Source: Caenimonas sp. | GTDB taxonomy: Bacteria > Pseudomonadota > Gammaproteobacteria > Burkholderiales > Burkholderiaceae_C | DNA: 64,000 nucleotides | Reading direction: 5' to 3' | NCBI GenBank assembly: GCA_040376925.1 | Contig: JBEIPU010000003.1 | Coordinates: 1,798-65,797 of the forward strand | Shown: in pieces, positions 1 through 64,000 of the stretch | How positions within the stretch are numbered: position 1 is the first letter of the stretch | Layout of the letters: every line of letters begins with the position of its first letter | Translations under genes and position numbers: made by a program | The notes under the pieces: generated by a model | Told to the model about the DNA's origin: nothing | Seen by the model: only the letters and a program-made list of their open reading frames with translations | Databases searched by the model: none

Positions 1-851
1 ACTACTACGTGCCCCAACCCTCGCGCCACCCCGTGATGGCTGCCATCGGGCTGTTCTTTGTGATTCTGGGCGCCGGCCAGTGGATCAACGGCCACGGCTG
101 GGGCATGTACTCGCTGTTCTTCGGCCTGGCATGGTGGCTGTTCGTGCTGTACCAGTGGTTTGGCCAGGCGGTCGGCGAGAGCGAAGGCGGCCAGTACGGC
201 TACAAGGTGGACCTGTCGTTCCGCTGGAGCATGAGCTGGTTCATCTTCTCGGAAGTCATGTTCTTCGGCGCCTTTTTCACCGCGCTGTGGTGGGCGCGCG
301 CGCATTCCGTGCCCGCGCTGGGCAGCCTGGAAAACGCCCTGCTGTGGCCCGACTTCAAGGCCGTGTGGCCCAGCGTCGTCGCCGGCGCCACGGCCTCGCC
401 GGCCGGCATCGTCGAGCCCTTCCAGACCATGGGTCCGTTCTGGCTGCCCACGATCAACACCGCGCTGCTGCTGACCTCGGGCGTGACGCTGACCATCGCC
501 CACCACGCCCTGCGTGAGAACCAGCGCGGCAAGACCATCGCCTTCATGTGGATCACCGTACTGCTGGGCGTGACCTTCCTGGGCGTGCAGGGCTATGAAT
601 ACTTCCATGCCTACACCGACCTGAACCTCAAGCTGTCCTCGGGCATCTTTGGCTCCACCTTCTTCATGCTCACCGGCTTCCACGGCTTTCACGTGTTCGT
701 CGGCATGCTGATGCTGCTGTTCATCACGCTGCGCCTGCAAAAGGGCCACTTCACCGCCGACAGGCATTTCGGCTTTGAAGGCGCTGCCTGGTACTGGCAC
801 TTCGTTGACGTGGTCTGGCTGGGCCTGTATGTGCTGGTCTACTGGATGTAA
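1..851 (+). CDS. ctaE: cytochrome c oxidase subunit III (5' end outside window)
   Basis: Frame of ORF 9..851 is open to base 1 (YYVPQPS...). Multi-TM pattern and C-terminal HFGFEGAAWYWHFVDVVWLGLYVLVYW signature of aa3-type subunit III. Confidence 0.9.
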   Translation, partial: YYVPQPSRHPVMAAIGLFFVILGAGQWINGHGWGMYSLFFGLAWWLFVLYQWFGQAVGESEGGQYGYKVDLSFRWSMSWFIFSEVMFFGAFFTALWWARAHSVPALGSLENALLWPDFKAVWPSVVAGATASPAGIVEPFQTMGPFWLPTINTALLLTSGVTLTIAHHALRENQRGKTIAFMWITVLLGVTFLGVQGYEYFHAYTDLNLKLSSGIFGSTFFMLTGFHGFHVFVGMLMLLFITLRLQKGHFTADRHFGFEGAAWYWHFVDVVWLGLYVLVYWM

Positions 852-911
852 GCGCCGCACCCATGAAAAAAGCGCCGCGAGGCGCTTTTTTTGTTGGGGC
901 CAACGGCCGGC

Positions 912-1133
912 CTACTTGCCGGCAGGCAGCCCCGTGGGCTGGATATAGCCCAGCTTCCATGCAACCAGGATGCAGATGAACAGCAATATGGAAAAGCCCA
1001 CACGCAACGCCAGCGCGCGCGCCATGTTGCTGGTCTTGGCCTTGCCGTTGGTGCCGTCTTTCATCATGAAATACAACGCCGTGCCCAGGCTGCCCAGGAT
1101 GGCGACGAATGCGAGCGCAACCAGATATGTCAT
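912..1133 (-). CDS. twin-transmembrane-helix small protein (DUF2909-like)
   Basis: 73-aa ORF with two hydrophobic helices separated by a basic loop (KDGTNGKAKTSNMAR). Lies antisense between ctaE and SURF1. Confidence 0.6.
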   Translation of the reverse strand: MTYLVALAFVAILGSLGTALYFMMKDGTNGKAKTSNMARALALRVGFSILLFICILVAWKLGYIQPTGLPAGK

Positions 1134-1148
1134 GGGGGGGATTATCCC

Positions 1149-1886
1149 GTGAGTGCCGTTCGCTGGCGTTTCTGGCTGATGACTGCAGCCACGGCCGCGG
1201 CCATGGCGGCCACGGCTTCATTGGGCTTGTGGCAGCTGTCGCGCGCCAGCCAGAAAGAGGCCCTGCAGGCAGCCACCGACGCCATGAAGTCGCGCTCGCC
1301 CCTGGGCAATGCGCAGGTAGCCGCCATCGACAACGCGGCCGGCCAGCTGCCCCGGCCGGTGCAGCTGCAGGGGCGCTGGCTCGCCCAGCACAGCGTGTAC
1401 CTGGACAACCGGCAGATGAACGGCAAGCCTGGCTTTTACCTGCTGACGCCGCTGGTGCTGGACGGCAGCGGCGCGGTGCTCATGGTCCAGCGCGGCTGGG
1501 TGCAGCGCAATTTTGTGGACCGCGAGCGGCTGCCGGCGGTTGAAACACCGCAGGGTGCGGTGCAGCTGCAGGGGCGCATTGCGCCGGCGCCGTCGCGGCT
1601 GTATGAATTCAACGGTGCCGGGAGCGCCACGGGGTCTTCCGGCATCCGGCAAAATCTGGATCTGGCCGCGTATGGTGCCGAAACCCGCCTGATGCTGCTG
1701 CCCTTCACCGTGGTGCAGACCGGCGAGGCATCGCAAGGCCTGCTGCGCGACTGGCCCGAGCCGGCGGCCGGCACCGGCAAGCACTACGGTTACGCATTTC
1801 AATGGTTTGGTCTGAGCGGCCTCTTGGGCGTCCTTTATGTCTGGTTCCAATTCATTGCCCCCCGGCGCAAAACCCGCAGCGCGTGA
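1149..1886 (+). CDS. SURF1 family cytochrome oxidase assembly protein
   Basis: In-frame GTG 1149 chosen, because track start 891 would run through the antisense small gene. N-terminal TM (WRFWLMTAATAAAMAATASLGLWQL) and C-terminal HYGYAFQWFGLSG motif. Confidence 0.8.
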   Translation: MSAVRWRFWLMTAATAAAMAATASLGLWQLSRASQKEALQAATDAMKSRSPLGNAQVAAIDNAAGQLPRPVQLQGRWLAQHSVYLDNRQMNGKPGFYLLTPLVLDGSGAVLMVQRGWVQRNFVDRERLPAVETPQGAVQLQGRIAPAPSRLYEFNGAGSATGSSGIRQNLDLAAYGAETRLMLLPFTVVQTGEASQGLLRDWPEPAAGTGKHYGYAFQWFGLSGLLGVLYVWFQFIAPRRKTRSA

Positions 1887-1977
1887 CGAGCCGCTGGGGC
1901 TGACCGTGCATTCGCTGCCCGCGCCGCAGGAGGCGATCGCAGCCGATGCGCGGCGCACGGCCACGGGCCGCTGGAAG

Positions 1978-2568
1978 ATGATCGCCGTGCTGCTGGTGTG
2001 CGCTGCGCCGGTCATTGCGTCGTACTTCACCTACTATGTGGTGCGCCCCGAGGGCCGGCGCAACTATGGCGAGCTGATCGACCCGCAGCGCCCGGCCCCT
2101 GCACTTGCCACCACCGCGCTGGACGGTGCGCAGTCCACGCTGCCCCAGCTCAAGGGTCAGTGGCTGCTGGTCAGCGTTGCTGGCGGCGCCTGTGACGTCA
2201 CCTGCGAGAAGCACCTGTACCTGCAGCGCCAGCTGCGCGAAGGCCTGGGCAAGAACAAGGACCGGCTCGACTGGGTCTGGCTGGTGCCCGATACGGCCCC
2301 CGTCAAGCCTGAACTGCTGCCCGCCATCCAGCAGGCCACTGTGCTGCGTGTGGACGCTGCCGGTCTGGCGCAGTGGCTGGCGCCGGCCGCCGGGCGCGAG
2401 CTTCGCGACCACCTGTACGTGGTGGACCCGATGGGCAACTGGATGCTGCGCTTCCCGGCGGTGAACCTGGACGCCTCAGTGGATACGGCGTCGGCCGCAA
2501 AAATCAAGCGCGACCTGGAGCGGCTGATGCGTGCCTCGGCGTCGTGGGACAAGGCAGGCCGGCCCTGA
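1978..2568 (+). CDS. hypothetical membrane-anchored protein of the cox assembly cluster (SCO/thioredoxin-like?)
   Basis: ATG 1978 gives an N-terminal TM (MIAVLLVCAAPVIASYF). C-x3-C motif GGACDVTCEKH. Stop overlaps the ctaA ATG (TGATG). Upstream starts back to 1837 are possible. Confidence 0.5.
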   Translation: MIAVLLVCAAPVIASYFTYYVVRPEGRRNYGELIDPQRPAPALATTALDGAQSTLPQLKGQWLLVSVAGGACDVTCEKHLYLQRQLREGLGKNKDRLDWVWLVPDTAPVKPELLPAIQQATVLRVDAAGLAQWLAPAAGRELRDHLYVVDPMGNWMLRFPAVNLDASVDTASAAKIKRDLERLMRASASWDKAGRP

Positions 2569-3731
2569 TGGATACCCAGCCGCTGTACGACCTGGCGCCC
2601 GCCGCCCGGCTCATGCTCATGGGCGTCGTGATCGCGCTCGGCCCGCTGGCCTGGGTGTGGCTTCGCAACCGCGACGCCGGGCCCGCGCGGCGCCTGCGCA
2701 CGCTCACGTTGCTCACGCTGTTCCTCACATTCGACCTGGTGCTGTTTGGCGCGTTTACCCGCCTGACCGATTCGGGCCTGGGCTGCCCCGACTGGCCGGG
2801 CTGCTACGGCAACGCCAGCCCGGTGGGCGCGCGCGCGGAAATTACTGCGGCCCAGACGGCCATGCCTACCGGCCCGGTGACCCACAGCAAGGCCTGGATC
2901 GAGATGATTCACCGCTACCTGGCAACCGGCGTGGGGGTGCTGATCCTCACTCTGGCCGTTACCACCTGGCTGCAGCGCAAGCGCAACCAGGGCGGCGTGC
3001 CCGTGAGTCCTTGGTGGCCGACCGTCACGCTGGTGTGGGTGTGCATCCAGGGTGCGTTCGGCGCGCTGACGGTGACCATGAAGCTCTTTCCCGCCATCGT
3101 CACGCTGCACCTGATGGGTGGCCTGGCGCTGCTGGCGCTGCTGTGCGTGCAGGCGGTGCGCTACGCGCAGGCCTGGCATGAAACCACGCCTGTGCCGCTG
3201 TCGGCCAGCACGCGCTGGCTGCTGATCGCCACCTTTGTGGCCGTCTGGATGCAGGTGGCGCTGGGCGGCTGGGTCAGCACCAACTACGCGGTGCTCGCCT
3301 GCAATGAGTTCCCCCAGTGCCAGAACAGCTGGTGGCCCTACATGGAGTTCCGTGAAGGCTTCACGCTGTGGCGTGAGCTGGGCAAGACGGCTGCGGGCGA
3401 GCACATTGGTTTTGGCGCGCTCACGGCCATCCATTACACCCACCGGCTGGCGGCTTATGGCGTATTTGCGCTGCTGGGCCTGCTGGCCTGGCGGCTGCGC
3501 CATGTGCATGCGCTGCGCACGCAGGCACGCTGGATCGCCGGGCTGGCGCTGTGGCAGTTTGTCACCGGCCTGTCCAATGTGGTGCTGGACTGGCCGCTGG
3601 TGGCCGCCGTGTCGCACACCGGCGGCGCAGCGGCGCTGGTGGTGGTGCTGACCTGGGCGCTGTGCGAAAGCCGTTTTGCAGCGGATACTGTCAGCGCCTC
3701 CAACCTCAACGCATCGAGCCTGTCGGCATGA
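2568..3731 (+). CDS. ctaA: heme A synthase (COX15/CtaA)
   Basis: ATG 2568. [18 protein letters not shown] motif, eight-TM-like hydrophobicity, conserved His ([14 protein letters not shown]). Confidence 0.85.
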
Positions 3732-4630
3732 GCAGCACCGCAACCCAGACCCTCCAGCCGCCCTCGCGCATCCGGCAGTTCAACGCGCTGACCAAGCCGC
3801 GCGTGATCCAGCTCATCGTGTTTTGCGCGCTCATCGGCATGGTGCTGGCTGTGCCGGGTGCGCCGTCGTGGGCGCAAGTCCGGCTGGCTGCCATCGCCTG
3901 CCTGGGCATCTGGCTGGTGGCCGGTGCCGCCGCCGCCTTCAACTGCATTGTTGAAAAGGGCATCGACGCCAAGATGAAGCGCACCTCCTGGCGCCCCACG
4001 GCCAAGGGCGAACTGAGCGACTGGCAGACCCTGCTGTTCTCGGCCGTGCTGTGCGCCGTCGGCTCATGGCTGCTGTACGTCTGGGTCAACCCGCTGACCA
4101 TGTGGCTCACGTTTGCCACCTTTGTCGGCTACGCGGTGATCTACACCGTGATCCTCAAGCCGCTCACGCCGCAGAACATCGTGATCGGCGGTGCGTCGGG
4201 CGCCATGCCGCCGGTGCTGGGCTGGGCCGCCATGACGGGTGACGTGGGGCCCGAGGCGCTGATTCTGTTCCTCATCATCTTTTTGTGGACCCCGCCGCAC
4301 TTCTGGGCGCTGGCACTGTACCGGGTGGAGGACTACCGCAAGTCGGGCCTGCCCATGCTGCCTGTCACGCACGGCAACGAGTTCACGCGGCTGCAGGTGT
4401 TCCTGTACACGCTGGTGCTGTTTGCCGCCTGCCTGATGCCGTTTGCCTATGGCATGAGCAGCTGGCTGTACCTGGTGGCGGCGATCGGGTTGAGCGTGGG
4501 CTTTACCTGGCATGCCTTCCTGTTGTGGCGCAACTATTCGGATGCGCTGGCGCGCCGCACCTTCCGTTTTTCACTGATCCATTTGAGCGCGCTGTTTGCA
4601 GCCCTTCTGGTGGACCACTACCTACTATGA
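3728..4630 (+). CDS. ctaB: protoheme IX farnesyltransferase (heme O synthase)
   Basis: ATG 3728 overlaps the ctaA stop (ATGA). UbiA-family polytopic protein with LTKPRVIQL and [11 protein letters not shown] motifs. Confidence 0.9.
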
Positions 4631-5289
4631 CCCACCCCCGAAACGCCTTCGGCGTCTCCCCCTCAAGGGGGCGCCCCCAGCGGCCCGGCAAAGCCGGTTC
4701 CGCGGCGGCCCTGGAACGCCGCGCATTCCTGCTGGCTTCCTTGGCCTTTCTCTCCGCCTGCTCACCCGACAAGCCGCAATTCCGCGCAATCGACATCACG
4801 GGCGCCGAGTACGCACGCGATTTCAATCTGACCGACCACAACGGCCAGCCGCGCAGCATCAAGGACTTTGCGGGCAAGGTGGTGGTGGTGTTCTTTGGCT
4901 TCACGCAATGCCCTGATGTGTGCCCCACGGCGCTGGCTGAGCTGGCCGAGGTCAAGCGAACGCTGGGCAAGGACGGCGACAAGCTGCAGGGCATCTTCGT
5001 TACGGTAGATCCTGAGCGCGACACGCCCGAGGTGCTCAAGGGCTACATGGCCAACTTCGACCCCAGCTTTGTGGCGCTGCGCGGCACGCCCGAGCAGCTG
5101 GCCGCCATGGCCAAGGATTACAAGGTGTACTACAAGAAAGTGGACGGCAAGACGCCCACCAGCTACACCATGGACCATTCCGCGGGCAGCTTCGTGTACG
5201 ACACGCAGGGCCGCATCCGCCTGTACACGCGCTATGGCAGCGGTGCGCAGGCGCTGGCGGACGATATCCGCTTGTTGCTCAAGTCTTAA
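4627..5289 (+). CDS. SCO family copper chaperone
   Basis: ATG 4627 overlaps the ctaB stop (ATGA). Lipobox-like FLSAC, CxxxC copper site [11 protein letters not shown], downstream MDHSA. Confidence 0.85.
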
Positions 5290-5290
5290 G

Positions 5291-5310
5291 AAAGGCCCCG
5301 AGGGGCCTTT
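5291..5310. terminator. bidirectional hairpin between convergent SCO and Bug genes
   Basis: AAAGGCCCC-GA-GGGGCCTTT perfect inverted repeat immediately after the TAA at 5287-5289. Confidence 0.6.
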
Positions 5311-5331
5311 CCTGCAGGGACAGATTCCTGA

Positions 5332-6345
5332 TCACTGCGCCTTGATGCCGCGCATGGCGATCACACCGCCCAGCAGGTTGGTGTCGGCCTTGATGCGGTT
5401 GGCCAGCCCCTCGGCCGACGTACCCGCGACCTGCCAGCCCTGCTGGAAGAGCTTCTGACGCACATCCGGCGAACGGGAAATCTCACTGATCAGAGAAGAC
5501 AGCTTGGCAACAATCGGCTTGGGCAGCGACACCGGGCCGGCGGCGGCCGTCCAGATCTCCAGCTGGAAGCCGCGCACGCCGCCTTCGTCCAGGCTCGGGT
5601 ATTCGGGCACCAGCGGGCTGCGGCTGACGGACGTGACGCCCACCGCCTTGAGCTTGCCCGCGCGGATCTGCGCAGCCGCCAGGCCCGGGGGCAGCAGCGA
5701 CAGATGGATCTGCCCGCCGATCATTGCGTTGATCACCTGCGGATTGCCGGGGTAGGGCACGTGTACCGGGTTGATGTTGGTCTTGGTCTTGAGCAGTTCC
5801 ATGCCGATGTGGCCCACGGTGCCCACGCCGGGCGTGCCGTAGCTCCATTTGTCACCGGCATTGCGCGCGGCCAGGAAAAACTCCTGCGCGTTGTTGAATG
5901 TGGCGCTGGCCGGGGCCGTGAGCATCAGCGGCGCGGTACCGATCAGGCTGATGGGTGCCAGGTCTTTCAGCGGGTCAAACGGCGTGGCCGGGTTGAGCAT
6001 CTTGGCGATGGTCATGTTGCCGTTGATCATCACGCCGATGGTGTGGTCGTCGGTGGCCTTGGCCACCGCATCGGCGGCAATGTTGCCGCCCGCGCCCACG
6101 CGGTTTTCCACCACCACGGGCTGGCCCAGCGCCTTGGACAGCGGCTCGGCAATGGTACGGGCCACCAGGTCGGGCGTGGAGCCGCCCGGAAAGCCCACCA
6201 GGATGCGCACGGGCTTGGTTGGCCAGTTCAGCGGCGCAGCGGCGGCGGCCTTGGCGGGCTTGGCGGCGGTTTGCGCCACGGCGCCGCCACAGGCCAGGGC
6301 GACAGCGGCCAGCAAGGCAGCGCGACGGGGGAATTGCTTGATCAT
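5332..6345 (-). CDS. Bug/TctC family tripartite tricarboxylate transporter substrate-binding protein
   Basis: ATG 6345 gives signal peptide MIKQFPRRAALLAAVALACGGAVAQ. Motifs PVRILVGFPGGSTPD and NRVGAGGNIAADAVAKA are typical of the Bug family. Confidence 0.85.
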   Translation of the reverse strand: MIKQFPRRAALLAAVALACGGAVAQTAAKPAKAAAAAPLNWPTKPVRILVGFPGGSTPDLVARTIAEPLSKALGQPVVVENRVGAGGNIAADAVAKATDDHTIGVMINGNMTIAKMLNPATPFDPLKDLAPISLIGTAPLMLTAPASATFNNAQEFFLAARNAGDKWSYGTPGVGTVGHIGMELLKTKTNINPVHVPYPGNPQVINAMIGGQIHLSLLPPGLAAAQIRAGKLKAVGVTSVSRSPLVPEYPSLDEGGVRGFQLEIWTAAAGPVSLPKPIVAKLSSLISEISRSPDVRQKLFQQGWQVAGTSAEGLANRIKADTNLLGGVIAMRGIKAQ

Positions 6346-6435
6346 GGATCGGGTCCTTAAGACGTTGGGGAAACAGGTGTCGGGAAATGGAAATCCGAGG
6401 GCAGCAATGCTACAGGGCATCGGCCTGCCCCGGGC

Positions 6436-8148
6436 TCAGACGCTGGCCATGCGGATGGATTTGCGCTGGTCTTGCGCCAGGTCATTGACGACGCCCAGCA
6501 GCCATTGAACGCAGGCGGACGCATCGCGCTGGCTGTCGGGCAGCATGGCCACCGCCACATGAAAGCGCAGTGTCGTGCCGGCAGGCAGGGCTTCGGATTC
6601 GCGCAGGCCGCTGGCCACCACGCGGGTGGCGCAGTCCTGCGCGGCCACGTCGGTCGTCGGCCCTTCCAGCAGCAGCGCAAAGTGCTGTTCGCCCACGCGC
6701 GCGGCCATGTCCACATCGGAAATGCAGCGGCGCAGGCGCGAGGCCGCCAGCACCAGCGCGCGGTCGGCGGCCTCCTTGCCGTTCTGCTGCGCGATGGCGT
6801 CGTGGTTGGACAGCCTTACCACCAGCAGCGCGCAGCGGTGCGCCTGGCTGCGGCTGCGCGTGATGGCGCCCTCCAGCCGCGCGACCAGCGTGCGGGTGTG
6901 GGCCAGCCCGGTCAGCGGGTCGGTACGCGACAGCGCGGCTGCACGCACCTGCGCTTCGCGCCGCAGCGTGCCGCGCAGGCTCAGGGCATAGAACAGGATC
7001 GGCATTTCCAGGGCGGCGCCGATCGTGAGGCCGTAGCGTGTCAGGCCGCTGGTGGGGATCAGGTTGAGCCCGCGCGCCAGCGGGAACAGTGCCATCACCG
7101 CGACGGGCAAGAAGCCCAGGGCGATCACGCGGATGGCCGGGTCGTCGGCCTGCGCCCACACCATGCCGATCAACACCATGATGAGCGCCAGCGCCGCCAC
7201 CGTCAGCAGCATCACCGCGGCAAAGGTCGGGCGCGACTGCATGACGGTGTCCAGCGCCACAGCCGCCAGCAGCAACCCGATCAGCGCCCATACGGCCAGG
7301 TCCAGCCGGCGCGAAAAACGCGCGGGCTCGGTCACCATGCGCACAAACCACAGGCCCACTGCCGACGAGATGCCCGGCAGCACAAACGTGGCATGGAAGT
7401 TCCAGGTCAGCCAGTCTGTCCAGACATGCTGCGCGCCCACCCCCAGGTAGGCCAGTTGTCCCACGCCCAGCGCCAGTACATAGACGGCGTAGGCCGCGAA
7501 CACCCGGTCGCGAAAAGCCGCCGCATTGGCGGCCGCCACCAGGATGATCAGCGCCGCCAGGCCGAAATAGGCGCCCAGCAGGAACTGCTCGCGCTCGCGC
7601 GATGCGGTCACCGTAGCCTGGTTGACGATGGCAATGGGCGTGGCGAAGTTCACGCGCGCGTGTTCGATGCGCAGCCAAAAGCGTGTGACATCGCTGCGGT
7701 GCCCTGACACCTCGAAGGTGGGAAAGCGCCCGGGCAGCGGCCAGGCCGACACGGGGCGCGTGTCGCCTGCTTCCTGCATGACCCAGTCGCCGCCTGGCGC
7801 ACGGTGGAAAAGCTGCACCCGGTCCAGCCCGGACGATGCCAGCTCCAGGAACCAGTGGCTGTCGGCGTCCTGCGCCCGCACATCAAAGCGCACCCACAGC
7901 GCCTTGCCGTCAATGTTGTATTGCGCTGCGGGCATGCGTACGGCCCAGGCTGCGGTCGCATCGGTCGCCACCTGGTCTATCGTGGCTGCGCCCGTGGGGT
8001 CCACCCAGAAGACGCTGCGCCCGTCCAGCGACACCAGGGGCACCTGCGCCGCCAGCTCGATGGGCCCGGGCAATTCCTGGGCCGCCGCCCCATGGAACAG
8101 GCCCAGCAGCCACAGCAACCCCGCCCAACAGATGTTCTTGTAGTTCAC
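6436..8148 (-). CDS. 7TMR-DISM sensor with C-terminal degenerate GGDEF domain
   Basis: Signal peptide plus periplasmic domain, about seven TM helices, then DPLTGLAHTR...ARVGEQHFALLLEG. GTG 8148 preferred because ATG 8205 lies upstream of the rpoH terminator. Confidence 0.75.
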   Translation of the reverse strand: MNYKNICWAGLLWLLGLFHGAAAQELPGPIELAAQVPLVSLDGRSVFWVDPTGAATIDQVATDATAAWAVRMPAAQYNIDGKALWVRFDVRAQDADSHWFLELASSGLDRVQLFHRAPGGDWVMQEAGDTRPVSAWPLPGRFPTFEVSGHRSDVTRFWLRIEHARVNFATPIAIVNQATVTASREREQFLLGAYFGLAALIILVAAANAAAFRDRVFAAYAVYVLALGVGQLAYLGVGAQHVWTDWLTWNFHATFVLPGISSAVGLWFVRMVTEPARFSRRLDLAVWALIGLLLAAVALDTVMQSRPTFAAVMLLTVAALALIMVLIGMVWAQADDPAIRVIALGFLPVAVMALFPLARGLNLIPTSGLTRYGLTIGAALEMPILFYALSLRGTLRREAQVRAAALSRTDPLTGLAHTRTLVARLEGAITRSRSQAHRCALLVVRLSNHDAIAQQNGKEAADRALVLAASRLRRCISDVDMAARVGEQHFALLLEGPTTDVAAQDCATRVVASGLRESEALPAGTTLRFHVAVAMLPDSQRDASACVQWLLGVVNDLAQDQRKSIRMASV

Positions 8149-8162
8149 GGGGAAATTGTTGC

Positions 8163-8189
8163 AAAAAAAAGGCCCGGAAACTCCGGGCC
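8163..8189 (-). terminator. rho-independent terminator of rpoH
   Basis: On the minus strand GGCCCGG-AGTTT-CCGGGCC is followed by eight T. Lies 41 nt after the rpoH stop. Confidence 0.75.
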
Positions 8190-8229
8190 TGGGGCGCGAT
8201 ACCAAGGGTTACGTATCCACGCGGGGCTG

Positions 8230-9162
8230 TCAGGCGTAAGCCGCCAGTGCCTTTTTCATCTTCTTCATGGCGGCCACTTCGATCTGGCGGATGCGCTCGG
8301 CGCTCACGCCGTACTCGGCCGCCAGGTCGTGCAGCGTCAGGCCGCCCGAGCCGTCGTCATTGACCTTGAGCCAGCGCTCTTCCACGATACGGCGGCTGCG
8401 CGGGTCCAAGGCCTCCAGCGCGGTCGCAATGCCGTCGCTGGCCAGTACATCGCGCTGGCGCGATTCCATCATCTGCGTGGGCTCATGGCTGGCATCGGCC
8501 AGGTAGGCAATCGGGCCAAAGCCTTCTTCACCGTCGTCATTGGGCGCCGGGTCCAGCATCACGTCGCCGCCGGACATGCGCGTTTCCATCTCGATGACTT
8601 CCTCGCGCTTGACGTTCAGCTCCCTGGCCATCACGTCAATCTGGGCGTCGGTCAGCGTGTCGCGGTGGGTTTCCACGTCGGCGTCATCCTTGAAGCCCTG
8701 CTTCATGGAGCGCAGGTTGAAGAACAGCTTGCGCTGGGCCTTGGTCGTGGCGACCTTGACCATGCGCCAGTTCTTCAGGATGTACTCGTGGATTTCGGCC
8801 TTGATCCAGTGCAGGGCATAGCTCACCAGGCGCACGCCCTGGTCGGGGTCAAAGCGCTTGACGGCCTTCATCAGGCCGATGTTGCCTTCCTGGATGAGGT
8901 CGCCGTGGGGCAGGCCATAGCCCAGGTACTTGCGCGACACCGACACCACCAGACGCAGGTGCGACAGCACCAGCTTTCCGGCGGCCTCGAGGTCGTTGGT
9001 TTCCTTGAGTTTGCGCGCGAACGACTGCTCTTCTTCCAGCGTGAGCATGGGCAGGCGGTTGACGGCAGAGATGTACGCGTCCAGGTTGCCGAGCGAGGGC
9101 ACCACGGCCCAGGGGTTGGCAACGGTCAGCGCGGCGGTAGAGGCTCCAGTCAGGTTTGTCAT
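8230..9162 (-). CDS. rpoH: RNA polymerase sigma-32 factor RpoH
   Basis: ATG 9162 with AAGGAG 7 nt upstream. Sigma-70 regions 2-4 and the RpoH box QRKLFFNLRSMK. Confidence 0.9.
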   Translation of the reverse strand: MTNLTGASTAALTVANPWAVVPSLGNLDAYISAVNRLPMLTLEEEQSFARKLKETNDLEAAGKLVLSHLRLVVSVSRKYLGYGLPHGDLIQEGNIGLMKAVKRFDPDQGVRLVSYALHWIKAEIHEYILKNWRMVKVATTKAQRKLFFNLRSMKQGFKDDADVETHRDTLTDAQIDVMARELNVKREEVIEMETRMSGGDVMLDPAPNDDGEEGFGPIAYLADASHEPTQMMESRQRDVLASDGIATALEALDPRSRRIVEERWLKVNDDGSGGLTLHDLAAEYGVSAERIRQIEVAAMKKMKKALAAYA

Positions 9163-9188
9163 ACCAGAACTCCTTTCAAGTCCCAAAT

Positions 9189-9217
9189 ATTAGCACTCCT
9201 ATGGATCGAGTGCTAAT
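9189..9217 (-). promoter_or_regulatory. 10-bp perfect inverted repeat in the rpoH leader/promoter region
   Basis: ATTAGCACTC-N9-GAGTGCTAAT, ending 13 nt upstream of the rpoH SD, inside an AT-rich 143-bp spacer. Confidence 0.4.
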
Positions 9218-9305
9218 TGCAGAGTTCAATCCAATGGATAGCGAAGTTCTTAAGGGTAAGCCCGCATTCTTAGCCGACTGTGAGTGGCATGTGAATTTTT
9301 GTAAG

Positions 9306-10016
9306 TTAGCGCATGCTATCTTTTTGTTGCTGCTGCAGCCGGCGGACCACCCAGCGCGAAACCAGCGGCACCAGGGCCAGCAGCGCCAGCGCGCCCAGCA
9401 CGCCCGGGCTGACCAGGCCCTGCAGGGAATCCAGCCGGGCCAGCTCGCGCCCCGCGTTCACATAGGCGGCCGTGCCGGGCAGCATGCCGGCAAAGCTGGT
9501 CCAGGCAAAGGTGGATGCGCGCATGGGCACCACACCGGCCATCAGGTTGACCGGCACAAACGGGATCACCGGCAGCAGCCGCAGCGACAACATATAGAAC
9601 GCGCCGTCGCGCGCCAGCGCATCGGCGAACGCGGCGGTGCGCCCGCCCAGGCTGCGCTGCACCAGCGGGCGCAGCAGGTGGCGCGCGGTCAGCATGGTCA
9701 GCAATGCGCCGGTGGTGGACGCCAGCGTGGCCAGCAGGCTGCCGCCGACCAGCCCGAAAGTGGCGCCCGCCAGCAGCATCAGCACCGCCGCGCCCGGCAG
9801 GCAGGCGGCGGTCAGCAGGGTGAACACCGCAAAGTAGCCCAGCACCACCGCCAGCGGTGCGCGGGTGTAGGCCTGGGCAAACCCGGTCTGCGCCGCACGC
9901 ACATCTTCCATGCGCAGGTACTGCCAGGGCATCCATGCCCAGCACAGCAGGCAGATGGCGGCCAGCGCCAGCAGCAGCGCCACCGCAGGCCAGCGCGATG
10001 CGCGCGCGGGCGTCAT
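9306..10016 (-). CDS. TVP38/TMEM64 (DedA superfamily, SNARE-associated) membrane protein
   Basis: Polytopic protein with DGAFYMLSLRLLPVIPFVPVNLMAGV core. ATGA overlap with the patatin stop. Clear paralog of residues 1-230 of the 24191..26353 product. Confidence 0.8.
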   Translation of the reverse strand: MTPARASRWPAVALLLALAAICLLCWAWMPWQYLRMEDVRAAQTGFAQAYTRAPLAVVLGYFAVFTLLTAACLPGAAVLMLLAGATFGLVGGSLLATLASTTGALLTMLTARHLLRPLVQRSLGGRTAAFADALARDGAFYMLSLRLLPVIPFVPVNLMAGVVPMRASTFAWTSFAGMLPGTAAYVNAGRELARLDSLQGLVSPGVLGALALLALVPLVSRWVVRRLQQQQKDSMR

Positions 10017-10924
10017 GGCGCAGCCCCGGCGTGCTGCGCCAGCAGCTGTGCACGCCGCGCCATGGTGTGCTGGTAGCCCTGCGCCATCGCCATTTCACGC
10101 CAGGCCCGGCGCATGCCGGCGTAGTAGCCGATGTCCGGGTGCAGCACCAGGTCGGCGCTGCGGGCGTCGGGCAGGGTCAACGCGCGCTTGCGCAAGTCGG
10201 CTTCGCGCCAGCGTTCGGTGCCGGGCGGGGCCTTGTCTTCGTGGGCAGATACATCCACCGCCAGCACGCGCCGCGCGCCCAGGCTGCGTGCCAGGCGCGC
10301 CGGCAGGGGCAGGGCCAGGTCGGCGTCCAGGTAGCGCTGGCCCAGGATCGTCACCGGCTCAAACCGGCCCTCGATCGAGCAGGCCGCCTGGATGGCCACA
10401 CCGGCGCGGCCATGGGTGAAGGCAACGGGCTGGCGGGTGACCTCGTGCAGGGCCACGGCGGCAAATGCGGTGTTCAGCTGCTCCAGCCGGCGCTGGCCCG
10501 CCAGGTCGTCAAACCAGCGCACCAGGCCCGACGCGTTCAGCCAGGCATCACCGGCCACCTGCGGGCGCACCACGTCCATCACATCCACGTCCAGTGCCAG
10601 CTGCTCGATGCGCTGCATCGGCAGCCCCGCGGCATACAGGCCGCCCACCAGTGCGCCGACCGACGAGCCCACGACCAGCGCAGGCTTCAGGCCCAGCTCA
10701 TGCAGCGCCTTGAGCACACCCACATGGGCAAAGCCGCGCGGCCCACCCGAGCTGAGCACCCAGGCCACACCCGGCGGCACGGCCAGCGGGCCGAAGCGGG
10801 GTGCGTCGGGTCCATCATGGGCGCCGCCGCAGCCGGTCAAGCCGGTGGCGGCCACTGAAACAACCGCGCTCACGCCCGCGCCCAGCACCCATCGGCGTGG
10901 CAGGTGGGGTGGCGCTATTTGCAT
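10013..10924 (-). CDS. patatin-like phospholipase, predicted Tat/lipoprotein
   Basis: GGPRG oxyanion motif, GSSVG nucleophile elbow, RRWVLG plus LTGC lipobox. Starts 9 nt after the selD stop. Confidence 0.85.
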   Translation of the reverse strand: MQIAPPHLPRRWVLGAGVSAVVSVAATGLTGCGGAHDGPDAPRFGPLAVPPGVAWVLSSGGPRGFAHVGVLKALHELGLKPALVVGSSVGALVGGLYAAGLPMQRIEQLALDVDVMDVVRPQVAGDAWLNASGLVRWFDDLAGQRRLEQLNTAFAAVALHEVTRQPVAFTHGRAGVAIQAACSIEGRFEPVTILGQRYLDADLALPLPARLARSLGARRVLAVDVSAHEDKAPPGTERWREADLRKRALTLPDARSADLVLHPDIGYYAGMRRAWREMAMAQGYQHTMARRAQLLAQHAGAAP

Positions 10925-10933
10925 GGCCAGCCC

Positions 10934-13225
10934 TCAGGCCACCAGTGTGATGGGCTCCAGCGCATCGCCGCTGGCCAGGATGCGGCCGATCACGGCCGTG
11001 TGTTCGTAGCCCGCCTGGCGCAGCGCGGCCACGCAGTGCTGCACGCGGTCCGCCGGCACGCTGGCCAGCAGGCCGCCCGCGGTTTGCGGGTCAAACAGCA
11101 GCGCGTAGCGCGGGTGGTTCACAAAATCGGCCTGGTTGCGCAAGGCCCGGCGCAGCCGCACATTGGCCGGCGCCAATGAGCTGGTGATGCCCGCGGCCAC
11201 GCATTCCTCTGCGCCGTCCATGATCGGCAGCGCGTGCAGCCAGAGCTCGGCGTCCACGCCCGACGGTTTGGTCATCTCCACCAGGTGGCCCAGCAGGCCA
11301 AAGCCCGTCAGGTCGGTGCAGGCGGTGGCGCCGTGCGCCAGCAGCAGCTGCGCGCCGCGCTGGTTGGACACCACCATGGACTGCAGCGCGGCATCTATCC
11401 AGCGCCCGCGCGCGGCGCCGCGCGCATGGGCCGCAAACAGCGTGCCGGTGCCCATGGGTTTGGTCAGGATGAGCGCGTCGCCGGGTTTCAGGCCGCCCTT
11501 GCGCAGCACGGTGCGCAGGTCGTCGTCCACCAGGCCGTTGATCGCAAAGCCCAGGGCCAACTCCTTGCCCTCACCGGTGTGGCCGCCCACCAGCGCGCAG
11601 TTGGCGGCGTTCAGCACCTCCATGGCGCCGGTCATCATCTGGAACAGCAGGTCTTCGACCTTGGACTCCAGCCCCGGCGGCACTGTGACCACAGCGGTGG
11701 CCGATTGCGGCTCGCCGCCCATGGCAAACACGTCGCCCAGCGCATGGTTGGCCGCGACCTTGCCAAACAGGTAGGGGTCGTCAATGAACGCACGAAAGAA
11801 GTCCACGGTATGCACCATGGCCTTGCCCGGTGGCACGCGTACCACGGCCGCGTCGTCCGGCGCGTGCAGGCCGATCACCACGTCGTCGCGGTCCACCGGG
11901 TGCAGCGCGCCAAGGGCCCGCTGCAGCACCGTGGCGCCCACCTTGGCGCCGCAGCCGCCGCAGCGCATCGCAATGGCCGAGATCGCCTGCTGCGACTCAT
12001 CGGCCGTCAGCGCCAGCTGCGGGGCAGCAGGCGCGCTGCGCTGTGCGTCCATGGGCGGGAATTCGCTGAAGCGCTGCATGAAGCGGCGGTCGATCCAGTC
12101 CTTCCAGCGCCAGACCCATTTACCGCCAAAGCGCAGGCCCAGCGGCCCCTGGCCGCGTGAGGCCACGGCATAACGGTCGCCGGTGCTGATCAGGGCCAGC
12201 CAGTGGCGCTGCGGGCGGTAGGGGCGCAGGGGCTCGCCGCGCGCACTGCGGCGCAGGTTGTCGGCCAGCGGCGCGCCCATGCGCACGGCAAACACGCCGG
12301 CCTTTTCCAGCGCTCGCGGCTCGAATGCCGCCACATCGCCCGCACAGAAGATGCGCGCATCGTTCACGCTTTGCAGCTGGGCATTGACGCGCACAAAACC
12401 GTTGTCGTCCAGCGCCAGCCCGGTGCTGCGCAGCCACGCGGGGCCGCCGGCCTGCGTGACCCACATGATTTCGTCGGCAGCCAGCTTCTGGCCGTCCATG
12501 GTGGCAAGCTTGCCGGCGGTGACTTCGCGCACCTCGGCGCCGGTGTGTACCTGCACGCCGCGCTGGGCCAGCACCCGCGCAAAGCGCGCGCGCACGCCGG
12601 CGTTGTGCGTGGGCATGATGTGCGCGTCGCGCGTGAACAGGTGAAACACCAGCTCGTCCGGGTTGCGCCCGAGCGCCTGCAGCTCGCGTCGCAGCCGGTA
12701 CTGCATCGCCAGCGTCAGTTCCACGCCGCCCGCGCCGCCGCCCACCACGGCGATGGTGGTGGTGCCCGCATGGGAGCGCGCCCGCTCCAGCAGCGCCAGC
12801 CAGCGCTGGTTGAACTGGTGGATGGGTTTGACCGGCACGGCGTGCTCGGCCGCGCCCGGCACCCGCGCGACCTGCGGCGTGGAGCCGGTGTTGATGGCGC
12901 ACAGGTCGTACGGCACCGGCGGGCGGTTTCGGCACAGCACCTTGCCCGCTGCGAGGTCAATGCCAACCACTTCGTCACGGTAAAAGCGCGCACCGGCAAA
13001 CACCGCCAGGCGCCCGAGGTCGATGTGCACATCGTCGTAGCCATAGTGGCCGGCGATGTAGCCCGGCAGCATGCCTGAATAGGGCGTGTGGGCGTCGGTG
13101 CAGATCAGCGTGAGGCGCACGCCGGGCTCGGGGTTCATGCCAAATCGGCGCAGCACACCCACATGGCTGTGGCCACCGCCAATCAGCACAATGTCGCGCA
13201 GCACGGGTTGGTCGGTCAATTGCAT
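10934..13225 (-). CDS. selD: bifunctional pyridine nucleotide-disulfide oxidoreductase / selenide,water dikinase (SelD; SenC role)
   Basis: N-terminal IVLIGGGHSHVG and IAVVGGGAGGVE Rossmann motifs. C-terminal SelD domain from AMRCGGCGAKVG (Cys-type active site). ATG 13225 overlaps the senB stop by 1 nt. Confidence 0.85.
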   Translation of the reverse strand: MQLTDQPVLRDIVLIGGGHSHVGVLRRFGMNPEPGVRLTLICTDAHTPYSGMLPGYIAGHYGYDDVHIDLGRLAVFAGARFYRDEVVGIDLAAGKVLCRNRPPVPYDLCAINTGSTPQVARVPGAAEHAVPVKPIHQFNQRWLALLERARSHAGTTTIAVVGGGAGGVELTLAMQYRLRRELQALGRNPDELVFHLFTRDAHIMPTHNAGVRARFARVLAQRGVQVHTGAEVREVTAGKLATMDGQKLAADEIMWVTQAGGPAWLRSTGLALDDNGFVRVNAQLQSVNDARIFCAGDVAAFEPRALEKAGVFAVRMGAPLADNLRRSARGEPLRPYRPQRHWLALISTGDRYAVASRGQGPLGLRFGGKWVWRWKDWIDRRFMQRFSEFPPMDAQRSAPAAPQLALTADESQQAISAIAMRCGGCGAKVGATVLQRALGALHPVDRDDVVIGLHAPDDAAVVRVPPGKAMVHTVDFFRAFIDDPYLFGKVAANHALGDVFAMGGEPQSATAVVTVPPGLESKVEDLLFQMMTGAMEVLNAANCALVGGHTGEGKELALGFAINGLVDDDLRTVLRKGGLKPGDALILTKPMGTGTLFAAHARGAARGRWIDAALQSMVVSNQRGAQLLLAHGATACTDLTGFGLLGHLVEMTKPSGVDAELWLHALPIMDGAEECVAAGITSSLAPANVRLRRALRNQADFVNHPRYALLFDPQTAGGLLASVPADRVQHCVAALRQAGYEHTAVIGRILASGDALEPITLVA

Positions 13226-14211
13226 CAGGGCTTCCAGAGTTGGTCGACCAGGCGGCACAGCGCGGCCTGCTCGTTACCGGGTTCAAACAGGGGTGCGCGC
13301 CGCGCGCACTGCGCGGTCAGCCGCGCCATCAGGTCGCGCGGACCGGGGTGCGCAAGGCCTGCATGGCAGCGCAGCAGCAGGGCCGCCAGGCCGGCGGCGT
13401 CGCCGGGCTCAAAGTAGCCCGCGTAGCCCGTGCCCAGCATGCCGGTGTTGCCGTCAATGCGCGAGGCCAGCACCGGCGTGCCACAGCGCACGGCCTCCAT
13501 CACCACATGGGCGCCGCCTTCCATGCGGCTGGCATGCACCAGCAGGTGGGCGCGCTGGATGCGCCGGCGCGTGGCCTCATGCGCCAGCGCGCCCAGCCAG
13601 CGGTAGCCATGGCATTCGCGCATGGTGCTGCGCGCGGCGCGGCCCAGCGCCGCGTCCAGCGGCGCGCCGATGTGATCTATGCGGATGCCGGGCTCGTTGC
13701 GCAGCAGACGCGCGGCGGCCATCAGCGTCAGCGGGTCTTTCTCGTCACGCAGGTGGCCCACCATCACGGCACGCAGGTGGCGGTGTGTTTTGGGCAGGGT
13801 GGCGCGCTGTGACGTGGACTGGTAGATGACGCGGGCCTTGGCGCGCAGCGCTGCCGGCAGGGCTCGCGGCGCCTGGTCCTGCAGCACCACCAGGCGCTGC
13901 GCGGCGTCCACGCACGCGCGCGCCGCCGGGCTGCTTTCAATGTCGCGGTATAGGTCGGTGCCGGTCAGCACCACCGCCAGGCCGCGCGTGCCGCGCGCCT
14001 GCACCCAGGCCTGCACGGCCGGGGCGGACTTGCGCGCATGCAGGGCCAGCATCACGTCGTCGGCCTCCGCCGCAGCGTCGGGCCAGTCGCGCACGATGCG
14101 GGCAGAATGGCAGGCTCCGAGCATGCGTTGCCAGCGCCGCGCGGTCTGCCAGTTGCCGTTGTTGGCATCCGCCAGCGCGGGGCTCACGATCACGACGTTC
14201 GCTCGGTTCAT
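13225..14211 (-). CDS. senB: selenoneine-pathway selenosugar synthase-like glycosyltransferase (SenB-like)
   Basis: ATG 14211 (track start 14526 is a GC artefact). N-terminus VVIVSPALADANNGNWQTARRW and GT-B-like C-terminal half. Translationally coupled to selD. Confidence 0.7.
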   Translation of the reverse strand: MNRANVVIVSPALADANNGNWQTARRWQRMLGACHSARIVRDWPDAAAEADDVMLALHARKSAPAVQAWVQARGTRGLAVVLTGTDLYRDIESSPAARACVDAAQRLVVLQDQAPRALPAALRAKARVIYQSTSQRATLPKTHRHLRAVMVGHLRDEKDPLTLMAAARLLRNEPGIRIDHIGAPLDAALGRAARSTMRECHGYRWLGALAHEATRRRIQRAHLLVHASRMEGGAHVVMEAVRCGTPVLASRIDGNTGMLGTGYAGYFEPGDAAGLAALLLRCHAGLAHPGPRDLMARLTAQCARRAPLFEPGNEQAALCRLVDQLWKP

Positions 14212-14225
14212 GAAAGGGTTATAGC

Positions 14226-15401
14226 TTGATTGCCAGCGCCACACACCCGGCTGCCCGCGATGCCCGCACGGCCGGCGCCGCCGCGCTGGCGCAGGCCCTG
14301 CGCGCCACGCGCGAACGCACGCTGGGCCTGCTGGCGGCCTGGCAGCAGGCGCTTCCCGGCCTGCGCGTGCCGTATGCGGGCGAGCTGAACCCCCCGCTTT
14401 GGGAGCTGGGCCATGTGGGCTGGTTCCAGGAATGGTGGATTGCCCGCAACCGCGAACGCGCGCTGGGTGTGGCCTGCAACCCCGGCCATGCGCGGCCTGC
14501 CTCGCACCTGCCGGGCGCTGACGCACTGTTCAATTCCAGCGAGGTGCCACACCTCACGCGCTGGGATCTGCCCCTGCCGGGCGTGGACGCCCTGGTGCGC
14601 TACCTGGCGCAGGTACAGGCCGACACGCTGGCGCTGCTGCAGGAGGCCGGTGGCGGTGCGGAGCCCGGCGACGACGCCCTGTATTTCTGGCGGCTGGTGC
14701 TGTTTCATGAGCAGATGCACAACGAAGCGTCGGTGTACATGGCGCAGGCGCTGGGCGTGGCCATCCCCGAAGCACTGGCCCGCGGCCATGCAGCGGGCGC
14801 CAGCCGCAGCGGCGACCTGCATGTGCCCGCGCAGACGGTGCAAACAGGCCACACCGGCGCCGGCTTTGCGTTTGACAATGAACTGGCCGCGCACGCGGCA
14901 GACCTGCCCGCCTTCCAGATCGACGCCGCACCCGTGACCTGGGCGCGCTACCTGCCGTTCACCGAGGCCACTGGCCATGCCTTGCCGCCGCATGTGCGTT
15001 TGCAGGACGGGCAATGGCAGCAGCGGCACTTTGGGCGCTGGCTGCCGCTGGACCTGAACGCCCCGGCCGTGCACCTGAGCTGGCACGACGCCCAGGCCTG
15101 GTGCCAGTGGGCTGGCCGGCGCCTGCCGACCGAGGCGCAGTGGGAATGCGCCGCGCGTGTCCACGGGCACGCGATGGTCTGGGGCGAGGTGTGGGAATGG
15201 ACGGCCAGCGCGTTCGAGCCCTACCCTGGCTTTGTGGCCCATCCGTACCGCGACTATTCGCAGCCGTGGTTTGGCCACAGCCGGCGCGTGCTGCGCGGCG
15301 GCTGCGCCGCCACCGACGCGCAGATGCTGCATGTGGCGTACCGCAACTACTTCACGCCCGAGCGGCGCGACATCTTTGCCGGATTTCGCTCCATAGCCTG
15401 A
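14226..15401 (+). CDS. senA: EgtB-like sulfoxide/selenoxide synthase (SenA candidate)
   Basis: DinB-like N-terminal half (PPLWELGHVGWFQEWW, FHEQMHNE) and FGE-sulfatase-like C-terminal half (GEVWEWTAS, RVLRGG). TTG start only 14 nt from the senB ATG. Confidence 0.7.
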   Translation: MIASATHPAARDARTAGAAALAQALRATRERTLGLLAAWQQALPGLRVPYAGELNPPLWELGHVGWFQEWWIARNRERALGVACNPGHARPASHLPGADALFNSSEVPHLTRWDLPLPGVDALVRYLAQVQADTLALLQEAGGGAEPGDDALYFWRLVLFHEQMHNEASVYMAQALGVAIPEALARGHAAGASRSGDLHVPAQTVQTGHTGAGFAFDNELAAHAADLPAFQIDAAPVTWARYLPFTEATGHALPPHVRLQDGQWQQRHFGRWLPLDLNAPAVHLSWHDAQAWCQWAGRRLPTEAQWECAARVHGHAMVWGEVWEWTASAFEPYPGFVAHPYRDYSQPWFGHSRRVLRGGCAATDAQMLHVAYRNYFTPERRDIFAGFRSIA

Positions 15402-15412
15402 AAAACGGTGTT

Positions 15413-16381
15413 TCAGCATGCCGCCCAGAACACCGCAAAACGCGCATCGGCATCCGTCCAGTGCCGGTGCGACGCAAAGCCTGCGCCGTGCAGCAGCTGC
15501 GCAAAACGCGGCACCGTCCATTTGTACGAGTTTTCGGTGTGGATGCGCTCGCCCGCGGCAAACGTACGTTCGCCACCGGGCCAGCGCACGGTAGCGGGGC
15601 GCACAGCCTGCAGGTGCATCTCGATGCGGGCCAGCGCCTCGTCATACAGCGCCACGTGGCGCCAGTCGGCCAGGGCAAAGTCGGTGCCCGCCAGCCGGTT
15701 GATGTGCGGCAGCAGGTTGCGGTTGAAGGCGGCCGTCACGCCCAGGGCGTCGTCATAGGCGGCCTCCAGCTCGGCCTTGGCCTTGACCAGGTCCACCCCG
15801 ATCAGCAGCCCGCTGCCCGCCACCGGCCCACAGGCGCCCCGCACGCTGCGCAGGAATGCCAGCGCCTCATCGGGTGTGAAATTGCCGATGCTGGAGCCGG
15901 GGTAGAACAGCACGCGCGGCCCGTCGCCGGGCGCACCGGCCTCGGGCGGCAGCGTGAGCCCGGCGGAAAAATCCAGCCCCAGACCCACCATGTCCAGGTC
16001 AGGGTACTGGCGCTGCAGGCATTCCAGCGCATTGCGCAAAAAATCGACCGAAATATCCACCGCCACATAGCGGGCCGGCGCCAGGCGGCCAAACAGGCGC
16101 GCAGCCTTGTTGCAGTTGCCCGCGCCCAGGTCGACCAGCGTGGCGCCCTGGGGCACCTGCGCGGCCACGGCGGCGCCATGGGTGTCAAAAATCGCCGCTT
16201 CGGTGCGCGTGGGGTAGTACTCGGGCAGCTCGGTGATGGCCTCGAACAGGCGCGAACCCAGCGCGTCGTAAAGGTACTTGGGCGAGGTATGGGCCTGCGG
16301 CGCGCGCAGGCCCTGCAGCAGCTCGGCGCGCACGGCGTCGCGGTTGTCGTGGTGAAGCTGGACGAACAGGGGAGTTTTCAT
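15413..16381 (-). CDS. egtD: L-histidine N-alpha-methyltransferase (hercynine synthase EgtD)
   Basis: PKYLYDALGSRLFEAITELPEYYPTRTE, LVDLGAGNCNKA SAM motif and C-terminal ENSYKW are typical of EgtD. Confidence 0.85.
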   Translation of the reverse strand: MKTPLFVQLHHDNRDAVRAELLQGLRAPQAHTSPKYLYDALGSRLFEAITELPEYYPTRTEAAIFDTHGAAVAAQVPQGATLVDLGAGNCNKAARLFGRLAPARYVAVDISVDFLRNALECLQRQYPDLDMVGLGLDFSAGLTLPPEAGAPGDGPRVLFYPGSSIGNFTPDEALAFLRSVRGACGPVAGSGLLIGVDLVKAKAELEAAYDDALGVTAAFNRNLLPHINRLAGTDFALADWRHVALYDEALARIEMHLQAVRPATVRWPGGERTFAAGERIHTENSYKWTVPRFAQLLHGAGFASHRHWTDADARFAVFWAAC

Positions 16382-16448
16382 GGGGCGTGCGCGGGGGTGG
16401 TGGCAGATGGTAGCCGTGCGCTGTCGTTTTGATACGGCCAGACCTTAC

Positions 16449-16508
16449 ACCCGGATTCAAGGGGTTTGCAGCAGGACGGGGGCATTGATTTCGCGCTTTA
16501 ATCCGGGT
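16449..16508 (+). promoter_or_regulatory. 9-bp inverted repeat with 42-nt spacer in the egtD / ABC-transporter divergent spacer
   Basis: ACCCGGATT (16449-16457) and AATCCGGGT (16500-16508). Ends 35 nt before the transporter ATG. Confidence 0.3.
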
Positions 16509-16543
16509 TTGCCCTTTCACCCCACCTGTTCCAGGAGCCCGAC

Positions 16544-17410
16544 ATGATCAGCTTTTCACCGTCCCGAACCTTCAAGGTCATGATGACCTGCGCCGTGATT
16601 TGCTTTGGCGGGTTATCGCACGCGCAGCAGGTCTTTCGCGTCACCACCATCCCCGAAGAAGCCGCCACCGAGCAGGTGCGCAAGTTCACGCCGCTGGCCA
16701 GCTACCTGGAAAAGCAGCTGGGCGTGAAGGTGGAGTTCACGCCGGTCAGCGATTACCCCGCCGCGGTCGAAGCGCTGGTGAACAAGAAGGTGGACCTGGT
16801 GTGGTTCGGCGGCTTCACCTTCGTGCAGGCCAACCTGCGCTCGGGCGGCAAGGTCGTGCCCATCGCCCAGCGCGAGGAAGACACCAAATTCCAGTCGGTT
16901 TTCATTGCCAAGACCGACTCGGGCATCAAGACCCTGAACGACATGAAGGGCAAGCAGGTTTCATTCGGCTCGCAAAGCAGCACCTCGGGCCACCTGATGC
17001 CGCGCAGCTTCCTGCTGCAGGCCAGCATCAACCCGGAAAAGGATTTCAGGCGCATCGCCTACAGCGGCGCGCATGACGCCACCATTGCCTCGGTGGTCAG
17101 CGGCAAGGTGGACGCCGCCGCGCTGGACATCACGGTGTGGCGCAAGTTCGTGGGCGAGAACAAGGTGGACACCAAGGCCGTGGACGTGTTCTACACCACG
17201 CCGGGCTACTTCAACTACAACTGGTCGGTGCATGCCGACATGCCGGCCGACATGCAGGCCAAGGTCAAGGCCGCGCTGCTGGCGCTGAACCCCGCGGACG
17301 CCGCGCAGGGCGAGATCCTCAAGCTCAACCGCGCGACGCGCTACATCGCCACCACGCCCGACAACTACAAGGGCCTGGAAGCCGCCGCGCGCAGCGCCGG
17401 CCTGCTGTAA
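16544..17410 (+). CDS. PhnD-like periplasmic binding protein (putative selenate ABC transporter SBP)
   Basis: AGGAG SD and signal peptide. PhnD-fold motifs DLVWFGGFTFVQA and FGSQSSTSGHLMP. Context next to selD/sen genes. Confidence 0.75.
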   Translation: MISFSPSRTFKVMMTCAVICFGGLSHAQQVFRVTTIPEEAATEQVRKFTPLASYLEKQLGVKVEFTPVSDYPAAVEALVNKKVDLVWFGGFTFVQANLRSGGKVVPIAQREEDTKFQSVFIAKTDSGIKTLNDMKGKQVSFGSQSSTSGHLMPRSFLLQASINPEKDFRRIAYSGAHDATIASVVSGKVDAAALDITVWRKFVGENKVDTKAVDVFYTTPGYFNYNWSVHADMPADMQAKVKAALLALNPADAAQGEILKLNRATRYIATTPDNYKGLEAAARSAGLL

Positions 17411-17434
17411 GGCACACACGTAAGGCATACACCC

Positions 17435-18268
17435 TTGCGCATCGAGCTTCAAGGCGTCGCGGCCCGCCACCCGGCCGCGCGCGCCGGTGCCGCACCGGCG
17501 CTGCAGCCGCTGGACCTGGCCATTGCCGCTGGCGAACAGGTGGCCGTGATCGGCCCGTCAGGCGCGGGCAAGACCACACTGCTGCAGGTGCTGGCCTGCG
17601 CGCTCAGGCCTGGCGCCGGGCGCATGCAGCTGGATGCGCAGGACCCATGGCAGCTGCCCCGCAGCGAGCTGCAGCGCCTGCGCGGGCGGCTGTTCCTGGC
17701 GCCGCAGGTGCCGCCGCTGCCGCCACGCCAGCGTGTGGTCACGTCGGTGCTGGCCGGGCGGCTGCCCGCCATGGGCCTGCTGGCCAGCGTGCGCTCGCTG
17801 TTCTACCCCAGCGACATCCCGGCTGCCTACGAGGCGCTGGAGCGTTTTGACCTGTCAGACAAGCTGTTTGAGCGGGTGGACCGCCTGTCGGGCGGCGAAC
17901 GCCAGCGCGTGGGCCTGGCCCGTGCGCTGCTGGCGCCCGCCAGCCTGTGGCTGGTGGACGAGCCGCTGTCGGCGCTGGACCCGTCGCGCTCGCGCCAGGC
18001 GGTCGCCACGCTGGTGGACGGTGCGCGCGAGCGCGGCGCCACGCTGGTGGCCACGCTGCACCAGGTGGACGTGGCGCTGGCGAACTTCCCGCGCATCATC
18101 GGCCTGCGCGACGGCGCACTGGCGTTTGACCTGCGCGCGGGCGACGTGACGCGCGAGCGGCTGGCTGCGCTGTACGACCAGCACGAACACGAGCTGCGCG
18201 GTGATGCGCCGGTGGCACTGCCGGATGTCGACGCCGCGCCCCAGCCCGTGGTCATGCACTGCCGCTGA
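17435..18268 (+). CDS. PhnC-like ABC transporter ATP-binding protein
   Basis: Walker A GPSGAGKTT, signature LSGGERQRV, Walker B LWLVDEP. TTG start. Confidence 0.85.
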   Translation: MRIELQGVAARHPAARAGAAPALQPLDLAIAAGEQVAVIGPSGAGKTTLLQVLACALRPGAGRMQLDAQDPWQLPRSELQRLRGRLFLAPQVPPLPPRQRVVTSVLAGRLPAMGLLASVRSLFYPSDIPAAYEALERFDLSDKLFERVDRLSGGERQRVGLARALLAPASLWLVDEPLSALDPSRSRQAVATLVDGARERGATLVATLHQVDVALANFPRIIGLRDGALAFDLRAGDVTRERLAALYDQHEHELRGDAPVALPDVDAAPQPVVMHCR

Positions 18269-18275
18269 CCCCCGC

Positions 18276-19118
18276 ATGAATGCAACCACCGCCCCTTTGC
18301 GCCGCGCGCCGGACCGCGACCCGGCCTGGCTGTCGCGGCTCTTGCTGATCAGCGCGCTCGTGGTGGTGCTGTGGCCGCTGGGCGTGGCCACCGAATTCCG
18401 CCCCTGGGTGCTGCTGGAACCAGACAACCTCAAGATCAGCGCGCAGTTCATCGGCAGCTTCTGGCCGCTGGCCTTCAGCGGTGAATTCCTGGCCATGGTG
18501 GCGCGCGACACCTGGCGCACCGTGGCCATGGCCACCGCCGGCGTCACGCTGGCGCTGGTCATTGCCATACCGCTCACGCTGCTGTCCACGCGCGTGCTGT
18601 CGGTGTCGGCCCTGTCCGGGCGCATGGCGCGCGGGCCGTTCTGGCTGCGCCAGGCCATGCGGTGGCTGCTGATCGTGCTGCGCAGCATCCCCGAGCTGGT
18701 GTGGGCGCTGGTGTTTGTGCGTGTGGTGGGCCTGGGGCCCACGGCCGGCGTGCTGGCCATTGCGCTGACCTACGGCGGCATGCTGGGCAAGGTCTATGGC
18801 GAGATTCTGGAAAGCGGCGAACACCACGCCACCGAAACCCTGCTGCGCAACGGCTCGGGCCGCCTGCAGGCCTTCCTGTTCGGCCTGCTGCCCACCAACG
18901 CGGCGGAACTGACCAGCTACACCGTGTACCGCTGGGAATGCGCGATCCGCTCGTCGGTGGTGTTGGGCTTTGTGGGCGCGGGCGGCCTGGGCCAGCAGCT
19001 GGACAACTCCATGAAGATGTTCAATGGCGGTGAAGTGGCCAGCATGCTGCTGGTGTTCATTGCACTCGTCGCCCTGGCCGACCGCGTCAGCGCCTGGCTT
19101 AGAAAAGCGTTGGGATAG
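18276..19118 (+). CDS. PhnE-like ABC transporter permease 1
   Basis: ATG 18276, 7 nt after the ATPase stop. Polytopic, with LRSIPELVWALVF motif. Confidence 0.8.
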   Translation: MNATTAPLRRAPDRDPAWLSRLLLISALVVVLWPLGVATEFRPWVLLEPDNLKISAQFIGSFWPLAFSGEFLAMVARDTWRTVAMATAGVTLALVIAIPLTLLSTRVLSVSALSGRMARGPFWLRQAMRWLLIVLRSIPELVWALVFVRVVGLGPTAGVLAIALTYGGMLGKVYGEILESGEHHATETLLRNGSGRLQAFLFGLLPTNAAELTSYTVYRWECAIRSSVVLGFVGAGGLGQQLDNSMKMFNGGEVASMLLVFIALVALADRVSAWLRKALG

Positions 19119-19122
19119 ACCG

Positions 19123-19950
19123 ATGACCCCACCCCGCGCCGCCAACACGCCGTACAAGCTGCCGCCGCCGCTGTTTGATGCGCGCTGCCGTGCCTGCTGG
19201 TTCACGCTGGCAATCGTCGTGCTGGTGGTGGCGAGCTTCTGGTCACTCAACCTGCAGTGGAAGCAGTTTCTGTCGCTGGACGCCGCGCGCAGCATGGGCA
19301 AGTTCCTGGGCGAATTTTTCCCGCCCGACCTGTCGCCCGCGTTCGTGACCAAGGTGGCCATCGGCGCCTGGGAAACGTTGGCCATGTCGGCGCTGGGCAC
19401 GCTGCTGGCCGTGGCCGGCGGGCTGGCGCTGGCGCTGCCGGCCAGCCGGCTGCACCAGGGCGACGCCGCCCGCACGCGTGGCGCCACGCGGCTGGTGCTG
19501 AACGCGCTGCGCAGCATCCCCGAGCTGGTGTGGGCCGCGCTGCTGCTGATCTCGGCCGGCCTGGGCCCGTTTGCCGGCACGCTGGCGCTGGCGCTGCACA
19601 CCACCGGCGTGCTGGGCCGCCTGTTTGCCGAAGCCATCGAGAACGCGCCCGCGGGCCCCGGCGATGCGCTGCGCGCACAGGGCGTGGGCAATGGCCGCGT
19701 GTTCCTGTATGCCACCTTGCCGCAGGTGCTGCCGCAGCTCATGAGCTACACCCTGTACCGCTGGGAAAACAACATCCGCGCTGCCGCCGTGCTGGGCGTG
19801 GTGGGCGCGGGCGGTCTGGGCCAGCTGCTGGCCTTTCACATGGGCCTGTTCCAGATGGGCAAGACAGCCACCATCCTGGGCGCGATGCTGCTGATGGTGG
19901 TGCTGGTGGATGCATTGAGTTATGTCTGGCGTCGCGCACTCATGCGCTGA
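19123..19950 (+). CDS. PhnE-like ABC transporter permease 2
   Basis: ATG 19123, 4 nt after the permease 1 stop. Paralogous LRSIPELVWAALLL motif. Confidence 0.8.
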   Translation: MTPPRAANTPYKLPPPLFDARCRACWFTLAIVVLVVASFWSLNLQWKQFLSLDAARSMGKFLGEFFPPDLSPAFVTKVAIGAWETLAMSALGTLLAVAGGLALALPASRLHQGDAARTRGATRLVLNALRSIPELVWAALLLISAGLGPFAGTLALALHTTGVLGRLFAEAIENAPAGPGDALRAQGVGNGRVFLYATLPQVLPQLMSYTLYRWENNIRAAAVLGVVGAGGLGQLLAFHMGLFQMGKTATILGAMLLMVVLVDALSYVWRRALMR

Positions 19951-19960
19951 AAGGGTTCCC

Positions 19961-20623
19961 ATGCGTGCCTGGCTGATCCGAACTCTGATACTGGCCGGCG
20001 CCGCGCTGCTGTCGGCCTGCGGCACACCCTATGCCACCGTGCCTAACAAGGCAGGCGAGCCCGTGATGCTGCTGGGCCATGACCCGGTGGCGTACTTCAC
20101 CCAGGGCAAGCCGGTGCGCGGCACGCCGGCCAACAAGGTGAGCCTGCCTGAGCGCACCTATTACTTTGCCAGCGCCGAACACCAGCGCCTGTTCCAGGCC
20201 GACCCGGCCAGGTACGAGCCGCAGTACGGCGGCTTTTGCGCCAGCGGCGCGGCCTTTGCCATCAAGCTGGGCAGCGACCCCACGGCCTGGCAGATCTACA
20301 ACGGCCGCCTGTTCATCTTCGGCGACGCCTTGGGCCAGACCGCCTGGGCCGTGGACCCGGCCTGGAACGTGGGCCATGGCGACCGCCTGTGGCCGGGCAT
20401 ACAGGACAAGGGTTGGCGGGCTGCATCGCTTGCGGCCTACACCAGCAAGGTACCCCACTACAAAACCGGTGCACAGATCAAGGCCGAACACGAAGCCAAA
20501 AACCCCGGCCAACCCTGGCCTGCCTACAACCCGGGCGGCATGGTGACCAACCTGTTCTTGAAGCGGCCTGGCTGGCGTGCGGCTGAGGGGTTTGGGCAGC
20601 CTGCGGTGGGGTATCCGGAGTAA
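19961..20623 (+). CDS. YHS domain-containing lipoprotein (Cys form of the YHS (seleno)protein family)
   Basis: ATG 19961, 10 nt after the permease stop. Lipobox LLSAC. HDPVAYF and QYGGFCASG motifs (TGC codon). Confidence 0.7.
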   Translation: MRAWLIRTLILAGAALLSACGTPYATVPNKAGEPVMLLGHDPVAYFTQGKPVRGTPANKVSLPERTYYFASAEHQRLFQADPARYEPQYGGFCASGAAFAIKLGSDPTAWQIYNGRLFIFGDALGQTAWAVDPAWNVGHGDRLWPGIQDKGWRAASLAAYTSKVPHYKTGAQIKAEHEAKNPGQPWPAYNPGGMVTNLFLKRPGWRAAEGFGQPAVGYPE

Positions 20624-20674
20624 TTTTCTCCGGCTGACAGCGCCCGTCCCGCCGGGCGCCTCAGCCGGAGAAAA
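20624..20674. terminator. 51-nt compound palindrome filling the spacer between the convergent YHS genes
   Basis: Perfect 14-bp arms TTTTCTCCGGCTGA / TCAGCCGGAGAAAA enclosing a 7-bp inner stem GCGCCCG/CGGGCGC. There is no free U-tail on either strand. Confidence 0.55.
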
Positions 20675-20676
20675 GA

Positions 20677-21273
20677 TTACTTCCGAGCCTTCGCATCCGC
20701 AACCATCTTCGCCAGCTCTTCACCGCTTTTGTAATGCGGCACGCGCAGCACCATGCGCTTGCTGCGCTGGATGAAGCTGTTGCTGCCGCTGACTTCTTCC
20801 TTCCAGTACTTGTCGGCCATCGCAACGTTGGCTTTCTCGTCGAGCAGGAAGGCGTCCATGGAGCCGCGCCCGCCGAAGATGTACAGCTTGCCGTCCACCA
20901 TCTTCCAGGTGTCTGCGTCGCCGCCCCAGGGGATGCCGTAGACGATGCCGTTGGCGCAATAGCCGCCGTACTGGGGCAGGTACTTGGCGGGCTCCTTGTC
21001 AAACAGCGCCTTGTGTTCGGCGCTGGCAAAGCGGAAGTCCACGCCCTGGTAGCTGCTGCGGTATTGCGGGCTGCCCTGGGCGAACTTGCCCTGGGTGAAG
21101 TAGGCCACCACGTCGGCGCCCTTGAGCATCAGGCGGCCTTCGGGGTTGTCGGCCACGGCGTTCACGGGCTTGAGCGTGCCCGAGGGGTTTTGCGCGGTGA
21201 TGGCGCCGCAGCCGGCCAGGGCGGCCACCAGGATGGCAGCGCCGCCGGTGCGCAGCAGGACAGAAGAGGTCAT
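20677..21273 (-). CDS. YHS domain-containing lipoprotein, paralog 2
   Basis: Lipobox LAGC. ADVVAYF and QYGGYCANG motifs (TGC codon). ATG overlaps the ATP-grasp stop (ATGA). Confidence 0.7.
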   Translation of the reverse strand: MTSSVLLRTGGAAILVAALAGCGAITAQNPSGTLKPVNAVADNPEGRLMLKGADVVAYFTQGKFAQGSPQYRSSYQGVDFRFASAEHKALFDKEPAKYLPQYGGYCANGIVYGIPWGGDADTWKMVDGKLYIFGGRGSMDAFLLDEKANVAMADKYWKEEVSGSNSFIQRSKRMVLRVPHYKSGEELAKMVADAKARK

Positions 21274-22664
21274 GGGAAAGTCTCCGGGGTTGTAGGTTCA
21301 GTGTGACGTGGAGTGTGAGCCCTGCCGGGGCCCGGCAGTTCCCGCCCCGGTGCGTGGGCATGCAGGTCGGCATACGGCGGCGTCCAGCCCAGCAACGAGC
21401 TGGCCACCTCGCAGCGCCGGCGCAGGTCGGCCGCGTCGGCACCGCCCAGGTGCACGATGCCGTAGCGGTGGCTGCCCAGCCATTTGAAGTCGCGCGCCAC
21501 CGAGCCCGCGGTTTTGGGGAACTCCAGCAACAGCGCGTCGGGGTAGGCCTCGTGGAACACCTGGCGCTGCAAGGCCGTGGGTACCGGCGGCGCGCGCCAC
21601 GGGTCGAACAGCCGGTACACAAAGCTCGCCGCAGCGCCTGCCGTGGGCGTGCGGCGCGGCACAGCCGCCGGGTCCTGCCCGTGGGCCAGCGCAAACGCCA
21701 TGTCGTGCAGGTTGATGCCGTCCACGCGCTGGTACAGGTCCGAGAACTGCGACGCCAGGCGCGGGTTGAACTCAATCACCGTGACGCGGCCGGTGGCCGG
21801 GTCATGGAAAAACTCCATGTTGAACATGCCGTGGGTGAAGCCCACCTCGGCCAGGAAACGGCGCGCGACGTCGGCCGCGCGCGCCACCACATCCGCGGGC
21901 AGGCGGGTGGGGTAGTCAAACCGCATGAACGATTCCGTGCCCGGGTACATCTGGATGTCCACACACCCCAGCAGGTGCATCTGGCCGCCCTGCACATAGC
22001 CGTCCAGGCAGTACTGCGGCGCGTCCACCACGGCTTCGGTCATCAGGCTGTGGGCCGTGCCGGCCTCGGGCAGGCGCTTGGCCACGACGCGTTCAAACGG
22101 CTCGACCAGGTGGCGGATGACCCACAGCTCCCAGGCACCAAAACGGGTGTGGGCATGAAGTTCGTCGTGGCTCTTCACGGTGCGCGCCAGCACCGAAAAG
22201 GCCGCCTTCACCGGCTTGACGAACAGCGGGTAGGCCAGGCCCTGTGGCACCGGGCCGCCGTATTTCGCATCAAGCCGTGCAAACGGCGGGTTGGCGTCGG
22301 GGCAGATGCGCTGCAGCACCTCGCGCGCGTACAGCTTGTGCTGGCAGGCCAGCACGGCCTTGACCGGCGTGCCGGGCCAGCCCATGCGCTCGGCCAGCAG
22401 CGCGGCGGCCAGCGCGCCAAACTGCTCGTGGTTGGACACCACGGCCTTCAGGCCCATGCGCCGGGCGCGGCGCGCCCACAGCGCCACAAAGCGGTCCATG
22501 TCAAACCAGGCCAGCCGTGCGTTGCTGGGAAAGCTGAACAGGTCAAAGCCTGCGCTGATGTGCGGCCAGCGCTGCGCCAGCCGGGCAAATTCGCGCTGGT
22601 CCCAGTCGTAGTTGAACAGGACCAGCGTGGCGGGGTGGTGGGAGTGCATGGGGGGCTTACGCAT
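21270..22664 (-). CDS. ATP-grasp domain protein
   Basis: ATG 22664 (1-nt overlap with the upstream stop) or ATG 22649. ATP-grasp core YPLFVKPVKAAFS ... VIEFNPRLASQF. Confidence 0.7.
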   Translation of the reverse strand: MRKPPMHSHHPATLVLFNYDWDQREFARLAQRWPHISAGFDLFSFPSNARLAWFDMDRFVALWARRARRMGLKAVVSNHEQFGALAAALLAERMGWPGTPVKAVLACQHKLYAREVLQRICPDANPPFARLDAKYGGPVPQGLAYPLFVKPVKAAFSVLARTVKSHDELHAHTRFGAWELWVIRHLVEPFERVVAKRLPEAGTAHSLMTEAVVDAPQYCLDGYVQGGQMHLLGCVDIQMYPGTESFMRFDYPTRLPADVVARAADVARRFLAEVGFTHGMFNMEFFHDPATGRVTVIEFNPRLASQFSDLYQRVDGINLHDMAFALAHGQDPAAVPRRTPTAGAAASFVYRLFDPWRAPPVPTALQRQVFHEAYPDALLLEFPKTAGSVARDFKWLGSHRYGIVHLGGADAADLRRRCEVASSLLGWTPPYADLHAHAPGRELPGPGRAHTPRHTEPTTPETFP

Positions 22665-23392
22665 CAGGGGGCGAGCTGGATGTCGGCGATCCAGGCCAGG
22701 CTGCGCGCGCCGGTGTTGTCGGCGTCGGCGCCTACCGCCACCGCCTGCAACGGGGGCAGGGTGGGGCTTTCGCTGCCGAACAGGCGGGCAAAGTCGGCCT
22801 GGAGGTTGCGCTGGTGGCTGCGCCACTGGCCGGTCGGGCTGGCGGCGCCGTCCAGCACCAGGTAGCGCACCCGGGCTGAATACGCATTGGGCAGCACGGT
22901 GCCCTGCGCCAGGGTCACGTCCCACACATAGCAGACGGTGGCAGCCGGCAGGGGCTCGCCCGACACGGCGCGTGCCAGGCGCAGCAGGCTGCGCTCCACG
23001 AACGGCACGCGGTCCAGCGGCATGTCAAACATCAGGCAGACCTTGAGCGCGGCGTCATCAGCGTCCTTGCGGCGCAGGTCGGCCCCTGCCACGGGCTGGT
23101 CCAGCCGCCAGCGCCAGCGCAGCGTGGCCTCGCGGCCGGCCAGCCAGCCGTTCAGGTCGTGCACCAGGCTGGCGTACGACGCGTCGGCACGCAGTCGCAG
23201 CGCGGGCGCGCCGTCCAGCGTGGCGATGTCCATGGCAGTGAGCGGCGCCTTGTTGTTTGGCAGGCCCACGGTGCGCCACGCTGCCGCTGCCAGCGGTGCC
23301 AGCAGCGGCCCATGCTGCGCGGGCTGGGCCAGCGCGCTAGCGGCCCAGATCGTTAAGAGACCAGTCGTAGTCCAGGTGCGTGATCGGAACAT
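22664..23392 (-). CDS. DUF3047 domain protein, secreted
   Basis: Signal peptide MFRSRTWTTTGLLTIWAASALAQP. DDAALKVCLMFD and CYVWD motifs recalled for DUF3047. Confidence 0.65.
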   Translation of the reverse strand: MFRSRTWTTTGLLTIWAASALAQPAQHGPLLAPLAAAAWRTVGLPNNKAPLTAMDIATLDGAPALRLRADASYASLVHDLNGWLAGREATLRWRWRLDQPVAGADLRRKDADDAALKVCLMFDMPLDRVPFVERSLLRLARAVSGEPLPAATVCYVWDVTLAQGTVLPNAYSARVRYLVLDGAASPTGQWRSHQRNLQADFARLFGSESPTLPPLQAVAVGADADNTGARSLAWIADIQLAP

Positions 23393-24155
23393 TGCGGGCC
23401 CTGATTTTCTCGCGGTCGGCCGGTGCGTCGGCCAATTGGTCGGCGTAGCGTGCCATCACGTCTTCCAGCTTGTTGAAACCCTTGTGGCCTTTTTCAAAGT
23501 CTTCGCGGAACCACTTGAAGATCATGTTGACCTGCAGCTTGCCGTCGGCATAGCGGTTGCGGGTGCGGTCGCCCATGAAGCGCAGCATGCCGTCGTCCAG
23601 CTGCGCGTCCAGCCTGGCCGCCACAAAGGCCTCGGGCCGCAGCGCCGGGCAGCCGATGCTGGCGCAGTTGACGGCGGCGTGCACGCGTGGCTCGCTGTAC
23701 CGGGGGCGCAGCTGCTCGTGCTCGATCCAGTCCAGGTGGCGCGGCTCGCCCAGCAGGGTGAAGAACTTGTTCTTCCACGGCGACTGCAGCAGCGAGCCCA
23801 GGTCCTTGATCGACTTGAGGCCGGGGTATTTGGTCAGGATCAGCTCCACGGTGAAGCCGTTGTAGGCGTTGATCAGGAACGCCATCTGCTGCTCGCGCGG
23901 CAGCGCGGCAAACTGCGCGGGCGTCACGGCCGACCATTCGGCCAGCACGGCCTTGAGCGCGGCGCGGTCGGCGGCAAAGCCCTTGTAGTCCACGCGCGAC
24001 TGCTTGTTGTCGGGCAGCCATTTCACATGCTTTTTGAGCAGGGCGTCCCAGGCGGCGTAGCCGGTGTCCAGCGCGGCGGCCGGGGCCCAGGCCGCGGGCG
24101 CGGCTGCAGCGAGCGCGCCGGTGGCGATGAGGTGCAGGGCGGTGCGGCGCTTCAT
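23337..24155 (-). CDS. DUF547 domain protein, secreted
   Basis: ATG 24155 gives signal peptide MKRRTALHLIATGALAAAAPAAWA. ATG 24194 would overlap the upstream stop (ATGA). FLINAYNGFT and HAAVNCASIGCPAL motifs. Confidence 0.7.
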   Translation of the reverse strand: MKRRTALHLIATGALAAAAPAAWAPAAALDTGYAAWDALLKKHVKWLPDNKQSRVDYKGFAADRAALKAVLAEWSAVTPAQFAALPREQQMAFLINAYNGFTVELILTKYPGLKSIKDLGSLLQSPWKNKFFTLLGEPRHLDWIEHEQLRPRYSEPRVHAAVNCASIGCPALRPEAFVAARLDAQLDDGMLRFMGDRTRNRYADGKLQVNMIFKWFREDFEKGHKGFNKLEDVMARYADQLADAPADREKIRARNVPITHLDYDWSLNDLGR

Positions 24156-24190
24156 GGTGTCGGCCTTGCGGAGTTGGAGTGGGTGGGCGT

Positions 24191-26353
24191 TCATCTGCGC
24201 TTCCAGTCGTGGTATTTGCGCACCCATTGCAGCAGCTGGTGCGGCTGGTGTGCGCGCTTCCATTCACCGGCGGCGTATTTGTTGGCCTCTGACAGCGTGG
24301 GGTAGGTGTGGATGGTGCCCAGCATCTTGTTCAGGCCCAGGCCGTGTTTCATGGCCAGCACGTATTCAGCCAGCAGGTCGCCTGCGTGCGTGCCCACGAT
24401 GGTCACGCCCAGGATGGTGTCCTTGCCCGGCATGGTCAGCACCTTCACAAAGCCATGGGCTTCGCTGTCGGCAATCGCGCGGTCCAGGTCGTCAATGCCG
24501 TATTTCGTGACTTCATAGGCAATGTTCTTTTCCTTCGCGTCCTGCTCGTTCAGGCCCACGCGCGCGACCTCGGGGTCAATGAACGTGGCCCAGGGGATCA
24601 CGCTGTAGTCCGCCTTGAATTTCTTGAAGTCGCCAAACAGCGCATTCACCGCCGCGTACCAGGCCTGGTGCGCCGCCACATGGGTGAACTGGAACGGGCC
24701 CGCCACGTCGCCCGCCGCATAGATGTTGGGGTAGATCGTCTGCAGGTACTCGTTGGTATCCACCGTCTTCTGCGTGGGGATGCCCAGATCCTCCAGGCCG
24801 TAGCCCGTCAGGCGCGCCGTGCGGCCCACGGCGCACAGCAGCGCGTCAAAGGCAATGCGCTTTTCGGCTCCGTTGTGTTCCACCACCAGCACCTTGGTCT
24901 CACCCTCACGTTCGCAGCGCAGCGCCTTGTGGCCGGTCAGCACCTGTACGCCGTCGGCTGTGAGCGCGTCGCGCGCCAGGGCCGAGACCTCAACGTCTTC
25001 GCGGATCATGATGCGCGCGGCCATCTCCACCTGTGTGACCTGCGAGCCCAGCCGCGCGAAGCTTTGCGCCAGCTCGCAGCCGATCGGCCCGCCGCCCAGC
25101 ACCACCAGGCGCTGGGGGATGTCGTCCAGCTGGGCAAAGGTGCTCCACAGCGTGTCACTGGTCACGTAGCCCACGTCCTGAAGCCCCGGCAGCGGCGGCA
25201 CAAAGGGGCGGGCGCCGGCGGCAATGACGATGTTGCGCGTGGTCACCACCTGTTTGCCGCCGCCGTTCAGCGCCACCTCCACCGTCCAGGGGTTGATGAT
25301 CTTGGCGTAGCCCTGCAGCACCTCCACGCCCAGACTGGTGTAGCGCTCCACGCTGTCGTGCGGCTCGATCGCGGCGATCACGTCGTGGATGCGCTGCATC
25401 ACCGCGCGGAAGCTGAAGGTGGGTGCGGCGTCGTTCAGACCGTAGCGGTGAGCGTGGCGCATCTGGTGCGCCAGCTTGGCGCTCTTGATCAGTGCCTTGC
25501 TGGGCACGCAGCCGTAGTTCAGGCAGTCGCCGCCCATCTTGTGGGCTTCCACCAGCGTGACCCTGGCCTTGACCGCCGCGGCAATGTAGGCCGACACCAG
25601 CCCGCCCGCGCCCGCGCCGATCACCACCAGGTTGCGGTCAAATGTCTTGGGCCGCACTGCGCGCCAGCGCGCATAGACCTTGCGCTTTTGCACGGCCTCA
25701 ACAAGCTTGCGCGCCACCAGCGGAAAGATGCCCAGCAGCACAAAAGAACCCAGCAGCCCCGGCGACAGGATGCCGCGCAGCGATTCAATCTGCGCCAGCT
25801 GCGTGCCCGCGTTCACAAACACCGCCGTGCCCGCCAGCATGCCCAGCTGGCTGACCCAGTAAAACGTCCAGGCCCGCATCTGGGTCAGGCCCATCACCAG
25901 GTTGATCACAAAAAACGGCACAACCGGGATCAGCCGCAGCGTGAACAGGTAAAACGCGCCGTCTTTCTGCACGCCGCGGTTGATTTCGGCCAGCCGGTTG
26001 CCAAAGCGTGCCTCGATGCTGTCGCGCAACACAAACCGCGCCACCAGGAACGCCAGCGTCGCGCCCGCGCTGGACGCAAAAGACACGACCAGCAGCCCCC
26101 AGCCCAGGCCAAAGATCGCGCCGCCGGCCAGCGTAAGGATGGTGGCGCCGGGCAGTGACAACGCCGTGGCCGCGACATAGATCAGGAAATAAGTGCCGGC
26201 CACCAGCAGCGGCCGTGTCTGCACCAGCGCGGCAAACTGCGACTGGCTCTGCTTGAGGTAGTCCAGGCTCAGGAACCGGCCCAGGTCCAGCGCGAAAAAG
26301 GCGGCAACCGCCGCCACGACCAGCACGACAAGGACGATTTTTTTGGTGTTCAT
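24191..26353 (-). CDS. TVP38/TMEM64 membrane domain fused to class-I pyridine nucleotide-disulfide oxidoreductase
   Basis: N-terminal polytopic domain (DGAFYLFTLRLIPVVPFFVINLVMG). Then VVIGAGAGG, redox CLNYGCVPSK, second Rossmann VVLGGGPIGCE, and HTYPTLSE in the dimerisation domain. Confidence 0.85.
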   Translation of the reverse strand: MNTKKIVLVVLVVAAVAAFFALDLGRFLSLDYLKQSQSQFAALVQTRPLLVAGTYFLIYVAATALSLPGATILTLAGGAIFGLGWGLLVVSFASSAGATLAFLVARFVLRDSIEARFGNRLAEINRGVQKDGAFYLFTLRLIPVVPFFVINLVMGLTQMRAWTFYWVSQLGMLAGTAVFVNAGTQLAQIESLRGILSPGLLGSFVLLGIFPLVARKLVEAVQKRKVYARWRAVRPKTFDRNLVVIGAGAGGLVSAYIAAAVKARVTLVEAHKMGGDCLNYGCVPSKALIKSAKLAHQMRHAHRYGLNDAAPTFSFRAVMQRIHDVIAAIEPHDSVERYTSLGVEVLQGYAKIINPWTVEVALNGGGKQVVTTRNIVIAAGARPFVPPLPGLQDVGYVTSDTLWSTFAQLDDIPQRLVVLGGGPIGCELAQSFARLGSQVTQVEMAARIMIREDVEVSALARDALTADGVQVLTGHKALRCEREGETKVLVVEHNGAEKRIAFDALLCAVGRTARLTGYGLEDLGIPTQKTVDTNEYLQTIYPNIYAAGDVAGPFQFTHVAAHQAWYAAVNALFGDFKKFKADYSVIPWATFIDPEVARVGLNEQDAKEKNIAYEVTKYGIDDLDRAIADSEAHGFVKVLTMPGKDTILGVTIVGTHAGDLLAEYVLAMKHGLGLNKMLGTIHTYPTLSEANKYAAGEWKRAHQPHQLLQWVRKYHDWKRR

Positions 26354-27471
26354 GTGTTCTCCTGCAACCTGCCGGCCAGGCGCAAACCGCCCATTGGAGC
26401 ATAGCCAGCGCGTGAGGCCATGGCCGGTTGCGGGACGGTGAAGCGGTAGAAGAAGTTGCCGTCGCGCACCGGGTGCTCACCCGTCACATGCTCGATCAGC
26501 CCGAAGCGCAGCAGGCGGTTGAGCAGGATCTCGGCCTCATGCGATCGCAGCTTGAGCCGCCGGGCCAGCCACTGCACGGCCTCGGCCCCCACAAAGCAGC
26601 GCGCGTAGGTGGTGCCCAGGTAGGTCCGGTCTTTCACGTCCAGGCCCGAAGGCTGGCTCACCAGGGCATACACCGCGCCCAGGTTCCAGCGGTCCACGGC
26701 GCTGGCCAGCGTGGGGCGGTAAAAGTTGGGCAGGTCGGCAAACGGCTGTTCATGCACCACATGCTGCAGCAGGTCCAGCGCCTGCAGGTCCAGCCCCAGG
26801 CGTACGGCGGCCGGCCGCTTGAGCTTGAAGCGGTTGCCCAGCCAGTCCACCACCTCGGTGCCGGTGTGGCACGACGGGTAGGTCTTGAAGTGGTACATGC
26901 GGTCGATGGCCTTGACGTGGCTGGCCATGGCGTGGCACAGCGCCTCGGCCGTGAGGCCGGTGGCGCGGCGGATGCGGTGGCGCGGCGCGGCATCGTCCAG
27001 CTTGACCTGCATGGCACTGAAGTACTGGGCCAGCGCCTCGGGCGGCAGCGGCGGTGCGCCTGCCAGGCGCGCCAGGCATTCCACCAGCGGCTGGCCCGGC
27101 TGTGCCAGCGACACCGGGTCCAGGTCGGCCCACAGCCCGGCAAAGCCCAGCTCCAGCGCCCAGGCCTGCTCGGTGGGCCACAGCCCGGCCAGCTCGCGCG
27201 TGAGCACGACGCGGGCACGGCGCTGGGGATCGGGCAGCGCCGCAGCCAGGGCGATCAGGCTGGAGGCCGCCGGGGCGATGGCCGCCATGTCAATCACGGC
27301 CACGCTGTGCGGCTGGGCCACCAGCGCGGCGTCCAGCCGGGCCAGCGCGTCGGGCCCGGCCACCAGGTCGGCCGGCGGCTGGCGCATGGCCATGCAGACA
27401 GCGCGCAGGGCCTGGCGGGCAGCGTCTGATGCCAGGCACAGCCAGACAGTGGGAGGCAGGGGGGTGTTCAT
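26350..27471 (-). CDS. tandem DEP-domain protein with receiver-like N-terminal region
   Basis: Two DEP-like repeats (YPSCHTGTEVVDWL...LLQHV...FYR and YARCFVGAEAVQWL...RSHEAEILLNRLLRFGLIEHV...FFYRF). Stop overlaps the next ATG (ATGA). Confidence 0.65.
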   Translation of the reverse strand: MNTPLPPTVWLCLASDAARQALRAVCMAMRQPPADLVAGPDALARLDAALVAQPHSVAVIDMAAIAPAASSLIALAAALPDPQRRARVVLTRELAGLWPTEQAWALELGFAGLWADLDPVSLAQPGQPLVECLARLAGAPPLPPEALAQYFSAMQVKLDDAAPRHRIRRATGLTAEALCHAMASHVKAIDRMYHFKTYPSCHTGTEVVDWLGNRFKLKRPAAVRLGLDLQALDLLQHVVHEQPFADLPNFYRPTLASAVDRWNLGAVYALVSQPSGLDVKDRTYLGTTYARCFVGAEAVQWLARRLKLRSHEAEILLNRLLRFGLIEHVTGEHPVRDGNFFYRFTVPQPAMASRAGYAPMGGLRLAGRLQENT

Positions 27472-27500
27472 GGGCGGCAACCAGTGGGGTGGACCAACCG

Positions 27501-27531
27501 GTGTGTCGCCCCGGGGGCTGATTTCTTACTC
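27501..27531 (-). promoter_or_regulatory. shared promoter-region box, copy A (upstream of the DEP operon)
   Basis: 27512-27531 CGGGGGCTGATTTCTTACTC matches 30673-30692 at 17/20, and GTGTGTC matches GTGAGTC further on. Confidence 0.35.
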
Positions 27532-27573
27532 GCCGGTCCCGTCGCGCACGGCGCGGACTTGTTCAGAGCTTCC

Positions 27574-27804
27574 CTAGATTCGCCAGTCGTTCCCGCGCAA
27601 GGGCTTGTCACGCACAGGCCATACGGGGCAAAGCATCTGCACCACTTCCATCAGGCTCAGCCACTCGGCAATGGGGTCATCGCCAGACGCCTTGTCCTGT
27701 TGCCGCTCAAAAGGTACCCCTGCCTCGCGTACCAGCACTGCATCTGCATTGGCGCGGTCTGACGCCGGGTCAGCGTCCGCACCGGCGTCACCCGAGGAGT
27801 TCAT
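27574..27804 (-). CDS. small hypothetical protein downstream of the nucleotidyltransferase
   Basis: 76-aa ORF from ATG 27804, overlapping the NTase stop by 17 nt. No recognisable motif. Confidence 0.3.
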   Translation of the reverse strand: MNSSGDAGADADPASDRANADAVLVREAGVPFERQQDKASGDDPIAEWLSLMEVVQMLCPVWPVRDKPLRGNDWRI

Positions 27805-28306
27805 CAAGGAGTTCCGGTTTGTCGAACAAGGAAAAGTATTCACGCAACTCATCCATGTCGAGCGAACCGCGGTGTACTTTAAGCAGTGCGCGAATGTCGT
27901 CCAGGTCGCGCGTTCGCGTTGCATCGTTCACGAAGCCCTGCAGCTTGAAGCCTATGAGTCCTTCGACGCTGATGATGCGCATGCGGCCCATGGGGGTTTC
28001 GCGCTCGGCCGCCTGCGCGAGCAGGCGGCGCGCCAGGGGGCGACGCGCGTACAGCAAATCCAGGCCTTCTGTAGCGCGCACATAGTTGGCGGCATCTTCA
28101 CTGCGGTACAGGCACTGGTAGCCCAAGCCCAGCAGTGCATCGTGCACCCGGTCCGCAGCTTCAGCCTCCACCAGAAAGTCCACATCCTGGGTGGCGCGCA
28201 CCACCTGGTGGGCAACCACTGCCAGGCCTCCGATCAATGCCGGTGCTGTACCGTTGCGCGTGAACATGCTCAGTGCTTCGCGGATTTGTTCGGCCAGGTT
28301 TGACAT
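27788..28306 (-). CDS. small nucleotidyltransferase-fold protein (minimal NTase, toxin-antitoxin-like)
   Basis: IGGLAVVAHQVVRATQDVDFLV matches the G-G...D-x-D pol-beta NTase signature. Local GC is visibly lower (63/120 G+C counted in 27781-27900). Confidence 0.55.
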   Translation of the reverse strand: MSNLAEQIREALSMFTRNGTAPALIGGLAVVAHQVVRATQDVDFLVEAEAADRVHDALLGLGYQCLYRSEDAANYVRATEGLDLLYARRPLARRLLAQAAERETPMGRMRIISVEGLIGFKLQGFVNDATRTRDLDDIRALLKVHRGSLDMDELREYFSLFDKPELLDELLG

Positions 28307-28404
28307 ATCCCGTCGGGCATAGGGTGAATGCAGGCATCATAGCGGCCGCTTGGGGCCTGGCGGCCCCCACCGACAGCGTTGCGCGCAATGCCGCAACCCG
28401 CAGG

Positions 28405-29934
28405 TTACGGGCGTACCGGCAACCGCAACGTCACCGCCGTCCCCACGCCTTCGCGACTGTCAACGCCCACCGTGCCGCCATGCAGCTCGGCAATGCGCTT
28501 GACGATGGCCAGGCCCAGGCCCTTGCCGCCCTCGCCGGTGGCCGGCGCCGCGCTGTGGCGGGCCTGGTAGAAGCGGTCGAACAGATGCGGCTGGTCCGCC
28601 GGCGCGATGCCGGCGCCGCTGTCGCTCACGCCCAGCAGCAGCCAGCCGTCGGCCTGGCGCGCCTGCAGCGTGATGCGCCCGCCCGCGGGGGTGAACTTCA
28701 GCGAGTTTTCCACCAGGTTAGCCAGCGCCCGCTCGATCAGCTCCACGTCCACCCGCGCATGCAGCGCGGTTTCCTGTGCCACCAGCGTCACGCCCTGGGC
28801 GCCGGCGCGCGCGGCAAAGCGCATGGCCACGTCATTGAGCAGGTCGTCCAGCGCCAGCTCTTCGGGACGCAGCTCAAACGCGGGTTCGTCCAGTTGGGCC
28901 AGGTCGCCCATGGCCTGCACCAGGCGCGCGGCGTTGCGGGTGTTGCGCAGGGCCACGCTGATCAACTCGCGGTCTGCGGTGCGGTCGCCATCGTGGCCGG
29001 TGGTGCGTTGCGGGTCGGACCAGCGGTTGTCCAGCGTCTCCAGGCAGGCCGTGGTGGCCGTCAGCGGCGAGCGCAGGTCGTGCGACAGGTTGCTGACCCC
29101 TTCGCGGCGGAAATGGTCCAGCCGGCGCAGCGTGACCCACTGGCTGCGCAGCGTCTGCAGCATGGCCTGCATGCCGCGCGCCAGCTGGCCAAATTCATCA
29201 CGCGCGTCGGTGCCCGGCACCTGCGCCAGCGCGGGCAGGGGCGCGGCGGGGGCGGGGCCGTCCAGGCCGTCACGCGTCACGTCGCTCACGGCCGCCGTCA
29301 GGCGCGCCAGCGGGCGCGTGACGGTGGCCGTGACCCAGGCCGCCAGCACCGCCATGCCCACCACCACCAGCAAAATCATCATCAGCCCCGGCTGCGCCAG
29401 CGTGCCGCGCAGTGTGGCCACGCGGTCGGCGCTGAAGGGCATGGGCTGGCACACGAAGTACAAAAATCCGTCCACTGCAGCGTCGGGGCGGATCGACTGC
29501 TGGCGCAGCGGCCGCGCCGCCACCACGGCCGGCTTGGCCGGGTCGGCCGGGTCGGTGCCCATGACGTAGGTGACCGGAGCGGCACCGGCCGCCTGGCGCA
29601 CTGGTGCCATGGGCACGCGGTAGCCGGGCGGCAGGCTCACGTCGCCCGACGCCGCCAGTACCGCGCCCTGGGCGTCCAGCAGGTACAGGCGCACGCCGGG
29701 CTCGTACAGCACCAGGTTGCGCAAAAAGGCCGCCACCTGGTCGGGCGCGCGGCGGTGGCTTTCCAGCAGCTCGGGGTGCTGCTGCGCCACGCGCTGCAAA
29801 AAGGCGTCGGCCCGCTGGTAGGCCGATTCGTACTCAAACCGCTGGAACGCCAGCACCACCGTCACCAGCACGCCAATGGCGGTCAGCAGCCCCGCCAGCA
29901 AAATCGTCAGCGCGATCTTCAGGCGCACGCTCAT
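28405..29934 (-). CDS. sensor histidine kinase (two TM, HAMP, HisKA, HATPase)
   Basis: ATG 29934 overlaps the response-regulator stop (ATGA). H-box SNLSHDLRSPLT, N-box LVENSLKFTP, G-boxes DSGAGI and GKGLGLAI. Confidence 0.85.
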   Translation of the reverse strand: MSVRLKIALTILLAGLLTAIGVLVTVVLAFQRFEYESAYQRADAFLQRVAQQHPELLESHRRAPDQVAAFLRNLVLYEPGVRLYLLDAQGAVLAASGDVSLPPGYRVPMAPVRQAAGAAPVTYVMGTDPADPAKPAVVAARPLRQQSIRPDAAVDGFLYFVCQPMPFSADRVATLRGTLAQPGLMMILLVVVGMAVLAAWVTATVTRPLARLTAAVSDVTRDGLDGPAPAAPLPALAQVPGTDARDEFGQLARGMQAMLQTLRSQWVTLRRLDHFRREGVSNLSHDLRSPLTATTACLETLDNRWSDPQRTTGHDGDRTADRELISVALRNTRNAARLVQAMGDLAQLDEPAFELRPEELALDDLLNDVAMRFAARAGAQGVTLVAQETALHARVDVELIERALANLVENSLKFTPAGGRITLQARQADGWLLLGVSDSGAGIAPADQPHLFDRFYQARHSAAPATGEGGKGLGLAIVKRIAELHGGTVGVDSREGVGTAVTLRLPVRP

Positions 29935-30647
29935 GCAGCAGTGGCCTCCCGCATGCGGTAGCCCGCCCCCCGCACGGTCAGGATGATCTGGGGCTTGAGC
30001 GGGTCGGCCTCCAGCTTGGCGCGCAGGCGGTTGATGTGGGTGGTGACGGTGTGCTCGTAGCCGTCGTGGGTGTAGCCCCACACGGCGTTGAGCAGCTGCC
30101 CGCGCGAAAACACCCGCCCCGGGTGGCGTGCAAAGTGCAGCAGCAAATCAAATTCCAGCGCGGTGAATTCCATGACACCGCCGCGCAGGCGCACCTGGCG
30201 CTTGGCCGGCTGGATCTCCAGCTCGCCGTTGGTGATGGGGGCATCCGCCGGCGCGGCCCCGGGGGCGCTGGCGGCACGCACCAGCTCGGCGCGACGCAGC
30301 AGCGCCTTCACGCGCGCCAGCAGCTCGGCCAGGGAGAACGGCTTGGTCAGGTAATCGTCGGCGCCCAGCTCCAGGCCCAGCACGCGGTCCAGCTCGGTGG
30401 ACTTGGCCGTGAGCATCAGGATGGGGGTGGCGCAGCCGCGTGCGCGCAGGGCCTTGCACACGTCCAGGCCGTCCATGTGCGGCATCATCAGGTCCAGCAC
30501 CAGCAGGTCGGCCGGCTGGCGGTCCTGCGCGGCCAGGGCCTCGCGCCCGTCGCTGGCCTGCACCACGTCGTAGCCCGCGCCCTGCAGGTTGAGCGCCAGC
30601 AGGTCCCGGATGTCGGTCTGGTCTTCGGCGATGAGGATGCGTTTCAT
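29931..30647 (-). CDS. OmpR-family response regulator
   Basis: MKRILIAEDQ...LLVLDLMMPHMDG...LTAK receiver and winged-helix C-terminus (TVRGAGYRM). ATG 30656 is an alternative start. Confidence 0.9.
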   Translation of the reverse strand: MKRILIAEDQTDIRDLLALNLQGAGYDVVQASDGREALAAQDRQPADLLVLDLMMPHMDGLDVCKALRARGCATPILMLTAKSTELDRVLGLELGADDYLTKPFSLAELLARVKALLRRAELVRAASAPGAAPADAPITNGELEIQPAKRQVRLRGGVMEFTALEFDLLLHFARHPGRVFSRGQLLNAVWGYTHDGYEHTVTTHINRLRAKLEADPLKPQIILTVRGAGYRMREATAA

Positions 30648-30661
30648 GGGCTCCATGGCCC

Positions 30662-30692
30662 GTGAGTCATGGCGGGGCCTGCTTTCTTACCC
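30662..30692 (-). promoter_or_regulatory. shared promoter-region box, copy B (upstream of the RR/HK operon)
   Basis: 30673-30692 CGGGGCCTGCTTTCTTACCC. See copy A. Confidence 0.35.
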
Positions 30693-30776
30693 AATTGTTA
30701 TCCAGTTGTGATCTTTCGTGAGGGCGGCGTGAGCCTGGGCGCCCACAGTCCATCCATCGACACCGAAGGACACACC

Positions 30777-31337
30777 ATGCAAGCCCCCACACCCGCCCAG
30801 ACCGACGCCCTGAACCCGCTTGACTGCGTGGTGGAGGGCGCCCAGCTGCACCCCCACCGCGCCTACCTGCTGCGCGTGGCCCGCAACAAGCTGCGCGACC
30901 CGGCGCTGGCCGAGGACGCAGTGCAGGATGTGTTCGAGGCCGTGCTGGCCGGTCGCGCCCGGTTTGGCGGGCGCAGCGCCCTGCGCACCTGGCTCACCGG
31001 CATCCTGCTGCACAAGGTGACCGACCTGCAGCGCCAGGGCATGCGCTACTGCGCGCTGGACGCCGGGCGTGACGACGATGACGAAGCTGCCGACGCGCAC
31101 GACACCGCCTGCGACGCCCCCGGCCCCGAAGACAGCGCCGGGCAGCGCGAGCTGCTGGCGCGCACGCTGGCCTGCATCGACCGCCTGCCCGCTGCGCTGC
31201 GCGACGTGATGTGGCGCCGCGCCATCCATGACGAGCCGACCGAAACCGTGTGCCGCCAGCTGGGCATCACGCCCGACGCGATGTTTGTGCGCCTGCACCG
31301 CGCCCGCCGCCAGATTGAAGCCGCCGTGCTGTGCTGA
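30777..31337 (+). CDS. ECF-type RNA polymerase sigma factor
   Basis: ATG 30777. Region 2 (AEDAVQDVFEAV...LRTWLTGILLHKVTD) and region 4 (LPAALRDVMWRR...QLGITPDAMFVRLHRARRQI). Confidence 0.8.
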   Translation: MQAPTPAQTDALNPLDCVVEGAQLHPHRAYLLRVARNKLRDPALAEDAVQDVFEAVLAGRARFGGRSALRTWLTGILLHKVTDLQRQGMRYCALDAGRDDDDEAADAHDTACDAPGPEDSAGQRELLARTLACIDRLPAALRDVMWRRAIHDEPTETVCRQLGITPDAMFVRLHRARRQIEAAVLC

Positions 31338-31417
31338 CCGCGCGCGCCTGAGGGCCCGTTAGCATTCAGGCTTTCAGACTCTGCACCCGTGGGCCAGCCC
31401 GCGGCCCCTGCCCGCCC

Positions 31418-32494
31418 ATGCCTGACGACAGCGCCACCTTGACCGCCCGCCTGGCTGCTGCCCTGCAGGGCAGCAACAGCCCCTGGGCCGGCGCTGCGCT
31501 GGAGCGCCTGCCTGACAAGGGCCTGGCGCACGACCATGTGCGCATCAACGGCAGCGGGCTGCTGGCGCGCATCCCCAAGCAAAGCCAGATGCGCCTGGCG
31601 CCCGCCGACAACCTGGCCTACCAGGCCGCGTGCTTTGAACGCGCCGCCGTCGGCGGCCATGCCCCGCGCCTGCACGGCGTGCTGGCGCCGTCGGCCCAGT
31701 TACCGCGTGGCGCGCTGCTGGTGCAGGAGGTGGTGGGCCGCGCGGCTGCCCTGCCGGCTGATCTGCCCGCCATCGTGCAGGCGCTGGCCGCGCTGCATGC
31801 GCTGCCCCTGCCCGCGCCGCACGCGCGCCGCCCGCTGCTGGACGACGCCGATGCGCTGGCCGCACTGTATGAAGAGCTGGCGCAGCAGGCGCAGTACCTG
31901 GCGGCGGCTGGCGTGGCCCCCGCCGTGGCCCGTGCCGTGACGCAGGAGCTGCAGCGGCTGAACGCGTTGTGCGCCGCCGACGCCCGGCCGCCGCGCCACC
32001 TGATCGCGTTTGACGGCCACCCGGGCAACTTCATCGTGCAGGGCCACGGGCACGCCGTGCTGGTGGACCTGGAGAAATGCCGCTACAGCTACCCCGCGCT
32101 GGACATCGCCCATGCGACGCTCTACACGTCCACCACGTGGGACGAGGAATCCAGTGCCGTGCTCACGCCCGCACAGGTGCAGGGCGCCTACGCCGCCTGG
32201 GCGGCCGCCGTGGGCCCGCGCGTGGCCGGCCCGGCGCAGGCCTGGCATGTGCCGCTGCGCCGCGCCATGTGGTTGTGGTCCATCACCTGGTGCGCCAAAT
32301 GGCGTGTGCTGTCTGCTGCCGGTGCGCCGCTGGATGCGGCGGGCGAGGACTGGTCCGCCGGCCAGAGTGACGCCGCACTGGTGGCCCATGTGCGTGGCCG
32401 GGTGGACCATTACCTCGGCGCCGATGTGGTGGCGCGCATGCGGGACGAATTTGACGCGCTGGAGGCTGCACTGGCCCAGGCGCCTGCTTCATGA
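31418..32494 (+). CDS. APH/choline-kinase-fold phosphotransferase
   Basis: Catalytic loop LIAFDGHPGNFIV and metal-binding VLVDLEKCRYSYPALDIAH. Confidence 0.7.
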   Translation: MPDDSATLTARLAAALQGSNSPWAGAALERLPDKGLAHDHVRINGSGLLARIPKQSQMRLAPADNLAYQAACFERAAVGGHAPRLHGVLAPSAQLPRGALLVQEVVGRAAALPADLPAIVQALAALHALPLPAPHARRPLLDDADALAALYEELAQQAQYLAAAGVAPAVARAVTQELQRLNALCAADARPPRHLIAFDGHPGNFIVQGHGHAVLVDLEKCRYSYPALDIAHATLYTSTTWDEESSAVLTPAQVQGAYAAWAAAVGPRVAGPAQAWHVPLRRAMWLWSITWCAKWRVLSAAGAPLDAAGEDWSAGQSDAALVAHVRGRVDHYLGADVVARMRDEFDALEAALAQAPAS

Positions 32495-33801
32495 CGCTGG
32501 CCATCATCGTGCCCGTGCTGAACGAAGGCGCCGCGCTGGCCGCGCGGCTGCAGGCGCTGCAGCCGTTGCGCAGCCGGGGCGCCGAGCTGATGGTGGTGGA
32601 CGGCGGCAGCACCGATGGCAGCGTGGCTGTGGCCGCAGCGCTGGCCGACCAGGTGCTGACCGCGCCGCGCGGGCGCGCCGCCCAGATGAACGCCGGGGCC
32701 TGCGCCACGCGGGCCGGCACGCTGCTGTTCCTGCATGCCGACACGCAACTGCCGCCCGACGCCGATGCATTGATTGAACAGGCCCTGGATGCCGGCTGTG
32801 CATGGGGCCGATTCGACGTGCACATTGCCGGTGCCCACCCACTGTTGCCCATGGTGGCGGCTTTCATGAACGCGCGCTCGCGCATTACCGGCATCGCCAC
32901 CGGCGACCAGGCGATGTTTGTGCGCCGGGCCGTGTTCAACGCCGTGGGCGGTTTTGCGCCGCAGCCGCTGATGGAAGACATCGCCCTGAGCCGCCGCCTG
33001 CGCGCCGTGGGTGCCCCGGCCTGCCTGGCCGCGCGCGTCATCACATCGGGCCGCCGCTGGGACGAGCACGGCCTGTGGCGCACCATCGCTTTGATGTGGC
33101 GGCTGCGCGCGGCGTACTTTCTGGGGGCCAGCCCGCAGGCCCTGGCCGCGCGCTACGGCTATGCCACCCGCGCACCGGCAGCGCTGGCCATCCTGGCCAA
33201 GGCGCCGGTGCCGGGTCTGGCCAAAACCCGGCTCATTCCCGCTTTGGGTGCCGCCGGTGCGGCCCGCGCGCAGCGCGGCTTTGCGCTGCAAACGCTGGCC
33301 ACCGCGCGCGCCGCAGCCACCGGCTCCGTGGCGCTGTGGTGCGCGCCCGATGCACGCCACCGTTTCTTTGCCGCCTTGCGCGCGCGCCACGGCGTGGCCT
33401 GCGAGACGCAACCCGGCGGCGACCTGGGGGAGCGCATGGGCATGGTGATGCGCCGGCACTTTGCCGCTGCGCCCGCGATGCCGCTGCTGATCGTGGGCAC
33501 AGACTGCCCGGTGCTGACGCCGGCGCACCTGCAACAGGCCGCTGACCTGCTGCAGAAGAACGACGCCGTGCTGATCCCGGCCGAAGACGGCGGCTATGTG
33601 CTGATCGGCCTGCGCCGGCCCCTGCCTTCGGTATTTGAAGGCATCACCTGGAGCACGCCGCAGGTGCTGATGCAAACCCGCGAGCGGCTGCTGGCTGCGG
33701 GCGTGAGCTGGCAGGAGCTGCCCGCGCTGTGGGATGTGGATGAGCCGCTGGACTGGGCGCGGTGGCAGCGCCAGCGCGACAAGGAGAAACGCATTGACTG
33801 A
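32491..33801 (+). CDS. fused GT2-like (TIGR04283-like) / DUF2064 (TIGR04282-like) transferase
   Basis: N-terminal half: IIVPVLNEG, VVDGGSTDGS, GRAAQMNAGA, LFLHADT, GDQAMF, MEDIALS. C-terminal half: KAPVPGLAKTRL, VGTDCP, EDGGYVLIG. ATGA overlap with the kinase. Confidence 0.7.
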   Translation: MTLAIIVPVLNEGAALAARLQALQPLRSRGAELMVVDGGSTDGSVAVAAALADQVLTAPRGRAAQMNAGACATRAGTLLFLHADTQLPPDADALIEQALDAGCAWGRFDVHIAGAHPLLPMVAAFMNARSRITGIATGDQAMFVRRAVFNAVGGFAPQPLMEDIALSRRLRAVGAPACLAARVITSGRRWDEHGLWRTIALMWRLRAAYFLGASPQALAARYGYATRAPAALAILAKAPVPGLAKTRLIPALGAAGAARAQRGFALQTLATARAAATGSVALWCAPDARHRFFAALRARHGVACETQPGGDLGERMGMVMRRHFAAAPAMPLLIVGTDCPVLTPAHLQQAADLLQKNDAVLIPAEDGGYVLIGLRRPLPSVFEGITWSTPQVLMQTRERLLAAGVSWQELPALWDVDEPLDWARWQRQRDKEKRID

Positions 33802-34795
33802 GGCCCTGACACTTCAACGCCCCGACGACTGGTACCGCGCCCGCCTGGCCCCGCCCACCGGCCGCGTGCGCGTGGTGATCGACACCGACACCGCCAACGA
33901 AATAGACGACCAGTTTGCCCTGGCCTGGGCGCTGCGCTGCCCGCAGCAGCTGGACGTGGTGGCGGTGTATGCCGAGCCGTTCTCCTTTGCGCACCGGCGC
34001 GCCAGTTACCCGGCAGGCGCGCACGACGCGCCGCCGTTCAACCCGCCGGCGCAGGGCATGGAGCGCAGTTACCAGGAAATCATCAAGGTGTACGGGCTGC
34101 TGGGCCTGCCGCATGCGGGCCGCGCATACCGCGGCGCTGCGGCCTACATGGCGCAGCCGCACACGCCGGTGCACAGCGAAGCGGTCGACCACTTGATTGC
34201 CACCGCGCGCGAACACACGCCCGACGGGCCACCCCTGTATGTGCTTGCGCTGGGCTGTGTGACCAACATTGCCAGTGCCTTGCTGCTGGCGCCGGACATT
34301 GCCGGGCGCATCGTGGTGGTGTGGACCAGCGGCTACCCCAGCCACGCGCCGCACATCAACCACAGCTTCAACCTGGAGCAGGACCTGTGGGCCAGCCAGT
34401 GGCTGCTGGACAGCGGCGTGCCCCATGTGTACCTGCCCGGCTACCATGTGGGCGCGCAGCTGCGCCTGTCGCTGGCCGAGGTGGATCGCTACGTGCAGGG
34501 CAGCGGCCCCATGGGCAGCTACCTGCACCAGCTGTTCACCCACAACCCGTTGTGGAGCATTCTGGGCACCCATCCCACGCAGGCCGGCGAGCCGCACAGC
34601 TGGGTGATCTGGGACCTGATCTGCATCGCCTGGGTACTGAACCCCGCCTGGGTGCCCAGCGAACTGGTGCGCACACCGGTGCTGACTGACGACAAACGCT
34701 GGCTGGCGCAGCCGGGTCGGCACTGGATGCGTGAAGGCCATGCAGTGGAGCGCGACGCGATTTTCAATTCCTTGTTTGATGCGCTGCGGCGTTAG
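33794..34795 (+). CDS. inosine-uridine-type nucleoside hydrolase
   Basis: TTG 33794 preceded by AAGGAG at 7 nt. VVIDTDTANEIDDQFALAWAL aspartate cluster. Confidence 0.8.
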   Translation: MTEALTLQRPDDWYRARLAPPTGRVRVVIDTDTANEIDDQFALAWALRCPQQLDVVAVYAEPFSFAHRRASYPAGAHDAPPFNPPAQGMERSYQEIIKVYGLLGLPHAGRAYRGAAAYMAQPHTPVHSEAVDHLIATAREHTPDGPPLYVLALGCVTNIASALLLAPDIAGRIVVVWTSGYPSHAPHINHSFNLEQDLWASQWLLDSGVPHVYLPGYHVGAQLRLSLAEVDRYVQGSGPMGSYLHQLFTHNPLWSILGTHPTQAGEPHSWVIWDLICIAWVLNPAWVPSELVRTPVLTDDKRWLAQPGRHWMREGHAVERDAIFNSLFDALRR

Positions 34796-34850
34796 GCCGC
34801 CCGGCGCCGCCGAAGGAAGGTTTGCCAGAATTGAAGGTTTTTACTGAATC

Positions 34851-34880
34851 AAAAGCAGCTTGATGCTGCTTTTATCTTCT
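34851..34880 (+). terminator. rho-independent terminator after the nucleoside hydrolase gene
   Basis: AAAAGCAGC-TTGAT-GCTGCTTTT hairpin followed by a T-rich ATCTTCT tail. Confidence 0.7.
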
Positions 34881-34935
34881 GCCCCGCGCGCGTAAGGTCT
34901 GTGCCTCAATCCGATTTCTCACGAAGGAGACCCTC

Positions 34936-35859
34936 ATGAAAAAGGTAATTGGTCTGGCCGCACTGGTGCTCGCCCTGGGCACCACGATGGCCTTTGACGT
35001 TGAAGCCAAGCGGCTGGGCGGCGCCAAGTCCAGCGGCATGCAGCGCCAGCAGACGACGCAGCCTGCCACCCCCGCCAACACGCCCGGCTCACCGGCACAG
35101 GCAGCACCCGCTGCCGGCGCCGCCGCAGCTGCAGCCGCGCCCGCCGCCGCAGCGGCCAAGCGCAGCTGGATGGGCCCGATCGCCGGCCTGGCAGCCGGCA
35201 TTGGCCTGATGGCGCTGGCGTCCCACTTCGGCTTTGGCGAGGCCATGGCGAATTTCATGATGATGATGCTGCTCGGCCTGGTCGTGCTGGCGGTGGTCGG
35301 CTTTGTGATGCGCAACCGCATGGCGCGCAACGCCACGCCCGCCGCGGCAGGTGTGGGCGCTGCCGGGCGTACCGGCGGCAGCTTCGGCGGCGGCTTTGGC
35401 AGCCAGCCCGCAGGCGGCACGCGCATCGGATCGGCCTTGGGCGGCGTGAGCGCTGCGGCGGCGCAACCGTCGGCCATCCCGGCGGATTTCGACGCGGCGG
35501 GCTTTGCGCGCAACGCGACCCAGCAGTTCCTGGCGCTGCAGGCGGCCAATGATGCGCGCGACCTGCAACGTCTGCGCGACTACCTCACGCCCGAGATGTT
35601 CGAGGAAGTGCGCGCGGATCTGGAAGCACGCGGCGACGCACCGCAGCAGACCCAGGTGTTCGGCCTGAACGCCCAGGTGCTGGAAGTGGTGGAAGAAGGC
35701 GACCGCTACATCGTGAGCGTGCGCTTCACCGGCGGCATCCGTGACCAGGCCCATGCCGACACGGAAGACCTGGACGAAGTCTGGCACCTGACCAAGCCGC
35801 GTACCGGCTTTGGTGGTTGGGTGGTGGCCGGCATCCAGCAGGTCACACCGGGCGCCTGA
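34936..35859 (+). CDS. Tim44-like domain protein (signal peptide, Ala/Gly-rich linker, TM)
   Basis: AAGGAGA SD. C-terminal domain FDAAGFARNATQQFLALQAANDARDLQRLRDYLTPEMF ... WVVAGIQQ is typical of bacterial Tim44-like proteins. Confidence 0.75.
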   Translation: MKKVIGLAALVLALGTTMAFDVEAKRLGGAKSSGMQRQQTTQPATPANTPGSPAQAAPAAGAAAAAAAPAAAAAKRSWMGPIAGLAAGIGLMALASHFGFGEAMANFMMMMLLGLVVLAVVGFVMRNRMARNATPAAAGVGAAGRTGGSFGGGFGSQPAGGTRIGSALGGVSAAAAQPSAIPADFDAAGFARNATQQFLALQAANDARDLQRLRDYLTPEMFEEVRADLEARGDAPQQTQVFGLNAQVLEVVEEGDRYIVSVRFTGGIRDQAHADTEDLDEVWHLTKPRTGFGGWVVAGIQQVTPGA

Positions 35860-35876
35860 ACCCGATCAGCGACGCC

Positions 35877-36791
35877 CTAACCAGGCGTCGCGTTTTTCAA
35901 GCCATCCAGCATCCGCTGCACCAGCGGATGCTGGATTTTTCTTTCTGCCGAGATCAGGTAGAACGCCTCGACCAGCTCGGGGCTGTCGCCGATCTGCACG
36001 ATCGCGGGGTCGGCCAGCAGTTCCTTTTTTGACAGCAGCGACGCCGGAAAGGCGCCCATGCCGCTGCGGCCAAACGCCGCCAGCAATGCGCTGTCCTCAA
36101 ACTCGCCGACGATATTCGGGCGCAGCCCCTCGCGTTCCAGCCAGTGGTCAATGCGCACACGCACGGCCGCATGCCCCGTGGGCAGCAGCAGCGGCATCTG
36201 CGCCAGGCAGGCCGGAAAGCGCAGGCGGCGCTTGCCGCCGACCTTGTCGGCCATGGCCGCCGGCGCAAACCACGCCAGCGGCGCCTCGCCGAGCTTATGG
36301 CTGTACAGGCGCAGGTTGGGGTTGTTGGTGGGCGCGGCGCGGTCGGCCAGGAGCGCGTCCAGCTTGTGCAGCGCCAGCTCGGCCAGCAGGCGGTCAAACT
36401 CATCTTCGTGGCACAGCAGCCGCGCGCCGGTGTCGGCCACCGCGGGGCGCAGCAGGTGGCGCACCACCAGCTTGGGCAGGCCGTCCGAAATGCCCACACG
36501 CAGGCGCAGCCCCACGCCGGTGGCGGCCTCGCGCACGGCAGCGGGTAGCGCCTCGCCCAGCTGGAAGATCTGCTCGGCCAGCGCCATGGCCGCCTCACCG
36601 CCTTCGGTCAGCACCAGCGCGCGGCCGGCGGGCTTGAACAGCGCATGGCCCAGGTCCTGCTCCAGCGCGCGCACCTGGGCGCTCACGGTCTGCACCGCCA
36701 TGCCCAGCCGTTCGGCCGCGCGGGAGATGCCGCCTTCCTTGGCGACGACCCAGAAGTAATACAGGTGGCGGAAGTTGAGCGGCGTGGCCAT
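35877..36791 (-). CDS. LysR-family transcriptional regulator (NhaR-like)
   Basis: ATG 36791. LNFRHLYYFWVVAKEGGISRAAERLGMAVQTVSAQVRALE helix-turn-helix. Confidence 0.85.
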   Translation of the reverse strand: MATPLNFRHLYYFWVVAKEGGISRAAERLGMAVQTVSAQVRALEQDLGHALFKPAGRALVLTEGGEAAMALAEQIFQLGEALPAAVREAATGVGLRLRVGISDGLPKLVVRHLLRPAVADTGARLLCHEDEFDRLLAELALHKLDALLADRAAPTNNPNLRLYSHKLGEAPLAWFAPAAMADKVGGKRRLRFPACLAQMPLLLPTGHAAVRVRIDHWLEREGLRPNIVGEFEDSALLAAFGRSGMGAFPASLLSKKELLADPAIVQIGDSPELVEAFYLISAERKIQHPLVQRMLDGLKNATPG

Positions 36792-36795
36792 GGGT

Positions 36796-37524
36796 TCAGG
36801 GCGCCACCGCCGCTCCGCTGATGCCGTGCCGTGCCAGTGCATCGGCCACAAAGCCGCTGCGCTTCATGTCTTCCACATAGGCGGCCAATACCGCCGCAGC
36901 CTCGGGCCCACGGCTGCGCGGGCAGCCCATGGCCTGCTGGATCACCATGAAGTGCCCCGGCAACAGGCGCAGGCCGCCCAGGCGTTGCGCGTCTGCCTCC
37001 AGCTGCTGCTTCACTCCGGCGGCCACATCGGCGCCCTGCGCCAGGAAGTAGTCCACCACCGCCGGCGAGCTGGGCGCGCGCAGCAAGCTGGCGTGCCTGA
37101 TCTCGCGGCTCAGGTACAGGTCGTAGGCGCTGCCCTGGCCCACCACCACGCGCGTGCCGGCGCTGTCCACCTGCGCCATGGCGGTCAGCGGCGAATCATG
37201 GCGCACGGCGTAGCAGCCTTCGATCAGCACATAGGCCGCGGTGAAGTGGATGCCTTCGCCGCGCTTGGGGTCGATGGCAAAAAACCCGATGTCGGCCTGC
37301 TCCTGCGTCACGGCGTCCACCGATTTGGCGGCGGTGTCAAACACCACCAGCTCCAGCGGCACCCCCAGGCGCTGGGCAAACCCGCGCGCCAGGTCCACCG
37401 ATACGCCCCGGGCCGTGCCGGTGGCCGCATCGGGCGCGGCCAGGATCGGGTTGCCGGTATTGATGGACGCGCGCAGGCGGCCAGTGGGTGCCAGGGCGGC
37501 AATGAGTGCAGGGGTGAGGGTCAT
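36796..37524 (-). CDS. family-3 solute-binding-domain protein without an obvious signal peptide
   Basis: SBP_bac_3-like motifs (GVSVDLARGFAQRLGVPLELV, ADIGFFAIDPKR). Stops 4 nt before the LysR ATG. Confidence 0.65.
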   Translation of the reverse strand: MTLTPALIAALAPTGRLRASINTGNPILAAPDAATGTARGVSVDLARGFAQRLGVPLELVVFDTAAKSVDAVTQEQADIGFFAIDPKRGEGIHFTAAYVLIEGCYAVRHDSPLTAMAQVDSAGTRVVVGQGSAYDLYLSREIRHASLLRAPSSPAVVDYFLAQGADVAAGVKQQLEADAQRLGGLRLLPGHFMVIQQAMGCPRSRGPEAAAVLAAYVEDMKRSGFVADALARHGISGAAVAP

Positions 37525-37602
37525 GGCGCTGCGCGGGGGATGTAGTGGGCTTCAGGCGCCATGGTACCCACGCGCGAAGAACCCCATGGGAAAATCCCGC
37601 CC

Positions 37603-38436
37603 ATGTCCGCCCTGGTTCACACCGCCTTCTACAAGTTTGTCCCGCTCACAGACCCCGACGGTGTGGCGGCGCAGCTCAGGCTGCGGCTGGCGCAAGGCGG
37701 CGCGCTAAGCGGCAGCGTCCTGCTGGCCACCGAGGGCATCAACGGCATGCTGGCGGGCACGGTGGACGCGGTAGACGCCATTGAAAAGGCGCTGTGTGAA
37801 GACGCAGCTTTCGCCGGCGCCTTCAGTGGCATGGCGTTCAAGCGCAGCGCCTGCCACACCCCGCCGTTTGCCCGGCTCAAGGTTCACGTCAAGAAGGAAA
37901 TCGTGCCGCTGGGCATGGATGGGGTGGACGCGCGGCGCACCGGCATCAATGTGCCACCGAAAGACTGGCGCGAACTGATCAAGTCCACCGACGTGGTGCT
38001 GCTGGACAACCGCAACAGCTTTGAGTACCGCCTGGGCCATTTTGCGGGCGCGGTGGACCCGGGCGTGGCGAACTTCCGCGACTTCCCGGCCTATGTGCAG
38101 GCCCACGCCGCGCAGTGGCAGGCGCAGGGCACGCGCGTGGCCATGTACTGCACCGGCGGCATCCGCTGCGAAAAGACCAGCGCCTGGATGCGGGGGCTGG
38201 GCCTGTCGGTGTACCAGCTGGACGGCGGCATCCTCAACTACTTCCAGCAGATGCCCGACGCGCAGCAGGACTGGCACGGCGAATGTTTTGTGTTTGACAA
38301 CCGCGTGGCGCTGGACACGCGCCTGAACGAAACCGCCACCACGCTGGAAGACGTGTACGACGCCGGGCCCGACGGCGCCTGGCGCCTGGCGCGCGCGCGG
38401 CGGCTGGCGCTGGCCGCGCCGATGCCGGGCGGCTGA
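37603..38436 (+). CDS. trhO: rhodanese-domain tRNA U34 hydroxylase TrhO (YceA/UPF0176)
   Basis: AFYKFVPL, LLATEGINGMLAG and active-site YCTGGIRCEK. Confidence 0.8.
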   Translation: MSALVHTAFYKFVPLTDPDGVAAQLRLRLAQGGALSGSVLLATEGINGMLAGTVDAVDAIEKALCEDAAFAGAFSGMAFKRSACHTPPFARLKVHVKKEIVPLGMDGVDARRTGINVPPKDWRELIKSTDVVLLDNRNSFEYRLGHFAGAVDPGVANFRDFPAYVQAHAAQWQAQGTRVAMYCTGGIRCEKTSAWMRGLGLSVYQLDGGILNYFQQMPDAQQDWHGECFVFDNRVALDTRLNETATTLEDVYDAGPDGAWRLARARRLALAAPMPGG

Positions 38437-38438
38437 GC

Positions 38439-39344
38439 ATGCTGCCCGTACGTGATGGCGTGGGAGCCAGCCAGGTCGGCCTGCCCGAAGGCCCATGGGC
38501 GCGCATGCTCGACTTCCTGGTGCAGCGCTTTCCCGCGATACCGGCCGCGCAGTGGCGCGAGCGCATGGCCTGTGGCGATGTGGTGGACGAAGCGGGCCGC
38601 TGCATCACGCCCGATCAGCCCTACGCCGCGCACGGCAAGCTGTACTACTACCGCACGGTGCCGGGCGAGGCACCCAACGCCGCCCAGGCCACCGTGCTGT
38701 TTGAGGACGAGCTGCTGGTGGTGGCCGACAAGCCGCACTTCCTGCCTGTGACGCCATCGGGCAACTACCTGCAGGAAACCCTGCTGGTGCGCCTGCGCCG
38801 CCAGCTGGGGCTGGACACGCTGACGCCGCTGCACCGGCTGGACCGCGAGACGGCGGGCGTGGTGCTGCTGGCCAAGCAGCCGGCCACCTGCGAGCATTAC
38901 CACCGGCTGTTCTTCAGCCGCGGCATGACCAAGGTGTACGAGGCCATTGCGGCCAGCCCGCAGGGCACGGCGCTGCGCTTTCCGCTCACGCGGGCCAGCA
39001 CGCTGGAGGAGGGTGAGCATTTCATGCAGATGCGCGAGGCGCCGGCTGACGCCGCGGCCGTGCCCAATGCCAGCACCGACATCGAATGGCTGGAAACGCA
39101 GGGCGCCCATGCCCGCTACCGCCTGCGGCCGCTGACCGGGCGGCGCCACCAGCTGCGCGTGCACATGGCCGCGCTGGGCCTGCCCATCCTGGGTGACCGC
39201 ATCTACCCCGCGCTGCTGCCCCAGGGTGGCGACGAGCCGCACAACCCGCTGCGCCTGCTGGCGCAGGGCATTGCGTTTCGTGACCCCATCACGGGGCAGG
39301 ACCGCAGCTTCGTGAGCCGCCAGCAGCTGCACTTTCCCGCGTAA
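38439..39344 (+). CDS. RluA-family pseudouridine synthase
   Basis: HRLDRETAGVVLLAK catalytic Asp motif and HQLRVHMAALGLPILGD. Confidence 0.85.
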   Translation: MLPVRDGVGASQVGLPEGPWARMLDFLVQRFPAIPAAQWRERMACGDVVDEAGRCITPDQPYAAHGKLYYYRTVPGEAPNAAQATVLFEDELLVVADKPHFLPVTPSGNYLQETLLVRLRRQLGLDTLTPLHRLDRETAGVVLLAKQPATCEHYHRLFFSRGMTKVYEAIAASPQGTALRFPLTRASTLEEGEHFMQMREAPADAAAVPNASTDIEWLETQGAHARYRLRPLTGRRHQLRVHMAALGLPILGDRIYPALLPQGGDEPHNPLRLLAQGIAFRDPITGQDRSFVSRQQLHFPA

Positions 39345-39430
39345 CAGCGTGTGCGCGTAGTTCTGCGCTGACAGCAGGCGGGTTGGCTGTGCTGACGGGC
39401 GCGGGCCCCGGGTGGGCCTAGATTGAAAAG

Positions 39431-39465
39431 CCGGCGCCGCACTGATGCGCCGGTGAATCTTTTTC
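39431..39465 (+). terminator. putative terminator after the pseudouridine synthase gene
   Basis: CCGGCGC-N9-GCGCCGG stem. The T-run CTTTTTCTTT begins 5 nt downstream. Confidence 0.45.
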
Positions 39466-39489
39466 TTTCAAACACCCAGGAGCCCCACC

Positions 39490-39978
39490 ATGAGCAAAGC
39501 ACCCCCGAAAAAAGGCGACGCCGTCGACCTGCTGGACGCCGACCATGTCGCCGTCAAGAAGCTGTTCCAGCAATTCAACAAGCTGGCCGAAGCTGACGCA
39601 CCCGCCACCCAGCGCAAACAGCTGGCGGACCAGATCTGCCAGGAACTGACCGTCCATGCGCAACTGGAAGAAGAGCTGTTTTACCCGCCGGTGCGTGAGG
39701 CCATTGGCAAGGACGACATCATGGACGAGGCCGACGTGGAGCATGCCAGCGCCAAGGACCTGATCGCGCAGATCGAGGCGATGGACGCCGACGCGAGTCA
39801 CTTCAACGCCAAGGTGAAAGTGCTGGGCGAAATGATCGACCACCACGTGACCGAAGAGCGCGAAAAAATGTTCCCGCAGGCGCGCAAAAGCGGCCTGGAC
39901 CTGGTGGCCATGGTGCCGGGGCTGCAAGAGCGCAAGGCACTGCTGAAGCATGAACTGGGCGAGGGCGTGGCGGCCTGA
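39490..39978 (+). CDS. hemerythrin-domain protein
   Basis: LLDADHVAVKKLF, HAQLEEELFYP and IDHHVTEEREKMFP His/Glu pattern. Confidence 0.8.
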   Translation: MSKAPPKKGDAVDLLDADHVAVKKLFQQFNKLAEADAPATQRKQLADQICQELTVHAQLEEELFYPPVREAIGKDDIMDEADVEHASAKDLIAQIEAMDADASHFNAKVKVLGEMIDHHVTEEREKMFPQARKSGLDLVAMVPGLQERKALLKHELGEGVAA

Positions 39979-40058
39979 GCCGTGCGCTGCGGCTGATCGC
40001 AGACAATGGCCGGCACGGTGCCCCACCGGGGGCGCCACCACCCACGGGGACTGCCGCC

Positions 40059-41264
40059 ATGAAGCTCAAGACAATCGCCCTCGGCCTGCTGGCCGCGGTG
40101 GCCGTGGCCGGCACCGCCGGCTGGTTCAGCCTGGACAAGGAAACGCGGGGCCTGCTGGCCACCGTGCCCACCAACCGCGACCTGCTGTTCTGGACGGTGC
40201 CGCAGCGCGACGCTGCCTTTCGCGCGCTGGACCGCATCCCGCTGCTGGCCAGGGCCCGGCCCATCGGCGCGGGCAGCACGCCATCGCTCCTGCCCGCGGG
40301 CGCGCCGCTGAAACTGGGCATGGACGTGGACGCCTTCATGGCCGCGCAGCGCAGCGCGGCGGTGATCGTGCTGCACGACGGCAAGCTGCGGCTGGAGCGT
40401 TACGGCCTGGGCTTTGATGCGAACGGCCGCTGGACCAGCTTTTCAGTGGCCAAGTCCATGACATCCACGCTGGTGGGCGCGGCCATCCGCGACGGGCATA
40501 TCAAGAGCATGGACGACAAGGTCAGCGACTACATCCCGCAAATGAAGGGCTCGGCCTATGACGACGTGAGCATCCGCCAGCTGCTGACCATGACCTCGGG
40601 TGTGCGCTGGAATGAAGATTACGCCGACCCGAATTCCGACGTGGCGCGCTTCAACAACCACAAGCCCGAGCCCGGCGTGGACGCGCTTGTGAGCTATATG
40701 CGCCAGCTGCCGCGCGTCGCACCGGCCGGCACGCGCTGGCACTACAGCACGGGCGAGACCAACCTGGTGGGCATTCTGCTGGCGCAGGCGACGAACAAGC
40801 CGCTGGCCACCTACCTGTCTGAAAAAATCTGGGTGCCAGCGGGCATGGAACAGCAGGCCACCTGGATCCTGAGCAAGACAGGCCAGGAGATCAGCGGCTG
40901 TTGCATCCAGGCGGCCACACGCGACTTTGCGCTCGTGGGTCAGTTCATCATGAACGGTGCCATGGTCAACGGCACCAGCATCGTGCCCGACGGCTGGCTG
41001 GCCGAGGCCACCACCACCCGCATGCCCATCGGCCAGGCCGACCGCGGCTACGGCTACCAGTGGTGGACCTATGCCGACGGCAGCTATTCAGCGCGCGGCA
41101 TTTTCGGCCAGGGCATCTTCATCGACCCGAAACGCAAGCTGGTCGTCGCGCTGAATGCCAACTGGGGCACCGGCGCCAACGACCGTGGTTCCAGCGCCCA
41201 GCGCGAGGCGTTCTACCAGGCGGTGCAAAAGGCGATCGACGACGAAGCAGGCGCAGCCCGCTGA
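40059..41264 (+). CDS. beta-lactamase-fold serine hydrolase
   Basis: Signal/anchor sequence, S-x-x-K nucleophile FSVAKSMTS, YSTGETN. Confidence 0.8.
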   Translation: MKLKTIALGLLAAVAVAGTAGWFSLDKETRGLLATVPTNRDLLFWTVPQRDAAFRALDRIPLLARARPIGAGSTPSLLPAGAPLKLGMDVDAFMAAQRSAAVIVLHDGKLRLERYGLGFDANGRWTSFSVAKSMTSTLVGAAIRDGHIKSMDDKVSDYIPQMKGSAYDDVSIRQLLTMTSGVRWNEDYADPNSDVARFNNHKPEPGVDALVSYMRQLPRVAPAGTRWHYSTGETNLVGILLAQATNKPLATYLSEKIWVPAGMEQQATWILSKTGQEISGCCIQAATRDFALVGQFIMNGAMVNGTSIVPDGWLAEATTTRMPIGQADRGYGYQWWTYADGSYSARGIFGQGIFIDPKRKLVVALNANWGTGANDRGSSAQREAFYQAVQKAIDDEAGAAR

Positions 41265-41284
41265 GCGCCCCGATCGGGCAAGGG

Positions 41285-41479
41285 CTACTTGCTTTTGTCC
41301 TTGCTGGTGGCTTGCGTGCTGCCGGTCGTCAGCCGACCGCGCTTGACCAGAGCCTCGCGCAACAGGAACTCCACCTGCGCATTGGCGCTGCGCAGCTCCT
41401 GTGCGGCCAGGCGTTCGATTTCCGCCCACAGGACGGGATCGATCCGCAGGGGAAACGCCTTCTTGCCGGGGCTTGCCAT
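41285..41479 (-). CDS. Arc/MetJ-type ribbon-helix-helix DNA-binding protein
   Basis: ATG 41479. KKAFPLRIDPVLWAEIERLAAQELRSANAQVEFLLREAL fits beta-alpha-alpha RHH. Lies 32 nt after the SPFH gene. Confidence 0.55.
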   Translation of the reverse strand: MASPGKKAFPLRIDPVLWAEIERLAAQELRSANAQVEFLLREALVKRGRLTTGSTQATSKDKSK

Positions 41480-41511
41480 GGAAAAGGGATCGTCGGCGCG
41501 GTTCGCGCGGG

Positions 41512-42408
41512 TCAGTTGTAAAGCGTGCCGGCGTTGATCACCGGCTGGGCATTGTTGTCTGAACACAGTACCACCAGCAGGTTGGACACCATGGCCGCCT
41601 TGCGCTCGTCGTCCAGCGTGACCAGGTTGCGTTCAGACAGGCCGTTGAGCGCGGCTTCCACCATGCCCACGGCGCCGGCCACGATCTGGTGGCGAGCGCT
41701 GACGATGGCCGTGGCCTGCTGGCGGCGCAGCATCACCTGGGCAATCTCGGGCGCATAAGCCAGGTGTGTCAGCTTGGCGTCCAGCACCTCCACGCCGGCG
41801 GTGGAAAAGCGCTGGTTCAGGTCGTCCTTGAGGGCATTGGCCACAGTGTCCAGCCCGGCGCGCAGCGTGACTTCATCGGCGTCCAGGTCCTCGCCGCTGT
41901 CATAGGCGTACAGCGTGGCCAGGTGGCGGATGGCGGCCTCGGCCTGGATGGTGACGAATCGGGTGTAGTCGTCGATGTCGAACACGGCCTGCGCCGTGTC
42001 GTGAACGCGCCAGACCACCGCCGCGCCGATTTCCACCGGGTTGCCGCGCTTGTCATTGACCTTTAGCGGCGCGGTGTTCAGGTTGCGTGCACGCAGCGAT
42101 ATCTTTTTGCCGCTTTGCAGCGGGTTGCGCCAGCGCAGGCCCTCGGTGCGGTCGGTGCCCTGGTACTTGCCGAACAGCGTGAGGATCACGCCTTCATTGG
42201 GCTGCAGCATGTACAGGCCTATCAGCACCACGATGCCGCTGGCCAGCAGCGCCATGCCCAGCAGACCGGGGGCCATGCGCTGTGACAGCACCAGCACGCC
42301 CAGGCTTGCCAGCAGCACGCCGGCCGCCGCCATGGCATAGCCGTTTTGCGATTGGTAGGGCTTCTCGCGGGTGGTTTGCCGCGCGGGGGTGACCAGAGGA
42401 TGGACCAT
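41512..42408 (-). CDS. SPFH/band-7 domain membrane protein
   Basis: Two N-terminal TM helices, then an SPFH core (NEGVILTLFGKYQGT ... VEIGAAVVWRV). Confidence 0.85.
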   Translation of the reverse strand: MVHPLVTPARQTTREKPYQSQNGYAMAAAGVLLASLGVLVLSQRMAPGLLGMALLASGIVVLIGLYMLQPNEGVILTLFGKYQGTDRTEGLRWRNPLQSGKKISLRARNLNTAPLKVNDKRGNPVEIGAAVVWRVHDTAQAVFDIDDYTRFVTIQAEAAIRHLATLYAYDSGEDLDADEVTLRAGLDTVANALKDDLNQRFSTAGVEVLDAKLTHLAYAPEIAQVMLRRQQATAIVSARHQIVAGAVGMVEAALNGLSERNLVTLDDERKAAMVSNLLVVLCSDNNAQPVINAGTLYN

Positions 42409-42423
42409 GGTTGACTCCAGGAA

Positions 42424-42439
42424 AAAGTGATATCACTTT
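42424..42439. promoter_or_regulatory. perfect 16-bp palindrome in a divergent promoter spacer
   Basis: AAAGTGATATCACTTT, 15 nt upstream of the SPFH ATG, in an AT-rich spacer. Confidence 0.45.
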
Positions 42440-42520
42440 AATATCTTCCAGGAGGTGTGTCAAACAGCTTGCCGGGGTGCCCTCAAGCTGCGCCAGGCGC
42501 TCAGTACACTCGACGCCATC

Positions 42521-43120
42521 ATGAACCTGCTCTCCCTGGCGATCCTGGCCGCCATTGCCCTGTGGTTTGTCCGCTCCAAAGACCAGCGCCAGCGCATTGC
42601 ATTGCTGGCCAGCCACCTGGGCCAGCACCAGATTGAAAAGCACATGGAAACATTGACCCAGGGCTACCTGCGTGCGCTGGGCGAGGCCGATGGGGAACGG
42701 CGCGGGCAGATCTTCAGCATGCTGCAATCCACCGAACAGCTGCTGGCCACGCAGATGCGGGCGCTGGCGGTGGACTTTGCGCGGGTGGACGCGGCCCATG
42801 CGCGCGTGAGCCGCCTGCCGCTGTACTTGCCCTGGGTCACGCAGCTGCTGCCGCGCGCCACATTTGACATGCGCCAGGCGCTGGTGGTGCATGCCGACGG
42901 CATCGGCCGCATGGTGGACGCAGTGGACCTGCCGGCGCGCGAGCGGGCCTTCACGCTGTCGGCGGAGCTTTTCTTGCTGCAGCACACCTGCCACTGGTTC
43001 TGCAAGTCGCGCATGGTCGCGTCGGCGCGCATGCTGGCGCGCCACCAGACAGCGTATGCGCAGCTGGTGCAGTCGGTGTCGGCGCCAACACGCGCCGCGT
43101 ACCAGGCCCTGGTGGGGTAG
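42521..43120 (+). CDS. hypothetical protein with N-terminal TM anchor
   Basis: ATG 42521 (MNLLSLAILAAIALWFV). No recognisable motif, but codon usage looks coding. Confidence 0.5.
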   Translation: MNLLSLAILAAIALWFVRSKDQRQRIALLASHLGQHQIEKHMETLTQGYLRALGEADGERRGQIFSMLQSTEQLLATQMRALAVDFARVDAAHARVSRLPLYLPWVTQLLPRATFDMRQALVVHADGIGRMVDAVDLPARERAFTLSAELFLLQHTCHWFCKSRMVASARMLARHQTAYAQLVQSVSAPTRAAYQALVG

Positions 43121-43121
43121 C

Positions 43122-43955
43122 TCAGTCGACCGCAGGCCGGTCTGATTGCGCCCAGGTGTAGGCCACGCCCACCCCCACGGTGACGCCGGTTGTCTGGCGC
43201 ACCAGCGGGCTGGCCTTGTTGGCCGCGCCGGCCACGCTTTGCAGCCGGGTGAACGCAAACAGCCGCCAGTCGGGCGCCAGCTGGCGCGACGCCGCCAGCG
43301 ACAGGCGCCAGGCCACCAGGCCGCTTTCGGCGGTGTAGGCCGGTCGGCCCGGTGTGGCATAGCGCGGCGCCACGCCATAGAAGGTATCGGCCAGCTTGCG
43401 GTTGGCAAACACGGCGCTCACGCCGGTGCTGTAGCGCCAGCCGTTGGCGCCGGCGCGTTCGAACTGCAGCTCTGGCTCGAACGCCACGCCGCGGCTGGCC
43501 GCACCGTCGCTCAGGTCGAACACGCCGCGCAGCGGAAACTCCGCTTGCCAGCGGCCGCCCAGCGCCGGGCCCAGGTCCCATTTGAGCCGGGGACCAAATT
43601 CCACGAGCGTGCCCAGGTCGGGCATGCCGCGGCGCGCTTCGATGTCGTCGGAGCTGGAGCCGAATGCGCCGGACACGCCGATGTCCACTTCCACCGTGGG
43701 CGTCTTCAGCGCACGCAGCCCCAGGGCATTGCGGTCAGCGCGAAAGTATTGGCCGCGGTAGATGAAATAGGGCAGGGCGATCGCGCCATTGACCTGCTTG
43801 TCCGACCCCGGGTAGGCTTGCTGGCTGTAGGCGGCGCCAAACGCGCCCAGCTCCCACAGGGGCTGGGCCGGCGCCTGCTGGGCGGCGGCGCAAAGGGGTG
43901 CCAGCGCGAGCAGCACGGCGGCATGAGAGGCTGAAAGCTGGGGCGGGTAGGTCAT
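43122..43955 (-). CDS. MipA/OmpV family outer-membrane protein
   Basis: ATG 43955 gives a signal peptide. WELGAFGAAYSQQAYPGSD, beta-strand periodicity and C-terminal aromatic residue. Confidence 0.8.
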   Translation of the reverse strand: MTYPPQLSASHAAVLLALAPLCAAAQQAPAQPLWELGAFGAAYSQQAYPGSDKQVNGAIALPYFIYRGQYFRADRNALGLRALKTPTVEVDIGVSGAFGSSSDDIEARRGMPDLGTLVEFGPRLKWDLGPALGGRWQAEFPLRGVFDLSDGAASRGVAFEPELQFERAGANGWRYSTGVSAVFANRKLADTFYGVAPRYATPGRPAYTAESGLVAWRLSLAASRQLAPDWRLFAFTRLQSVAGAANKASPLVRQTTGVTVGVGVAYTWAQSDRPAVD

Positions 43956-44153
43956 GGGTGTACTGCGCAAAAAGGATGTGGCGAGCATAGCGGCCGGCCA
44001 AAGACCCCTGGCTTGCATCCGGTACGCGCAGTGTGTGATGAAGATCAAGTCACGCAAGTCCGCCTGGGCGCACAGTGGATGCATCGAATGACCTTGATGC
44101 AACCCTGATCTACATGGGCGGTGGCCCGGCAGTGATGTACGCCGCGGAAACCA

Positions 44154-45863
44154 TCACGGCCTGGGAGGCGCTGGCACCGGCTGCATGAAGGCGTCGTGGG
44201 TGCTCAAAAACACCTTGCCCTGCAGCCGCTGGCCCAGCTCGGTGCCGCTCAGGCGGTCCATCACCGGGCCCTTCACCTCGGCCAGCGTGAACTCGATGCC
44301 GCGCGCGGCCAGGTTGCGCTCCAGCTGCGTCAGCACGCCCAGCGCCGTGGCGTCGATCTGGTTGATGGCCGAGCAGATCAGCACCACCCGTCGCACCGTG
44401 GCGTCGCGCGCAAGCAGCGCCTCAATGCGGTCTTCCACCACCGTGGCATTGGCAAAGAACAGGCTTTCGTCCACCCGCACGGCCAGCAGGCCGGGCACCG
44501 TCTCCACCTGGAAGCGCTCCACGTTGCGAAAATGCTGGGTGCCCGGCATGCGCCCCACCACCGCGATGTGGGGGTGGGTGTTGCGCCAGACGATGGTGCC
44601 CAGTGACAGCGCCACGCCCAGCAGGATGCCGGCCTCTACGCCAAGCAGTACCACGCCGCCCGCAGTGGCCAGCAGCGACAGTGCGTCGGCGCGGTCGTAG
44701 TGCCAGGCGTGGCGCAGCGTGTCCAGGTCGATCAGCGAAGTCACGGCGATGATGATGGTGGCCGCAAGCACGGCATGGGGAAGGTAGAAGAACCAGCCGG
44801 TCAGCGCGGCGATCACCACCGCCATCAGTACCGCTGAAATCACGCCGGCCAGTGGTGTCTGCGCGCCGGCTGCAAAGTTGACCACCGAGCGCGCGAAGCC
44901 GCCCGTGACCGGGTAGCCGCCCGAGAACGCGCTGGCGATGTTGGCCGCGCCCAGGCCCAGCAGCTCGCGGTTGGGCTGGATGCGCTGCTGGCGCTTGAGC
45001 GCCAGCGATTGGGCCACCGAGACACTCTCCACGAAACCCACCAGCGAGATCAGCAGCGCGGGCAGCCACAGCGGGCCCAGCGTGCCCAGGCTGGGCATCG
45101 GCAGGCTCAAATGCGGCAGACCCTGCGGCACGGCACCCACCACGCTCACGCCGGCCGACTGGTCCAGCCGCAGCAGGCCCACCACCGCAGTGGATGCGAT
45201 CACGGCCAGCATGGGCGCGAGTTTGGCCAGCAGGTCGGCCGTCCTGGCGCCCATGCCGGTGTGTTGCAGCGCGCTGGCCAGGTAGCGGCGCGCGCCCCAC
45301 AAAAACAGCAGGCTGGCCAGGCCGATGGCCAGCGTGACGGGGCGGGTTTGCGGCAGCGCCGTTGCCAGGCCGTACAGCACTTCGGGCACATCACTGCCCG
45401 CGACCTTCACGCCCAGGATGTGTTTGAGCTGCCCCACCGCGATCAGCACGGCCGAGCCGGTGATGAAGCCGCTGATGACCGGGTGGCTCAGAAAGTACGC
45501 CAGAAAACCCAGACGAAATGCGCCAAAAGCCAGCAGCATCAAGCCCGACAGCAGCGACAACTGCATCGCCAGCGCCACGTAACCGGCCGAGCCCGCTGCC
45601 GCCAGCGGCTGCAACGCGCTGGCCGTCATGAGGGAAGCGACCGCCACCGGTCCCACGGCCAGGGTCATGCTGGAGCCCAGCAGGGCGTAGGCGATGATTG
45701 GCAGGATGCTGGCGTACAGCCCCATTTCGGGCGGCAACCCGGCCAGCAGCGCATAGGCCAGGCTCTGGGGTATCAGCATCACCGTGACGATGACGCCAGC
45801 CGTCAGGTCGCCGGCGAACCAGGCCGGCCGGTAGTGGCGCAACCAGTCAGGCAGCCAGGCCAT
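44154..45863 (-). CDS. SulP-family anion transporter with C-terminal STAS domain
   Basis: ATG 45863 overlaps the upstream stop by 1 nt. DLTAGVIVTVMLIPQSLAYALLAGLPP and a C-terminal STAS region. Confidence 0.9.
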   Translation of the reverse strand: MAWLPDWLRHYRPAWFAGDLTAGVIVTVMLIPQSLAYALLAGLPPEMGLYASILPIIAYALLGSSMTLAVGPVAVASLMTASALQPLAAAGSAGYVALAMQLSLLSGLMLLAFGAFRLGFLAYFLSHPVISGFITGSAVLIAVGQLKHILGVKVAGSDVPEVLYGLATALPQTRPVTLAIGLASLLFLWGARRYLASALQHTGMGARTADLLAKLAPMLAVIASTAVVGLLRLDQSAGVSVVGAVPQGLPHLSLPMPSLGTLGPLWLPALLISLVGFVESVSVAQSLALKRQQRIQPNRELLGLGAANIASAFSGGYPVTGGFARSVVNFAAGAQTPLAGVISAVLMAVVIAALTGWFFYLPHAVLAATIIIAVTSLIDLDTLRHAWHYDRADALSLLATAGGVVLLGVEAGILLGVALSLGTIVWRNTHPHIAVVGRMPGTQHFRNVERFQVETVPGLLAVRVDESLFFANATVVEDRIEALLARDATVRRVVLICSAINQIDATALGVLTQLERNLAARGIEFTLAEVKGPVMDRLSGTELGQRLQGKVFLSTHDAFMQPVPAPPRP

Positions 45864-46288
45864 CACTTGCGCGCCTGGCGACGCTCCAGCAGCTCGAATA
45901 CCGCCATGCCCGTGATCATGGCCACCACGAACACGGCTGCTTTGGGCTGGCCCGCGCCGAGCGACACCAGCGCCGGGCCGGGGCAAAAGCCCGCCAGGCC
46001 CCAGCCTGCGCCAAACACCAGGCCACCGACCACCAGACGCCTGTCGATATCGGTGGACTTCGGCAGGTGCAGGGCGCCGCCGAGGAAGGTGCGCGTGCGC
46101 TTCCTGGCCAGCGCAAAAGCGAATGCACCGACCACGATGGCGCCGCCCATGACCAGCGCGAGCGATGGGTCCCAGGGGCCGAACAGATCGAGGAAGCCGA
46201 TCACCTTGCCCGGATCGGTCATGCCCGACAGGATCAGGCCGATGCCAAACAGCAGGCCCGCAGCGAATTCAGTAATGCGGTGTTGCAC
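45863..46288 (-). CDS. YeeE/YedE-type sulfur-transport half protein (DUF6691-like)
   Basis: 141 aa, four TM, GAGWGLAGFCPGPA motif. Confidence 0.75.
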   Translation of the reverse strand: MQHRITEFAAGLLFGIGLILSGMTDPGKVIGFLDLFGPWDPSLALVMGGAIVVGAFAFALARKRTRTFLGGALHLPKSTDIDRRLVVGGLVFGAGWGLAGFCPGPALVSLGAGQPKAAVFVVAMITGMAVFELLERRQARK

Positions 46289-46315
46289 GAGGTACTCCTT
46301 GTGGGGCGGTGCGGC

Positions 46316-46747
46316 TCACGCGAAGGCGTGGCGCGCGAAGTAGACAGTGACGAAGCCCGCGCCCATGAAGGCCAGCGTGGCCACCAGCGAGCGAGGCGAC
46401 AGGCGCGACAGCCCGCAGACACCGTGCCCGCTGGTACAGCCCGAGCCGTATCGCGTGCCCACGCCGACCAGCAGGCCGGCGACCACCAGCGTGCCCCAGC
46501 CGGCATCAATGCGGGCTGTCACGGGCCCGGCCAGCACGAAGTACAGCAGCGGTGCAGCCAGCAGACCGGCCAGGAAGGCCAGGCGCCAGCCGGTATCGCC
46601 TTTTACCGGCCGCAGCAGGCCGCCGACGATGCCGCTGATGCCCAGGATGCGGCCGTTGACCAGGATGAACAAGGCCGAGGCCAGGCCCAGCAGGATGCCG
46701 CCGGCCAGCGAGGCCCACGGGGTGAAGTGTGTCCAGTCAATGGTCAT
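46316..46747 (-). CDS. YeeE/YedE family half protein
   Basis: 143 aa, GTRYGSGCTSGHGVCGLSR motif. Confidence 0.8.
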   Translation of the reverse strand: MTIDWTHFTPWASLAGGILLGLASALFILVNGRILGISGIVGGLLRPVKGDTGWRLAFLAGLLAAPLLYFVLAGPVTARIDAGWGTLVVAGLLVGVGTRYGSGCTSGHGVCGLSRLSPRSLVATLAFMGAGFVTVYFARHAFA

Positions 46748-46753
46748 GATGAT

Positions 46754-47077
46754 TTACGCCTTGGGGGGTTCGCAAAATTGCGTGTAGAGCACGTTCAGCA
46801 CCGCCAGCGCCTGCGGGCTGTCGATGCGGTAGTAAATGTTTTTGCCGTCGCGCCGGGTGCTGACCAGCCCCTCGTCGCGCAGCACGCCCAGCTGCTGGGA
46901 CAAGGTGGGCTGCAGGATCCCGACGATGGCCTCCAGCTCGCCCACGCGCTTTTCGCCCTGCGCCAGCTGGCACAGCAGCAGCAGCCGGTCGGGGTTGGAC
47001 AGCGCCTTCATGAGCCGGCTGGCGCCATCCGCCGACTGGCGCAAGACATCGATGTCCATCACAGTGCCGGTTTGCAT
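46754..47077 (-). CDS. ArsR/SmtB-family repressor (BigR/SqrR-like)
   Basis: LSNPDRLLLLCQL and wHTH VGELEAIVGILQPTLSQQLGVLRDEGLV. Cys in alpha2 and near the C-terminus (YTQFC). AAGGAG SD. Confidence 0.85.
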   Translation of the reverse strand: MQTGTVMDIDVLRQSADGASRLMKALSNPDRLLLLCQLAQGEKRVGELEAIVGILQPTLSQQLGVLRDEGLVSTRRDGKNIYYRIDSPQALAVLNVLYTQFCEPPKA

Positions 47078-47107
47078 GTCGAGCTCCTTTTCAATTTACT
47101 TGCAGAT

Positions 47108-47136
47108 ATTCTATTGAATAACAATATGTTCGTCAA
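47108..47136 (-). promoter_or_regulatory. sigma-70-type promoter for the arsR-yeeE-sulP operon
   Basis: Minus strand: TTGACG, 17 nt, TAGAAT. It overlaps the plus-strand promoter back-to-back. Confidence 0.5.
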
Positions 47137-47142
47137 TATAAT
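47114..47142 (+). promoter_or_regulatory. sigma-70-type promoter for the persulfide dioxygenase gene
   Basis: TTGAAT (47114-47119), 17 nt, TATAAT (47137-47142), 36 nt before ATG 47179. Palindrome TATTG-AATAA-CAATA (47112-47126) and arms CAGATATT/AATATCTG (47103-47110 / 47140-47147) overlap it. Confidence 0.55.
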
Positions 47143-47178
47143 ATCTGAACTGAAACCGATTAACACCCAGGAGCGCCC

Positions 47179-48039
47179 ATGAAGCCCATCGTCAAAGGCT
47201 TTTTCGATCCGGCCACATGGACCGTGAGTTACGTGGTCTATGAGAAGGACGGCGCGCCATGCGCCATCGTGGACTCGGTGCTCGACTACGACCCGAAGTC
47301 CGGCCGCACCCGCACCACCTCGGCTGACAAGCTGATCGCGTTCGTGCAGGCAAAACAGCTCAAGGTGCAATGGATCCTTGAAACCCATGCCCATGCCGAC
47401 CACCTGTCTGCCGCGCACTACCTGCGCGGGAAGCTGGGCGGCCAGATCGCCATCGGCGCGGCCATCACCCAGGTGCAGGGCGTGTTCAGGCGCATCTTCA
47501 ACCTCGAGCCCGGTTTCCGTCCCGACGGCCACCAGTTCGATCACCTGCTGCAGGATGGCGAAACCTTTGCCATCGGCGCGCTCACGGCCAAGGCGCTGTC
47601 CGTGCCCGGCCACACGCCGGCCTGCATGGCCTTCCAGGTGGGTGACGCGGTGTTCGTGGGCGACACCTTGTTCATGCCCGATGTAGGCACAGCGCGCTGC
47701 GACTTTCCCGGCGGCAGTGCGCCGGCGCTGTACCAGTCGGTGCGCAAGCTGCTGGCCCTGCCCGGTGACACACGCCTGTTCATGTGCCACGACTACCCGC
47801 CTGCTCCACGCGCGCCCGCGTGGGAAACCACCGTGGCCGCGCAGCGTGCCGGCAACATCCATGTGCATGACGGCGTGAGCGAAGGCGACTTTGTGGCCAT
47901 GCGCAGCGCACGCGACGCCACGCTGGACATGCCCGTGCTGATCCTGCCCGCGGTGCAGGTCAACATCCGCGCAGGCGAGCTGCCGCCGCCCGAGGCCAAC
48001 GGCGTGGCCTACCTCAAGATTCCGTTGAACGCGCTGTGA
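47179..48039 (+). CDS. MBL-fold persulfide dioxygenase (Blh/ETHE1-like)
   Basis: ETHAHADHLSAA metal motif and PGHTPACMAF. Divergent from the BigR-like repressor. Confidence 0.8.
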   Translation: MKPIVKGFFDPATWTVSYVVYEKDGAPCAIVDSVLDYDPKSGRTRTTSADKLIAFVQAKQLKVQWILETHAHADHLSAAHYLRGKLGGQIAIGAAITQVQGVFRRIFNLEPGFRPDGHQFDHLLQDGETFAIGALTAKALSVPGHTPACMAFQVGDAVFVGDTLFMPDVGTARCDFPGGSAPALYQSVRKLLALPGDTRLFMCHDYPPAPRAPAWETTVAAQRAGNIHVHDGVSEGDFVAMRSARDATLDMPVLILPAVQVNIRAGELPPPEANGVAYLKIPLNAL

Positions 48040-48946
48040 GCCTTTGGGGTGGCGGCTCGCCCAGCAGGGTGGCGATCTCGGCGTCCTTGTGCTCCCACAG
48101 GCCGGCCAGCCAGCGGTGAAAGGTTCCGCGGAACTCGCTGTCGGTGTCGTAGTCGCCGTCGGTGAACGCCGCCGGAATCGGCAGCTGGCGCGCGCGCAGC
48201 ACGATGCGTGGCGTGCGTCCGCACAGGAACTGCCAGAACGTCGGCACGCCGCCGGGGTAAACAATGGTCACGTCCACCAGCGAATGGAACTGCTCGCCCA
48301 TGGCATTCAGCGCCAGCGCCAGCGCGCCGGCCTTGGGTTTGAGCAGGTGGCGGTAGGGTGACGACTGCGCCTGGTGTTTGGCGACGGTAAACCGTGTGCC
48401 CTCGGCAAAATTCATGACACTGGTGGGCACGAGCGCAAATTTTTCGCAGGCGCGGCGGGTGGTTTCGCGGTCTTGGCGGCGCAGGTCGGGATTCTTGCGC
48501 AGGTCGGCCTTGCCATGGCGCTTCATGAACGGGAAATCCAGTGCCCACCAGGCCAGGCCGATCACCGGCACCCAGATCAGCTCCTGCTTCAAAAAGAACT
48601 TCAGCATGGGAATGCGCCGGTTCATCACATGCTGCAGCACAAAGATGTCCACCCACGACTGGTGGTTGCAATTGACCAGATACCAGCCGCGGTAAGGCAG
48701 GCTGTCCACGCCCTGCACGTCCCAGGCGGTGTTTTGCGTCAGGCCCATCCACGCGCTGTTGCAGCTGATCCAGGCGGTGGCAATGGCATTGAGCACCGGG
48801 TCCACGCGCCGGCGCACCGGCGCCAGCGGCAGCACCAGCTTGAGCAGCGACATGGCAAACAGCAGCGCGCACCAGAACAGGGTGTTGAGCACAAGCAGCA
48901 CAAAGGCAATGACGCCCCGCACAACCGGGGGCAGGAATGACAGCAT
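48014..48946 (-). CDS. acyltransferase (YihG/PlsC-like)
   Basis: ATG 48946 (the track ORF extends artefactually to 49759). NHQSWVD catalytic motif and FAEGTR. Confidence 0.8.
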   Translation of the reverse strand: MLSFLPPVVRGVIAFVLLVLNTLFWCALLFAMSLLKLVLPLAPVRRRVDPVLNAIATAWISCNSAWMGLTQNTAWDVQGVDSLPYRGWYLVNCNHQSWVDIFVLQHVMNRRIPMLKFFLKQELIWVPVIGLAWWALDFPFMKRHGKADLRKNPDLRRQDRETTRRACEKFALVPTSVMNFAEGTRFTVAKHQAQSSPYRHLLKPKAGALALALNAMGEQFHSLVDVTIVYPGGVPTFWQFLCGRTPRIVLRARQLPIPAAFTDGDYDTDSEFRGTFHRWLAGLWEHKDAEIATLLGEPPPQRLTARSTES

Positions 48947-49036
48947 GGGGATATGACCTGAAGAAAGCGGTGGCAAAGCCGTATTGTCAGCGGCGCGACC
49001 CCGCATCCGGCTGAGCCAGATCACAATACCTGCACC

Positions 49037-49741
49037 ATGCAGTTCCAGGTTGTGCGTGCGACACGCTTTGTCAGGGTCGAGGTCAGTGGCCCGGCCGATG
49101 TGGGCGCGTTCGTGCGGGGCATCCATGCGGTGGCGGCCGACACGCTGGCCCAGGGCGACCGGCTGCTGCTGGTCAACCTGCTGCAGGTCGAGGAAAGCCT
49201 GGACTCCACCGGCCATTTCGTGCTGGGCGAGCAGGTGGCCCGGCAGCTGGGGCACCTGAGCCGGCTGGCGTCGGTGGTGCCCCCGGCGCGCATGACGCGC
49301 ACCAGCGAAAAGGTGGCCCGCGCGCACGGCGTGCAGTTGCGCGTGTTCGACGCCGAACCCCCGGCGCTGGCCTGGCTGCTGGACGAGGCGAGCCCGCCCG
49401 AGCCCGCGCCCCAGGCCGACGGCAGCCTCATGGACCCGGTCCGCGCGGCCTGCTGGGATGCCTGGCGCCACCTGTTTCCGCCCAATGCCCAGGCGGTGCA
49501 GCTGTCCAACGGCAACCTGGTGATCGCCTGGGCGCTGGCGCGCGACCCGCAGGCGCTGTTTGAAATGTCCACGCCGGTCACCGTGCGCTTTGAGCCACAG
49601 CTGCTGGCCAGCATGGCGCAGGCCTCGGCCGTGCAGCGCCGGCGCATCGCGGCCAGCCAGGAAATGGGCATTCGCGCCGGCCTGCTGGGCTACGACCCCT
49701 ATGCCAAGGTGCCGCAGGCGCGCGTGATTGTGGTCGGTTGA
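49037..49741 (+). CDS. hypothetical protein with STAS/SpoIIAA-like N-terminal domain
   Basis: 234-aa ORF antisense to the artefactual extension of the acyltransferase ORF. The domain call is from fold-like pattern only. Confidence 0.4.
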   Translation: MQFQVVRATRFVRVEVSGPADVGAFVRGIHAVAADTLAQGDRLLLVNLLQVEESLDSTGHFVLGEQVARQLGHLSRLASVVPPARMTRTSEKVARAHGVQLRVFDAEPPALAWLLDEASPPEPAPQADGSLMDPVRAACWDAWRHLFPPNAQAVQLSNGNLVIAWALARDPQALFEMSTPVTVRFEPQLLASMAQASAVQRRRIAASQEMGIRAGLLGYDPYAKVPQARVIVVG

Positions 49742-49920
49742 GCTTATGATCCCGCGCATGTTCTGCCGCCAATCCCCTCCCGCATCCCGCCAGTGAACGG
49801 TGCGCGCTCAAGCGCACCGGTGTCGACCTGGCTTGCTGCTCCGGCCCTGACGCCGGCGCAGCGCGGATGAACGCACCTGCCCCAACCCTTTCACGGGCAG
49901 GTGCCCTTTGGGGAACCCAC

Positions 49921-50874
49921 ATGAATGTTTCTGTATTGCCTGCCCTGGCATGGGGCGGTGTGCTCGTGGCTGGCGTTTTATGGGGCGCGGGCGCCCTGGT
50001 GGCGCATGACCTGATGGCCCAGGGCATGTCGCCCGCCTCGCTGGCCCTGGCCCGGTTTGCGCTGGGCCTGCCGCTGTTGTGGTGGTGGCATGCGCGCCAG
50101 CGCGGCGCGGGGGGCCGCTGGCGCGCCCTGCCGCTGCGCCACCGCGCGCTGGTGGCCGGCACGGGCGTGGCCATGGCGCTGAACGTGACCTGCTGGTTCG
50201 CGGCCATCGCGCTCATGGGCGCGACCTTGCCCACGGTCATCTCCATCTGCTGCGCGCCGCTGTTCGTTGCCGGGGTGTCGGTGCTGCGCGGCTATGAGCG
50301 CGCGGGCTGGCGCCTGGGCGTGGCATTGGGGCTGGCCCTGGCCGGCGTGGTGCTGATCGTGCGACCGGCCTCGGGCTGGGTGCTGCCCGCGGGCCATGGG
50401 CTGGGCGTGGCGTTGTCGCTGGCCTCGGCCGCGCTGCAGGCCGGCGTGGTGCTGGCCAACGCGCGCATGCCTGCCGGGGTGTCGCCCGTCAGCGCATCGG
50501 CCTGGGGCATGACGGCCGCGGCCGCCGCCATGGCGCTGCTGGTGTTGCCCCAGGGGCTGACCTGGCCCGTGGGCACGATGGGCTGGCTGGGCTGGATGGG
50601 GGTGCTCTACACCGGCGTGGTGACCACGTCGATCGCCTACCTGCTGTTTGCCTGGGGTTCGCGCCGCATCACGCCCACGGCGGCGGGGCTGGGCATCCTG
50701 GTGGAGCCGCTGGCCACGGCGCTGCTCGCGGCCTGGCTGCTGTCGCAGCCGCTGGCGCCGCTGCAGTGGGCAGGGGCGGCGCTGATGGGTGCTGCGCTGG
50801 CGCTCATGGCCAGCGCAGCCGCATACAAAAGCAGGGCCAGCACAATGCCGCGAAACGGGATGCTGAACCAGTAG
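49921..50874 (+). CDS. DMT-superfamily (EamA-like) transporter
   Basis: ATG 49921. Ten-TM-like duplicated EamA pattern. Confidence 0.8.
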   Translation: MNVSVLPALAWGGVLVAGVLWGAGALVAHDLMAQGMSPASLALARFALGLPLLWWWHARQRGAGGRWRALPLRHRALVAGTGVAMALNVTCWFAAIALMGATLPTVISICCAPLFVAGVSVLRGYERAGWRLGVALGLALAGVVLIVRPASGWVLPAGHGLGVALSLASAALQAGVVLANARMPAGVSPVSASAWGMTAAAAAMALLVLPQGLTWPVGTMGWLGWMGVLYTGVVTTSIAYLLFAWGSRRITPTAAGLGILVEPLATALLAAWLLSQPLAPLQWAGAALMGAALALMASAAAYKSRASTMPRNGMLNQ

Positions 50875-51215
50875 CGCCAGCCCAGGTGCACATAGGCGCC
50901 CAGCAGCAGCGCGCCCACCACCAGCAGGAACGGCGAGCCGAACAGCAGGGCCGGCTGCGTGAGCGCCAGCCAGGCCCAGACCAGGCCGAACAGCATGGCG
51001 CCGTAACTGTGGCTGGCGTTGAAGCCCACCCACGCGCGCCACATGGTGGTTTCGCGCGTGATGCGCGGCAGCGCCTGCTGCATGACGGCCATCACCGCCG
51101 GCTCGCGCGGGTGCAGGCGCTGGCCGCGAAAGGTGAACAGCAGGTGCGCCAACCCCAGCAGCAGGATCACGCCGGCGCTGGCGGCCATCAGCAGGGCGGG
51201 CAGGGTGGTGGTCAT
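50637..51215 (-). CDS. hypothetical four-TM membrane protein
   Basis: MTTTLPALLMAASAGVILLLGLAHLLFTF ... WVGFNASHSYG. The low-complexity tail overlaps the 3' end of the EamA gene. Confidence 0.5.
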   Translation of the reverse strand: MTTTLPALLMAASAGVILLLGLAHLLFTFRGQRLHPREPAVMAVMQQALPRITRETTMWRAWVGFNASHSYGAMLFGLVWAWLALTQPALLFGSPFLLVVGALLLGAYVHLGWRYWFSIPFRGIVLALLLYAAALAMSASAAPISAAPAHCSGASGCDSSQAASSAVASGSTRMPSPAAVGVMRREPQANSR

Positions 51216-51218
51216 GGA

Positions 51219-51253
51219 GATCCCTTATCTTTACAAGAGAAAGATAAGGGATC
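51219..51253. promoter_or_regulatory. TetR-type operator candidate
   Basis: Perfect 14-bp arms GATCCCTTATCTTT / AAAGATAAGGGATC with a 7-nt spacer, between the divergent membrane-protein and TetR genes. Confidence 0.6.
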
Positions 51254-51289
51254 ATGCGCTGCCATGTTTCTCGTGTCAAGATGAGCGTC

Positions 51290-51916
51290 ATGGCATCTCC
51301 CAAACCCCGCCCGTACCACCATGGCAACCTGCGCGAATCGCTGATGCTGGCGGCCGACGAACTGCTGGCCCGCCAGGGCCTGGCCGGGCTGACCCTGCGC
51401 GAGGTGGCGCGCGTGGCGGGTGTGTCGCACGCCGCGCCGTACCACCACTTTGCCCACCTGGACGAGCTGCTGGCGGCGGTGGCTGCGCGGTCATTTGAAA
51501 TACTGGGCGCGGCCCTGGCTGAGGCCGCCAGCGCGTCCGACGCCCGCGAGGCCATGCTGCGCATAGGCGACGCCTACGTGGCCCATGCGCGCGCGCAGCC
51601 CGCACACTTTCGGCTGATGTTCGGCCCGCTGCTGTCACGCAAGGATGAATTCCCCGCGCTGGCGCAGGCCGCCCGCGCTTCGTTCATGCAGGTGCTGCAG
51701 GCCGCCGAGCGGTATGCGCCCGGTGAAGGTGCCGTGGTGGCGCTGACCGGCTGGTCGCTGGGGCATGGCTTTGCGCACCTGGCCATTGACGGCGCGCTGG
51801 ACGACCTGCCAGTGCCCGTCACGCCCGGCGAGGCCATGGCGCGGCGCATCCACGAATGGGTGTTGCCCGTGCGGGACACGCCGGCGAAGCCCAGGCGGGC
51901 AAAATCGGGGTCCTGA
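51290..51916 (+). CDS. TetR/AcrR-family transcriptional regulator
   Basis: YHHGNLRESLMLAADELLARQGLAGLTLREVARVAGVSHAAPYHHF HTH. ATG 51281 and 51254 are alternative starts. Confidence 0.85.
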   Translation: MASPKPRPYHHGNLRESLMLAADELLARQGLAGLTLREVARVAGVSHAAPYHHFAHLDELLAAVAARSFEILGAALAEAASASDAREAMLRIGDAYVAHARAQPAHFRLMFGPLLSRKDEFPALAQAARASFMQVLQAAERYAPGEGAVVALTGWSLGHGFAHLAIDGALDDLPVPVTPGEAMARRIHEWVLPVRDTPAKPRRAKSGS

Positions 51917-51936
51917 TCCGTTTTGCCCGCCCGCCC

Positions 51937-52512
51937 ATGCTCAGCCCCGCCGCCGCCCGTTCCCCGTTGCACACCCGTGCCATCACCTTTCGCGGCTACG
52001 CGCGCGACGACGGCCTGTGGGACCTGGAGGGCGAGCTGCACGACAGCAAGCATTACGGCTATGAAAGCAGCAGCGGCCCCGTGCCCGCCGGCACGCCCAT
52101 CCATCACATGCACATCCGCGTGACGGTGGACGACACGCTGTGCATCCAGGCCATTGAATCGTCCATGGACGCCACGCCGTTTGGCGAATGCGGCGTGGCC
52201 GGCGACACCTTGCAGCGCATGGTGGGCCAGACCATGGGCGCCGGCTGGCGCCAGACGATTGACCGCGCGATCGGCGGCGTGCAGGGCTGCACGCATTTGC
52301 GCGAGCTGCTGTTCAACCTGGCGACCGCCGCCTTCCAGACCATCCCGCATGCCAGGGAAGTGCGTCGGCGCGAGGCCGGCCTGCCGCGGTTTGAGGGTGA
52401 CCAGCCGCCGTTCTACATGGGCCGGTGCATGACCTGGGACTTCAACGGCCCGGTGGTGGCGCGCGTGGCGCCGCAGTTCGTGGGCTGGGTCAAGCCGGTG
52501 CGCAAGAGCTGA
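51937..52512 (+). CDS. DUF2889 domain protein
   Basis: ATG 51937. IHHMHIRVTVD and GVQGCTHLRELL motifs. Confidence 0.7.
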   Translation: MLSPAAARSPLHTRAITFRGYARDDGLWDLEGELHDSKHYGYESSSGPVPAGTPIHHMHIRVTVDDTLCIQAIESSMDATPFGECGVAGDTLQRMVGQTMGAGWRQTIDRAIGGVQGCTHLRELLFNLATAAFQTIPHAREVRRREAGLPRFEGDQPPFYMGRCMTWDFNGPVVARVAPQFVGWVKPVRKS

Positions 52513-52516
52513 GGCG

Positions 52517-53137
52517 TTACAAGCGCGTCAGGCGAGCCGGGTCCGCCACATCCGCCTCATCATGCGTGACCAGCAGCGCCGGGATGCGCCGCGCACGCAC
52601 CGTGGCAAAAACAAACTCGCGCATGCGCTGGCGCAGTGCGGCGTCCAGCCGCGAAAACGGCTCGTCCAGCAGCAGGGCCTGCGGCTGCGCCAGCAACGCG
52701 CGCATGAGCGATACGCGGGCGCGCTGGCCGCCTGACAGCGTGGCCGGGTCGGCGTGGGAAAAGCCGGGCAATTCCAGGTCAGCCAGGGCTTGTGTGACGG
52801 CCGCTTCGCGCTGCGCGCGCGGGCCCGGCGGCACGGCAAACAGCAGGTTCTCGCGCACCGTCATGTGGGCAAACAGCAGGTCGTCCTGGAACAGGATGCC
52901 CACGCGCCGGTCTTCGGTGGGCAGCGTGTCGATGCGCTGTGCGTTGAGCGTGACGCTGCCGTCAAAGCTGAACACCGGCGCCAGCGTGCCGCACACCGCC
53001 GCCAGCAGGCTCGATTTGCCCGAGCCGCTGTCGCCCATGACCGTGTGCACCACACCGGGCGGCACCTCCAGGTGCAGGTCTTGCACCAGCGTGGCCTCAC
53101 CCAGCGCCAGACGTGTGACGTTCAAATGCAGACTCAT
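52517..53137 (-). CDS. ABC transporter ATP-binding protein (YnjD-like)
   Basis: ATG 53137 overlaps the permease stop (ATGA). Walker A GDSGSGKSS, LSGGQRARV, LLLDEP. Confidence 0.85.
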   Translation of the reverse strand: MSLHLNVTRLALGEATLVQDLHLEVPPGVVHTVMGDSGSGKSSLLAAVCGTLAPVFSFDGSVTLNAQRIDTLPTEDRRVGILFQDDLLFAHMTVRENLLFAVPPGPRAQREAAVTQALADLELPGFSHADPATLSGGQRARVSLMRALLAQPQALLLDEPFSRLDAALRQRMREFVFATVRARRIPALLVTHDEADVADPARLTRL

Positions 53138-54792
53138 GAAGGGACTTTGGCAAACCGCCGCGGCCGCCCGGCCCAGGCGGCCAGTGCAAACACCAGCGCG
53201 GGCAGCAGCCACTGCAGCCAGGCATAGGCCGCGGTCAGCGGCCGCTGCGCGCCACTGGCTAACGTGACGGCCTCGGTCGTGACGGTATTGAAGCGCCCCG
53301 CGCCCACAAACAGCGTGGGCAGGTACTGGGCCACGCTGACCGCAAAACCCACGGCCAGTGCCGCCAGCAGTGACGCGCGCAGCAGCGGCCATTTGATGCG
53401 CGCAAGGAAGGTGAAGCGGCTTTTTCGCAGCGACGCGGCGATCTGCGCGTAGCGCGCGTCAAAGCCCAGGTAGGCCGGGCTCAGCGCGATCAGCACATAG
53501 GGCACGGCCGCCAGGGTGTGGGCCAGCCACAGGCCGGCAAAGTGCGCGTCGATATGCCACGCCAGCGTCAGCCGGTGCAGGCCGACCACCCACAACACCG
53601 ACGGCAGCAACAGCGGCAGGTACACCAGCCGGCGCAGCCGTGCGTCCCAGGCGGGCGGCGCGCTTTCCAGCCAGGCCACGGACCAGACCAGGGCGGTGAC
53701 GGCGCTGAGACCCGCCAAAGCCAGCGTGGTCCACAGCGTGTTGGCGCTGGACGCGACCGATTGCCAGGCCTGCAGGCCCCATTGCTGGGGCCATAGCTGC
53801 GGGAACGGCCAGGCGCCGGCCAGGCTGCCTACGGCCAGCGCCAGCATCACAGCGCCGTAGAGTATGGCCAGTGACAGAAGCGGCAGGCCCGATACCGCCT
53901 TGAGCACACCGGCGCGTCCCCGCCCGCCCGCTGTCCATCGCGACCGCCAGTGCGCTGCATGGCGCACGGTCCACAGTCCACCCGCCAGCACCGCCACCAA
54001 GCCGGCCAACAACCAGGCGGCTGCAGCACCCTGCGCATTCACGGCGGCGTCGGCGTCCAGCAGCCACTGCCAGGCGAGCACGGCCAGCGTAGGCGGGTTT
54101 TGCGGGCCGATGACCAGGGCCATGTCCACCACTGTCAGGCTGTAGGCCAGCACCGCCACCAGCGGGCCGGCCAGGCGCGGCCACAGCTGGGGCCACAGCA
54201 CGCGCCACCAGGCGCGCTGCGGTGTGTAGCCCATGCTGCGCGCCGCGTCCAGCTCGCGCGCCCAGCGCACGCCGGTGTCGGCGCGCTGCAGCTGTGTGGC
54301 GGCGGCCCACAGCAAAAAGGGGACTTCCTTGGCTACCAGCACGGCGATCAGGCCCAGGCCCCAGGGGTCTTGCGTGGTGGGCCAGGGCGGCGGCGCATCA
54401 AAGCCCGTGGCCCAGGGCGACACGGCGCGCAGCAGCCAGCCGCTGGGGGCGATCAGAAAGGCCAGGCCAATCGCAAACGCTGCATGCGGCACGGCCAGCA
54501 TGGGGGGTAGCGCCTGCACCACGCGTTGCCACAGCGCACCCGCAAAGCTGCGCGACAGCACCCAGGCCGTCAATGCGACAGACAACACCGTGGCAGCCAG
54601 CCCGGTCCACAGCGTCATGGCCAGCGCACGCGGCCATTGGGGTTGCTGCCACAGCTCGCGCCAGGCCGCAGCGTTGAGCGCGGCGGCCACGGCCGACAAG
54701 GCGGCCCAGGCCACGGGCACGGCCACCACCAGCGCCAACAGCACGGGCAGCCACAGCGCTTGCAGGTTTACTGGCCGTATCGCCGCAGCCAT
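53134..54792 (-). CDS. ABC transporter permease, duplicated 12-TM type (YnjC/ThiP-like)
   Basis: 552-aa polytopic protein with two permease repeats. Confidence 0.8.
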   Translation of the reverse strand: MAAAIRPVNLQALWLPVLLALVVAVPVAWAALSAVAAALNAAAWRELWQQPQWPRALAMTLWTGLAATVLSVALTAWVLSRSFAGALWQRVVQALPPMLAVPHAAFAIGLAFLIAPSGWLLRAVSPWATGFDAPPPWPTTQDPWGLGLIAVLVAKEVPFLLWAAATQLQRADTGVRWARELDAARSMGYTPQRAWWRVLWPQLWPRLAGPLVAVLAYSLTVVDMALVIGPQNPPTLAVLAWQWLLDADAAVNAQGAAAAWLLAGLVAVLAGGLWTVRHAAHWRSRWTAGGRGRAGVLKAVSGLPLLSLAILYGAVMLALAVGSLAGAWPFPQLWPQQWGLQAWQSVASSANTLWTTLALAGLSAVTALVWSVAWLESAPPAWDARLRRLVYLPLLLPSVLWVVGLHRLTLAWHIDAHFAGLWLAHTLAAVPYVLIALSPAYLGFDARYAQIAASLRKSRFTFLARIKWPLLRASLLAALAVGFAVSVAQYLPTLFVGAGRFNTVTTEAVTLASGAQRPLTAAYAWLQWLLPALVFALAAWAGRPRRFAKVPS

Positions 54793-55973
54793 TCACGCTC
54801 CAGCGGGTCCACCCAGCTGCCGTGAGGCTCCAGGATCACCGGCACGGTTTGCTCTACCTGGCCGGGGGCGGGCTTGGTGCCAAAGCGCGCGCGCTCGGCG
54901 GCGGGCAGCTTGTCCAGTGCCAGCACGGTCGGGTCGCCCCAGACGGCAATGTCGGCCTTGCGGGCCTGTGCCTGCGGGGACATCATGAAATTGATGAAGA
55001 CCTGCGCGCCCTCTTTGGCGTTGGCATTGAACGGGATCGCCAGAAAGTGGGTGTTGCCAATTGCGCCGCCCGCCATCTGCCAGGCGTACACCGTGTCGGC
55101 CTGGCGTTTGGCGGCGATCTCGTTGGCGGCCTCGTTGGGGTTGAAGCTGAGCGCAATCATCAGCTCCCCGTCCGCCACCATCTGGCGGATGGCCGCGGGG
55201 TTGGCCGGAAACTGCTTGCCCGCGCGCCACAGGTGCGGGTGCAGCGCATCCAGGTACGCCCACAGCGGCGCGGCGGCCGCAGCCAGCGCCTCGGGCGTGA
55301 CCGGTTTGTACAGGGCCGTGCGGTCGGTGTTCAGCTCCACCAGCGCCTGCTTGAGGAAGGTGGTGCCCACAAAGGCCGGCGGGCGCGGGTAGCTCAGCCG
55401 CCCGGGGTTGGCGCGCGCGAAGTCCAGCAGGGCCGCGATGCTGCGCGGCGGCACCGGCACGCGCCTGCGGTCGGCGTATAGCGTGAACTGCGCCATGCCC
55501 CAGGGGGCTTCCAGGCCCTCCACGGGTTCGGAAAAATCCATGCGCGTGGTGGGCTTGCCCACGGTGTCCACGTACTGGAAGTTGGGCAGGCTTTCAGCAA
55601 ACGGGCCAAACAGCAGGCCTTCACGCTTGAGCGTGAGGAAGTTCTCGCCGTTGATCCACACCGCGTCCACGCTGCCGCCGGTGAGCTTGCCCGCAGCCTT
55701 TTCGCTGCGCACGCGCTTCACGGCCTCGGCGGTGTCGGTGAGCTTGACGTGCTCCACCTGCACGCCCCAGCGGGTGTTGACCTCGGCCGCTGCCCACTGC
55801 AGGTAGGCATTGGTGCGGTCGCTGCCGCCCCAGGCGTTGAAGAACACCTTTTGCCCGCGCGCGCGGGCTTCCAGGGCGGCCCAGGCCGGGCTTTGCGCCC
55901 ACACGGGTATGGCTGCGGTGGCGGTGATCAGGGCCAGCGTCTGGCGGCGTGACAGCAGGGGTGTGGGCTTCAT
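54768..55973 (-). CDS. ABC transporter periplasmic binding protein (YnjB-like)
   Basis: Tat-like signal SRRQTLALITATAAIPVWA. FFNAWGGSDRTNAYLQW motif recalled for YnjB-type proteins. Confidence 0.75.
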   Translation of the reverse strand: MKPTPLLSRRQTLALITATAAIPVWAQSPAWAALEARARGQKVFFNAWGGSDRTNAYLQWAAAEVNTRWGVQVEHVKLTDTAEAVKRVRSEKAAGKLTGGSVDAVWINGENFLTLKREGLLFGPFAESLPNFQYVDTVGKPTTRMDFSEPVEGLEAPWGMAQFTLYADRRRVPVPPRSIAALLDFARANPGRLSYPRPPAFVGTTFLKQALVELNTDRTALYKPVTPEALAAAAAPLWAYLDALHPHLWRAGKQFPANPAAIRQMVADGELMIALSFNPNEAANEIAAKRQADTVYAWQMAGGAIGNTHFLAIPFNANAKEGAQVFINFMMSPQAQARKADIAVWGDPTVLALDKLPAAERARFGTKPAPGQVEQTVPVILEPHGSWVDPLEREWLRRYGQ

Positions 55974-56030
55974 GGGGGTCAGGGTGGCTGCTTGCAGTAC
56001 GTGCGTCGTCGCGCGGCGGATGTTCTTACC

Positions 56031-57092
56031 TCAGGCCAGCAGGGCCTGGGCGAATTCGCGCGCGTTGAAGGTCTCCAGGTCCTCCAGCTTCTCGCCGACG
56101 CCGATGAAGTACACGGGAATGGGCCGCTCCTGCGAGATGGCGGCGAGCACGCCGCCCTTGGCCGTGCCGTCCAGCTTGGTGACGATCAGGCCGGTGAGCC
56201 CCAGCGCATCGTCAAACGCCTTGACCTGCGTTACTGCGTTTTGCCCGGTGTTGCCGTCGATGACCAGCAGCACCTCGTGTGGCGCGGTGTCCTGCGCCTT
56301 GGTCACCACGCGCTTGATCTTGCGCAGCTCGTCCATCAGGTGCAGTTGCGTTGGCAGGCGCCCGGCGGTGTCCACCAGCACCACGTCCTTGCCGCGGGCG
56401 CGGCCGGCGGTCACCGCGTCAAAGCTCACAGCCGCGGGGTCACCGCCCTCCTGGCTGATGATTTCGACCGTGTTGCGGTCGGCCCACACGCCCAGCTGCT
56501 CACGCGCTGCGGCGCGGAAGGTGTCGGCCGCGGCCAGCAGCACTGACGCGCCTTCGTTGGCCAGGTGCCTGGTCAGCTTGCCGATGGAGGTGGTCTTGCC
56601 CGCGCCGTTCACGCCGGCCACCATGATCACGGTGGGCTGGTGCAGGCCGATCACCAGCGGCTTTTCCAGCGGTTTGAGCAGCGCGGTCAGCGCTTCAATC
56701 AGCAGGTTGCGCACCTGCACCGGGTGCGTTGCGCCGCTTTCCTTCACGCGGCGCTTCACCCCGTCCAGCAGCTGCTGCGTGGCCTTGACGCCGGTGTCTG
56801 CCATCAGCAGAGCGGATTCCAGTTCCTCATACAGCGCGTCATCAATCCGCGCACCGGTGAACACGCCTGAAATGCTGGAGCCGGTCTTGCGCAGGCCGGC
56901 GCTCAGCTTGTCCAGCCAGCGCGCGCGCTCGGGCGGCGCGCTGTCGGGTGCGACAACAGGGTCGGGCACCGCGATCGGCGCCACCAGCGCACTGCCGATC
57001 AGCGTGGCGCCAGCGGGTGGCTGCGCGGGCGAGGCTGCGGGCAAGGTCGCGGGTTCAGGGGCGGGCGGCTTTTTCCGGAAGAAACTGAACAT
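56031..57092 (-). CDS. ftsY: signal recognition particle receptor FtsY
   Basis: ATG 57092 (MFSFFRKK). GVNGAGKTT, DTAGRL and TKLDGTAKGG SRP-GTPase motifs. Confidence 0.9.
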   Translation of the reverse strand: MFSFFRKKPPAPEPATLPAASPAQPPAGATLIGSALVAPIAVPDPVVAPDSAPPERARWLDKLSAGLRKTGSSISGVFTGARIDDALYEELESALLMADTGVKATQQLLDGVKRRVKESGATHPVQVRNLLIEALTALLKPLEKPLVIGLHQPTVIMVAGVNGAGKTTSIGKLTRHLANEGASVLLAAADTFRAAAREQLGVWADRNTVEIISQEGGDPAAVSFDAVTAGRARGKDVVLVDTAGRLPTQLHLMDELRKIKRVVTKAQDTAPHEVLLVIDGNTGQNAVTQVKAFDDALGLTGLIVTKLDGTAKGGVLAAISQERPIPVYFIGVGEKLEDLETFNAREFAQALLA

Positions 57093-57120
57093 TGGGGACT
57101 TTTTAGAATCACACGATTCT

Positions 57121-58524
57121 ATGAAACACCCCCTGCAGCGCCTGCTGACCCTGATTTGCCTTGCATTGCCGCTGGGCTTTGTCCCCGCCGCCGGTGCCCA
57201 GGCTCCCGTCAAAGCCGAACAATTCACCCTGGCCAACGGCCTGACCCTGATCATCAAGCCCGACCGGCGCGCGCCCACTGCAGTGCACATGCTGTGGGTG
57301 CGCGCGGGCGCCATGGACGAAGTGGACGGCACCAGCGGCGTCGCCCATGTGCTGGAGCACATGCTGTTCAAGGGCACACCTGACGTAGGCGTGGGCGAGT
57401 TTTCGCGCCGGGTGGCGGCCCTGGGCGGGCGTGAAAACGCGTTCACCGCGCGCGACTACACCGGCTACTACCAGCAGATCCCGGCAGGCCGGCTGGAAGA
57501 CGTGATGAAGCTGGAGTCCGACCGCTTTGCGCGCAACCAGTGGGCCGACGAGGAATTCCGCAAGGAACTGGAGGTGGTCAAGGAAGAGCGCCGCCTGCGC
57601 ACCGAGGACAACCCCCGGGCCCTGCTGTATGAGCAGCTCAACGCCACGGCCTTTCTGGCGTCGCCCTACCGCCGGCCCATTGTGGGCTGGATGAGCGACC
57701 TGGACGCCATGACCCCCGACGACGCCCGGGCGTTTTACCGCCAGTGGTACACGCCCGCCAATGCGGCGGTGGTGGTCGCGGGCGACGTGGACGTGGCCCA
57801 GGTGCGCGCGCTGGCGGAAAAATACTACGGCGTCATCCCCGCCCGGGCCGTGCCCGCGCGCAAACCGCGTACCGAGCCCGTGCAGGCCGGTATCCGCCGC
57901 ATCGAGTTCAAGGCCCCGGCCGAACAGGCTTATGTGGCCATGGCGTTCAAGGTGCCGCAGCTGCGCACGTTTGACCCTTCACCCGAGGCCGACGAGGCCC
58001 TGGCGCTGACGGTGCTGGCCGCCGTGCTGGACGGCTACACCGGCGCACGCCTGAACCGCGCGCTGGAGCAGGGCCCTGACCGCGTGGCCGACAGCGCCGG
58101 TGCGTACAACGGCCTGTGGGGCCGCGGCCCGCAGGTGTTTGTGCTGGACGCCGTGCCTGCGCCCGGCAAGACCACCGAGCAGGTGGAAGCGGCCCTGCGC
58201 GAGCAAGTGGCGCGCGTGGCCCAGGGCGGCGTGACCGAGGCAGAGCTTGCGCGCGTGAAGACGCGCTGGGTGGCCGGCGAGGTGTACAAGCTCGATTCCG
58301 TGATGAACCAGGCGCGTGAGCTGGGTAGCCAGTGGGCGCTGGGCCTGCCGCTGGACGCAGGCGAGCGCCTGATCCAGCGCCTGCGCGCAGTGACGGCGCA
58401 GCAGGTGCAGGCGGTGGCGGCCAAATACTTTGGCGACGACCAGCTCACCGTGGCCGTGCTGCGCCCGCAGCCGGTGGACAAGAACCGCAAGCCCCGCGCT
58501 GCACCCACCGGCTCGCGCCACTGA
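57121..58524 (+). CDS. M16-family zinc peptidase (active subunit)
   Basis: ATG 57121 (the track ORF from 55810 is antisense to ftsY). Signal peptide and inverted zinc motif HVLEHMLFKG. Confidence 0.85.
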   Translation: MKHPLQRLLTLICLALPLGFVPAAGAQAPVKAEQFTLANGLTLIIKPDRRAPTAVHMLWVRAGAMDEVDGTSGVAHVLEHMLFKGTPDVGVGEFSRRVAALGGRENAFTARDYTGYYQQIPAGRLEDVMKLESDRFARNQWADEEFRKELEVVKEERRLRTEDNPRALLYEQLNATAFLASPYRRPIVGWMSDLDAMTPDDARAFYRQWYTPANAAVVVAGDVDVAQVRALAEKYYGVIPARAVPARKPRTEPVQAGIRRIEFKAPAEQAYVAMAFKVPQLRTFDPSPEADEALALTVLAAVLDGYTGARLNRALEQGPDRVADSAGAYNGLWGRGPQVFVLDAVPAPGKTTEQVEAALREQVARVAQGGVTEAELARVKTRWVAGEVYKLDSVMNQARELGSQWALGLPLDAGERLIQRLRAVTAQQVQAVAAKYFGDDQLTVAVLRPQPVDKNRKPRAAPTGSRH

Positions 58525-58533
58525 GGAGCCGGC

Positions 58534-59889
58534 ATGAACATGAAGCTGAACCAACCCTTGCGCGCCCTGTGCGCCGTGCTGTTGCTGGGCGGCCTGCAGG
58601 CTGCCCAGGCGGCGCTGCCGATCGAGAAATTCACCCTGCCCAACGGGGCGCAGGTCTGGCTGGCGCAAAGCCCAGGCCTGCCCATGGTGGATGTGCAGAT
58701 CGACTTTGATGCCGGCAGCCGGCGCGACCCGGCCGAACAGGCCGGCCTGGCGTCGGTGACTGCGTCCATGATGTCCAAGGGCCTCGTCGCGCGTGACGGC
58801 CAGCCGGCACTGGACGAAAACTCCCTCAGCGAAGCCTGGGCCGACCTGGGCGCGTCGTTTGGCGGCAGCGCCGGCAGCGACCGCATGAGCTTTGGCCTGC
58901 GCTCGCTGACCTACCCCGACCTGCTGCCGCGCGCCGTGGCGCTGGCCGCGCGCCAGCTGGCCGAGCCGGCGTTTCCCGCGGACATCTGGCAGCGTGACCG
59001 CGAACGCATGGTGGCGTCCATCAAGGAGGCCAACACCCGCCCCGCCACCATTGCCGCCCGGGCCTATGGCCAGGCGGTGTACGGTACCCACCCCTATGGC
59101 CGTGAGGTGACCGAGCAGACGCTGGCGCGCATTGCCGTGGCCGACATGCAGGCCCTGCACGCGCGCATGTTGGTGCCCTGCCGGGCCAAGGTCAGCATCG
59201 TCGGCGCCGTGACCCGCGCACAGGCGCAGACGCTGGTGGGCCAGCTGCTGGCGCGCCTGCCGGCCAGCACGCCTAAGCGCTGCGCGGCCCTGCCGCCGGT
59301 GGGGGAGGTGGCCGCGCTCGCCCAGCCGAGCGAACAGGCGATCCCGTTTGAGTCAGCCCAGGCGCATGTGTTCATCGGCCAGCCCGGCTTTCGCCGCATG
59401 GACCCGGACTATTTCCCGCTGATCGTGGGCAACTACATCCTGGGTGGCGGCGGCTTTGTGTCGCGCCTGTCCAGCGAGGTGCGCGAAAAACGCGGACTGA
59501 GCTACAGCGTGTACAGCTATTTCTCGCCGGGGCTGCATGCGGGCGCGTTCACCGTGGGCCTGCAGACCCGACCCGACCAGGCCGCCCAGGCGGTGCAGGT
59601 GGCGCGGGATGTGTTGCAGGCCTTTGTGGCCGACGGCCCGACCGAGGCCGAGCTGCGCGCGGCCAAGGACAACCTGGTGGGCGGCTTTGCACTGCGCATC
59701 GACACCAACCGCAAGCTGCTGGACAACATCTCCGGCATCGCCTGGAACGACCTGCCGCTCAACTACCTGGACACCTGGACGCAGCAGGTGGACCGCGTCA
59801 CGGTGGCAGACATCAAGGCCGCCTTCGCCCGCAAGCTGCAACCGCAGCGCATGGCGACCGTGGTGGTGGGCGGGCCGGCCCGTCCTTGA
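58534..59889 (+). CDS. M16-family peptidase-like protein (no HxxEH; non-catalytic partner)
   Basis: Signal peptide and M16 fold-like sequence. The equivalent site reads ASVTASMMSKG. Confidence 0.8.
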   Translation: MNMKLNQPLRALCAVLLLGGLQAAQAALPIEKFTLPNGAQVWLAQSPGLPMVDVQIDFDAGSRRDPAEQAGLASVTASMMSKGLVARDGQPALDENSLSEAWADLGASFGGSAGSDRMSFGLRSLTYPDLLPRAVALAARQLAEPAFPADIWQRDRERMVASIKEANTRPATIAARAYGQAVYGTHPYGREVTEQTLARIAVADMQALHARMLVPCRAKVSIVGAVTRAQAQTLVGQLLARLPASTPKRCAALPPVGEVAALAQPSEQAIPFESAQAHVFIGQPGFRRMDPDYFPLIVGNYILGGGGFVSRLSSEVREKRGLSYSVYSYFSPGLHAGAFTVGLQTRPDQAAQAVQVARDVLQAFVADGPTEAELRAAKDNLVGGFALRIDTNRKLLDNISGIAWNDLPLNYLDTWTQQVDRVTVADIKAAFARKLQPQRMATVVVGGPARP

Positions 59890-60063
59890 GGTCAAGGGTT
59901 TACCCTTGCTACCTGTCAAGGTTGACAGGGGTTTGCAACACCGTGTCGAAATGTTGCGCAAATATCCAGCCCGGTGCTGTCACACACGCCGGCTCCCGGC
60001 GGCGCCACAACCGGGAATCATGTCTTCGCAGCGCAGGTTGGGCCCCCCCGGCCTGCGATTTCA

Positions 60064-60114
60064 GGCTACAGCGGACCGTCTGTCACCAGCCGGTCTCTTG
60101 TAGCCGTTTTTTTT
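60064..60114 (+). terminator. rho-independent terminator inside the 408-bp spacer
   Basis: GGCTACA...TGTAGCC outer stem and GACCG/CGGTC inner stem, followed after one G by eight T (60107-60114). Confidence 0.65.
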
Positions 60115-60297
60115 GGAGCGGCCCCAGCCCTGCGCATCCAGCGTGATGAAATCGACAGGCGCGCCATCAGGTTGTTATGTTGTGTAACGAGTGCAGCGTT
60201 TTTCTTGCGCATTACGCAGTGCCCAAGTACATAAAAGGCTGGGTGTGCAAGCACTGGCGCCGCATTCGCGGCGCGACCCCGCAGGCGGAGGCCTCAC

Positions 60298-60873
60298 ATG
60301 TCGATACTCAAGAGTCTTTTTGCAACCAAGGACAGCGCCAAATCCGGTCCTGAAACGGCGCCGGTGAAAATGAACCTGGAAGAGCGCATGGCCTTCCGGC
60401 GCGAAATGCTGTATGAGGCCATCAAGGTGACCATGCAGGCCAGCGGCGTGCTGTCGGCCAGCTACAAGTTCCGCGTGGTGCGCAACGACAAGCGCGGCCA
60501 CCAGTACTCGGTGATGATCGACCTGTCCACTGATTTCCTGGCCAACCCCGAGGGCCAGCCTGCACGGCTGGTGGCCGTGGGCGCGAACATCACGCGCAAC
60601 GCCATGGCCCGCTACGGCATCGTGGTGGCCGGTGTGTACTGGCGCGTGAACGAGGAACTGCAGGGCTTTGACAGGGCGCCCGCCGAGGCGGCGCCGGCCG
60701 AACCGGCCGCGCAGACACCCCGCCAGAAGTACGAGCGCGCCACCGCCGACGAACTGGCCGCCTTTGAGGCGGCCTGGCAAAAGGGCCAGTCGCTGCAGGT
60801 GGGCGACCGCATCTATTCGTCCGACCTCGCGCCGCTGACCGGCGATTCAGGCAGCGACGACAGCCGGCGCTGA
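60298..60873 (+). CDS. hypothetical protein
   Basis: GGAGG SD 7 nt upstream of the ATG. 191 aa with coding-like composition and no recognisable motif. Confidence 0.55.
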   Translation: MSILKSLFATKDSAKSGPETAPVKMNLEERMAFRREMLYEAIKVTMQASGVLSASYKFRVVRNDKRGHQYSVMIDLSTDFLANPEGQPARLVAVGANITRNAMARYGIVVAGVYWRVNEELQGFDRAPAEAAPAEPAAQTPRQKYERATADELAAFEAAWQKGQSLQVGDRIYSSDLAPLTGDSGSDDSRR

Positions 60874-60913
60874 TTTGCCGGCGCGGGGGCCGGGGCAGTT
60901 AAGCTGCGCCCTG

Positions 60914-61504
60914 ATGACCTCCCGACACCCCACCTCCCGCGGCGCCCACACGGTGCGCATCATCGGCGGCCAATGGAAGCGTACGCCGCTGCCCGTGGCC
61001 GACAAGCCCGGCCTGCGTCCCACACCTGACCGCGTGCGCGAGACGCTGTTCAACTGGCTGGGCCAGGACCTGACGGGCTGGCGCTGCGTGGACGCATTTG
61101 CCGGTACCGGCGCTCTAGGCTTTGAAGCCGCTTCGCGCGGCGCCGCGCAGGTGCTGCTGCTGGAGCAGGACGCGGCACTGGTGGCCCAGTTGCGGGCGGT
61201 GCAGCTGCGCATCGGGGCGCATGCGGTGACGGTGCAGCGCGGCGACGGTGTGGCGGGCCTGAAAGCGCTGGCGCCTGGTTCGGTGGACCTGGTGTTTCTG
61301 GACCCGCCGTTTGGTGCGGGCCTGTATGACGCGGCGCTGGCTGCGTGCGCGGACGCGCTGGCCCCCGGCGCCCAGGTGTACCTGGAGGCGCCCGAAGCCT
61401 GGAGCGATGACCGCCTGGCGCCGCTGGGCCTGCAGGTGCACCGGCACCTGAAGGCCGGCGCGGTGCATGCCCATGTGCTGCAGCGGCTGGCCGAGCCGTC
61501 ATAA
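60914..61504 (+). CDS. rsmD: 16S rRNA (guanine966-N2)-methyltransferase RsmD
   Basis: [49 protein letters not shown]. Confidence 0.85.
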
Positions 61505-61553
61505 TGCGCTGCAACATAAGAATCGTTGGACCGGCGCACAAGAGGAGAACTTG

Positions 61554-62054
61554 ATGGCCCATAACGTGATTGCCGTGTACCCCGGCACCTTCGACCCCAT
61601 GACCCTGGGCCATGAGGACGTGGTCCGCCGTGCCACCCAGCTGTTTGACCGCGTGATCGTGGCCGTGGCCGCCGGCCACCACAAGAAGGCCATGTTCACC
61701 CTGCAAGAGCGCATCGAGATGGCCCGCGAGGTGGTGCGCCAGTACCCGCAGGTGGAAGTCGAGAGCTTTTCCGGCCTGCTGCGCGACTTTGTCGTGGCGC
61801 GCGGCGGCAAGGCCATGGTGCGCGGCCTGCGCGCCGTGACCGACTTTGACTATGAATTCCAGCTGGCCGGCATGAACCGCAGCCTGATGCCCGACGTGGA
61901 AACGGTGTTCCTCACGCCCAGCGACAAATACCAGTTCATCAGCAGCACCTTTGTGCGCGAGATCGCCGTGCTGGGTGGCGAGGTGGACAAGTTCGTCTCG
62001 CCCTCGGTCCAGCAGCGCCTGGCTGAAAAGGTACGCAGCCTGGGCCGCGAATAG
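61554..62054 (+). CDS. coaD: phosphopantetheine adenylyltransferase
   Basis: [26 protein letters not shown] and ISSTFVREI motifs. Confidence 0.9.
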
Positions 62055-62064
62055 GCGGGCCCGC

Positions 62065-62775
62065 TCAGAGCGAACGCAGCCACGCCTGCAGCGTGGCGTT
62101 CACCGTGTCGGGCTTTTCCATCGTCAGCATGTGGCCGCAGCGCGGCACCATGACCAGCTGCGCCTGCGGTACCAATGCGGCGATTTCATGCGAGCACGCG
62201 GGCGGCGTGAGCTGGTCGGCGTCACCACACATCACGAGCGTGGGGCAGCGCAGCTGCGGCAGGTGGATGCGCGCATCGGGCCGGGCCATGATGGCGCGGT
62301 TCTGGCGGATGAGCTGGTCCGCGCCCGCGCGCAATACGAACTCAAGGTAGGTACTGGTCAGGGCCTGGTTTTGCGCCTGGTCGGGGTGAAAGGCCAGCGC
62401 CACGTTGGGCTCGATCACCTCGCGCACCTGGCCTTTGGCAAACAGTTCGATCGCGCCTTCGCGCAAAGCGCGCATGTCTTGCGTCTCGGGCCGGGCATTG
62501 GTGCCCAGCAGGGCCAGCGCGCGGATGCGCTGTGGCGCCTGGCGGGCGGCTTCCATCGCGACGATGCCGCCCATGGAGGCGCCGCACAGCACCAGCTCAC
62601 CGGCATGCTGCGCCAGCAGCGCGGCGGCCATGGCTTCAATGGTGTCGTGGTGGCTGTTCACATCGGCCACGCGGGGCTGCCAGGGGTCTGCCAGCGCGTC
62701 GATCTGGGCGCGCCACATCACGGCGTCGGCAGCCAGGCCGGGCAGCAGCACCAATGTGGGCCGGGTCGGGCTCAT
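62065..62775 (-). CDS. alpha/beta-fold hydrolase
   Basis: LVLLPGLAAD, nucleophile elbow GASMGG, C-terminal CGHM. Confidence 0.8.
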   Translation of the reverse strand: MSPTRPTLVLLPGLAADAVMWRAQIDALADPWQPRVADVNSHHDTIEAMAAALLAQHAGELVLCGASMGGIVAMEAARQAPQRIRALALLGTNARPETQDMRALREGAIELFAKGQVREVIEPNVALAFHPDQAQNQALTSTYLEFVLRAGADQLIRQNRAIMARPDARIHLPQLRCPTLVMCGDADQLTPPACSHEIAALVPQAQLVMVPRCGHMLTMEKPDTVNATLQAWLRSL

Positions 62776-64000
62776 GGGGTGATCTCCTTCAGGCCCAGCG
62801 CGGCATACACCTGTGCGGCCTGACGCTTCAGGCGCCGGGACTCGGGTTGGCTGTTCACGGCCTGTTGCAGCAGGTGCTGCGCACCGCCCAGCTGGCCGCT
62901 GCGAACGAGGGCGTCCAGGTGCACCTGCGCAAACAGGTCGCGTTGCGCATGGCTGCCGCCGATTTCCACCAGGCGTGGCAGGGCGCTGCCCAGCTCATGG
63001 GCTGCGCGGGGCCAGTCGCCACGCGCATGGGCGATCAGCCCGCGGCTGGCGGGCAGGCCCACGCGCTGCCAGGCGTCGCGGTCGGCAGGCGGTACGGTGG
63101 CCGCATGGGCTTCGATGTTGCGCATCAGCATGTCGGCTTCGGGCCGGCCGGCACGTGCCAGGCCGTAGAGGTACTGCATGTCCAGGAAAGGCAGCACATG
63201 GTCGGCCGTACGCACGGCCAGGTAGCCGCCCAGGTCCTGCCAGCGGTGGCCCACATCGACACCGGCCAGCTCCAGCCGCGCCAGCAGCGACACCGCATTG
63301 ATCTGGTCCTGTGAATAGTCTTTCACCACGCCCCACACCTGCGTGTCGTACAGGCGCAGCACTTCGGTGTGGTCGTCCAGCTCGAGTGCAAACAGGGCCT
63401 GGTGCCACCAGTTGTGCGTGACCATGAAGGAGTTGAGGCCCGTCCAGGTGTCGCTGACGTCCGCCAGAAAGGCCTGACCTTCACGGATACGCCCCTGCGT
63501 GAGCAGCACATGGGCCAGCGCATGGTGGGCCCAGGGCTCCTTGCGGCGCAGCTGGATGGCGCGGCGCGCCGCGGCCTCGGCCTGCGTCAGCAGGTGGCAC
63601 TGCTCCCAGCCGAAGGCCAGCATGCCGTGCAGGTAGGGCACGTCGCCCGCGGCCGGCAGCGCCGCCAGCGCCAGGCGCAGCATGCCCGGCGAGTCGCCAC
63701 GGTTGAACAGGTGGTACTGGCCCAGCTTGAGCGAGGCCAGGTCGCGCGGGTGCTCGCGCGCCTGTTCTTCGTGCAGCGCAATCGCGCGGGCCATGTCGGC
63801 GTCAACCCAGGCTTTGACGGCCTGCACGAAACGTTGCTCGCGTGGCGTGGCCGTGACCGCTGAGGCCAGCGCACGGGCAATGTACGGGCGCGCGTTGGCC
63901 GGTGCATCGCGCGACTCGGCAAACATGTGCAGCGCGGCGCAGTAGGCCTGCACGATGGGGCTGGCGTCGGTATCGGCAATGGCCAGCGGTGCGATGGCGC
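62772..64000 (-). CDS. TPR-repeat protein (TTC38-like), 5' end probably outside window
   Basis: The frame stays open from 63953 to base 64000. TPR-like helical repeats. Stop overlaps the hydrolase ATG (ATGA). Confidence 0.65.
   Translation of the reverse strand, partial: AIAPLAIADTDASPIVQAYCAALHMFAESRDAPANARPYIARALASAVTATPREQRFVQAVKAWVDADMARAIALHEEQAREHPRDLASLKLGQYHLFNRGDSPGMLRLALAALPAAGDVPYLHGMLAFGWEQCHLLTQAEAAARRAIQLRRKEPWAHHALAHVLLTQGRIREGQAFLADVSDTWTGLNSFMVTHNWWHQALFALELDDHTEVLRLYDTQVWGVVKDYSQDQINAVSLLARLELAGVDVGHRWQDLGGYLAVRTADHVLPFLDMQYLYGLARAGRPEADMLMRNIEAHAATVPPADRDAWQRVGLPASRGLIAHARGDWPRAAHELGSALPRLVEIGGSHAQRDLFAQVHLDALVRSGQLGGAQHLLQQAVNSQPESRRLKRQAAQVYAALGLKEITP

Follow-up and report, generated by a model that had tools for sequence, protein, structure and literature searches.

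Four genes lie side by side at positions 10934-16381 of the window (the whole 64-kb stretch of Caenimonas sp. DNA that was analysed), in the arrangement egtD> <senA senB>senC>. Their predicted products are a 763-aa flavoprotein-SelD fusion (senC, 10934-13225, minus strand), a 328-aa selenosugar synthase or Se-glycosyltransferase (senB, 13225-14211, minus strand), a 391-aa selenoneine synthase read from a TTG start (senA, 14226-15401, plus strand) and a 322-aa L-histidine N-alpha-trimethyltransferase, which makes hercynine (egtD, 15413-16381, minus strand). These proteins were judged against the curated NCBI equivalog models with their NCBIfam cut-offs, as well as against Pfam, and all four scored above the equivalog cut-offs with family E-values from 1e-108 to 1e-151, thus chance is excluded. 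The locus very probably represents a cluster for selenoneine (sen) biosynthesis like that known from Variovorax paradoxus.

The senA product carries the Pfam domains DinB_2 and FGE-sulfatase, as the sequence-only reading had described for the divergent ORF at 14226-15401; that reading called the protein SenA from its context only, a name which the present analysis bears out. The protein passed the SenA equivalog NF041186 (466.4 bits, cut-off 420) and failed the model for the sulfur-type enzyme EgtB, TIGR03440 (229 bits, cut-off 360), while its best solved structures are those of V. paradoxus SenA (8K5I/8RYZ, E 1e-122, 413 bits), with weaker matches to OvsA (E 1e-46, 163 bits) and EgtB (E 4e-32). 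Compared with EgtB from Mycolicibacterium thermoresistibile (4X8B), it has the same fold, 3-His triad and catalytic Tyr, but at the two published positions that discriminate SenA from EgtB the thiol-binding pair Arg87/Asp416 is replaced by His (H109) and Phe (F376), as in all SenA. All the SenA signature residues were found, N55, E60, H63, H109, R112, H161, H165, Y341, N374, F376 and R380, equivalent in this order to N63, E68, H71, H117, R120, H167, H171, Y363, N395, F397 and R401 of the V. paradoxus enzyme, and they are invariant or nearly so in an alignment of 54 sequences. Identity to V. paradoxus SenA is 56%; a loop of about 17 aa present in that protein is missing here, and also in about half of the orthologues. 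TTG is the sole option for the start codon of senA because of an in-frame stop at 14211-14213. This evidence supports the assignment of the senA product as an EgtB-fold, non-haem-iron selenoxide synthase.

An ergothioneine (sulfur) locus would offer a different reading, the EgtB homologue and EgtD making ergothioneine and the glycosyltransferase and SelD being unrelated neighbours. The EgtB fold, the adjoining egtD and a match to the EgtB model that still reaches E 1e-67 are consistent with it; however, the EgtB equivalog score lies far under its cut-off whereas the SenA model was passed, the thiol-binding pair is replaced, egtA, egtC and egtE were not found within the 64-kb window, and the coupling of senB to selD together with a divergent senA is kept across dozens of loci, all of which makes this reading extremely improbable. 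Another selenometabolite could also be considered, since OvsA (8UX5, 8U41; PMC11030361) is, like SenA, an EgtB-fold selenoxide synthase that uses the selenosugar made by SenB and SenC, and its structures are the second-best PDB match of the senA product. In such an ovoselenol-type or other cluster the acceptor would be histidine or another compound, not hercynine; some related SenB loci lack senA, and in others there is a co-directional paralogue of 39-42% identity, or an additional EgtB-like gene accompanied by a methyltransferase. Nevertheless, the SenA match is far stronger and the SenA equivalog was passed, N374 is conserved at the position where N395 contacts the trimethylammonium group of hercynine, and the window has a dedicated egtD 11 nt away instead of an ovoselenol-type methyltransferase; we therefore regard this reading as very unlikely and retain the assignment to a sen cluster.

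The glycosyltransferase-like protein of 328 aa that had been noticed upstream of the SelD gene, with a 1-nt overlap, corresponds to the ORF at 13225-14211; the TGA of senB and the ATG of senC share one base, as TGATG. Its translation begins MNRANVVIVSPALADANNGNWQTARRW, and with 425.8 bits against the SenB equivalog TIGR04348 (cut-off 300) it falls in the SenB family, the closest solved structures being PDB 8JJQ/8FBX/8K5U (E about 1e-118). Caenimonas SenB shares the GT-B fold family with the characterised enzymes (V. paradoxus 8JJQ/8FBX/8RZ3, Ramlibacter sp. RsSenB 8K5U and Comamonadaceae CbSenB) and is 61% identical to that of V. paradoxus, but deviates from the V. paradoxus enzyme by three substitutions at ligand contacts, R22Q, R61K and V157E.

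The senB ATG and the senA TTG stand head to head with 14 nt between them (14212-14225), the median spacer in relatives being about 20 nt. No Shine-Dalgarno sequence before senB was found on reading these 14 nt, and on the minus strand, exactly 6 nt ahead of the senB ATG, there is a -10-like TATAAC box (14223-14218). In 25/79 related loci a TATAAN motif precedes the senB start by 5-8 nt, and in 23/79 by exactly 6 nt, against about 0.02 matches expected from the frequency of TATAA in the same loci. This position suggests a leaderless mRNA, with senB-senC transcribed from the TATAAC box.

The SelD domain of the sequence-only reading was recovered in senC, where AMRCGGCGAKVG occupies residues 419-430. 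The N-terminal half of the protein (about residues 1-390, 12056-13225) is an NADH-dehydrogenase-like FAD/NAD(P)H flavoprotein and the C-terminal half (about residues 419-763, 10934-11971) a selenophosphate synthetase, SelD; its Pfam domains are Pyr_redox_2, AIRS and AIRS_C. It passed TIGR03169 'Nterm_to_SelD' (503 bits, cut-off 310) and, for the SelD domain, TIGR00476 (295 bits, cut-off 125), and did not pass TIGR04369 'fusion_not_SelD' (469 bits, cut-off 700). Residues Cys17/Lys20 of E. coli SelD correspond to C425/K428, the aligned Asp positions are also present, and Asn87 aligns with His494, adjacent to Asn493; Cys42, Cys98, Cys422 and Cys425 vary little or not at all among 42 fused orthologues. 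SenC from V. paradoxus, in contrast, consists of SelD alone (about 350 aa), and the SelD half of the fusion is only 34% identical to it. Published surveys describe NADH-dehydrogenase-like-SelD as the most frequent SelD fusion and predict that it retains selenophosphate synthetase activity (Zhang et al. 2008, PMC2432076; Mariotti et al. 2015, PMC4561486); those proteins have, like Caenimonas SenC, an N-terminal flavoprotein and a Cys-type SelD. While these surveys tied the fusion to selenocysteine/selenouridine, here and in 38/64 related loci the fused SenC adjoins senB, so that SelD is coupled to it.

The egtD product scored 362 bits against TIGR03438 (cut-off 290.9) and matched Pfam Methyltransf_33 (E 6e-102). 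Aligned to M. smegmatis EgtD 4PIM (E 2e-50) it conserves Y56, N166, Y206, M252, E282 and S284, being a regular member of the family, and it is 48% identical to the EgtD used in the V. paradoxus study (Kayrouz & Seyedsayamdost 2022, bioRxiv 10.1101/2022.04.13.486033). The gene converges on senA with exactly 11 nt (15402-15412) separating the stop codons, the distance that had been noted before.

The layout had been set against a simple co-directional senABC, but as a departure from the norm this was not supported: a divergent senA and a convergent egtD are the commonest arrangement in relatives. We found senA divergent from senB in 48/77 related loci and co-directional in 0/77, and egtD convergent on senA in 24/44; gene set and orientation are thus kept across relatives and the layout is not unusual. 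The V. paradoxus DSM 30034 senABC cluster has the three enzyme families and the catalytic residues in common with that of Caenimonas, as well as the senB/selD overlap, which was the criterion of its discovery, and egtD and a selenate transporter are co-localised in a subset of sen clusters (bioRxiv 10.1101/2022.04.13.486033). Both the four-enzyme selenoneine route and its layout are already known, and many related freshwater and soil Betaproteobacteria have the same.

Based on the sequence, we infer selenoneine as the product in Caenimonas sp., by the chemistry of the published sen pathway (bioRxiv 10.1101/2022.04.13.486033). A selenium oxyanion would be taken up by a PhnCDE-like ABC importer and periplasmic YHS lipoproteins and reduced to selenide, possibly with help from the flavoprotein half of SenC, and the SelD half would make selenophosphate with ATP. 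SenB, translationally coupled to SenC, would then put a UDP-sugar (the sugar preferred by characterised SenB is GlcNAc) onto selenophosphate and hydrolyse the Se-P bond to give a 1-seleno-sugar, while EgtD would trimethylate histidine to hercynine. The O2- and Fe(II)-dependent SenA would couple C2 of hercynine with the selenosugar, forming a selenoxide whose spontaneous elimination would yield selenoneine.

Every sequence feature given in the sequence-only reading was recovered. The SenC fusion, a putative selenate ABC transporter, two YHS lipoproteins and the flanking accessory genes had gone unmentioned in it, as had the TTG start of senA and the 14-nt distance between the divergent start codons. 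The importer (16544-19950, plus strand) is divergent from egtD and consists of a substrate-binding protein (16544-17410), a PhnC-like ATPase (17435-18268) and two PhnE-like permeases (18276-19118 and 19123-19950), with gene starts taken from the gene calls on a contig with an identical protein. Its substrate is putatively selenate, a curated prediction given by TIGR04553 'putative selenate ABC transporter substrate-binding protein' (357 bits, cut-off 250), and the importer stands beside sen genes in 40/80 related loci. The transporter operon ends with YHS-domain lipoprotein 1 (19961-20623, plus strand); a match to NF041384 'YHS domain-containing (seleno)protein' (105 bits, cut-off 70) places it in a family some of whose members are selenoproteins, here in the Cys form, and a lipobox LLSAC is visible in its translation.

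Five tightly packed accessory genes follow on the minus strand (20677-26353), identified by Pfam and NCBIfam matches: a VTT(DedA-like)-flavoprotein disulfide reductase fusion (24191-26353), DUF547 (23337-24155), DUF3047 (22664-23392), an ATP-grasp ligase (21270-22664, start set from a 97%-identical 464-aa protein) and YHS lipoprotein 2 (20677-21273). On the other side a patatin-like phospholipase (Pfam Patatin, 10013-10924, minus strand) starts 9 nt past the senC stop and is overlapped by 4 nt by a small VTT/DedA-like membrane protein (Pfam VTT_dom, 9306-10016, minus strand), both being probably co-transcribed with senB-senC.

The VTT/DedA and patatin families are more familiar from membrane-lipid biology, which argues for a function that has nothing to do with selenium. 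The accessory genes on both flanks, with the two YHS lipoproteins, could instead belong to the same functional system as the sen core, serving selenium uptake and reduction or modifying selenoneine or hercynine further, e.g. to an amide conjugate; the predicted structure of the ATP-grasp ligase (pLDDT 88) is indeed nearest to the L-amino-acid ligases 3VOT, YwfE/BacD and RizA. The accessory genes adjoin sen genes in at least three differing arrangements, and the ATP-grasp gene often lies directly upstream of egtD in the loci from the ATP-grasp query. Among those of at least 8 kb (n = 35), YHS was found in 25/35, SenA in 18/35, EgtD in 16/35 and SenB in 14/35, counts inflated by inherited synteny because the loci are almost all from Burkholderiales. 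No paper in the literature searched connects the accessory genes with selenoneine. However, VTT, ATP-grasp and YHS genes are also present in three loci with no sen gene within 9-10 kb (L162, L165 and L166), of which L165 has patatin, VTT-flavoprotein disulfide reductase and DUF547 as well. A common system appears to us possible but rather unlikely. The order senC-patatin-VTT was matched in one locus only (L002), the patatin and VTT homologues of other sen loci sitting at other positions.

Four long ORFs were found at the locus, with a codon bias that fits a genome of ~70% G+C. Two of them lie on the reverse strand, namely senB (13225-14211), a 328-aa ORF with the N-terminus MNRANVVIVSPALADANNGNWQTARRW, and senC (10934-13225), which carries AMRCGGCGAKVG at residues 419-430; the TGA of senB and the ATG of senC share one base (cccTGATGcaa), and senB thus overlaps its selD gene by 1 nt at a TGATG junction. 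On the forward strand senA (14226-15401) encodes a 391-aa protein with the Pfam domains DinB_2 and FGE-sulfatase, and egtD (15413-16381, reverse strand), a 322-aa ORF with Pfam Methyltransf_33, converges on it with exactly 11 nt between the two stop codons. The EgtB homologue, the TIGR04348 protein and selD are all co-localised within 4.5 kb (10934-15401). The sequence-only reading had described the overlap of the GT-like and SelD ORFs, the divergent EgtB-fold ORF with its DinB and FGE-sulfatase halves and the convergent EgtD-type methyltransferase with the same distance between the stops, and all of these features were correct. A search of the window for a second EgtB, SelD or sen paralogue found none.

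Using NCBI curated models, the EgtB-fold protein passed the SenA model NF041186 (466.4 bits, cut-off 420) and failed the EgtB model TIGR03440 (229 bits, cut-off 360). Its nearest solved structures were those of Variovorax paradoxus SenA (8K5I/8RYZ, E 1e-122), with OvsA (1e-46) and EgtB (4e-32) both far behind. In all SenA proteins the three-His triad and the catalytic Tyr of EgtB are kept, while the EgtB thiol-binding pair Arg87/Asp416 is replaced by His and Phe/Tyr (bioRxiv 10.1101/2022.04.13.486033). For the V. paradoxus enzyme the SenA structure paper lists H71, H167, H171, Y363, N395, F397 and R401, assigns N63, E68 and R120 to the selenosugar pocket, backed by mutagenesis, and gives N395 as a hercynine contact. 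The SenA of the window has the iron triad and Tyr at H63, H161, H165 and Y341 (V. paradoxus H71, H167, H171 and Y363), the pocket residues at N55, E60 and R112 (N63, E68 and R120), and N374 and R380 at the places of N395 and R401. The Arg87/Asp416 pair is absent from it, the Arg87 position being occupied by H109 (V. paradoxus H117) and that of Asp416 by F376 (V. paradoxus F397). Across 54 aligned SenA sequences all of these positions varied little or not at all. The enzyme is predicted to act on hercynine and the selenosugar with O2 and Fe(II), giving a selenoxide that would lead to selenoneine.

The window SenA is ~17 aa shorter in one loop than that of V. paradoxus. That this gap might be a defect was ruled out, since about half of the SenA orthologues share the short form and the catalytic residues are all intact; the short loop is natural variation rather than damage.

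The GT-like protein passed the SenB equivalog TIGR04348 (425.8 bits, cut-off 300), and its nearest solved structures were SenB enzymes (8JJQ/8FBX/8K5U, E about 1e-118). With the same numbering as in these enzymes we found the sugar-donor triad N20/T23/E231 and the selenophosphate pocket H58/T83/T85/R155; K158, involved in Se-P cleavage, and the EGGAHV motif are also present. Differences from characterised SenB were R22Q, R61K and V157E. The sequence-only reading had placed these two proteins in the SenB and SenA families, as the models now did; its finding is real and its interpretation of a selenoneine-type locus is correct. Selenoneine itself is the predicted product, judging from the enzymes encoded.

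The C-terminal half of SenC passed the SelD model TIGR00476 (295 bits, cut-off 125) and its N-terminal half scored 503 bits against TIGR03169, the 'Nterm_to_SelD' oxidoreductase (cut-off 310). We also considered TIGR04369, a fusion annotated as not being SelD, and rejected it as the whole protein failed that model (469 bits, cut-off 700). C425 and K428, both in RCGGCGAK, correspond to the catalytic Cys/Sec17 and to Lys20 in the glycine-rich loop of E. coli SelD, and the aligned aspartates D458, D475, D498 and D638 are present. At the position of E. coli SelD Asn87 there is His494, adjoining Asn493, within AANHALGD, a motif that 42 fused orthologues all share unchanged. Reconstitution had been done with V. 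paradoxus SenC, a stand-alone SelD of ~350 aa (supplement of bioRxiv 10.1101/2022.04.13.486033). The SenC of the window is a 763-aa flavoprotein fusion, and its SelD half shares only 34% identity with the V. paradoxus protein. The nearest solved relatives of the flavoprotein domain (~390 aa) are type-II NADH dehydrogenases, AIF and FSP1, and two of its cysteines, C42 and C98, show little or no variation among the fused orthologues. Fusions of an NADH-dehydrogenase-like protein to SelD are the commonest of the SelD fusions and are presumed active (PMC2432076; PMC4561486). The flavoprotein half may have a role in making or delivering selenide.

The methyltransferase passed the EgtD model TIGR03438 (362 bits, cut-off 290.9) and aligned with M. 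smegmatis EgtD (4PIM, E 2e-50). All six aligned positions of 4PIM that we take to be histidine-recognition or substrate-contact residues (Y56, N166, Y206, M252, E282 and S284) are conserved in the protein of the window.

To place the layout among relatives, SenB was used as query against one genome per species (185,579 species genomes), which gave 80 loci, all Burkholderiales-like, the best match being 71% identical; counts were restricted to loci with enough flank (77 for senA, 44 for egtD and 64 for SenC). The arrangement had been regarded as a departure from a simple co-directional order, a view that did not hold: senA is divergent from and adjacent to senB in 48/77 loci, and co-directional and adjacent in 0/77. 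A convergent egtD within 300 nt of senA was seen in 24/44 loci, and senB was followed by a fused SenC in 38/64 and by a stand-alone SelD in 16/64. The layout of the window, found in most of the 80 loci, is the modal architecture for the clade; the locus belongs to the known sen type, with nothing surprising in its architecture. The closest locus overall, in a Ramlibacter MAG (L010), shares the order YHS gene, transporter, egtD, senA, senB, senC and rpoH. An exact-sequence look-up returned no identical record for SenB or EgtD of the window, and an identical substrate-binding protein of the transporter on one short Logan contig only.

Some related loci depart from this layout. One type, seen in Limnobacter parvus (L163, 8171-19359) and also in L051 and L064, has genes for DUF547, ATP-grasp and YHS proteins, an ABC importer, EgtD, SenB and a fused SenC and lacks senA within 19 kb, with a divergent 397-aa methyltransferase gene in the expected place of senA; such loci may serve another selenometabolite route or have senA elsewhere in the genome. 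In the related contig L167 (13548-15478) a further and distant EgtB-fold gene (432 aa, DinB_2 and FGE-sulfatase) lies with a small methyltransferase gene. Pairs of this kind come on top of senA and egtD in some sen neighbourhoods, and weak SenA-like matches of 25-28% were seen in L017, L044, L066, L070, L074, L123, L126, L130 and L137; a second selenium or sulfur product derived from histidine may be made there. In four loci (L046, L065, L068 and L077) the sole EgtB-fold gene shares 39-42% identity with the window SenA and is co-directional with senB, lying directly upstream of it in L077; these genes are candidates for a paralogue other than SenA, such as OvsA.

The start of senA can only be the TTG at 14226, because an in-frame stop codon lies at 14211-14213. 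This TTG and the ATG of senB (14211) stand head to head, 14 nt apart, and in relatives a divergent senA start is typically 4-35 nt from that of senB. Read on the strand of senB, the 14-nt spacer holds TATAAC six bases ahead of the start codon and has no Shine-Dalgarno sequence before senB. TATAAN was present 5-8 nt upstream of the senB start in 25/79 related loci and at exactly 6 nt in 23/79, when about 0.02 would be expected by chance in 79 loci, a figure to be read knowing that the loci are related and not independent samples. Judging by this spacing, the simplest reading would be a leaderless senB-senC transcript, with the promoter of senA located within senB. A scan of 9000-17000 for sigma-70 and terminator consensus sequences gave nothing near the sen genes and counts at the level of shuffled sequence, the sigma-70 scan demanding T at the last -10 position and being blind to TATAAC. 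No inverted repeats were found in the egtD-transporter and senB-senA spacers, and an Rfam scan of the whole window returned no riboswitch or other RNA family at threshold. A sigma-54 site upstream of senB was rejected by eye because its GG-GC spacing is wrong.

Divergent from egtD are the four genes of an ABC importer (16544-19950), whose substrate-binding protein passes TIGR04553, 'putative selenate ABC transporter substrate-binding protein' (357 bits, cut-off 250). After it come genes for two YHS-domain lipoproteins, both of them Cys forms from a family with selenoproteins among its members. A packed operon on the reverse strand (20677-26353) encodes a fusion of a VTT (DedA-like) domain to a flavoprotein disulfide reductase, DUF547, DUF3047 and ATP-grasp proteins and, as its last gene, the second YHS lipoprotein. 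On the other side, a patatin-like gene starts 9 nt past the senC stop and is overlapped by 4 nt by the gene of a small VTT protein.

These accessory genes are found again in SenB loci, arranged in at least three ways. In a reverse test, with the ATP-grasp protein as query against metagenomes and loci of at least 8 kb kept (n=35), YHS was present in 25, SenA in 18, EgtD in 16, patatin in 15 and SenB in 14, and the ATP-grasp gene often lay immediately upstream of egtD. A firm claim that the module is specific to sen was rejected, as three long genomic contexts (L162, L165 and L166) have VTT, ATP-grasp and YHS genes and no sen gene within 9-10 kb, L165 also with patatin, the VTT-disulfide reductase fusion and DUF547. 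Moreover, inherited synteny is a serious confounder, since the data all come from one bacterial order. Within the library searched, no paper tied the accessory families to selenoneine. With evidence this mixed, we regard a link between the accessory genes and sen as a rather doubtful hypothesis. Searched against the PDB, the ATP-grasp sequence gave only a weak match to carbamoyl-phosphate synthetase and DUF547 gave none. The model of the ATP-grasp protein, a confident one (pLDDT 88), came closest in fold to L-amino-acid ligases (about 14% identity), which makes an amide-forming reaction plausible with no pointer to the substrate.

The two VTT-domain paralogues of the window are 43.5% identical, one free-standing after senC and patatin (9306-10016, reverse strand) and the other fused to the MerA/LpdA-like disulfide reductase (24191-26353, reverse strand). 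A small VTT/DedA-like gene adjoins the ATP-grasp gene in L106, L108, L109, L113, L115-L117 and L119, as well as in L140-L142, L144, L153, L154, L162 and L166, and one Logan-contig protein (P0108, 710 aa) has both in a single polypeptide; this frequent adjacency and the fusion argue that the two proteins act together. In L166 (6111-14302) the pair separates the catalytic-subunit gene of a molybdopterin oxidoreductase from those of its 4Fe-4S and NrfD/DmsC subunits, and a SulP-family anion transporter gene adjoins. In the related contig L164, where the ATP-grasp protein shares 97% identity with that of the window, a GNAT-toxin/TacA-antitoxin pair lies between the two YHS genes (12300-13072), an insertion absent in the window.

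The genes can be joined into a larger reading, in which sen would be the core of a bigger and so far undescribed selenium-handling island of ~17 kb (9306-26353). In it, selenide would pass directly from the flavoprotein half of SenC to the SelD half; the recurrent accessory set, that is the L-amino-acid-ligase-like ATP-grasp enzyme, the YHS lipoproteins, DUF547, DUF3047, the VTT-disulfide reductase, patatin and the small VTT protein, would either help to take up and reduce selenium or make a new derivative from selenoneine or hercynine; and the senB-senC message would be leaderless, its promoter overlapping the senA start. Taken as a whole we think this reading unlikely to be right.

The locus adds one more predicted selenoneine producer among the Comamonadaceae-like Betaproteobacteria. 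The usual sen locus in this clade is larger than the textbook three genes, including also egtD, a putative selenate importer and YHS proteins, and its SenC is most often a flavoprotein-SelD fusion rather than a plain SelD. In practical terms its value is modest, with the fused SenC and the accessory genes as reasonable targets for work on the delivery of reduced selenium and on possible further processing of selenoneine; what interest is left lies in the flavoprotein-SelD form of SenC, in the putative promoter of a leaderless mRNA and in the uncharacterised neighbours that recur.

On the upstream side of the accessory operon are genes for a DEP-domain protein (26350-27480, reverse strand) and a heavy-metal-type sensor histidine kinase (28405-30081, reverse strand), followed by that of an ECF sigma factor (30669-31337, forward strand); these three are possible regulators of the neighbourhood. 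The same order is found in L164 and L167, plus a response regulator gene beside that of the kinase. After the sigma factor gene come an APH-type kinase-like gene (31418-32494, forward strand) and, about 16 kb from the sen genes, a gene (32491-33801, forward strand) for a 436-aa fusion of two 'arsenosugar biosynthesis glycosyltransferase' families, TIGR04283 (265 bits, cut-off 182) and TIGR04282 (198 bits, cut-off 134), which has the same neighbours in L164 and L167.

Follow-up and report, generated by a model that had tools for sequence, protein, structure and literature searches.

A TVP38/DedA-reductase fusion operon beside selenoneine genes in Caenimonas sp.: a candidate module of arsenic or selenium handling

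Gene content of the locus

The window, i.e. the whole 64,000-nucleotide stretch of Caenimonas sp. DNA analysed here, carries six minus-strand ORFs that run from 27471 to 20677, from a DEP gene to a YHS gene, without spacers except possibly at the second junction (Table 1). The order was read from the sequence and from Pfam, and all six ORFs bear the domains that an earlier note on this DNA had assigned to them. Direct reading likewise bears out the overlaps claimed there: ATGA at the DEP/fusion (26350-26353) and ATP-grasp/YHS (21270-21273) junctions, TGATG at 22664 between the DUF3047 and ATP-grasp genes and a 56-nt overlap (23337-23392) between the DUF547 and DUF3047 genes. Two starts had been offered for the DUF547 gene. 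Both ATGs exist; ATG 24155, which puts 35 nt between the fusion gene and the DUF547 gene, is most likely the start and is preferred over ATG 24194, since the resulting 272 aa match the length of the homologues and begin with a Tat-like twin-arginine signal peptide (MKRRTALHL). The ATP-grasp protein may start at ATG 22664 or ATG 22649, and both ATGs are also found in locus L085 (GCA_943372515.1). L085 has the same six genes in the same order, encodes proteins 83-94% identical to those of the window (92% for the fusion protein, 83% for the DEP protein) and keeps the ATGA at the DEP/fusion junction as well as the 56-nt overlap. A Polaromonas MAG (L010; fusion protein 77% identical) retains five of the six genes with their order kept. 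From this arrangement the six ORFs are predicted to form one translationally coupled operon.

Table 1 Features of the window
Feature	Coordinates	Strand	Basis or remark
Stand-alone TVP38 paralogue	9306-10016	-	Pfam VTT_dom; same-strand downstream of SelD fusion
Patatin-like phospholipase	10013-10924	-	Pfam Patatin; same-strand downstream of SelD fusion
Selenoneine cluster	10934-16381		NCBIfam TIGR03169, TIGR00476, TIGR04348, NF041186, TIGR03438, all above cut-offs
TIGR03169::SelD fusion	10934-13258	-	NCBIfam
SenB	13225-14223	-	NCBIfam
SenA	14226-15401	+	NCBIfam
EgtD	15413-16381	-	NCBIfam
PhnD/C/E-type ABC importer	16544-19950	+	TIGR04553, 357 bits (cut-off 250); PhnC-like and PhnE-like subunits
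Second YHS (seleno)protein-family lipoprotein	19922-20623	+	NF041384, 105.3 bits (cut-off 70)
Palindrome/hairpin	20624-20674		Between two convergent YHS genes; marks operon 3' end
Gene 6, YHS-family lipoprotein	20677-21273	-	NF041384, Pfam YHS; lipobox LAGC, PQYGGYC
Gene 5, cytoplasmic ATP-grasp ligase, 464 aa (459 from ATG 22649)	21270-22664	-	Pfam ATP-grasp_4, E=1.6e-7
Gene 4, exported DUF3047 protein, 242 aa	22664-23392	-	Pfam DUF3047, E=1.2e-53
Gene 3, exported DUF547 protein, 272 aa	23337-24155	-	Pfam, E=2.9e-21; RR signal peptide
Gene 2, TVP38/DedA::reductase fusion (core gene)	24191-26353	-	Pfam VTT + Pyr_redox_2 + Pyr_redox_dim
Gene 1, tandem-DEP protein, 373 aa, cytoplasmic	26350-27471	-	Pfam DEP, E=2.6e-33, two stretches
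Sensor kinase and OmpR-type response regulator	28405-30656	-	NCBIfam; upstream of operon, same strand
ECF sigma factor, APH-like kinase, fused TIGR04283::TIGR04282, nucleoside-hydrolase-like protein	30669-34795	+	Divergent set
YnjB/YnjC/YnjD-like ABC transporter	52517-55973	-	tblastn; Pfam ABC_tran, SBP_bac_8

The operon ends, as the note had it, at a 51-nt palindrome, which folds into a very stable hairpin (-51.3 kcal/mol, z = -8.06). A canonical intrinsic terminator is ruled out, since on either strand the U-tract lies 5' and an A-tract 3' of the stem, and neither strand of the sequence has a 3' U-tract. Beyond the hairpin, the selenate-type ABC operon ends in a gene that is convergent with gene 6 and encodes its YHS paralogue (35-38% identity).

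The adjoining importer has a binding protein identified by TIGR04553 as a "putative selenate ABC transporter substrate-binding protein", and the matches of this protein, SenA, SenB, EgtD and TIGR03169::SelD above the NCBIfam cut-offs support the statement that the operon abuts a putative selenate importer and the sen genes. The patatin and stand-alone TVP38 genes that directly follow the SelD fusion have four bases in common (10013-10016); the TVP38 protein had been called a paralogue of the membrane domain of gene 2, to which it is indeed 44% identical.

On the other side of the operon, the sensor kinase matches the NCBIfam heavy-metal-sensor-type histidine kinase model below its cut-off; in L085, 88 nt separate the kinase and response regulator genes from the DEP gene downstream of them. 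The fused TIGR04283::TIGR04282 gene of the divergent set, about 5 kb upstream, joins two families named "arsenosugar biosynthesis glycosyltransferases". By tblastn with queries from related loci, the Ynj-like transporter shows 46% identity to the binding protein and 37% to the permease. Neither ArsS, ArsM nor YnjF (a CDP-alcohol phosphatidyltransferase) has a tblastn match in the window.

The TVP38/DedA-reductase fusion protein

The N-terminus of the fusion protein (residues ~1-215) is a TVP38/DedA membrane domain of the COG0398-type VTT class, and residues ~238-720 constitute a class-I FAD/NAD(P)H reductase with the motifs GGDCLNYGCVPSK and IHTYPTLSE. The reductase domain probably faces the cytoplasm, because a positively charged linker (RKLVEAVQKRKVYARWRAVRPK) follows the last hydrophobic segment. 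Full-length fusions fall into about 50 clusters at 50% identity, and the combination of DedA (COG0398) with PF07992/PF02852 has been reported as common and unexplained (PMC10127716).

Across 41 aligned fusions there is hardly any variation at Y684, at P685 and at the cysteines of a redox CxxxxC motif (C277 and C282; at least 90%), and the membrane domain contains no conserved Cys that could serve a relay of the DsbD type. The LpdA sequence HAHPTLSEA aligns with IHTYPTLSEA of the fusion, and the column of the catalytic His of LpdA is occupied by Tyr in both the fusion and MerA. The "disulfide reductase" label given earlier to this protein is therefore doubtful, as LpdA and GR carry the catalytic His at this position. 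With the nearly invariant CxxxxC and a Tyr in the MerA column, the predicted active site is better matched to a soft metal or a metalloid as substrate than to a disulfide.

MerA is also the best solved-structure match (PDB code: 5x1y, E=2.2e-70), with the same CxxxxC. In contrast to MerA, however, the window protein lacks the C-terminal Cys-Cys pair and the NmerA metal-binding domain, scores 367 against the TIGR02053 cut-off of 454, is joined to a DedA membrane domain and does not belong to a mer operon. It falls below the curated NCBIfam cut-offs of LpdA and GR as well, and well below those of RclA and hypothiocyanite reductase, which are among its matches.

The other proteins of the operon

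The DUF547 protein carries the motif NCASIGCP, a CxxxxC with both cysteines (C164 and C169) unchanged across 50 homologues; its AF2 model (pLDDT 75.7) has no PDB match. The DUF3047 protein has two invariant cysteines (C119 and C154), and its AF2 model (pLDDT 88.6) adopts a beta-jelly-roll fold for which Foldseek returned weak matches only, to GH12, GH11, CBM and ENGase beta-sandwiches (TM 0.24-0.46). The structure searches with the two models gave no functional lead. Residues 175-345 of the DEP protein match the tandem DEP of DEPTOR (PDB code: 7dkl, E=3.6e-19), while its N-terminal 174 aa have no Pfam match. The sole PDB match of the ATP-grasp protein is the ATP-grasp domain of carbamoyl-phosphate synthetase (E=3.4e-5). 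Gene 6 encodes a member of NF041384, "YHS domain-containing (seleno)protein" (112.9 bits, cut-off 70), and the Cys motif of this protein is kept in the homologues from L010, L040, L085 and L090.

Neighbourhoods of the fusion gene

Fusion-gene loci of 80 species were surveyed over 10 kb on each side; the loci L001-L004, L085, L086, L087, L089 and L090 are cited alongside this census. Of the 80 loci, 62 have one or more members of a limited group of partner families; the other 18 have none of the partner genes, seven of them being short contigs of less than 10 kb. DUF547 and/or DUF3047 genes are present at 32 loci: in about 20 species the fusion gene is immediately followed by DUF547, and 19 have DUF3047. 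The conserved core is the fusion together with exported DUF547 and/or DUF3047 proteins. The earlier view of all six genes as a conserved system does not survive the census, in which the YHS gene is found in two species, the ATP-grasp gene in one (only L010, L085 and L086 have it) and the DEP gene in none; the latter is absent from L001-L004 too, its one certain occurrence outside the window being in L085 and a probable one lying at the truncated 5' end of L086. The genes for DEP, ATP-grasp and YHS have joined the core in particular lineages. In L010 the ATP-grasp and YHS genes follow DUF3047, and YHS stands with DUF547 in L040 and L090.

The commonest context, in 29 of the 80 species, is of the arsenosugar type (ArsS, ArsM, TIGR04283 and TIGR04282, by NCBIfam identities). 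The genes typically run ArsS>fusion>TIGR04283>TIGR04282(>ArsM), so that the fusion gene is often inside the operon; the gap to ArsS is 16 nt in L014, and in L016 the two ORFs overlap. This neighbourhood, with the radical SAM (seleno)protein ArsS (TIGR04167), was formerly called "rSAM/selenodomain-associated". L087 shares the sigma factor/kinase/transferase/hydrolase set with the window and has it in direct divergence from the fusion gene. The window differs from the typical neighbourhood in the APH-like kinase and nucleoside hydrolase beside the transferases and in the selenium genes on its other flank; lacking ArsS and ArsM, it is linked to arsenosugars by homologous context only. None of the fusion, DUF547 and DUF3047 proteins has an arsenosugar-related NCBIfam name.

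A YnjF-type CDP-alcohol phosphatidyltransferase and/or a YnjBC-type ABC transporter is near the fusion gene in 21 species, and the Ynj-type ABC lies immediately upstream of a CDP-alcohol phosphatidyltransferase>fusion>DUF3047 string in other Comamonadaceae (L005, L006, L007, L022, L030 and L038). The two contexts are almost mutually exclusive (together in 2/80). A similar combination of TVP38/DedA (COG0398), YnjBCD ABC and YnjF proteins is encoded by the E. coli K-12 ydjX-ydjY-ydjZ-ynjA-ynjB-ynjC-ynjD-ynjE / ynjF genes, for which we found no published function in the literature. YdjX is 33% identical to the membrane domain of the window's fusion, YnjF 44% to the CDP-alcohol phosphatidyltransferase of L062, YnjB 41% to the binding protein of L069 and YnjC 34% to the permease of L068. 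In E. coli, however, the DedA proteins have no reductase domain, and YdjY, YnjA (AhpD-like) and YnjE (rhodanese) take the place of DUF547 and DUF3047; the window's own Ynj-like ABC stands at a distance of 26 kb.

The oxidoreductase family TIGR03169, which is defined by its SelD fusion and is fused to SelD in the window, is near the fusion gene in 27 species. Co-occurrence with selD/senB, for which the earlier note had proposed a census, does recur, yet selD or sen genes lie within 10 kb in 5/80 only, all annotated as Comamonadaceae or betaproteobacterial MAGs and with five different layouts; selenium is therefore, at this neighbourhood level, a lineage-specific connection and not the general theme of the family. 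Sen-linked fusion loci (L001, L002, L005, L007, L033, L038, L064 and L087; Hydrogenophaga, Limnohabitans, Polaromonas and Ramlibacter) show at least five different arrangements, among them fusion>egtD>senB>TIGR03169>selD on a single strand in L033. They are not fully independent, as the lineages are related, and the region is rearranged among the close relatives represented by the window, L002, L085 and L087.

ECF sigma genes are near the fusion gene in 14 species, and L002 and L087 have thioredoxin-like and transglutaminase-core genes after the fusion and DUF3047. Two loci are without the fusion gene: in L089, DUF3047 follows CDP-OH_P_transf beside YnjF/ABC genes, and in L090, DUF547 and YHS stand beside thioredoxin, DsbD_TM and rubrerythrin.

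Proposed function and alternatives

The recurrence of the core across Proteobacteria beside arsenosugar and selenium biosynthesis genes points to metalloid handling, but does not prove it. We tentatively favour a module that translocates and reduces arsenic or selenium species and is tied to selenium in this genome; what is transported, in which direction, and that it is reduced are our inferences. The core would be an accessory module of organo-metalloid metabolism, in which the TVP38/DedA domain may carry arsenic or selenium across the inner membrane, as the ion itself or as a sugar- or lipid-linked derivative, and the cytoplasmic reductase would use NAD(P)H to bring the cargo to, or keep it in, the reduced state needed by the biosynthetic enzymes. 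The cysteine-bearing DUF547 and DUF3047 proteins would be the exported partners, and the periplasmic YHS lipoprotein (of a Cys/Sec family), the ATP-grasp ligase and the membrane-peripheral tandem-DEP protein may be acquired extras. The tie to selenium would lie in the flanking selenate-type importer and selenoneine genes, with the arsenosugar-type glycosyltransferase set on the other flank. Ledgham reportedly linked selenite resistance to a DedA protein in 2005 (cited in PMC10127716). The earlier guess at selenium or other chalcogen/metalloid handling is supported in part: the operon sits in a metalloid context to which its core gene is recurrently linked (TIGR03169, sen loci), and both YHS proteins match NF041384. 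Selenium as a family-wide theme is not supported.

The sen cluster of Variovorax paradoxus comprises an optional egtD as well as a "putative selenate transporter", and the SenC assay used selenide (Na2Se) with no supply route named (bioRxiv 10.1101/2022.04.13.486033). In the window, senA, senB, senC (selD), egtD and the TIGR04553 transporter are direct neighbours of the operon, and in several related genomes or MAGs the fusion gene adjoins sen genes. However, none of the six operon genes belongs to the three-gene sen cassette as defined or is mentioned in that paper, and sen genes are missing from the surroundings of most fusion-gene loci. Counted against the arsenic/selenium module are also the partnerless loci, the few loci with selD or sen, the occurrence of DUF547 with YHS (L090) and of DUF3047 (L089) apart from the fusion, and the uninformative DUF547 and DUF3047 models.

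An unlikely alternative is a lipid head-group pathway that builds and flips an unusual lipid, e.g. an arsenosugar- or selenosugar-phospholipid. Head-group attachment would fall to a YnjF-type enzyme, scrambling of the lipid to the outer leaflet to the TVP38/DedA domain and its periplasmic processing to DUF547, DUF3047 and YHS; DEP would dock on acidic lipid, and the reductase would adjust the head group's redox state. This gains from the current view of DedA/TVP38 proteins as lipid or polyprenyl-phosphate scramblases and not ion carriers (PMC10127716). The Ynj-type contexts and the E. coli pairing of ydjX/ydjZ with ynjF agree with it, as do the sugar-/nucleotide-transferase-like TIGR04283 and TIGR04282, the SelD>patatin phospholipase>TVP38 string on one strand of the window, the weak likeness of the modelled DUF3047 jelly roll to carbohydrate-binding modules and the DUF3047 gene that follows CDP-OH_P_transf even in the absence of the fusion (L089). 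Acidic phospholipid is a ligand of the DEP domains in Dishevelled and DEPTOR, and by analogy might be one of the gene 1 protein. On the other hand, the window operon has no CDP-alcohol phosphatidyltransferase, the near exclusivity of the arsenosugar-type and Ynj-type sets makes a single pathway using both unlikely, the role of the NAD(P)H reductase is left unexplained, and we know of no such lipid in these bacteria.

Less probable still is a general envelope thiol or oxidant-stress module of an ECF-sigma or two-component regulon, which would repair or buffer periplasmic cysteines or detoxify reactive species, its proximity to arsenic and selenium genes reflecting shared regulation or an island and not shared chemistry. 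The ECF sigma genes, the response regulator and kinase just upstream in the window and L085, the redox partners in L090, L002 and L087 and the matches to the MerA-like RclA and hypothiocyanite reductase would suit it. It does not explain the fusion inside ArsS...ArsM operons (L014, L016) or the recurrent link with TIGR03169/SelD, and the membrane domain lacks the cysteines of a DsbD-like relay. That there is no single functional unit, with DEP, ATP-grasp and YHS as unrelated passengers sharing the transcript of the core, would accord with their rarity near the fusion and with the rearranged region, but is quite improbable given that L085 keeps all six genes with the same overlapping junctions, that ATP-grasp>YHS follows DUF3047 in the more distant L010 as well and that YHS is again found with DUF547 in L040 and L090.

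Structure of the operon

The six-gene operon is read as the selenium-connected form of an evidently conserved accessory module of organo-metalloid gene clusters, and its parts belong to known families. The earlier note had described six genes without spacers and assigned their domains; that description is borne out by Pfam, by the junction sequences and by the same layout in a close relative (L085; L-numbers denote loci carrying homologues of the operon genes). The G+C content of the window is about 68%, and all six minus-strand ORFs, from ATG 27471 to the stop at 20677, show a strong third-position GC bias. Read from the sequence, the DEP/fusion and ATP-grasp/YHS junctions are ATGA, the fusion/DUF547 junction is ATGA or a 35-nt gap depending on the start codon, DUF547 and DUF3047 overlap by 56 nt, and the DUF3047/ATP-grasp junction is TGATG. 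Homologue lengths and a Tat-like twin-arginine signal peptide (MKRRTALHL) favour ATG 24155 as the start of DUF547. In the ATP-grasp gene, ATG 22664 and ATG 22649 are both conserved in a relative.

Features of the operon and its surroundings
Feature	Coordinates	Strand	Basis
TIGR03169::SelD, patatin-like phospholipase and TVP38/DedA paralogue (whole string)	9306-13258	-	
TIGR03169::SelD fusion	10934-13258	-	
senA/senB/senC(selD) cassette	10934-15401		
Palindrome	20624-20674		
YHS	20677-21273	-	Pfam
ATP-grasp_4	21270-22664	-	Pfam
DUF3047	22664-23392	-	Pfam
DUF547	23337-24155 (or start 24194)	-	Pfam
VTT (TVP38/DedA) + Pyr_redox_2 + Pyr_redox_dim fusion	24191-26353	-	Pfam
Tandem DEP	26350-27471	-	Pfam
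N-terminal region of the DEP protein	26950-27471	-	
Nucleotidyltransferase-like gene and small downstream ORF	27574-28306	-	
Divergent set	30669-34795	+	
TIGR04283::TIGR04282 gene	32491-33801	+	NCBIfam
SulP-family permease	44154-45986	-	
YnjBCD-like ABC transporter	52517-55973		

The six genes and their overlaps are the same in L085 (GCA_943372515.1), whose products are 83-94% identical to those of the window. L086 agrees with this layout as far as its sequence extends, and a Polaromonas MAG (L010, fusion 77% identical) has the order fusion>DUF547>DUF3047>ATP-grasp>YHS>YHS; the arrangement is therefore not peculiar to one assembly. Database hits sharing 95-98% identity carry the label Ramlibacter sp. 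MAG. A consensus scan found no sigma-70-like promoter, and its terminator-like matches were weak (10, not clearly above a shuffle expectation of 5.7 +/- 2.5, with nine of the ten inside operon coding sequence); the scan is uninformative about transcription. The palindrome between the two convergent YHS genes has a folding energy of -51.3 kcal/mol (z = -8.06) and, on either strand, a U-tract 5' and an A-tract 3' of the stem, so it is a strong 3' hairpin and not a textbook terminator. A bidirectional intrinsic terminator would have the tracts the other way round; the hairpin may protect RNA 3' ends or be a site bound by a protein.

Neighbourhood of the fusion gene in 80 species

The earlier note had proposed a census of the genes around the fusion of a TVP38/DedA membrane domain with a FAD/NAD(P)H reductase. 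The 10-kb flanks of the fusion gene were scored in 80 loci (L005-L084), each from a different species of Alpha-, Beta- or Gammaproteobacteria, Desulfobulbales or Oligoflexia, by tblastn with the window proteins and with representatives of neighbour families (de novo clustering, NCBIfam names). The core partners DUF547 and DUF3047 recur, whereas ATP-grasp and YHS are rare and DEP is absent. A Pfam census of crude nearest ORFs undercounts, owing to ORF-calling errors in high-GC DNA, and serves as qualitative backing for the tblastn census only.

Gene families found by tblastn within 10 kb of the fusion gene
Family	Loci (of 80)
TIGR03169 oxidoreductase	27
DUF547	21
YnjF-like CDP-alcohol phosphatidyltransferase	21
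ArsS	20
TIGR04283	20
DUF3047	19
TIGR04282	18
ECF sigma factor	14
YnjB-like binding protein	14
YnjC-like permease	13
ArsM-like	12
SenB	5
SelD	4
YHS	2
ATP-grasp	1
DEP	0

At least one partner family is present in 62 of the 80 loci, and seven of the 18 partnerless loci are short contigs (<10 kb). Several gene orders recur: ArsS>fusion>TIGR04283>TIGR04282(>ArsM), in which ArsS and the fusion are 16 nt apart in L014 and overlap in L016; YnjB>YnjC>CDP-OH_P_transf>fusion>DUF3047>TIGR03169 in Comamonadaceae; TIGR03169>ECF>fusion>CDP-OH_P_transf in Sphingomonadales; and fusion>CDP-OH_P_transf>YnjB>YnjC in Alphaproteobacteria and Vibrionaceae. The arsenosugar-type context occurs by itself in 27 loci and the Ynj-type by itself in 19, with both in two; the two contexts are almost mutually exclusive, as if each were an alternative front end to a single system. 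From these counts and orders, the conserved unit consists of the fusion with DUF547 and/or DUF3047. This unit is a hub common to alternative modules, the hub pattern of the fusion gene being clear, and it is in the window's lineage that DEP, ATP-grasp and YHS have been added to it.

The fusion protein and its reductase domain

By Pfam, one polypeptide carries an N-terminal VTT/DedA domain and C-terminal Pyr_redox_2 and Pyr_redox_dim domains; "bifunctional TVP38/TMEM64 :: FAD-dependent oxidoreductase" is the exact name given to P0079 in one NCBI source. The fusion aligns over its full length with 40 representatives (34-67% identity), and it is abundant, with about 50 full-length clusters at 50% identity, and strongly conserved, exceeding 82% identity between Comamonadaceae genera. 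A basic linker after the last hydrophobic segment indicates that the reductase lies on the cytoplasmic side, with access to NAD(P)H. Residue conservation was taken from an alignment of 41 fusions (A1), in which the redox-active GGDCLNxGC motif and the C-terminal IHxYPTxxEA are conserved and C277, C282, Y684 and P685 are nearly invariant (at least 90%). The reductase domain of the window's fusion retains GGDCLNYGCVPSK. The membrane domain has no conserved Cys, and a DsbD-like thiol relay across it was rejected on that ground.

The reductase lies equidistant from MerA (5x1y, E=2.2e-70) and LpdA (2eq6, E=1.2e-67) and scores under every curated NCBIfam equivalog cut-off: 367.3 bits with TIGR02053 (MerA), where at least 454 are required, 386 with TIGR01350 (LpdA; cut-off 408.8), and far below the cut-offs of the glutathione reductase models. 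In LpdA and glutathione reductase the His-Glu dyad lies in HxHPTxSE. The window's reductase differs from these disulfide reductases in having Tyr for the acid-base His (H-T-Y-P-T-L-S-E versus H-A-H-P-T-L-S-E in LpdA), and alignments with the MerA and LpdA chains show that MerA shares the Tyr at that column; at least 90% of the 41 aligned fusions have this Tyr. Loss of the His argues against an ordinary disulfide substrate, and a Tyr-for-His reductase would fit a soft electrophile bound directly by the thiolates. In MerA, a C-terminal vicinal Cys pair delivers Hg(II) to the active site. The C-terminus of the fusion (...YAAGEWKRAHQPHQLLQWVRKYHDWKRR), in contrast, contains no Cys, and the N-terminal metal-binding domain (NmerA) is also missing; with these differences and the score below cut-off, an identity as MerA was rejected.

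Associations with arsenic and selenium genes

ArsS or ArsM was found in 25 of the 80 fusion loci, and any of the four arsenosugar-type genes (ArsS, ArsM, TIGR04282, TIGR04283) in 29. NCBIfam labels ArsS, TIGR04282 and TIGR04283 as arsenosugar genes, gives the fusion a generic name and leaves DUF547 and DUF3047 unnamed; to our knowledge, several conserved genes of arsenosugar clusters have no assigned step. The window resembles such clusters in having a fused TIGR04283::TIGR04282 "arsenosugar biosynthesis glycosyltransferase" gene near the operon (265.5 bits, cut-off 182, and 198.5 bits, cut-off 134), and core-gene orthologues lie inside ArsS/ArsM operons elsewhere. It differs in that ArsS (TIGR04167) and ArsM gave no tblastn match anywhere in its 64 kb. 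The glycosyltransferase gene belongs to a divergent set together with an ECF sigma factor, an APH-like kinase that has no NCBIfam name and a nucleoside-hydrolase-like protein, a set conserved in L002, L006, L085 and L087. Lacking ArsS and ArsM, this arsenosugar-type set may represent a pathway variant with another metalloid donor.

The selD or sen (selenoneine) genes lie within 10 kb of the fusion in five of the 80 loci, all annotated as Comamonadaceae or betaproteobacterial MAGs, so that, across the protein family as a whole, association with arsenosugar-type genes is about six times commoner (29 versus 5). The arrangements vary. L001, L005 and L038 have fusion>DUF3047>TIGR03169 ... selD<senB<senA>; L007 has fusion>DUF3047> <selD<TIGR03169<senB; in L033, fusion>egtD>senB>TIGR03169>selD are on one strand with an 84-nt gap 3' of the fusion; in L002 and L087, fusion>DUF3047> <transglutaminase<thioredoxin is followed by TIGR03169::selD>; L064 and the window itself are further arrangements. 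Proximity retained through rearrangement suggests a functional tie between the fusion and selD/sen in this family, and the widespread pairing of the fusion with TIGR03169 constitutes a Rosetta-stone link to SelD. The selenium role proposed in the earlier note is thus plausible in this genome without being the general theme of the protein family. The window holds a full sen cassette, yet the six operon genes are its neighbours, not defined members of it.

Proposed role of the module

The evidence comprises domain content, conservation and neighbourhood. Our preferred reading, held tentatively, is that of an accessory translocate-and-reduce module for As and Se species, tied to selenium here, with a substrate, direction and chemistry that we infer. 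The module would be placed between periplasmic Cys proteins and cytoplasmic SelD/SenB or ArsM/ArsS enzymes, which require reduced substrates. Selenide was the substrate in the SenC assay, and the selenoneine paper gives no route by which it is supplied (bioRxiv 10.1101/2022.04.13.486033). We found no paper tying the fusion, DUF547 or DUF3047 to arsenic or selenium and nothing on a TVP38/DedA-arsenosugar link; mentions of DUF3047 were confined to one metagenome-correlation paper, and those of DUF547 to plant or incidental contexts. The fusion of DedA (COG0398) with PF07992/PF02852 is recorded, without a function, as the commonest fusion of that subfamily (PMC10127716).

We think a lipid head-group pathway unlikely; in it, an As- or Se-sugar phospholipid built with a YnjF-type transferase would be flipped by the DedA domain. 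YnjBCD/YnjF adjoin the fusion in 21 of the 80 loci; no YnjF homologue was found in the window, where a Ynj-like ABC transporter is present. Escherichia coli K-12 has a homologous neighbourhood without the reductase, ydjX-ydjY-ydjZ-ynjA-ynjBCD-ynjE/ynjF (L088; NC_000913.3, 1833401-1841403), in which YdjX, YnjF, YnjB and YnjC were matched at 33-44% identity by the membrane domain of the window's fusion and by neighbour representatives from L062, L069 and L068. We found nothing published on the function of ydjX/ynjF; the census suggests why this locus has resisted annotation, and for the part of the system outside the reductase it is a tractable model.

A general envelope thiol-stress module under ECF or two-component control seems less probable still. 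It would be in keeping with a Rhodoferax sp. locus without the fusion (L090; GCA_013297935.1, 9001-15264). There, a DUF547 orthologue (73% identical) has DUF3179, a Cys-form YHS, DUF6969, thioredoxin, DsbD_TM and rubrerythrin genes as neighbours, and upstream of it lie an ABC-2 exporter, an ECF sigma factor and a response regulator with a kinase. This locus is a second, independent DUF547-YHS association. Its stand-alone reductase was rejected as an orthologue of the fusion reductase, since it retains the catalytic His and is a normal glutathione reductase.

It is improbable that the DedA::MerA-like fusion and its exported Cys partners DUF547, DUF3047 and YHS form an unrecognised envelope-spanning machine which would, at the membrane, import and reduce Se (elsewhere As) to selenide or As(III), or else make and flip an undescribed Se- or As-sugar phospholipid in Proteobacteria. 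If such an importing and reducing machine exists, it would be the missing supply route for SelD/SenC and ArsM/ArsS. A conserved core with unrelated passengers is very doubtful: the rarity of the three add-on genes in the census would fit it, but the six-gene layout recurs with its overlaps in L085.

One gene makes the function of COG0398 and its fusion, the selenide supply of SenC and steps of the arsenosugar clusters testable. The fusion is central to arsenosugar-type, TIGR03169, selenoneine and ynj-type neighbourhoods, and so provides a concrete candidate, with a set of partners, for the genetics and biochemistry of As and Se handling.

Partner proteins

DUF547, DUF3047 and the YHS lipoprotein all carry export signals; the CxxxxC of DUF547 is invariant and DUF3047 has two invariant Cys. 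The AF2 model of DUF3047 is a confident beta-jelly roll (pLDDT 88.6), for which Foldseek against PDB gave only generic likeness to GH12, GH11, CBM and ENGase domains (TM 0.24-0.46). That of DUF547 is helical (pLDDT 75.7) and had no Foldseek match in PDB below E=0.87. PDB sequence searches with both proteins were empty, and the predicted models point to no function. In L089, a locus without the fusion, DUF3047 lies downstream of a Ynj-like ABC and CDP-OH_P_transf.

The two YHS proteins of the window score 112.9 and 105.3 bits with NF041384 "YHS domain-containing (seleno)protein" (cut-off 70) and match the PQYGG[YF]C motif, the operon copy having the conserved PQYGGYC. Both are Cys forms, though the family includes Sec forms, and every inspected ArsS and YHS homologue was likewise a Cys form, with no selenocysteine form among them.

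DEP domains bind membranes and acidic lipids. The DEP protein has two DEP stretches (Pfam, 114 bits) and matches the tandem DEP of DEPTOR at E=3.6e-19; for its N-terminal ~170 residues Pfam has no matching family. As a whole, the protein turned up in none but the closest relatives: in L085 and probably, at the cut 5' end of that locus, in L086. A DEPTOR-like tandem-DEP protein is unusual for a bacterium.

Surroundings of the operon

By curated NCBIfam models scoring above cut-off, the operon sits in a metalloid island. One flank carries the TIGR03169::SelD fusion, SenB, SenA and EgtD and, beyond EgtD, a PhnDCE-type ABC importer (with a TIGR04553 "putative selenate ABC transporter" binding protein) and then the second YHS lipoprotein. 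On the same strand, 3' of TIGR03169::SelD, are a patatin-like phospholipase and then a TVP38/DedA paralogue that stands alone; the coordinates of the two have four bases in common (10013-10016), and both are missing at the equivalent site in L002 and L087. One would not expect a selenophosphate synthetase to be paired with a lipase and a protein of the lipid-scramblase type.

The other flank comprises a small nucleotidyltransferase-like pair, a sensor kinase with a response regulator, and the divergent set. The pair consists of an NTP_transf_5/DUF2204-like nucleotidyltransferase of 172 aa and a small ORF downstream of it, and lies between the sensor kinase and the DEP gene; it is also present in L002-L004 and absent from L085, in which 88 nt separate the kinase from DEP, and it looks like an inserted toxin-antitoxin-like pair. 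Elsewhere in the window lies a sulfate permease of the SulP family that carries a STAS domain and could offer selenate or selenite another way into the cell.

Follow-up and report, generated by a model that had tools for sequence, protein, structure and literature searches.

The activities shown for bacterial and eukaryotic DedA proteins are the flipping and scrambling of lipids, undecaprenyl phosphate and phospholipids being the substrates reported as shown, and the COG0398 branch groups with the eukaryotic scramblases (PMC10127716). In this branch, the commonest fusion joins the DedA domain to a flavoprotein reductase (Todor et al. 2023, mBio; PMC10127716), and NCBI PGAP names such proteins 'bifunctional TVP38/TMEM64 family protein/FAD-dependent oxidoreductase'. 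That listing is the sole mention of the fusion that we found in the literature on DedA/TVP38 reductases, DUF547, DUF3047, TIGR04282/TIGR04283 and ArsS, where no experimental work on it was found. The transport substrates of DedA proteins are a live question, to which a DedA-reductase fusion gives a direct biochemical handle.

One such fusion is encoded in a 64,000-nucleotide stretch of Caenimonas sp. DNA, hereafter the window. It is an ordinary member of a large, annotated family: more than 8000 database clusters match its design, Hydrogenophaga and Ramlibacter proteins bearing the PGAP name are 82-94% identical to it, and a Hydrogenophaga protein so named (P0079), with 83% identity over 100% of the length, is an orthologue.

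Architecture and distribution of the fusion

The fusion gene lies at positions 24191-26353 of the minus strand and encodes 720 residues (GC3 of 0.87), as delimited and described with its ORF, Pfam, NCBIfam, AF2 and Foldseek. The initial annotation saw here a DedA domain resembling a transporter, fused to a full class-I pyridine-nucleotide disulfide reductase (PNDR), and this description was borne out. On one ORF, VTT_dom (PF09335) was found at residues 70-184 (E 2.5e-24; 86.5 bits, cut-off 33.9), followed by Pyr_redox_2 (PF07992) at residues 241-564 (E 1.7e-58) and Pyr_redox_dim (PF02852) at residues 586-694 (E 2.2e-28), with the motifs VVIGAGAGG, CLNYGC, VVLGGGPIGCE and HTYPTLSE all present; the two C-terminal Pyr_redox domains and the CxxxxC motif place the polypeptide in the family. 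The DedA domain covers residues 1-230 (25664-26353, minus strand), a K/R-rich linker residues 215-245 and the reductase part residues 241-720. The polytopic N-terminus had also been called a paralogue of the stand-alone DedA protein encoded at 9306-10016 (minus strand), the last gene of a senB, TIGR03169::selD and patatin string, and the N-terminal 233 residues do match it (44% identity over 200 residues, E 3e-47). The AF2 model of the full-length fusion had a pLDDT of 93 and a pTM of 0.84.

Full-length orthologues are carried by about 32 out of 100 genera in the host family, 37 out of 301 genomes in the phylum and 80 genomes from named species, which rules out an assembly or frameshift artefact as the source of the fusion. 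DedA and reductase are encoded as adjacent separate genes in 8 of the 301 genomes, and roughly 12 changes between the fused and unfused states are required in a tree of 87 representatives; the pairing recurs in several forms, fused and as neighbours. One family (f38) predominates in the 301-genome sample, and the co-occurrence statistics drawn from it ignore phylogeny. Neighbour maps of the relatives were built with a tblastn panel.

A few odd database fusions (P0271, P0272) resemble frameshift or read-through calls, because an internal signal peptide is kept in each.

Active site of the reductase and the membrane domain

Both cysteines of the redox-active CLNYGC (C277 and C282; 25508-25525, minus strand) are kept in 39 of 42 diverse fused relatives. 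The HTYPTLSE motif (residues 682-689; 24287-24310, minus strand), which the initial annotation had listed with the other reductase motifs, is present but departs from the canonical His motif, with Tyr684 standing where dihydrolipoyl dehydrogenase (LipDH) and glutathione reductase (GR) have their acid-base His: in HMMER alignments it falls on the catalytic His444 of E. coli Lpd (TIHAHPTLHE) and on the Tyr of MerA 5x1y ('APYLTMAE'), and is thus of the MerA type. This Tyr is kept in 39, and Glu689 in 36, of the 42 fused relatives, while 27 of 31 unfused reductase representatives have HxYPTxxE. Judged by its sequence, the reductase retains the FAD and NAD folds, the CxxxxC motif and the Glu, with a MerA-like Tyr. 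Its nucleotide fold appears to be NADH-type, not NADPH-type, and the ten K/R residues at positions 215-245, together with the need for NADH and FAD, suggest that it sits in the cytoplasm.

Among solved structures, the reductase comes closest to MerA (240 bits) and LipDH (231 bits), on both of which its predicted fold superposes with a TMt of about 0.9 (Foldseek), and one could read the fusion as a classical membrane-anchored MerA, LipDH or GR. We consider this hardly credible, for the scores all fall below the curated NCBIfam cut-offs: 367.3 bits for MerA (TIGR02053, cut-off 454.45), 386.2 for LipDH (TIGR01350, cut-off 408.8) and 262 for GR (cut-off 480). The fusion is likewise far under the cut-offs for the mycothione and trypanothione reductases, for RclA (211 bits, cut-off 740) and for hypothiocyanous acid (HOSCN) reductase (235 bits, cut-off 650). 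The His-Glu dyad of LipDH (HPTLxE) is absent, Tyr standing in place of the catalytic His, and separate LipDH-like paralogues are encoded elsewhere in the genome. As for MerA, the cysteines of the fusion are limited to positions 277, 282, 426, 480 and 507, so that there is neither a C-terminal vicinal pair, the tail after C507 (...YHDWKRR) being Cys-free, nor any Cys in the membrane domain. No HMA (NmerA) domain was found in the fusion with Pfam, no MerT (PF02411) in the 83%-complete genome and no mer genes among the neighbours in the window. The earlier judgement that this is not a classical MerA therefore holds, and the names mercuric reductase and dihydrolipoyl dehydrogenase are unsuitable for such fusions.

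In the DedA domain, Arg140 is invariant among the relatives, no acidic residue reaches 90% conservation, and the AF2 model has short broken helices at residues 65-75 and 133-154, the expected sites of re-entrant loops. The domain being Cys-free, a MerT-like thiol relay inside it is not possible.

Operon and conserved neighbourhood

The fusion is the second gene of a translationally coupled six-gene operon on the minus strand, in the order DEP, fusion, DUF547, DUF3047, ATP-grasp and YHS. The first gene (26350-27480) encodes tandem DEP domains (Pfam DEP, two stretches) and has no homologue in 20 family loci; its stop overlaps the fusion ATG (ATGA), and the fusion stop in turn overlaps the ATG (ATGA) of the DUF547 gene (23337-24194; PF04784), whose product has a signal peptide. 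The secreted DUF3047 protein (22664-23392; PF11249, E 1.2e-53) follows, its gene adjoining the fusion in 19 of the 80 named loci, and then the ATP-grasp gene (21270-22664), whose likely start, ATG 22664, overlaps the DUF3047 stop (TGATG). The last gene, of the YHS-domain (seleno)protein family (20677-21273; NF041384, 112.9 against a cut-off of 70), is followed on its 3' side by a palindrome.

The DUF547 protein carries an invariant CASIGC (23649-23666, minus strand): C-A-S-x-[GS]-C is kept in 45 of 45 orthologues, all but five of which carry two Cys. DUF547 accompanies the reductase clade in 58 of 68 genomes (OR 11, p 4e-14, phylogeny ignored), and independent fusions place it either after DedA (DedA-TM-DUF547) or before it (signal peptide-DUF547-DedA). 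Its AF2 model (pLDDT 92.6) had no fold relative below E 0.08 in a Foldseek search of the PDB, and a wide fold search gave at best a Z of 5.2, to unrelated helical proteins, with no functional lead. A complex prediction for the DedA domain (residues 1-236) with DUF547 scored 0.00, which speaks neither for nor against binding.

The neighbourhood extends to genes of organo-arsenic type. A fused TIGR04283 and TIGR04282 'arsenosugar biosynthesis glycosyltransferase' gene (32491-33801, plus strand; 265.5 against a cut-off of 182 and 198.5 against 134) lies 6 kb from the fusion on the opposite strand. Across the 301 phylum genomes, the reductase clade tracks TIGR04283 (OR 16.7, p 4e-27) and ArsS (OR 6.1), phylogeny being ignored in both figures. 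ArsS, which adenosylates arsenic (PMC12159101), is encoded in 20 of the 80 named loci, mostly directly upstream of the fusion on the same strand, an arrangement that spans Beta- and Gammaproteobacteria and Oligoflexia; in one locus (L046) the order is ArsS, fusion, TIGR04283, TIGR04282, DUF3047 and ArsM. No role of this reductase in the arsenosugar pathway was found in the published literature. In the host's own genome, an 83%-complete MAG in which absence is not proven, the best ArsS (TIGR04167) match reached 21.9 bits against a cut-off of 300, a single ArsM-like query from L046 found no match, and no radical SAM gene related to ArsS or ArsM was seen. Among the 37 fusion carriers, 11 are without TIGR04283, 20 without ArsS and 27 without SelD.

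Lipid head-group genes form the other part of this context. A PIP-synthase-like CDP-alcohol phosphatidyltransferase adjoins the fusion in 21 of the 80 named loci and an OlsE-like hydroxylase in five; in Marinomonas, Pseudocolwellia, Salinimonas, Grimontia and Sphingomonadales the neighbours are the phosphatidyltransferase, the hydroxylase or TauE, which indicates lipids or a general stress role. The conserved context thus points to ArsS/ArsM/TIGR04282/TIGR04283 organo-arsenic-type clusters together with lipid head-group genes.

Selenium had been the substrate favoured at the outset. The publication cited for a link between a DedA protein and this element does exist: Ledgham et al. 2005 reportedly ties DedA to selenite resistance, to go by its title. 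The phyletic pattern spoke against the assignment, SelD being present in 10 of 37 fusion carriers and in 85 of 301 genomes overall (OR 0.93, p = 1); the co-occurrence argument for a selenium function is rejected at the phylum scale, and within the family SelD cannot discriminate, because 90 of the 101 genomes sampled carry it. What does remain is a local selenium link in Comamonadaceae, through the cluster partner TIGR03169 (Nterm_to_SelD), a flavoprotein that in the window is fused to SelD (10934-13258, minus strand; NCBIfam and neighbour maps). TIGR03169 adjoins the fusion in 27 of the 80 named loci, as stand-alone genes elsewhere, and two relatives (L026 and L036) carry TIGR03169::SelD and the DedA-reductase within one gene string. 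The proposed comparison of the two flavoproteins gave no similarity (E 0.21): they belong to different, unrelated PNDR subfamilies. In sum, the reductase travels with DUF547, ArsS/ArsM/TIGR04283/TIGR04282, TIGR03169 and the CDP-alcohol phosphatidyltransferase, and not with SelD.

A possible envelope relay, its rivals and known systems

We propose, as a possible reading that falls somewhat short of probable, that a thiophilic metalloid, itself a predicted substrate, is handed from a periplasmic dithiol protein via a DedA domain to a reductase in the cytoplasm. DUF547, DedA and reductase would work as a single unit spanning the membrane, and its thiophilic substrate would most likely be a metalloid species: arsenic in the ArsS-type clusters, and possibly selenium in the ArsS-less, SelD-linked version of the window. 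Capture would fall to the periplasmic dithiol of DUF547, and passage through the membrane to the DedA domain, which is free of Cys and has the invariant Arg140; at the cytoplasmic mouth the dithiol of the NADH-type reductase would bind the substrate and reduce it, or keep it reduced, for cytoplasmic enzymes. MerP-MerT-MerA would be matched in logic, not in descent. The initial annotation had drawn this MerT/MerA analogy and tied it to import-coupled reduction of a chalcogen oxyanion or of a disulfide or selenotrisulfide. The analogy is strengthened by the MerA-like Tyr and by a secreted DUF547 with an invariant CxxxxC, which is fused to DedA elsewhere; the selenium half failed the SelD test. 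Against a metalloid mechanism count the shown activities of DedA proteins, which are on lipids, the lack of Cys in the DedA domain, and the presence of the fusion in genomes without any metalloid gene.

Those lipid activities, and the grouping of COG0398 with the scramblases noted above, argue for a different reading, in which the cluster makes a lipid and the DedA domain flips it, the reductase tunes the redox state of the lipid's head group or that of the enzyme making it, and DUF547 and DUF3047 act on the lipid in the periplasm. The lipid might be a phospholipid of arsenosugar type, or a 5-substituted ribose that is linked to polyprenyl or diacylglycerol and made via the TIGR04282 nucleotidyltransferase, the TIGR04283 GT2 and the CDP-alcohol phosphatidyltransferase. 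The phosphatidyltransferase and hydroxylase neighbours fit, as do the patatin genes that adjoin DedA genes in the window and in two relatives (L027, L031), and the GT2 genes immediately downstream in many loci. However, flipping gives no reason for joining a MerA-like dithiol reductase to a flippase, leaves the invariant CxxxxC of the periplasmic partner unaccounted for and has to accommodate the 11 fusion genomes that are without TIGR04283; we hold it to be unlikely, though worth serious attention.

A further rival is an export of reductant with a DsbD-like logic: the reductase would regenerate a small thiol or another redox carrier, DedA would pass the carrier out, and the CxxxxC of DUF547 would stay reduced. 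The layout fits this reading, with an NADH-type disulfide reductase on the cytoplasmic side, a membrane protein, and a secreted partner in which the Cys of the CxxxxC are the only conserved ones; these parts are fused in various pairs. Yet the DedA domain has no Cys, which excludes a direct thiol-disulfide relay through the membrane, the change of His to Tyr removes the usual acid-base catalyst for disulfide substrates, and we know of no carrier; this reading seems to us distinctly improbable. Less probable still is a membrane-anchored general oxidant or metal stress reductase, similar to RclA, which acts on Cu(II), or to HOSCN reductase, under ECF-sigma control and with ArsS and SelD as neighbours recruited secondarily. 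The rclABC genes, too, bring a PNDR together with one periplasmic and one membrane protein; an ECF sigma gene adjoins the fusion in 14 of the 80 loci, the copy in the window lying at 30669-31337; and several marine Gammaproteobacteria carry the fusion without metalloid genes. Sub-threshold matches to the HOSCN reductase and RclA models fit as well. On the other side, every NCBIfam score is far under its cut-off, and the association with TIGR04283 and ArsS is strong and holds for gene position, beyond mere presence in the genome.

Returning to the handover of a metalloid, its fullest form is doubtful: DUF547, the COG0398 DedA domain and the Tyr-type reductase may be a so far undescribed trans-envelope uptake-and-reduction relay that feeds reduced metalloid into carbon-metalloid biosynthesis, trivalent methylarsenicals going to ArsS/ArsM, and selenide to TIGR03169::SelD in the ArsS-less versions. 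If true, such a relay would provide COG0398 DedA proteins with a first defined non-lipid substrate and would fill the reductase and transport step of arsenosugar-type pathways. The genes described here are offered as candidates for steps of bacterial arsenosugar and arsenolipid synthesis.

Compared with known systems, the fusion is indistinguishable from the PGAP bifunctional family (PF09335, PF07992 and PF02852), sharing its three domains, their order and, approximately, the length. In many genomes the fusion sits in the ArsS/ArsM/TIGR04282/TIGR04283 neighbourhood, flanked by ArsS on one side and the two transferase genes on the other; in the window, unlike there, it heads a string of DUF547, DUF3047, ATP-grasp and YHS genes within a selenium-gene island, in a genome in which no ArsS or ArsM was found. 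The DedA lipid transporters (the UndP flippases of COG0586, and the TMEM41B/VMP1 scramblases) also have a VTT/DedA domain, and in the model of the fusion the broken helices lie where re-entrant loops are expected, with the invariant Arg140 there; the domain of the fusion, however, is of the COG0398 type, is without a 90%-conserved acidic residue and has a reductase attached. In the DsbD/CcdA relay, too, a periplasmic dithiol protein is encoded together with a membrane protein and a source of reducing power in the cytoplasm, but the electrons pass through membrane Cys pairs, of which the DedA domain has none. Of the solved proteins, E. coli Lpd (4jdr) is one of the nearest in sequence and gives the best Foldseek match; in it and in the fusion alike, the NAD beta-2 strand ends in 'VxVE' and the dyad retains its Glu. 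Its His444, however, is Tyr in the fusion, which also scores under the TIGR01350 cut-off, is joined to a membrane domain and has no 2-oxoacid dehydrogenase context. From MerA (Tn501, Bacillus) the reductase departs in its missing C-terminal Cys pair and NmerA/HMA domain, in its score under the TIGR02053 cut-off and in its probable NADH-type fold, from MerT the membrane part departs as an unrelated, Cys-free DedA domain, and from MerP the unrelated DUF547, with no mer genes present. The likeness to MerA/MerT/MerP lies in the class-I PNDR fold, the CxxxxC motif and the Tyr at the catalytic His position of the disulfide reductases, and in the overall logic, which combines a thiol protein of the periplasm with a membrane protein and a reductase in the cytoplasm.

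The fused gene and its operon

The open reading frame at 24191-26353 (minus strand) encodes 720 amino acids with a third-position GC of 0.87, typical for genes of the 68% GC window, which belongs to a contig in a MAG of 3.9 Mb (228 contigs, 83% complete). Pfam places a VTT/DedA domain at residues 70-184 (E 2.5e-24), Pyr_redox_2 at 241-564 and a pyridine-nucleotide disulfide reductase (PNDR) dimerisation domain at 586-694. The initial annotation had described a DedA-type membrane domain fused to a class-I reductase that is not a classical MerA; the feature is real and that description correct. Every motif cited was found, and residues 1-233 are paralogous to the stand-alone DedA protein at 9306-10016 (minus strand; 44% identity over 200 aa, E 3e-47). 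The only cysteines are 277, 282, 426, 480 and 507, so a C-terminal Cys pair is lacking and the membrane domain is Cys-free. Pfam found no HMA domain in the protein, and MerT was not found in the 83%-complete genome.

The fusion belongs, as an ordinary member, to a family that is widespread and annotated. At least 8000 matches came from 5.8 billion clustered proteins; the architecture is common to all of the best 120, whose identity is 82-94%. Its close relatives come from Hydrogenophaga and Ramlibacter, and names on the matches listed are 'FAD-dependent oxidoreductase', 'Mercuric reductase', 'dihydrolipoamide dehydrogenase/uncharacterised membrane protein' and 'bifunctional TVP38/TMEM64 family protein/FAD-dependent oxidoreductase'. 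When 50%-identity representatives were searched exhaustively with HMMER, dozens of full-length fused proteins were recovered, down to 36% identity. Since PF07992 and PF02852 are, in addition, the commonest fusion partners of COG0398 DedA proteins (Todor et al. 2023, PMC10127716), the DedA-PNDR architecture was already known; no experimental work on it was found in the literature. Two relatives carry decayed copies (G009:C1:186644-188803 and G063:C6:364846-366729), one in pieces and the other with three in-frame TGA codons.

Four gene junctions of the operon overlap, by ATGA at DEP/fusion, fusion/DUF547 and ATP-grasp/YHS, and by TGATG at DUF3047/ATP-grasp; the fusion/DUF547 overlap sets the DUF547 start at ATG 24194. 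Both the DUF547 and DUF3047 proteins have signal-peptide-like N-termini, and a long palindrome (TCTCCGGCTGA...TCAGCCGGAGA) lies in the spacer after YHS, the last gene. Two YHS-domain genes stand convergently at 19922-21273. The operon's first gene, encoding tandem DEP domains (26350-27480), looks like a local addition; no homologue adjoins the fusion in the 20 family loci examined.

Partners of the fusion in other genomes

An even sample of the phylum, 301 genomes in all, was searched four times, and 37 of these genomes carry a full-length fusion. The reductase clade, which takes in every match at E <= 1e-75 whether fused or not, tracks the 'arsenosugar biosynthesis' transferase TIGR04283 (both in 109 genomes, OR 16.7, p 4e-27), ArsS (OR 6.1) and DUF547 (58 of 68 DUF547 genomes have the clade, OR 11, p 4e-14), in statistics that ignore phylogeny and draw heavily on one family, f38. 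Gene position is evidence independent of these statistics. The survey of neighbours reached 10 kb from the fusion and used the genomes of 80 named species, drawn from Beta-, Gamma- and Alphaproteobacteria, Desulfobulbales, Desulfuromonadales and Oligoflexia. ArsS (20 of 80 loci) is nearly always immediately upstream on the same strand and DUF547 (21) nearly always immediately downstream; the other neighbours are TIGR03169-like (27), TIGR04283 (21), CDP-alcohol phosphatidyltransferase (21), DUF3047 (19), TIGR04282 (18), ECF sigma (14), ArsM (12), OlsE-like hydroxylase (5) and SelD (4). At locus L046 the order is ArsS, fusion, TIGR04283, TIGR04282, DUF3047 and ArsM, with a divergent nucleoside phosphorylase, as confirmed with NCBIfam and Pfam. 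In the synthesis of oxo-arsenosugars, ArsS is the radical SAM enzyme responsible for adenosylating arsenic (PMC12159101, citing Cheng et al. 2021). This wider evidence places the fusion family with ArsS-type organo-metalloid clusters and a conserved, predicted periplasmic dithiol partner. No ArsS, ArsM-like or alternative radical SAM gene was found in the window's 83%-complete genome.

At five loci (L053:8512-9477, L058, L059, L137 and L160), among whose hosts are a Methylophilaceae MAG and Nitrosomonas mobilis, the usual place of ArsS directly beside the fusion is taken by another radical SAM protein. Its best match is the Rv1681 family (93 bits; ArsS only 48 bits), and ArsM and TIGR04283 genes stand alongside in three of the five. 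The small CDP-alcohol phosphatidyltransferase is often an immediate neighbour (for instance at L029:11252-11857), and its best NCBIfam matches, archaetidylinositol-phosphate and PIP synthases, are both below cut-off; near the fusion and this gene in Sphingomonadales, Paracoccus and Grimontia, the query panel's arsenic and sugar genes were not found. The window's own fused TIGR04283/TIGR04282 gene sits between an APH-family kinase and an IU-type nucleoside hydrolase (31418-34795), and other genomes have a nucleoside phosphorylase in their place. In 5-methylthioribose salvage a nucleosidase works together with a kinase and so, by analogy, the input at this locus could be a non-arsenical 5'-substituted adenosine.

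All 45 DUF547 orthologues adjoining the fusion (29-100% identity) contain C-A-S-x-[G/S]-C, and 40 have exactly two cysteines. The AF2 model of DUF547 is confident (pLDDT 92.6), and its comparison with solved structures gave no convincing relative (best Z 5.2). Among longer proteins, DedA-DUF547 fusions turned up in several clusters. They run either from DedA through one additional transmembrane helix to DUF547, or from a signal peptide through DUF547 to DedA; both types place DUF547 on the side opposite to the DedA C-terminus. Together with DedA-PNDR they indicate that different lineages have combined the three parts two at a time around DedA, and one 984-aa protein is DedA-PNDR-DUF547. Reductase and DedA are adjacent separate genes in 8 of the 301 genomes, and a tree of 87 representatives requires about 12 fused/unfused changes, where some proteins counted as 'unfused' may come from truncated gene calls. 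Two database ORFs combine DUF547 with a nucleoside hydrolase or with a reductase C-terminus (P0272, 579 aa, and P0271, 517 aa). A signal peptide survives inside each, so read-through or a frameshift probably explains these calls, which nevertheless show gene adjacency in their genomes.

Selenium genes and the fusion

Import-coupled reduction of a chalcogen oxyanion, or of a disulfide/selenotrisulfide, had been proposed in the initial annotation, and the window is rich in selenium genes: SenA (14226-15401; NF041186, 466 bits vs cut-off 420), a glycosyltransferase ORF (13225-14526, minus strand) that looks like SenB, a TIGR03169 flavoprotein fused to SelD (TIGR03169::SelD, 10934-13258) and the YHS '(seleno)protein'-family gene ending the fusion operon. 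SenA, the candidate SenB and then TIGR03169::SelD form a selenoneine-type locus (10934-16381), and the same gene string continues with a patatin gene and the stand-alone DedA paralogue. The fusion's phyletic pattern, named beforehand as what could refute the proposal, does not follow SelD: 10 of 37 fusion carriers have SelD against 85 of 301 genomes overall (OR 0.93, p = 1). In the family sample SelD is near-universal (90 of 101 genomes), so that level allows no discrimination. Among 101 Comamonadaceae-level genera, all 14 complete and two partial TIGR03169::SelD-type genes share their genome with the fusion or a decayed copy of it, often on one contig and 4-16 kb apart (e.g. G058:C1, G037:C5, G052:C22); at L026 and L036 TIGR03169::SelD continues the gene string of the fusion. 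Import of selenium has support at this local level only.

SelD is absent from all 17 phylum genomes with fusion and ArsS. Nine others have fusion and TIGR04283 without ArsS, and these are the SelD-bearing fusion carriers minus one (families f1, f4, f18, f20). This split may be a lineage effect, or may reflect an arsenic and a selenium version of one system.

Possible function and the reductase active site

The linker at residues 215-245, after the last hydrophobic helix, has 10 Lys/Arg; from this and the requirement for NADH and FAD we infer a cytoplasmic reductase. P68, G78, A98 and R140 never vary in the DedA domain, whose acidic residues all stay below 90% conservation. Architecture, active-site make-up, operon coupling and partner set were observed, and the reading that we tentatively prefer is one trans-membrane unit in which the periplasmic DUF547 dithiol, the DedA domain and the cytoplasmic MerA-like dithiol would handle the same thiophilic substrate. 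This would be arsenic in genomes having ArsS and ArsM, and perhaps selenium in the window's version.

The main rival, that the DedA domain flips a lipid product, seems to us unlikely; it draws on DedA proteins reported as lipid flippases or scramblases (PMC10127716), on the frequent CDP-alcohol phosphatidyltransferase, OlsE-like and patatin neighbours, and on the absence of TIGR04283 from 11 of the 37 fusion carriers. Export of reductant by the fusion is improbable, and a general stress reductase very improbable. We reject a classical MerA, LipDH or GR function. No curated family model claims the protein, all scores being below cut-off (NF004991 'FAD-containing oxidoreductase', the best, 485 vs 620 bits; LipDH 386 vs 409; MerA 367 vs 454). 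The closest solved structures to the reductase are MerA (5x1y) and lipoamide dehydrogenases, on which the AF2 model (pLDDT 93, pTM 0.84) superposes with TMt ~0.9.

Both redox cysteines are kept in 39 of 42 diverse fused relatives, and a conserved, Cys-free C-terminal helix (...H.WRRG) reaches past the usual PNDR end. When HTYPTLSE is aligned with TIHAHPTLHE of E. coli Lpd, Tyr684 falls at His444, the catalytic acid-base His of that enzyme. Tyr684 is present in 39 of the 42 fused relatives, with Glu689 in 36 (Asp in 5), and HxYPTxxE is shared by 27 of 31 unfused representatives. These counts define a Tyr-type family. The NAD beta-2 strand ends in VTQVE, like VVE of Lpd, where MerA has QRS, and Glu occupies the position in 25 of 42 fused relatives, which suggests from sequence a preference for NADH. 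Tyr684 also aligns with the Tyr of MerA 'APYLTMAE', so that the family resembles MerA in having Tyr at the acid-base position, but differs from it in lacking the C-terminal cysteines.
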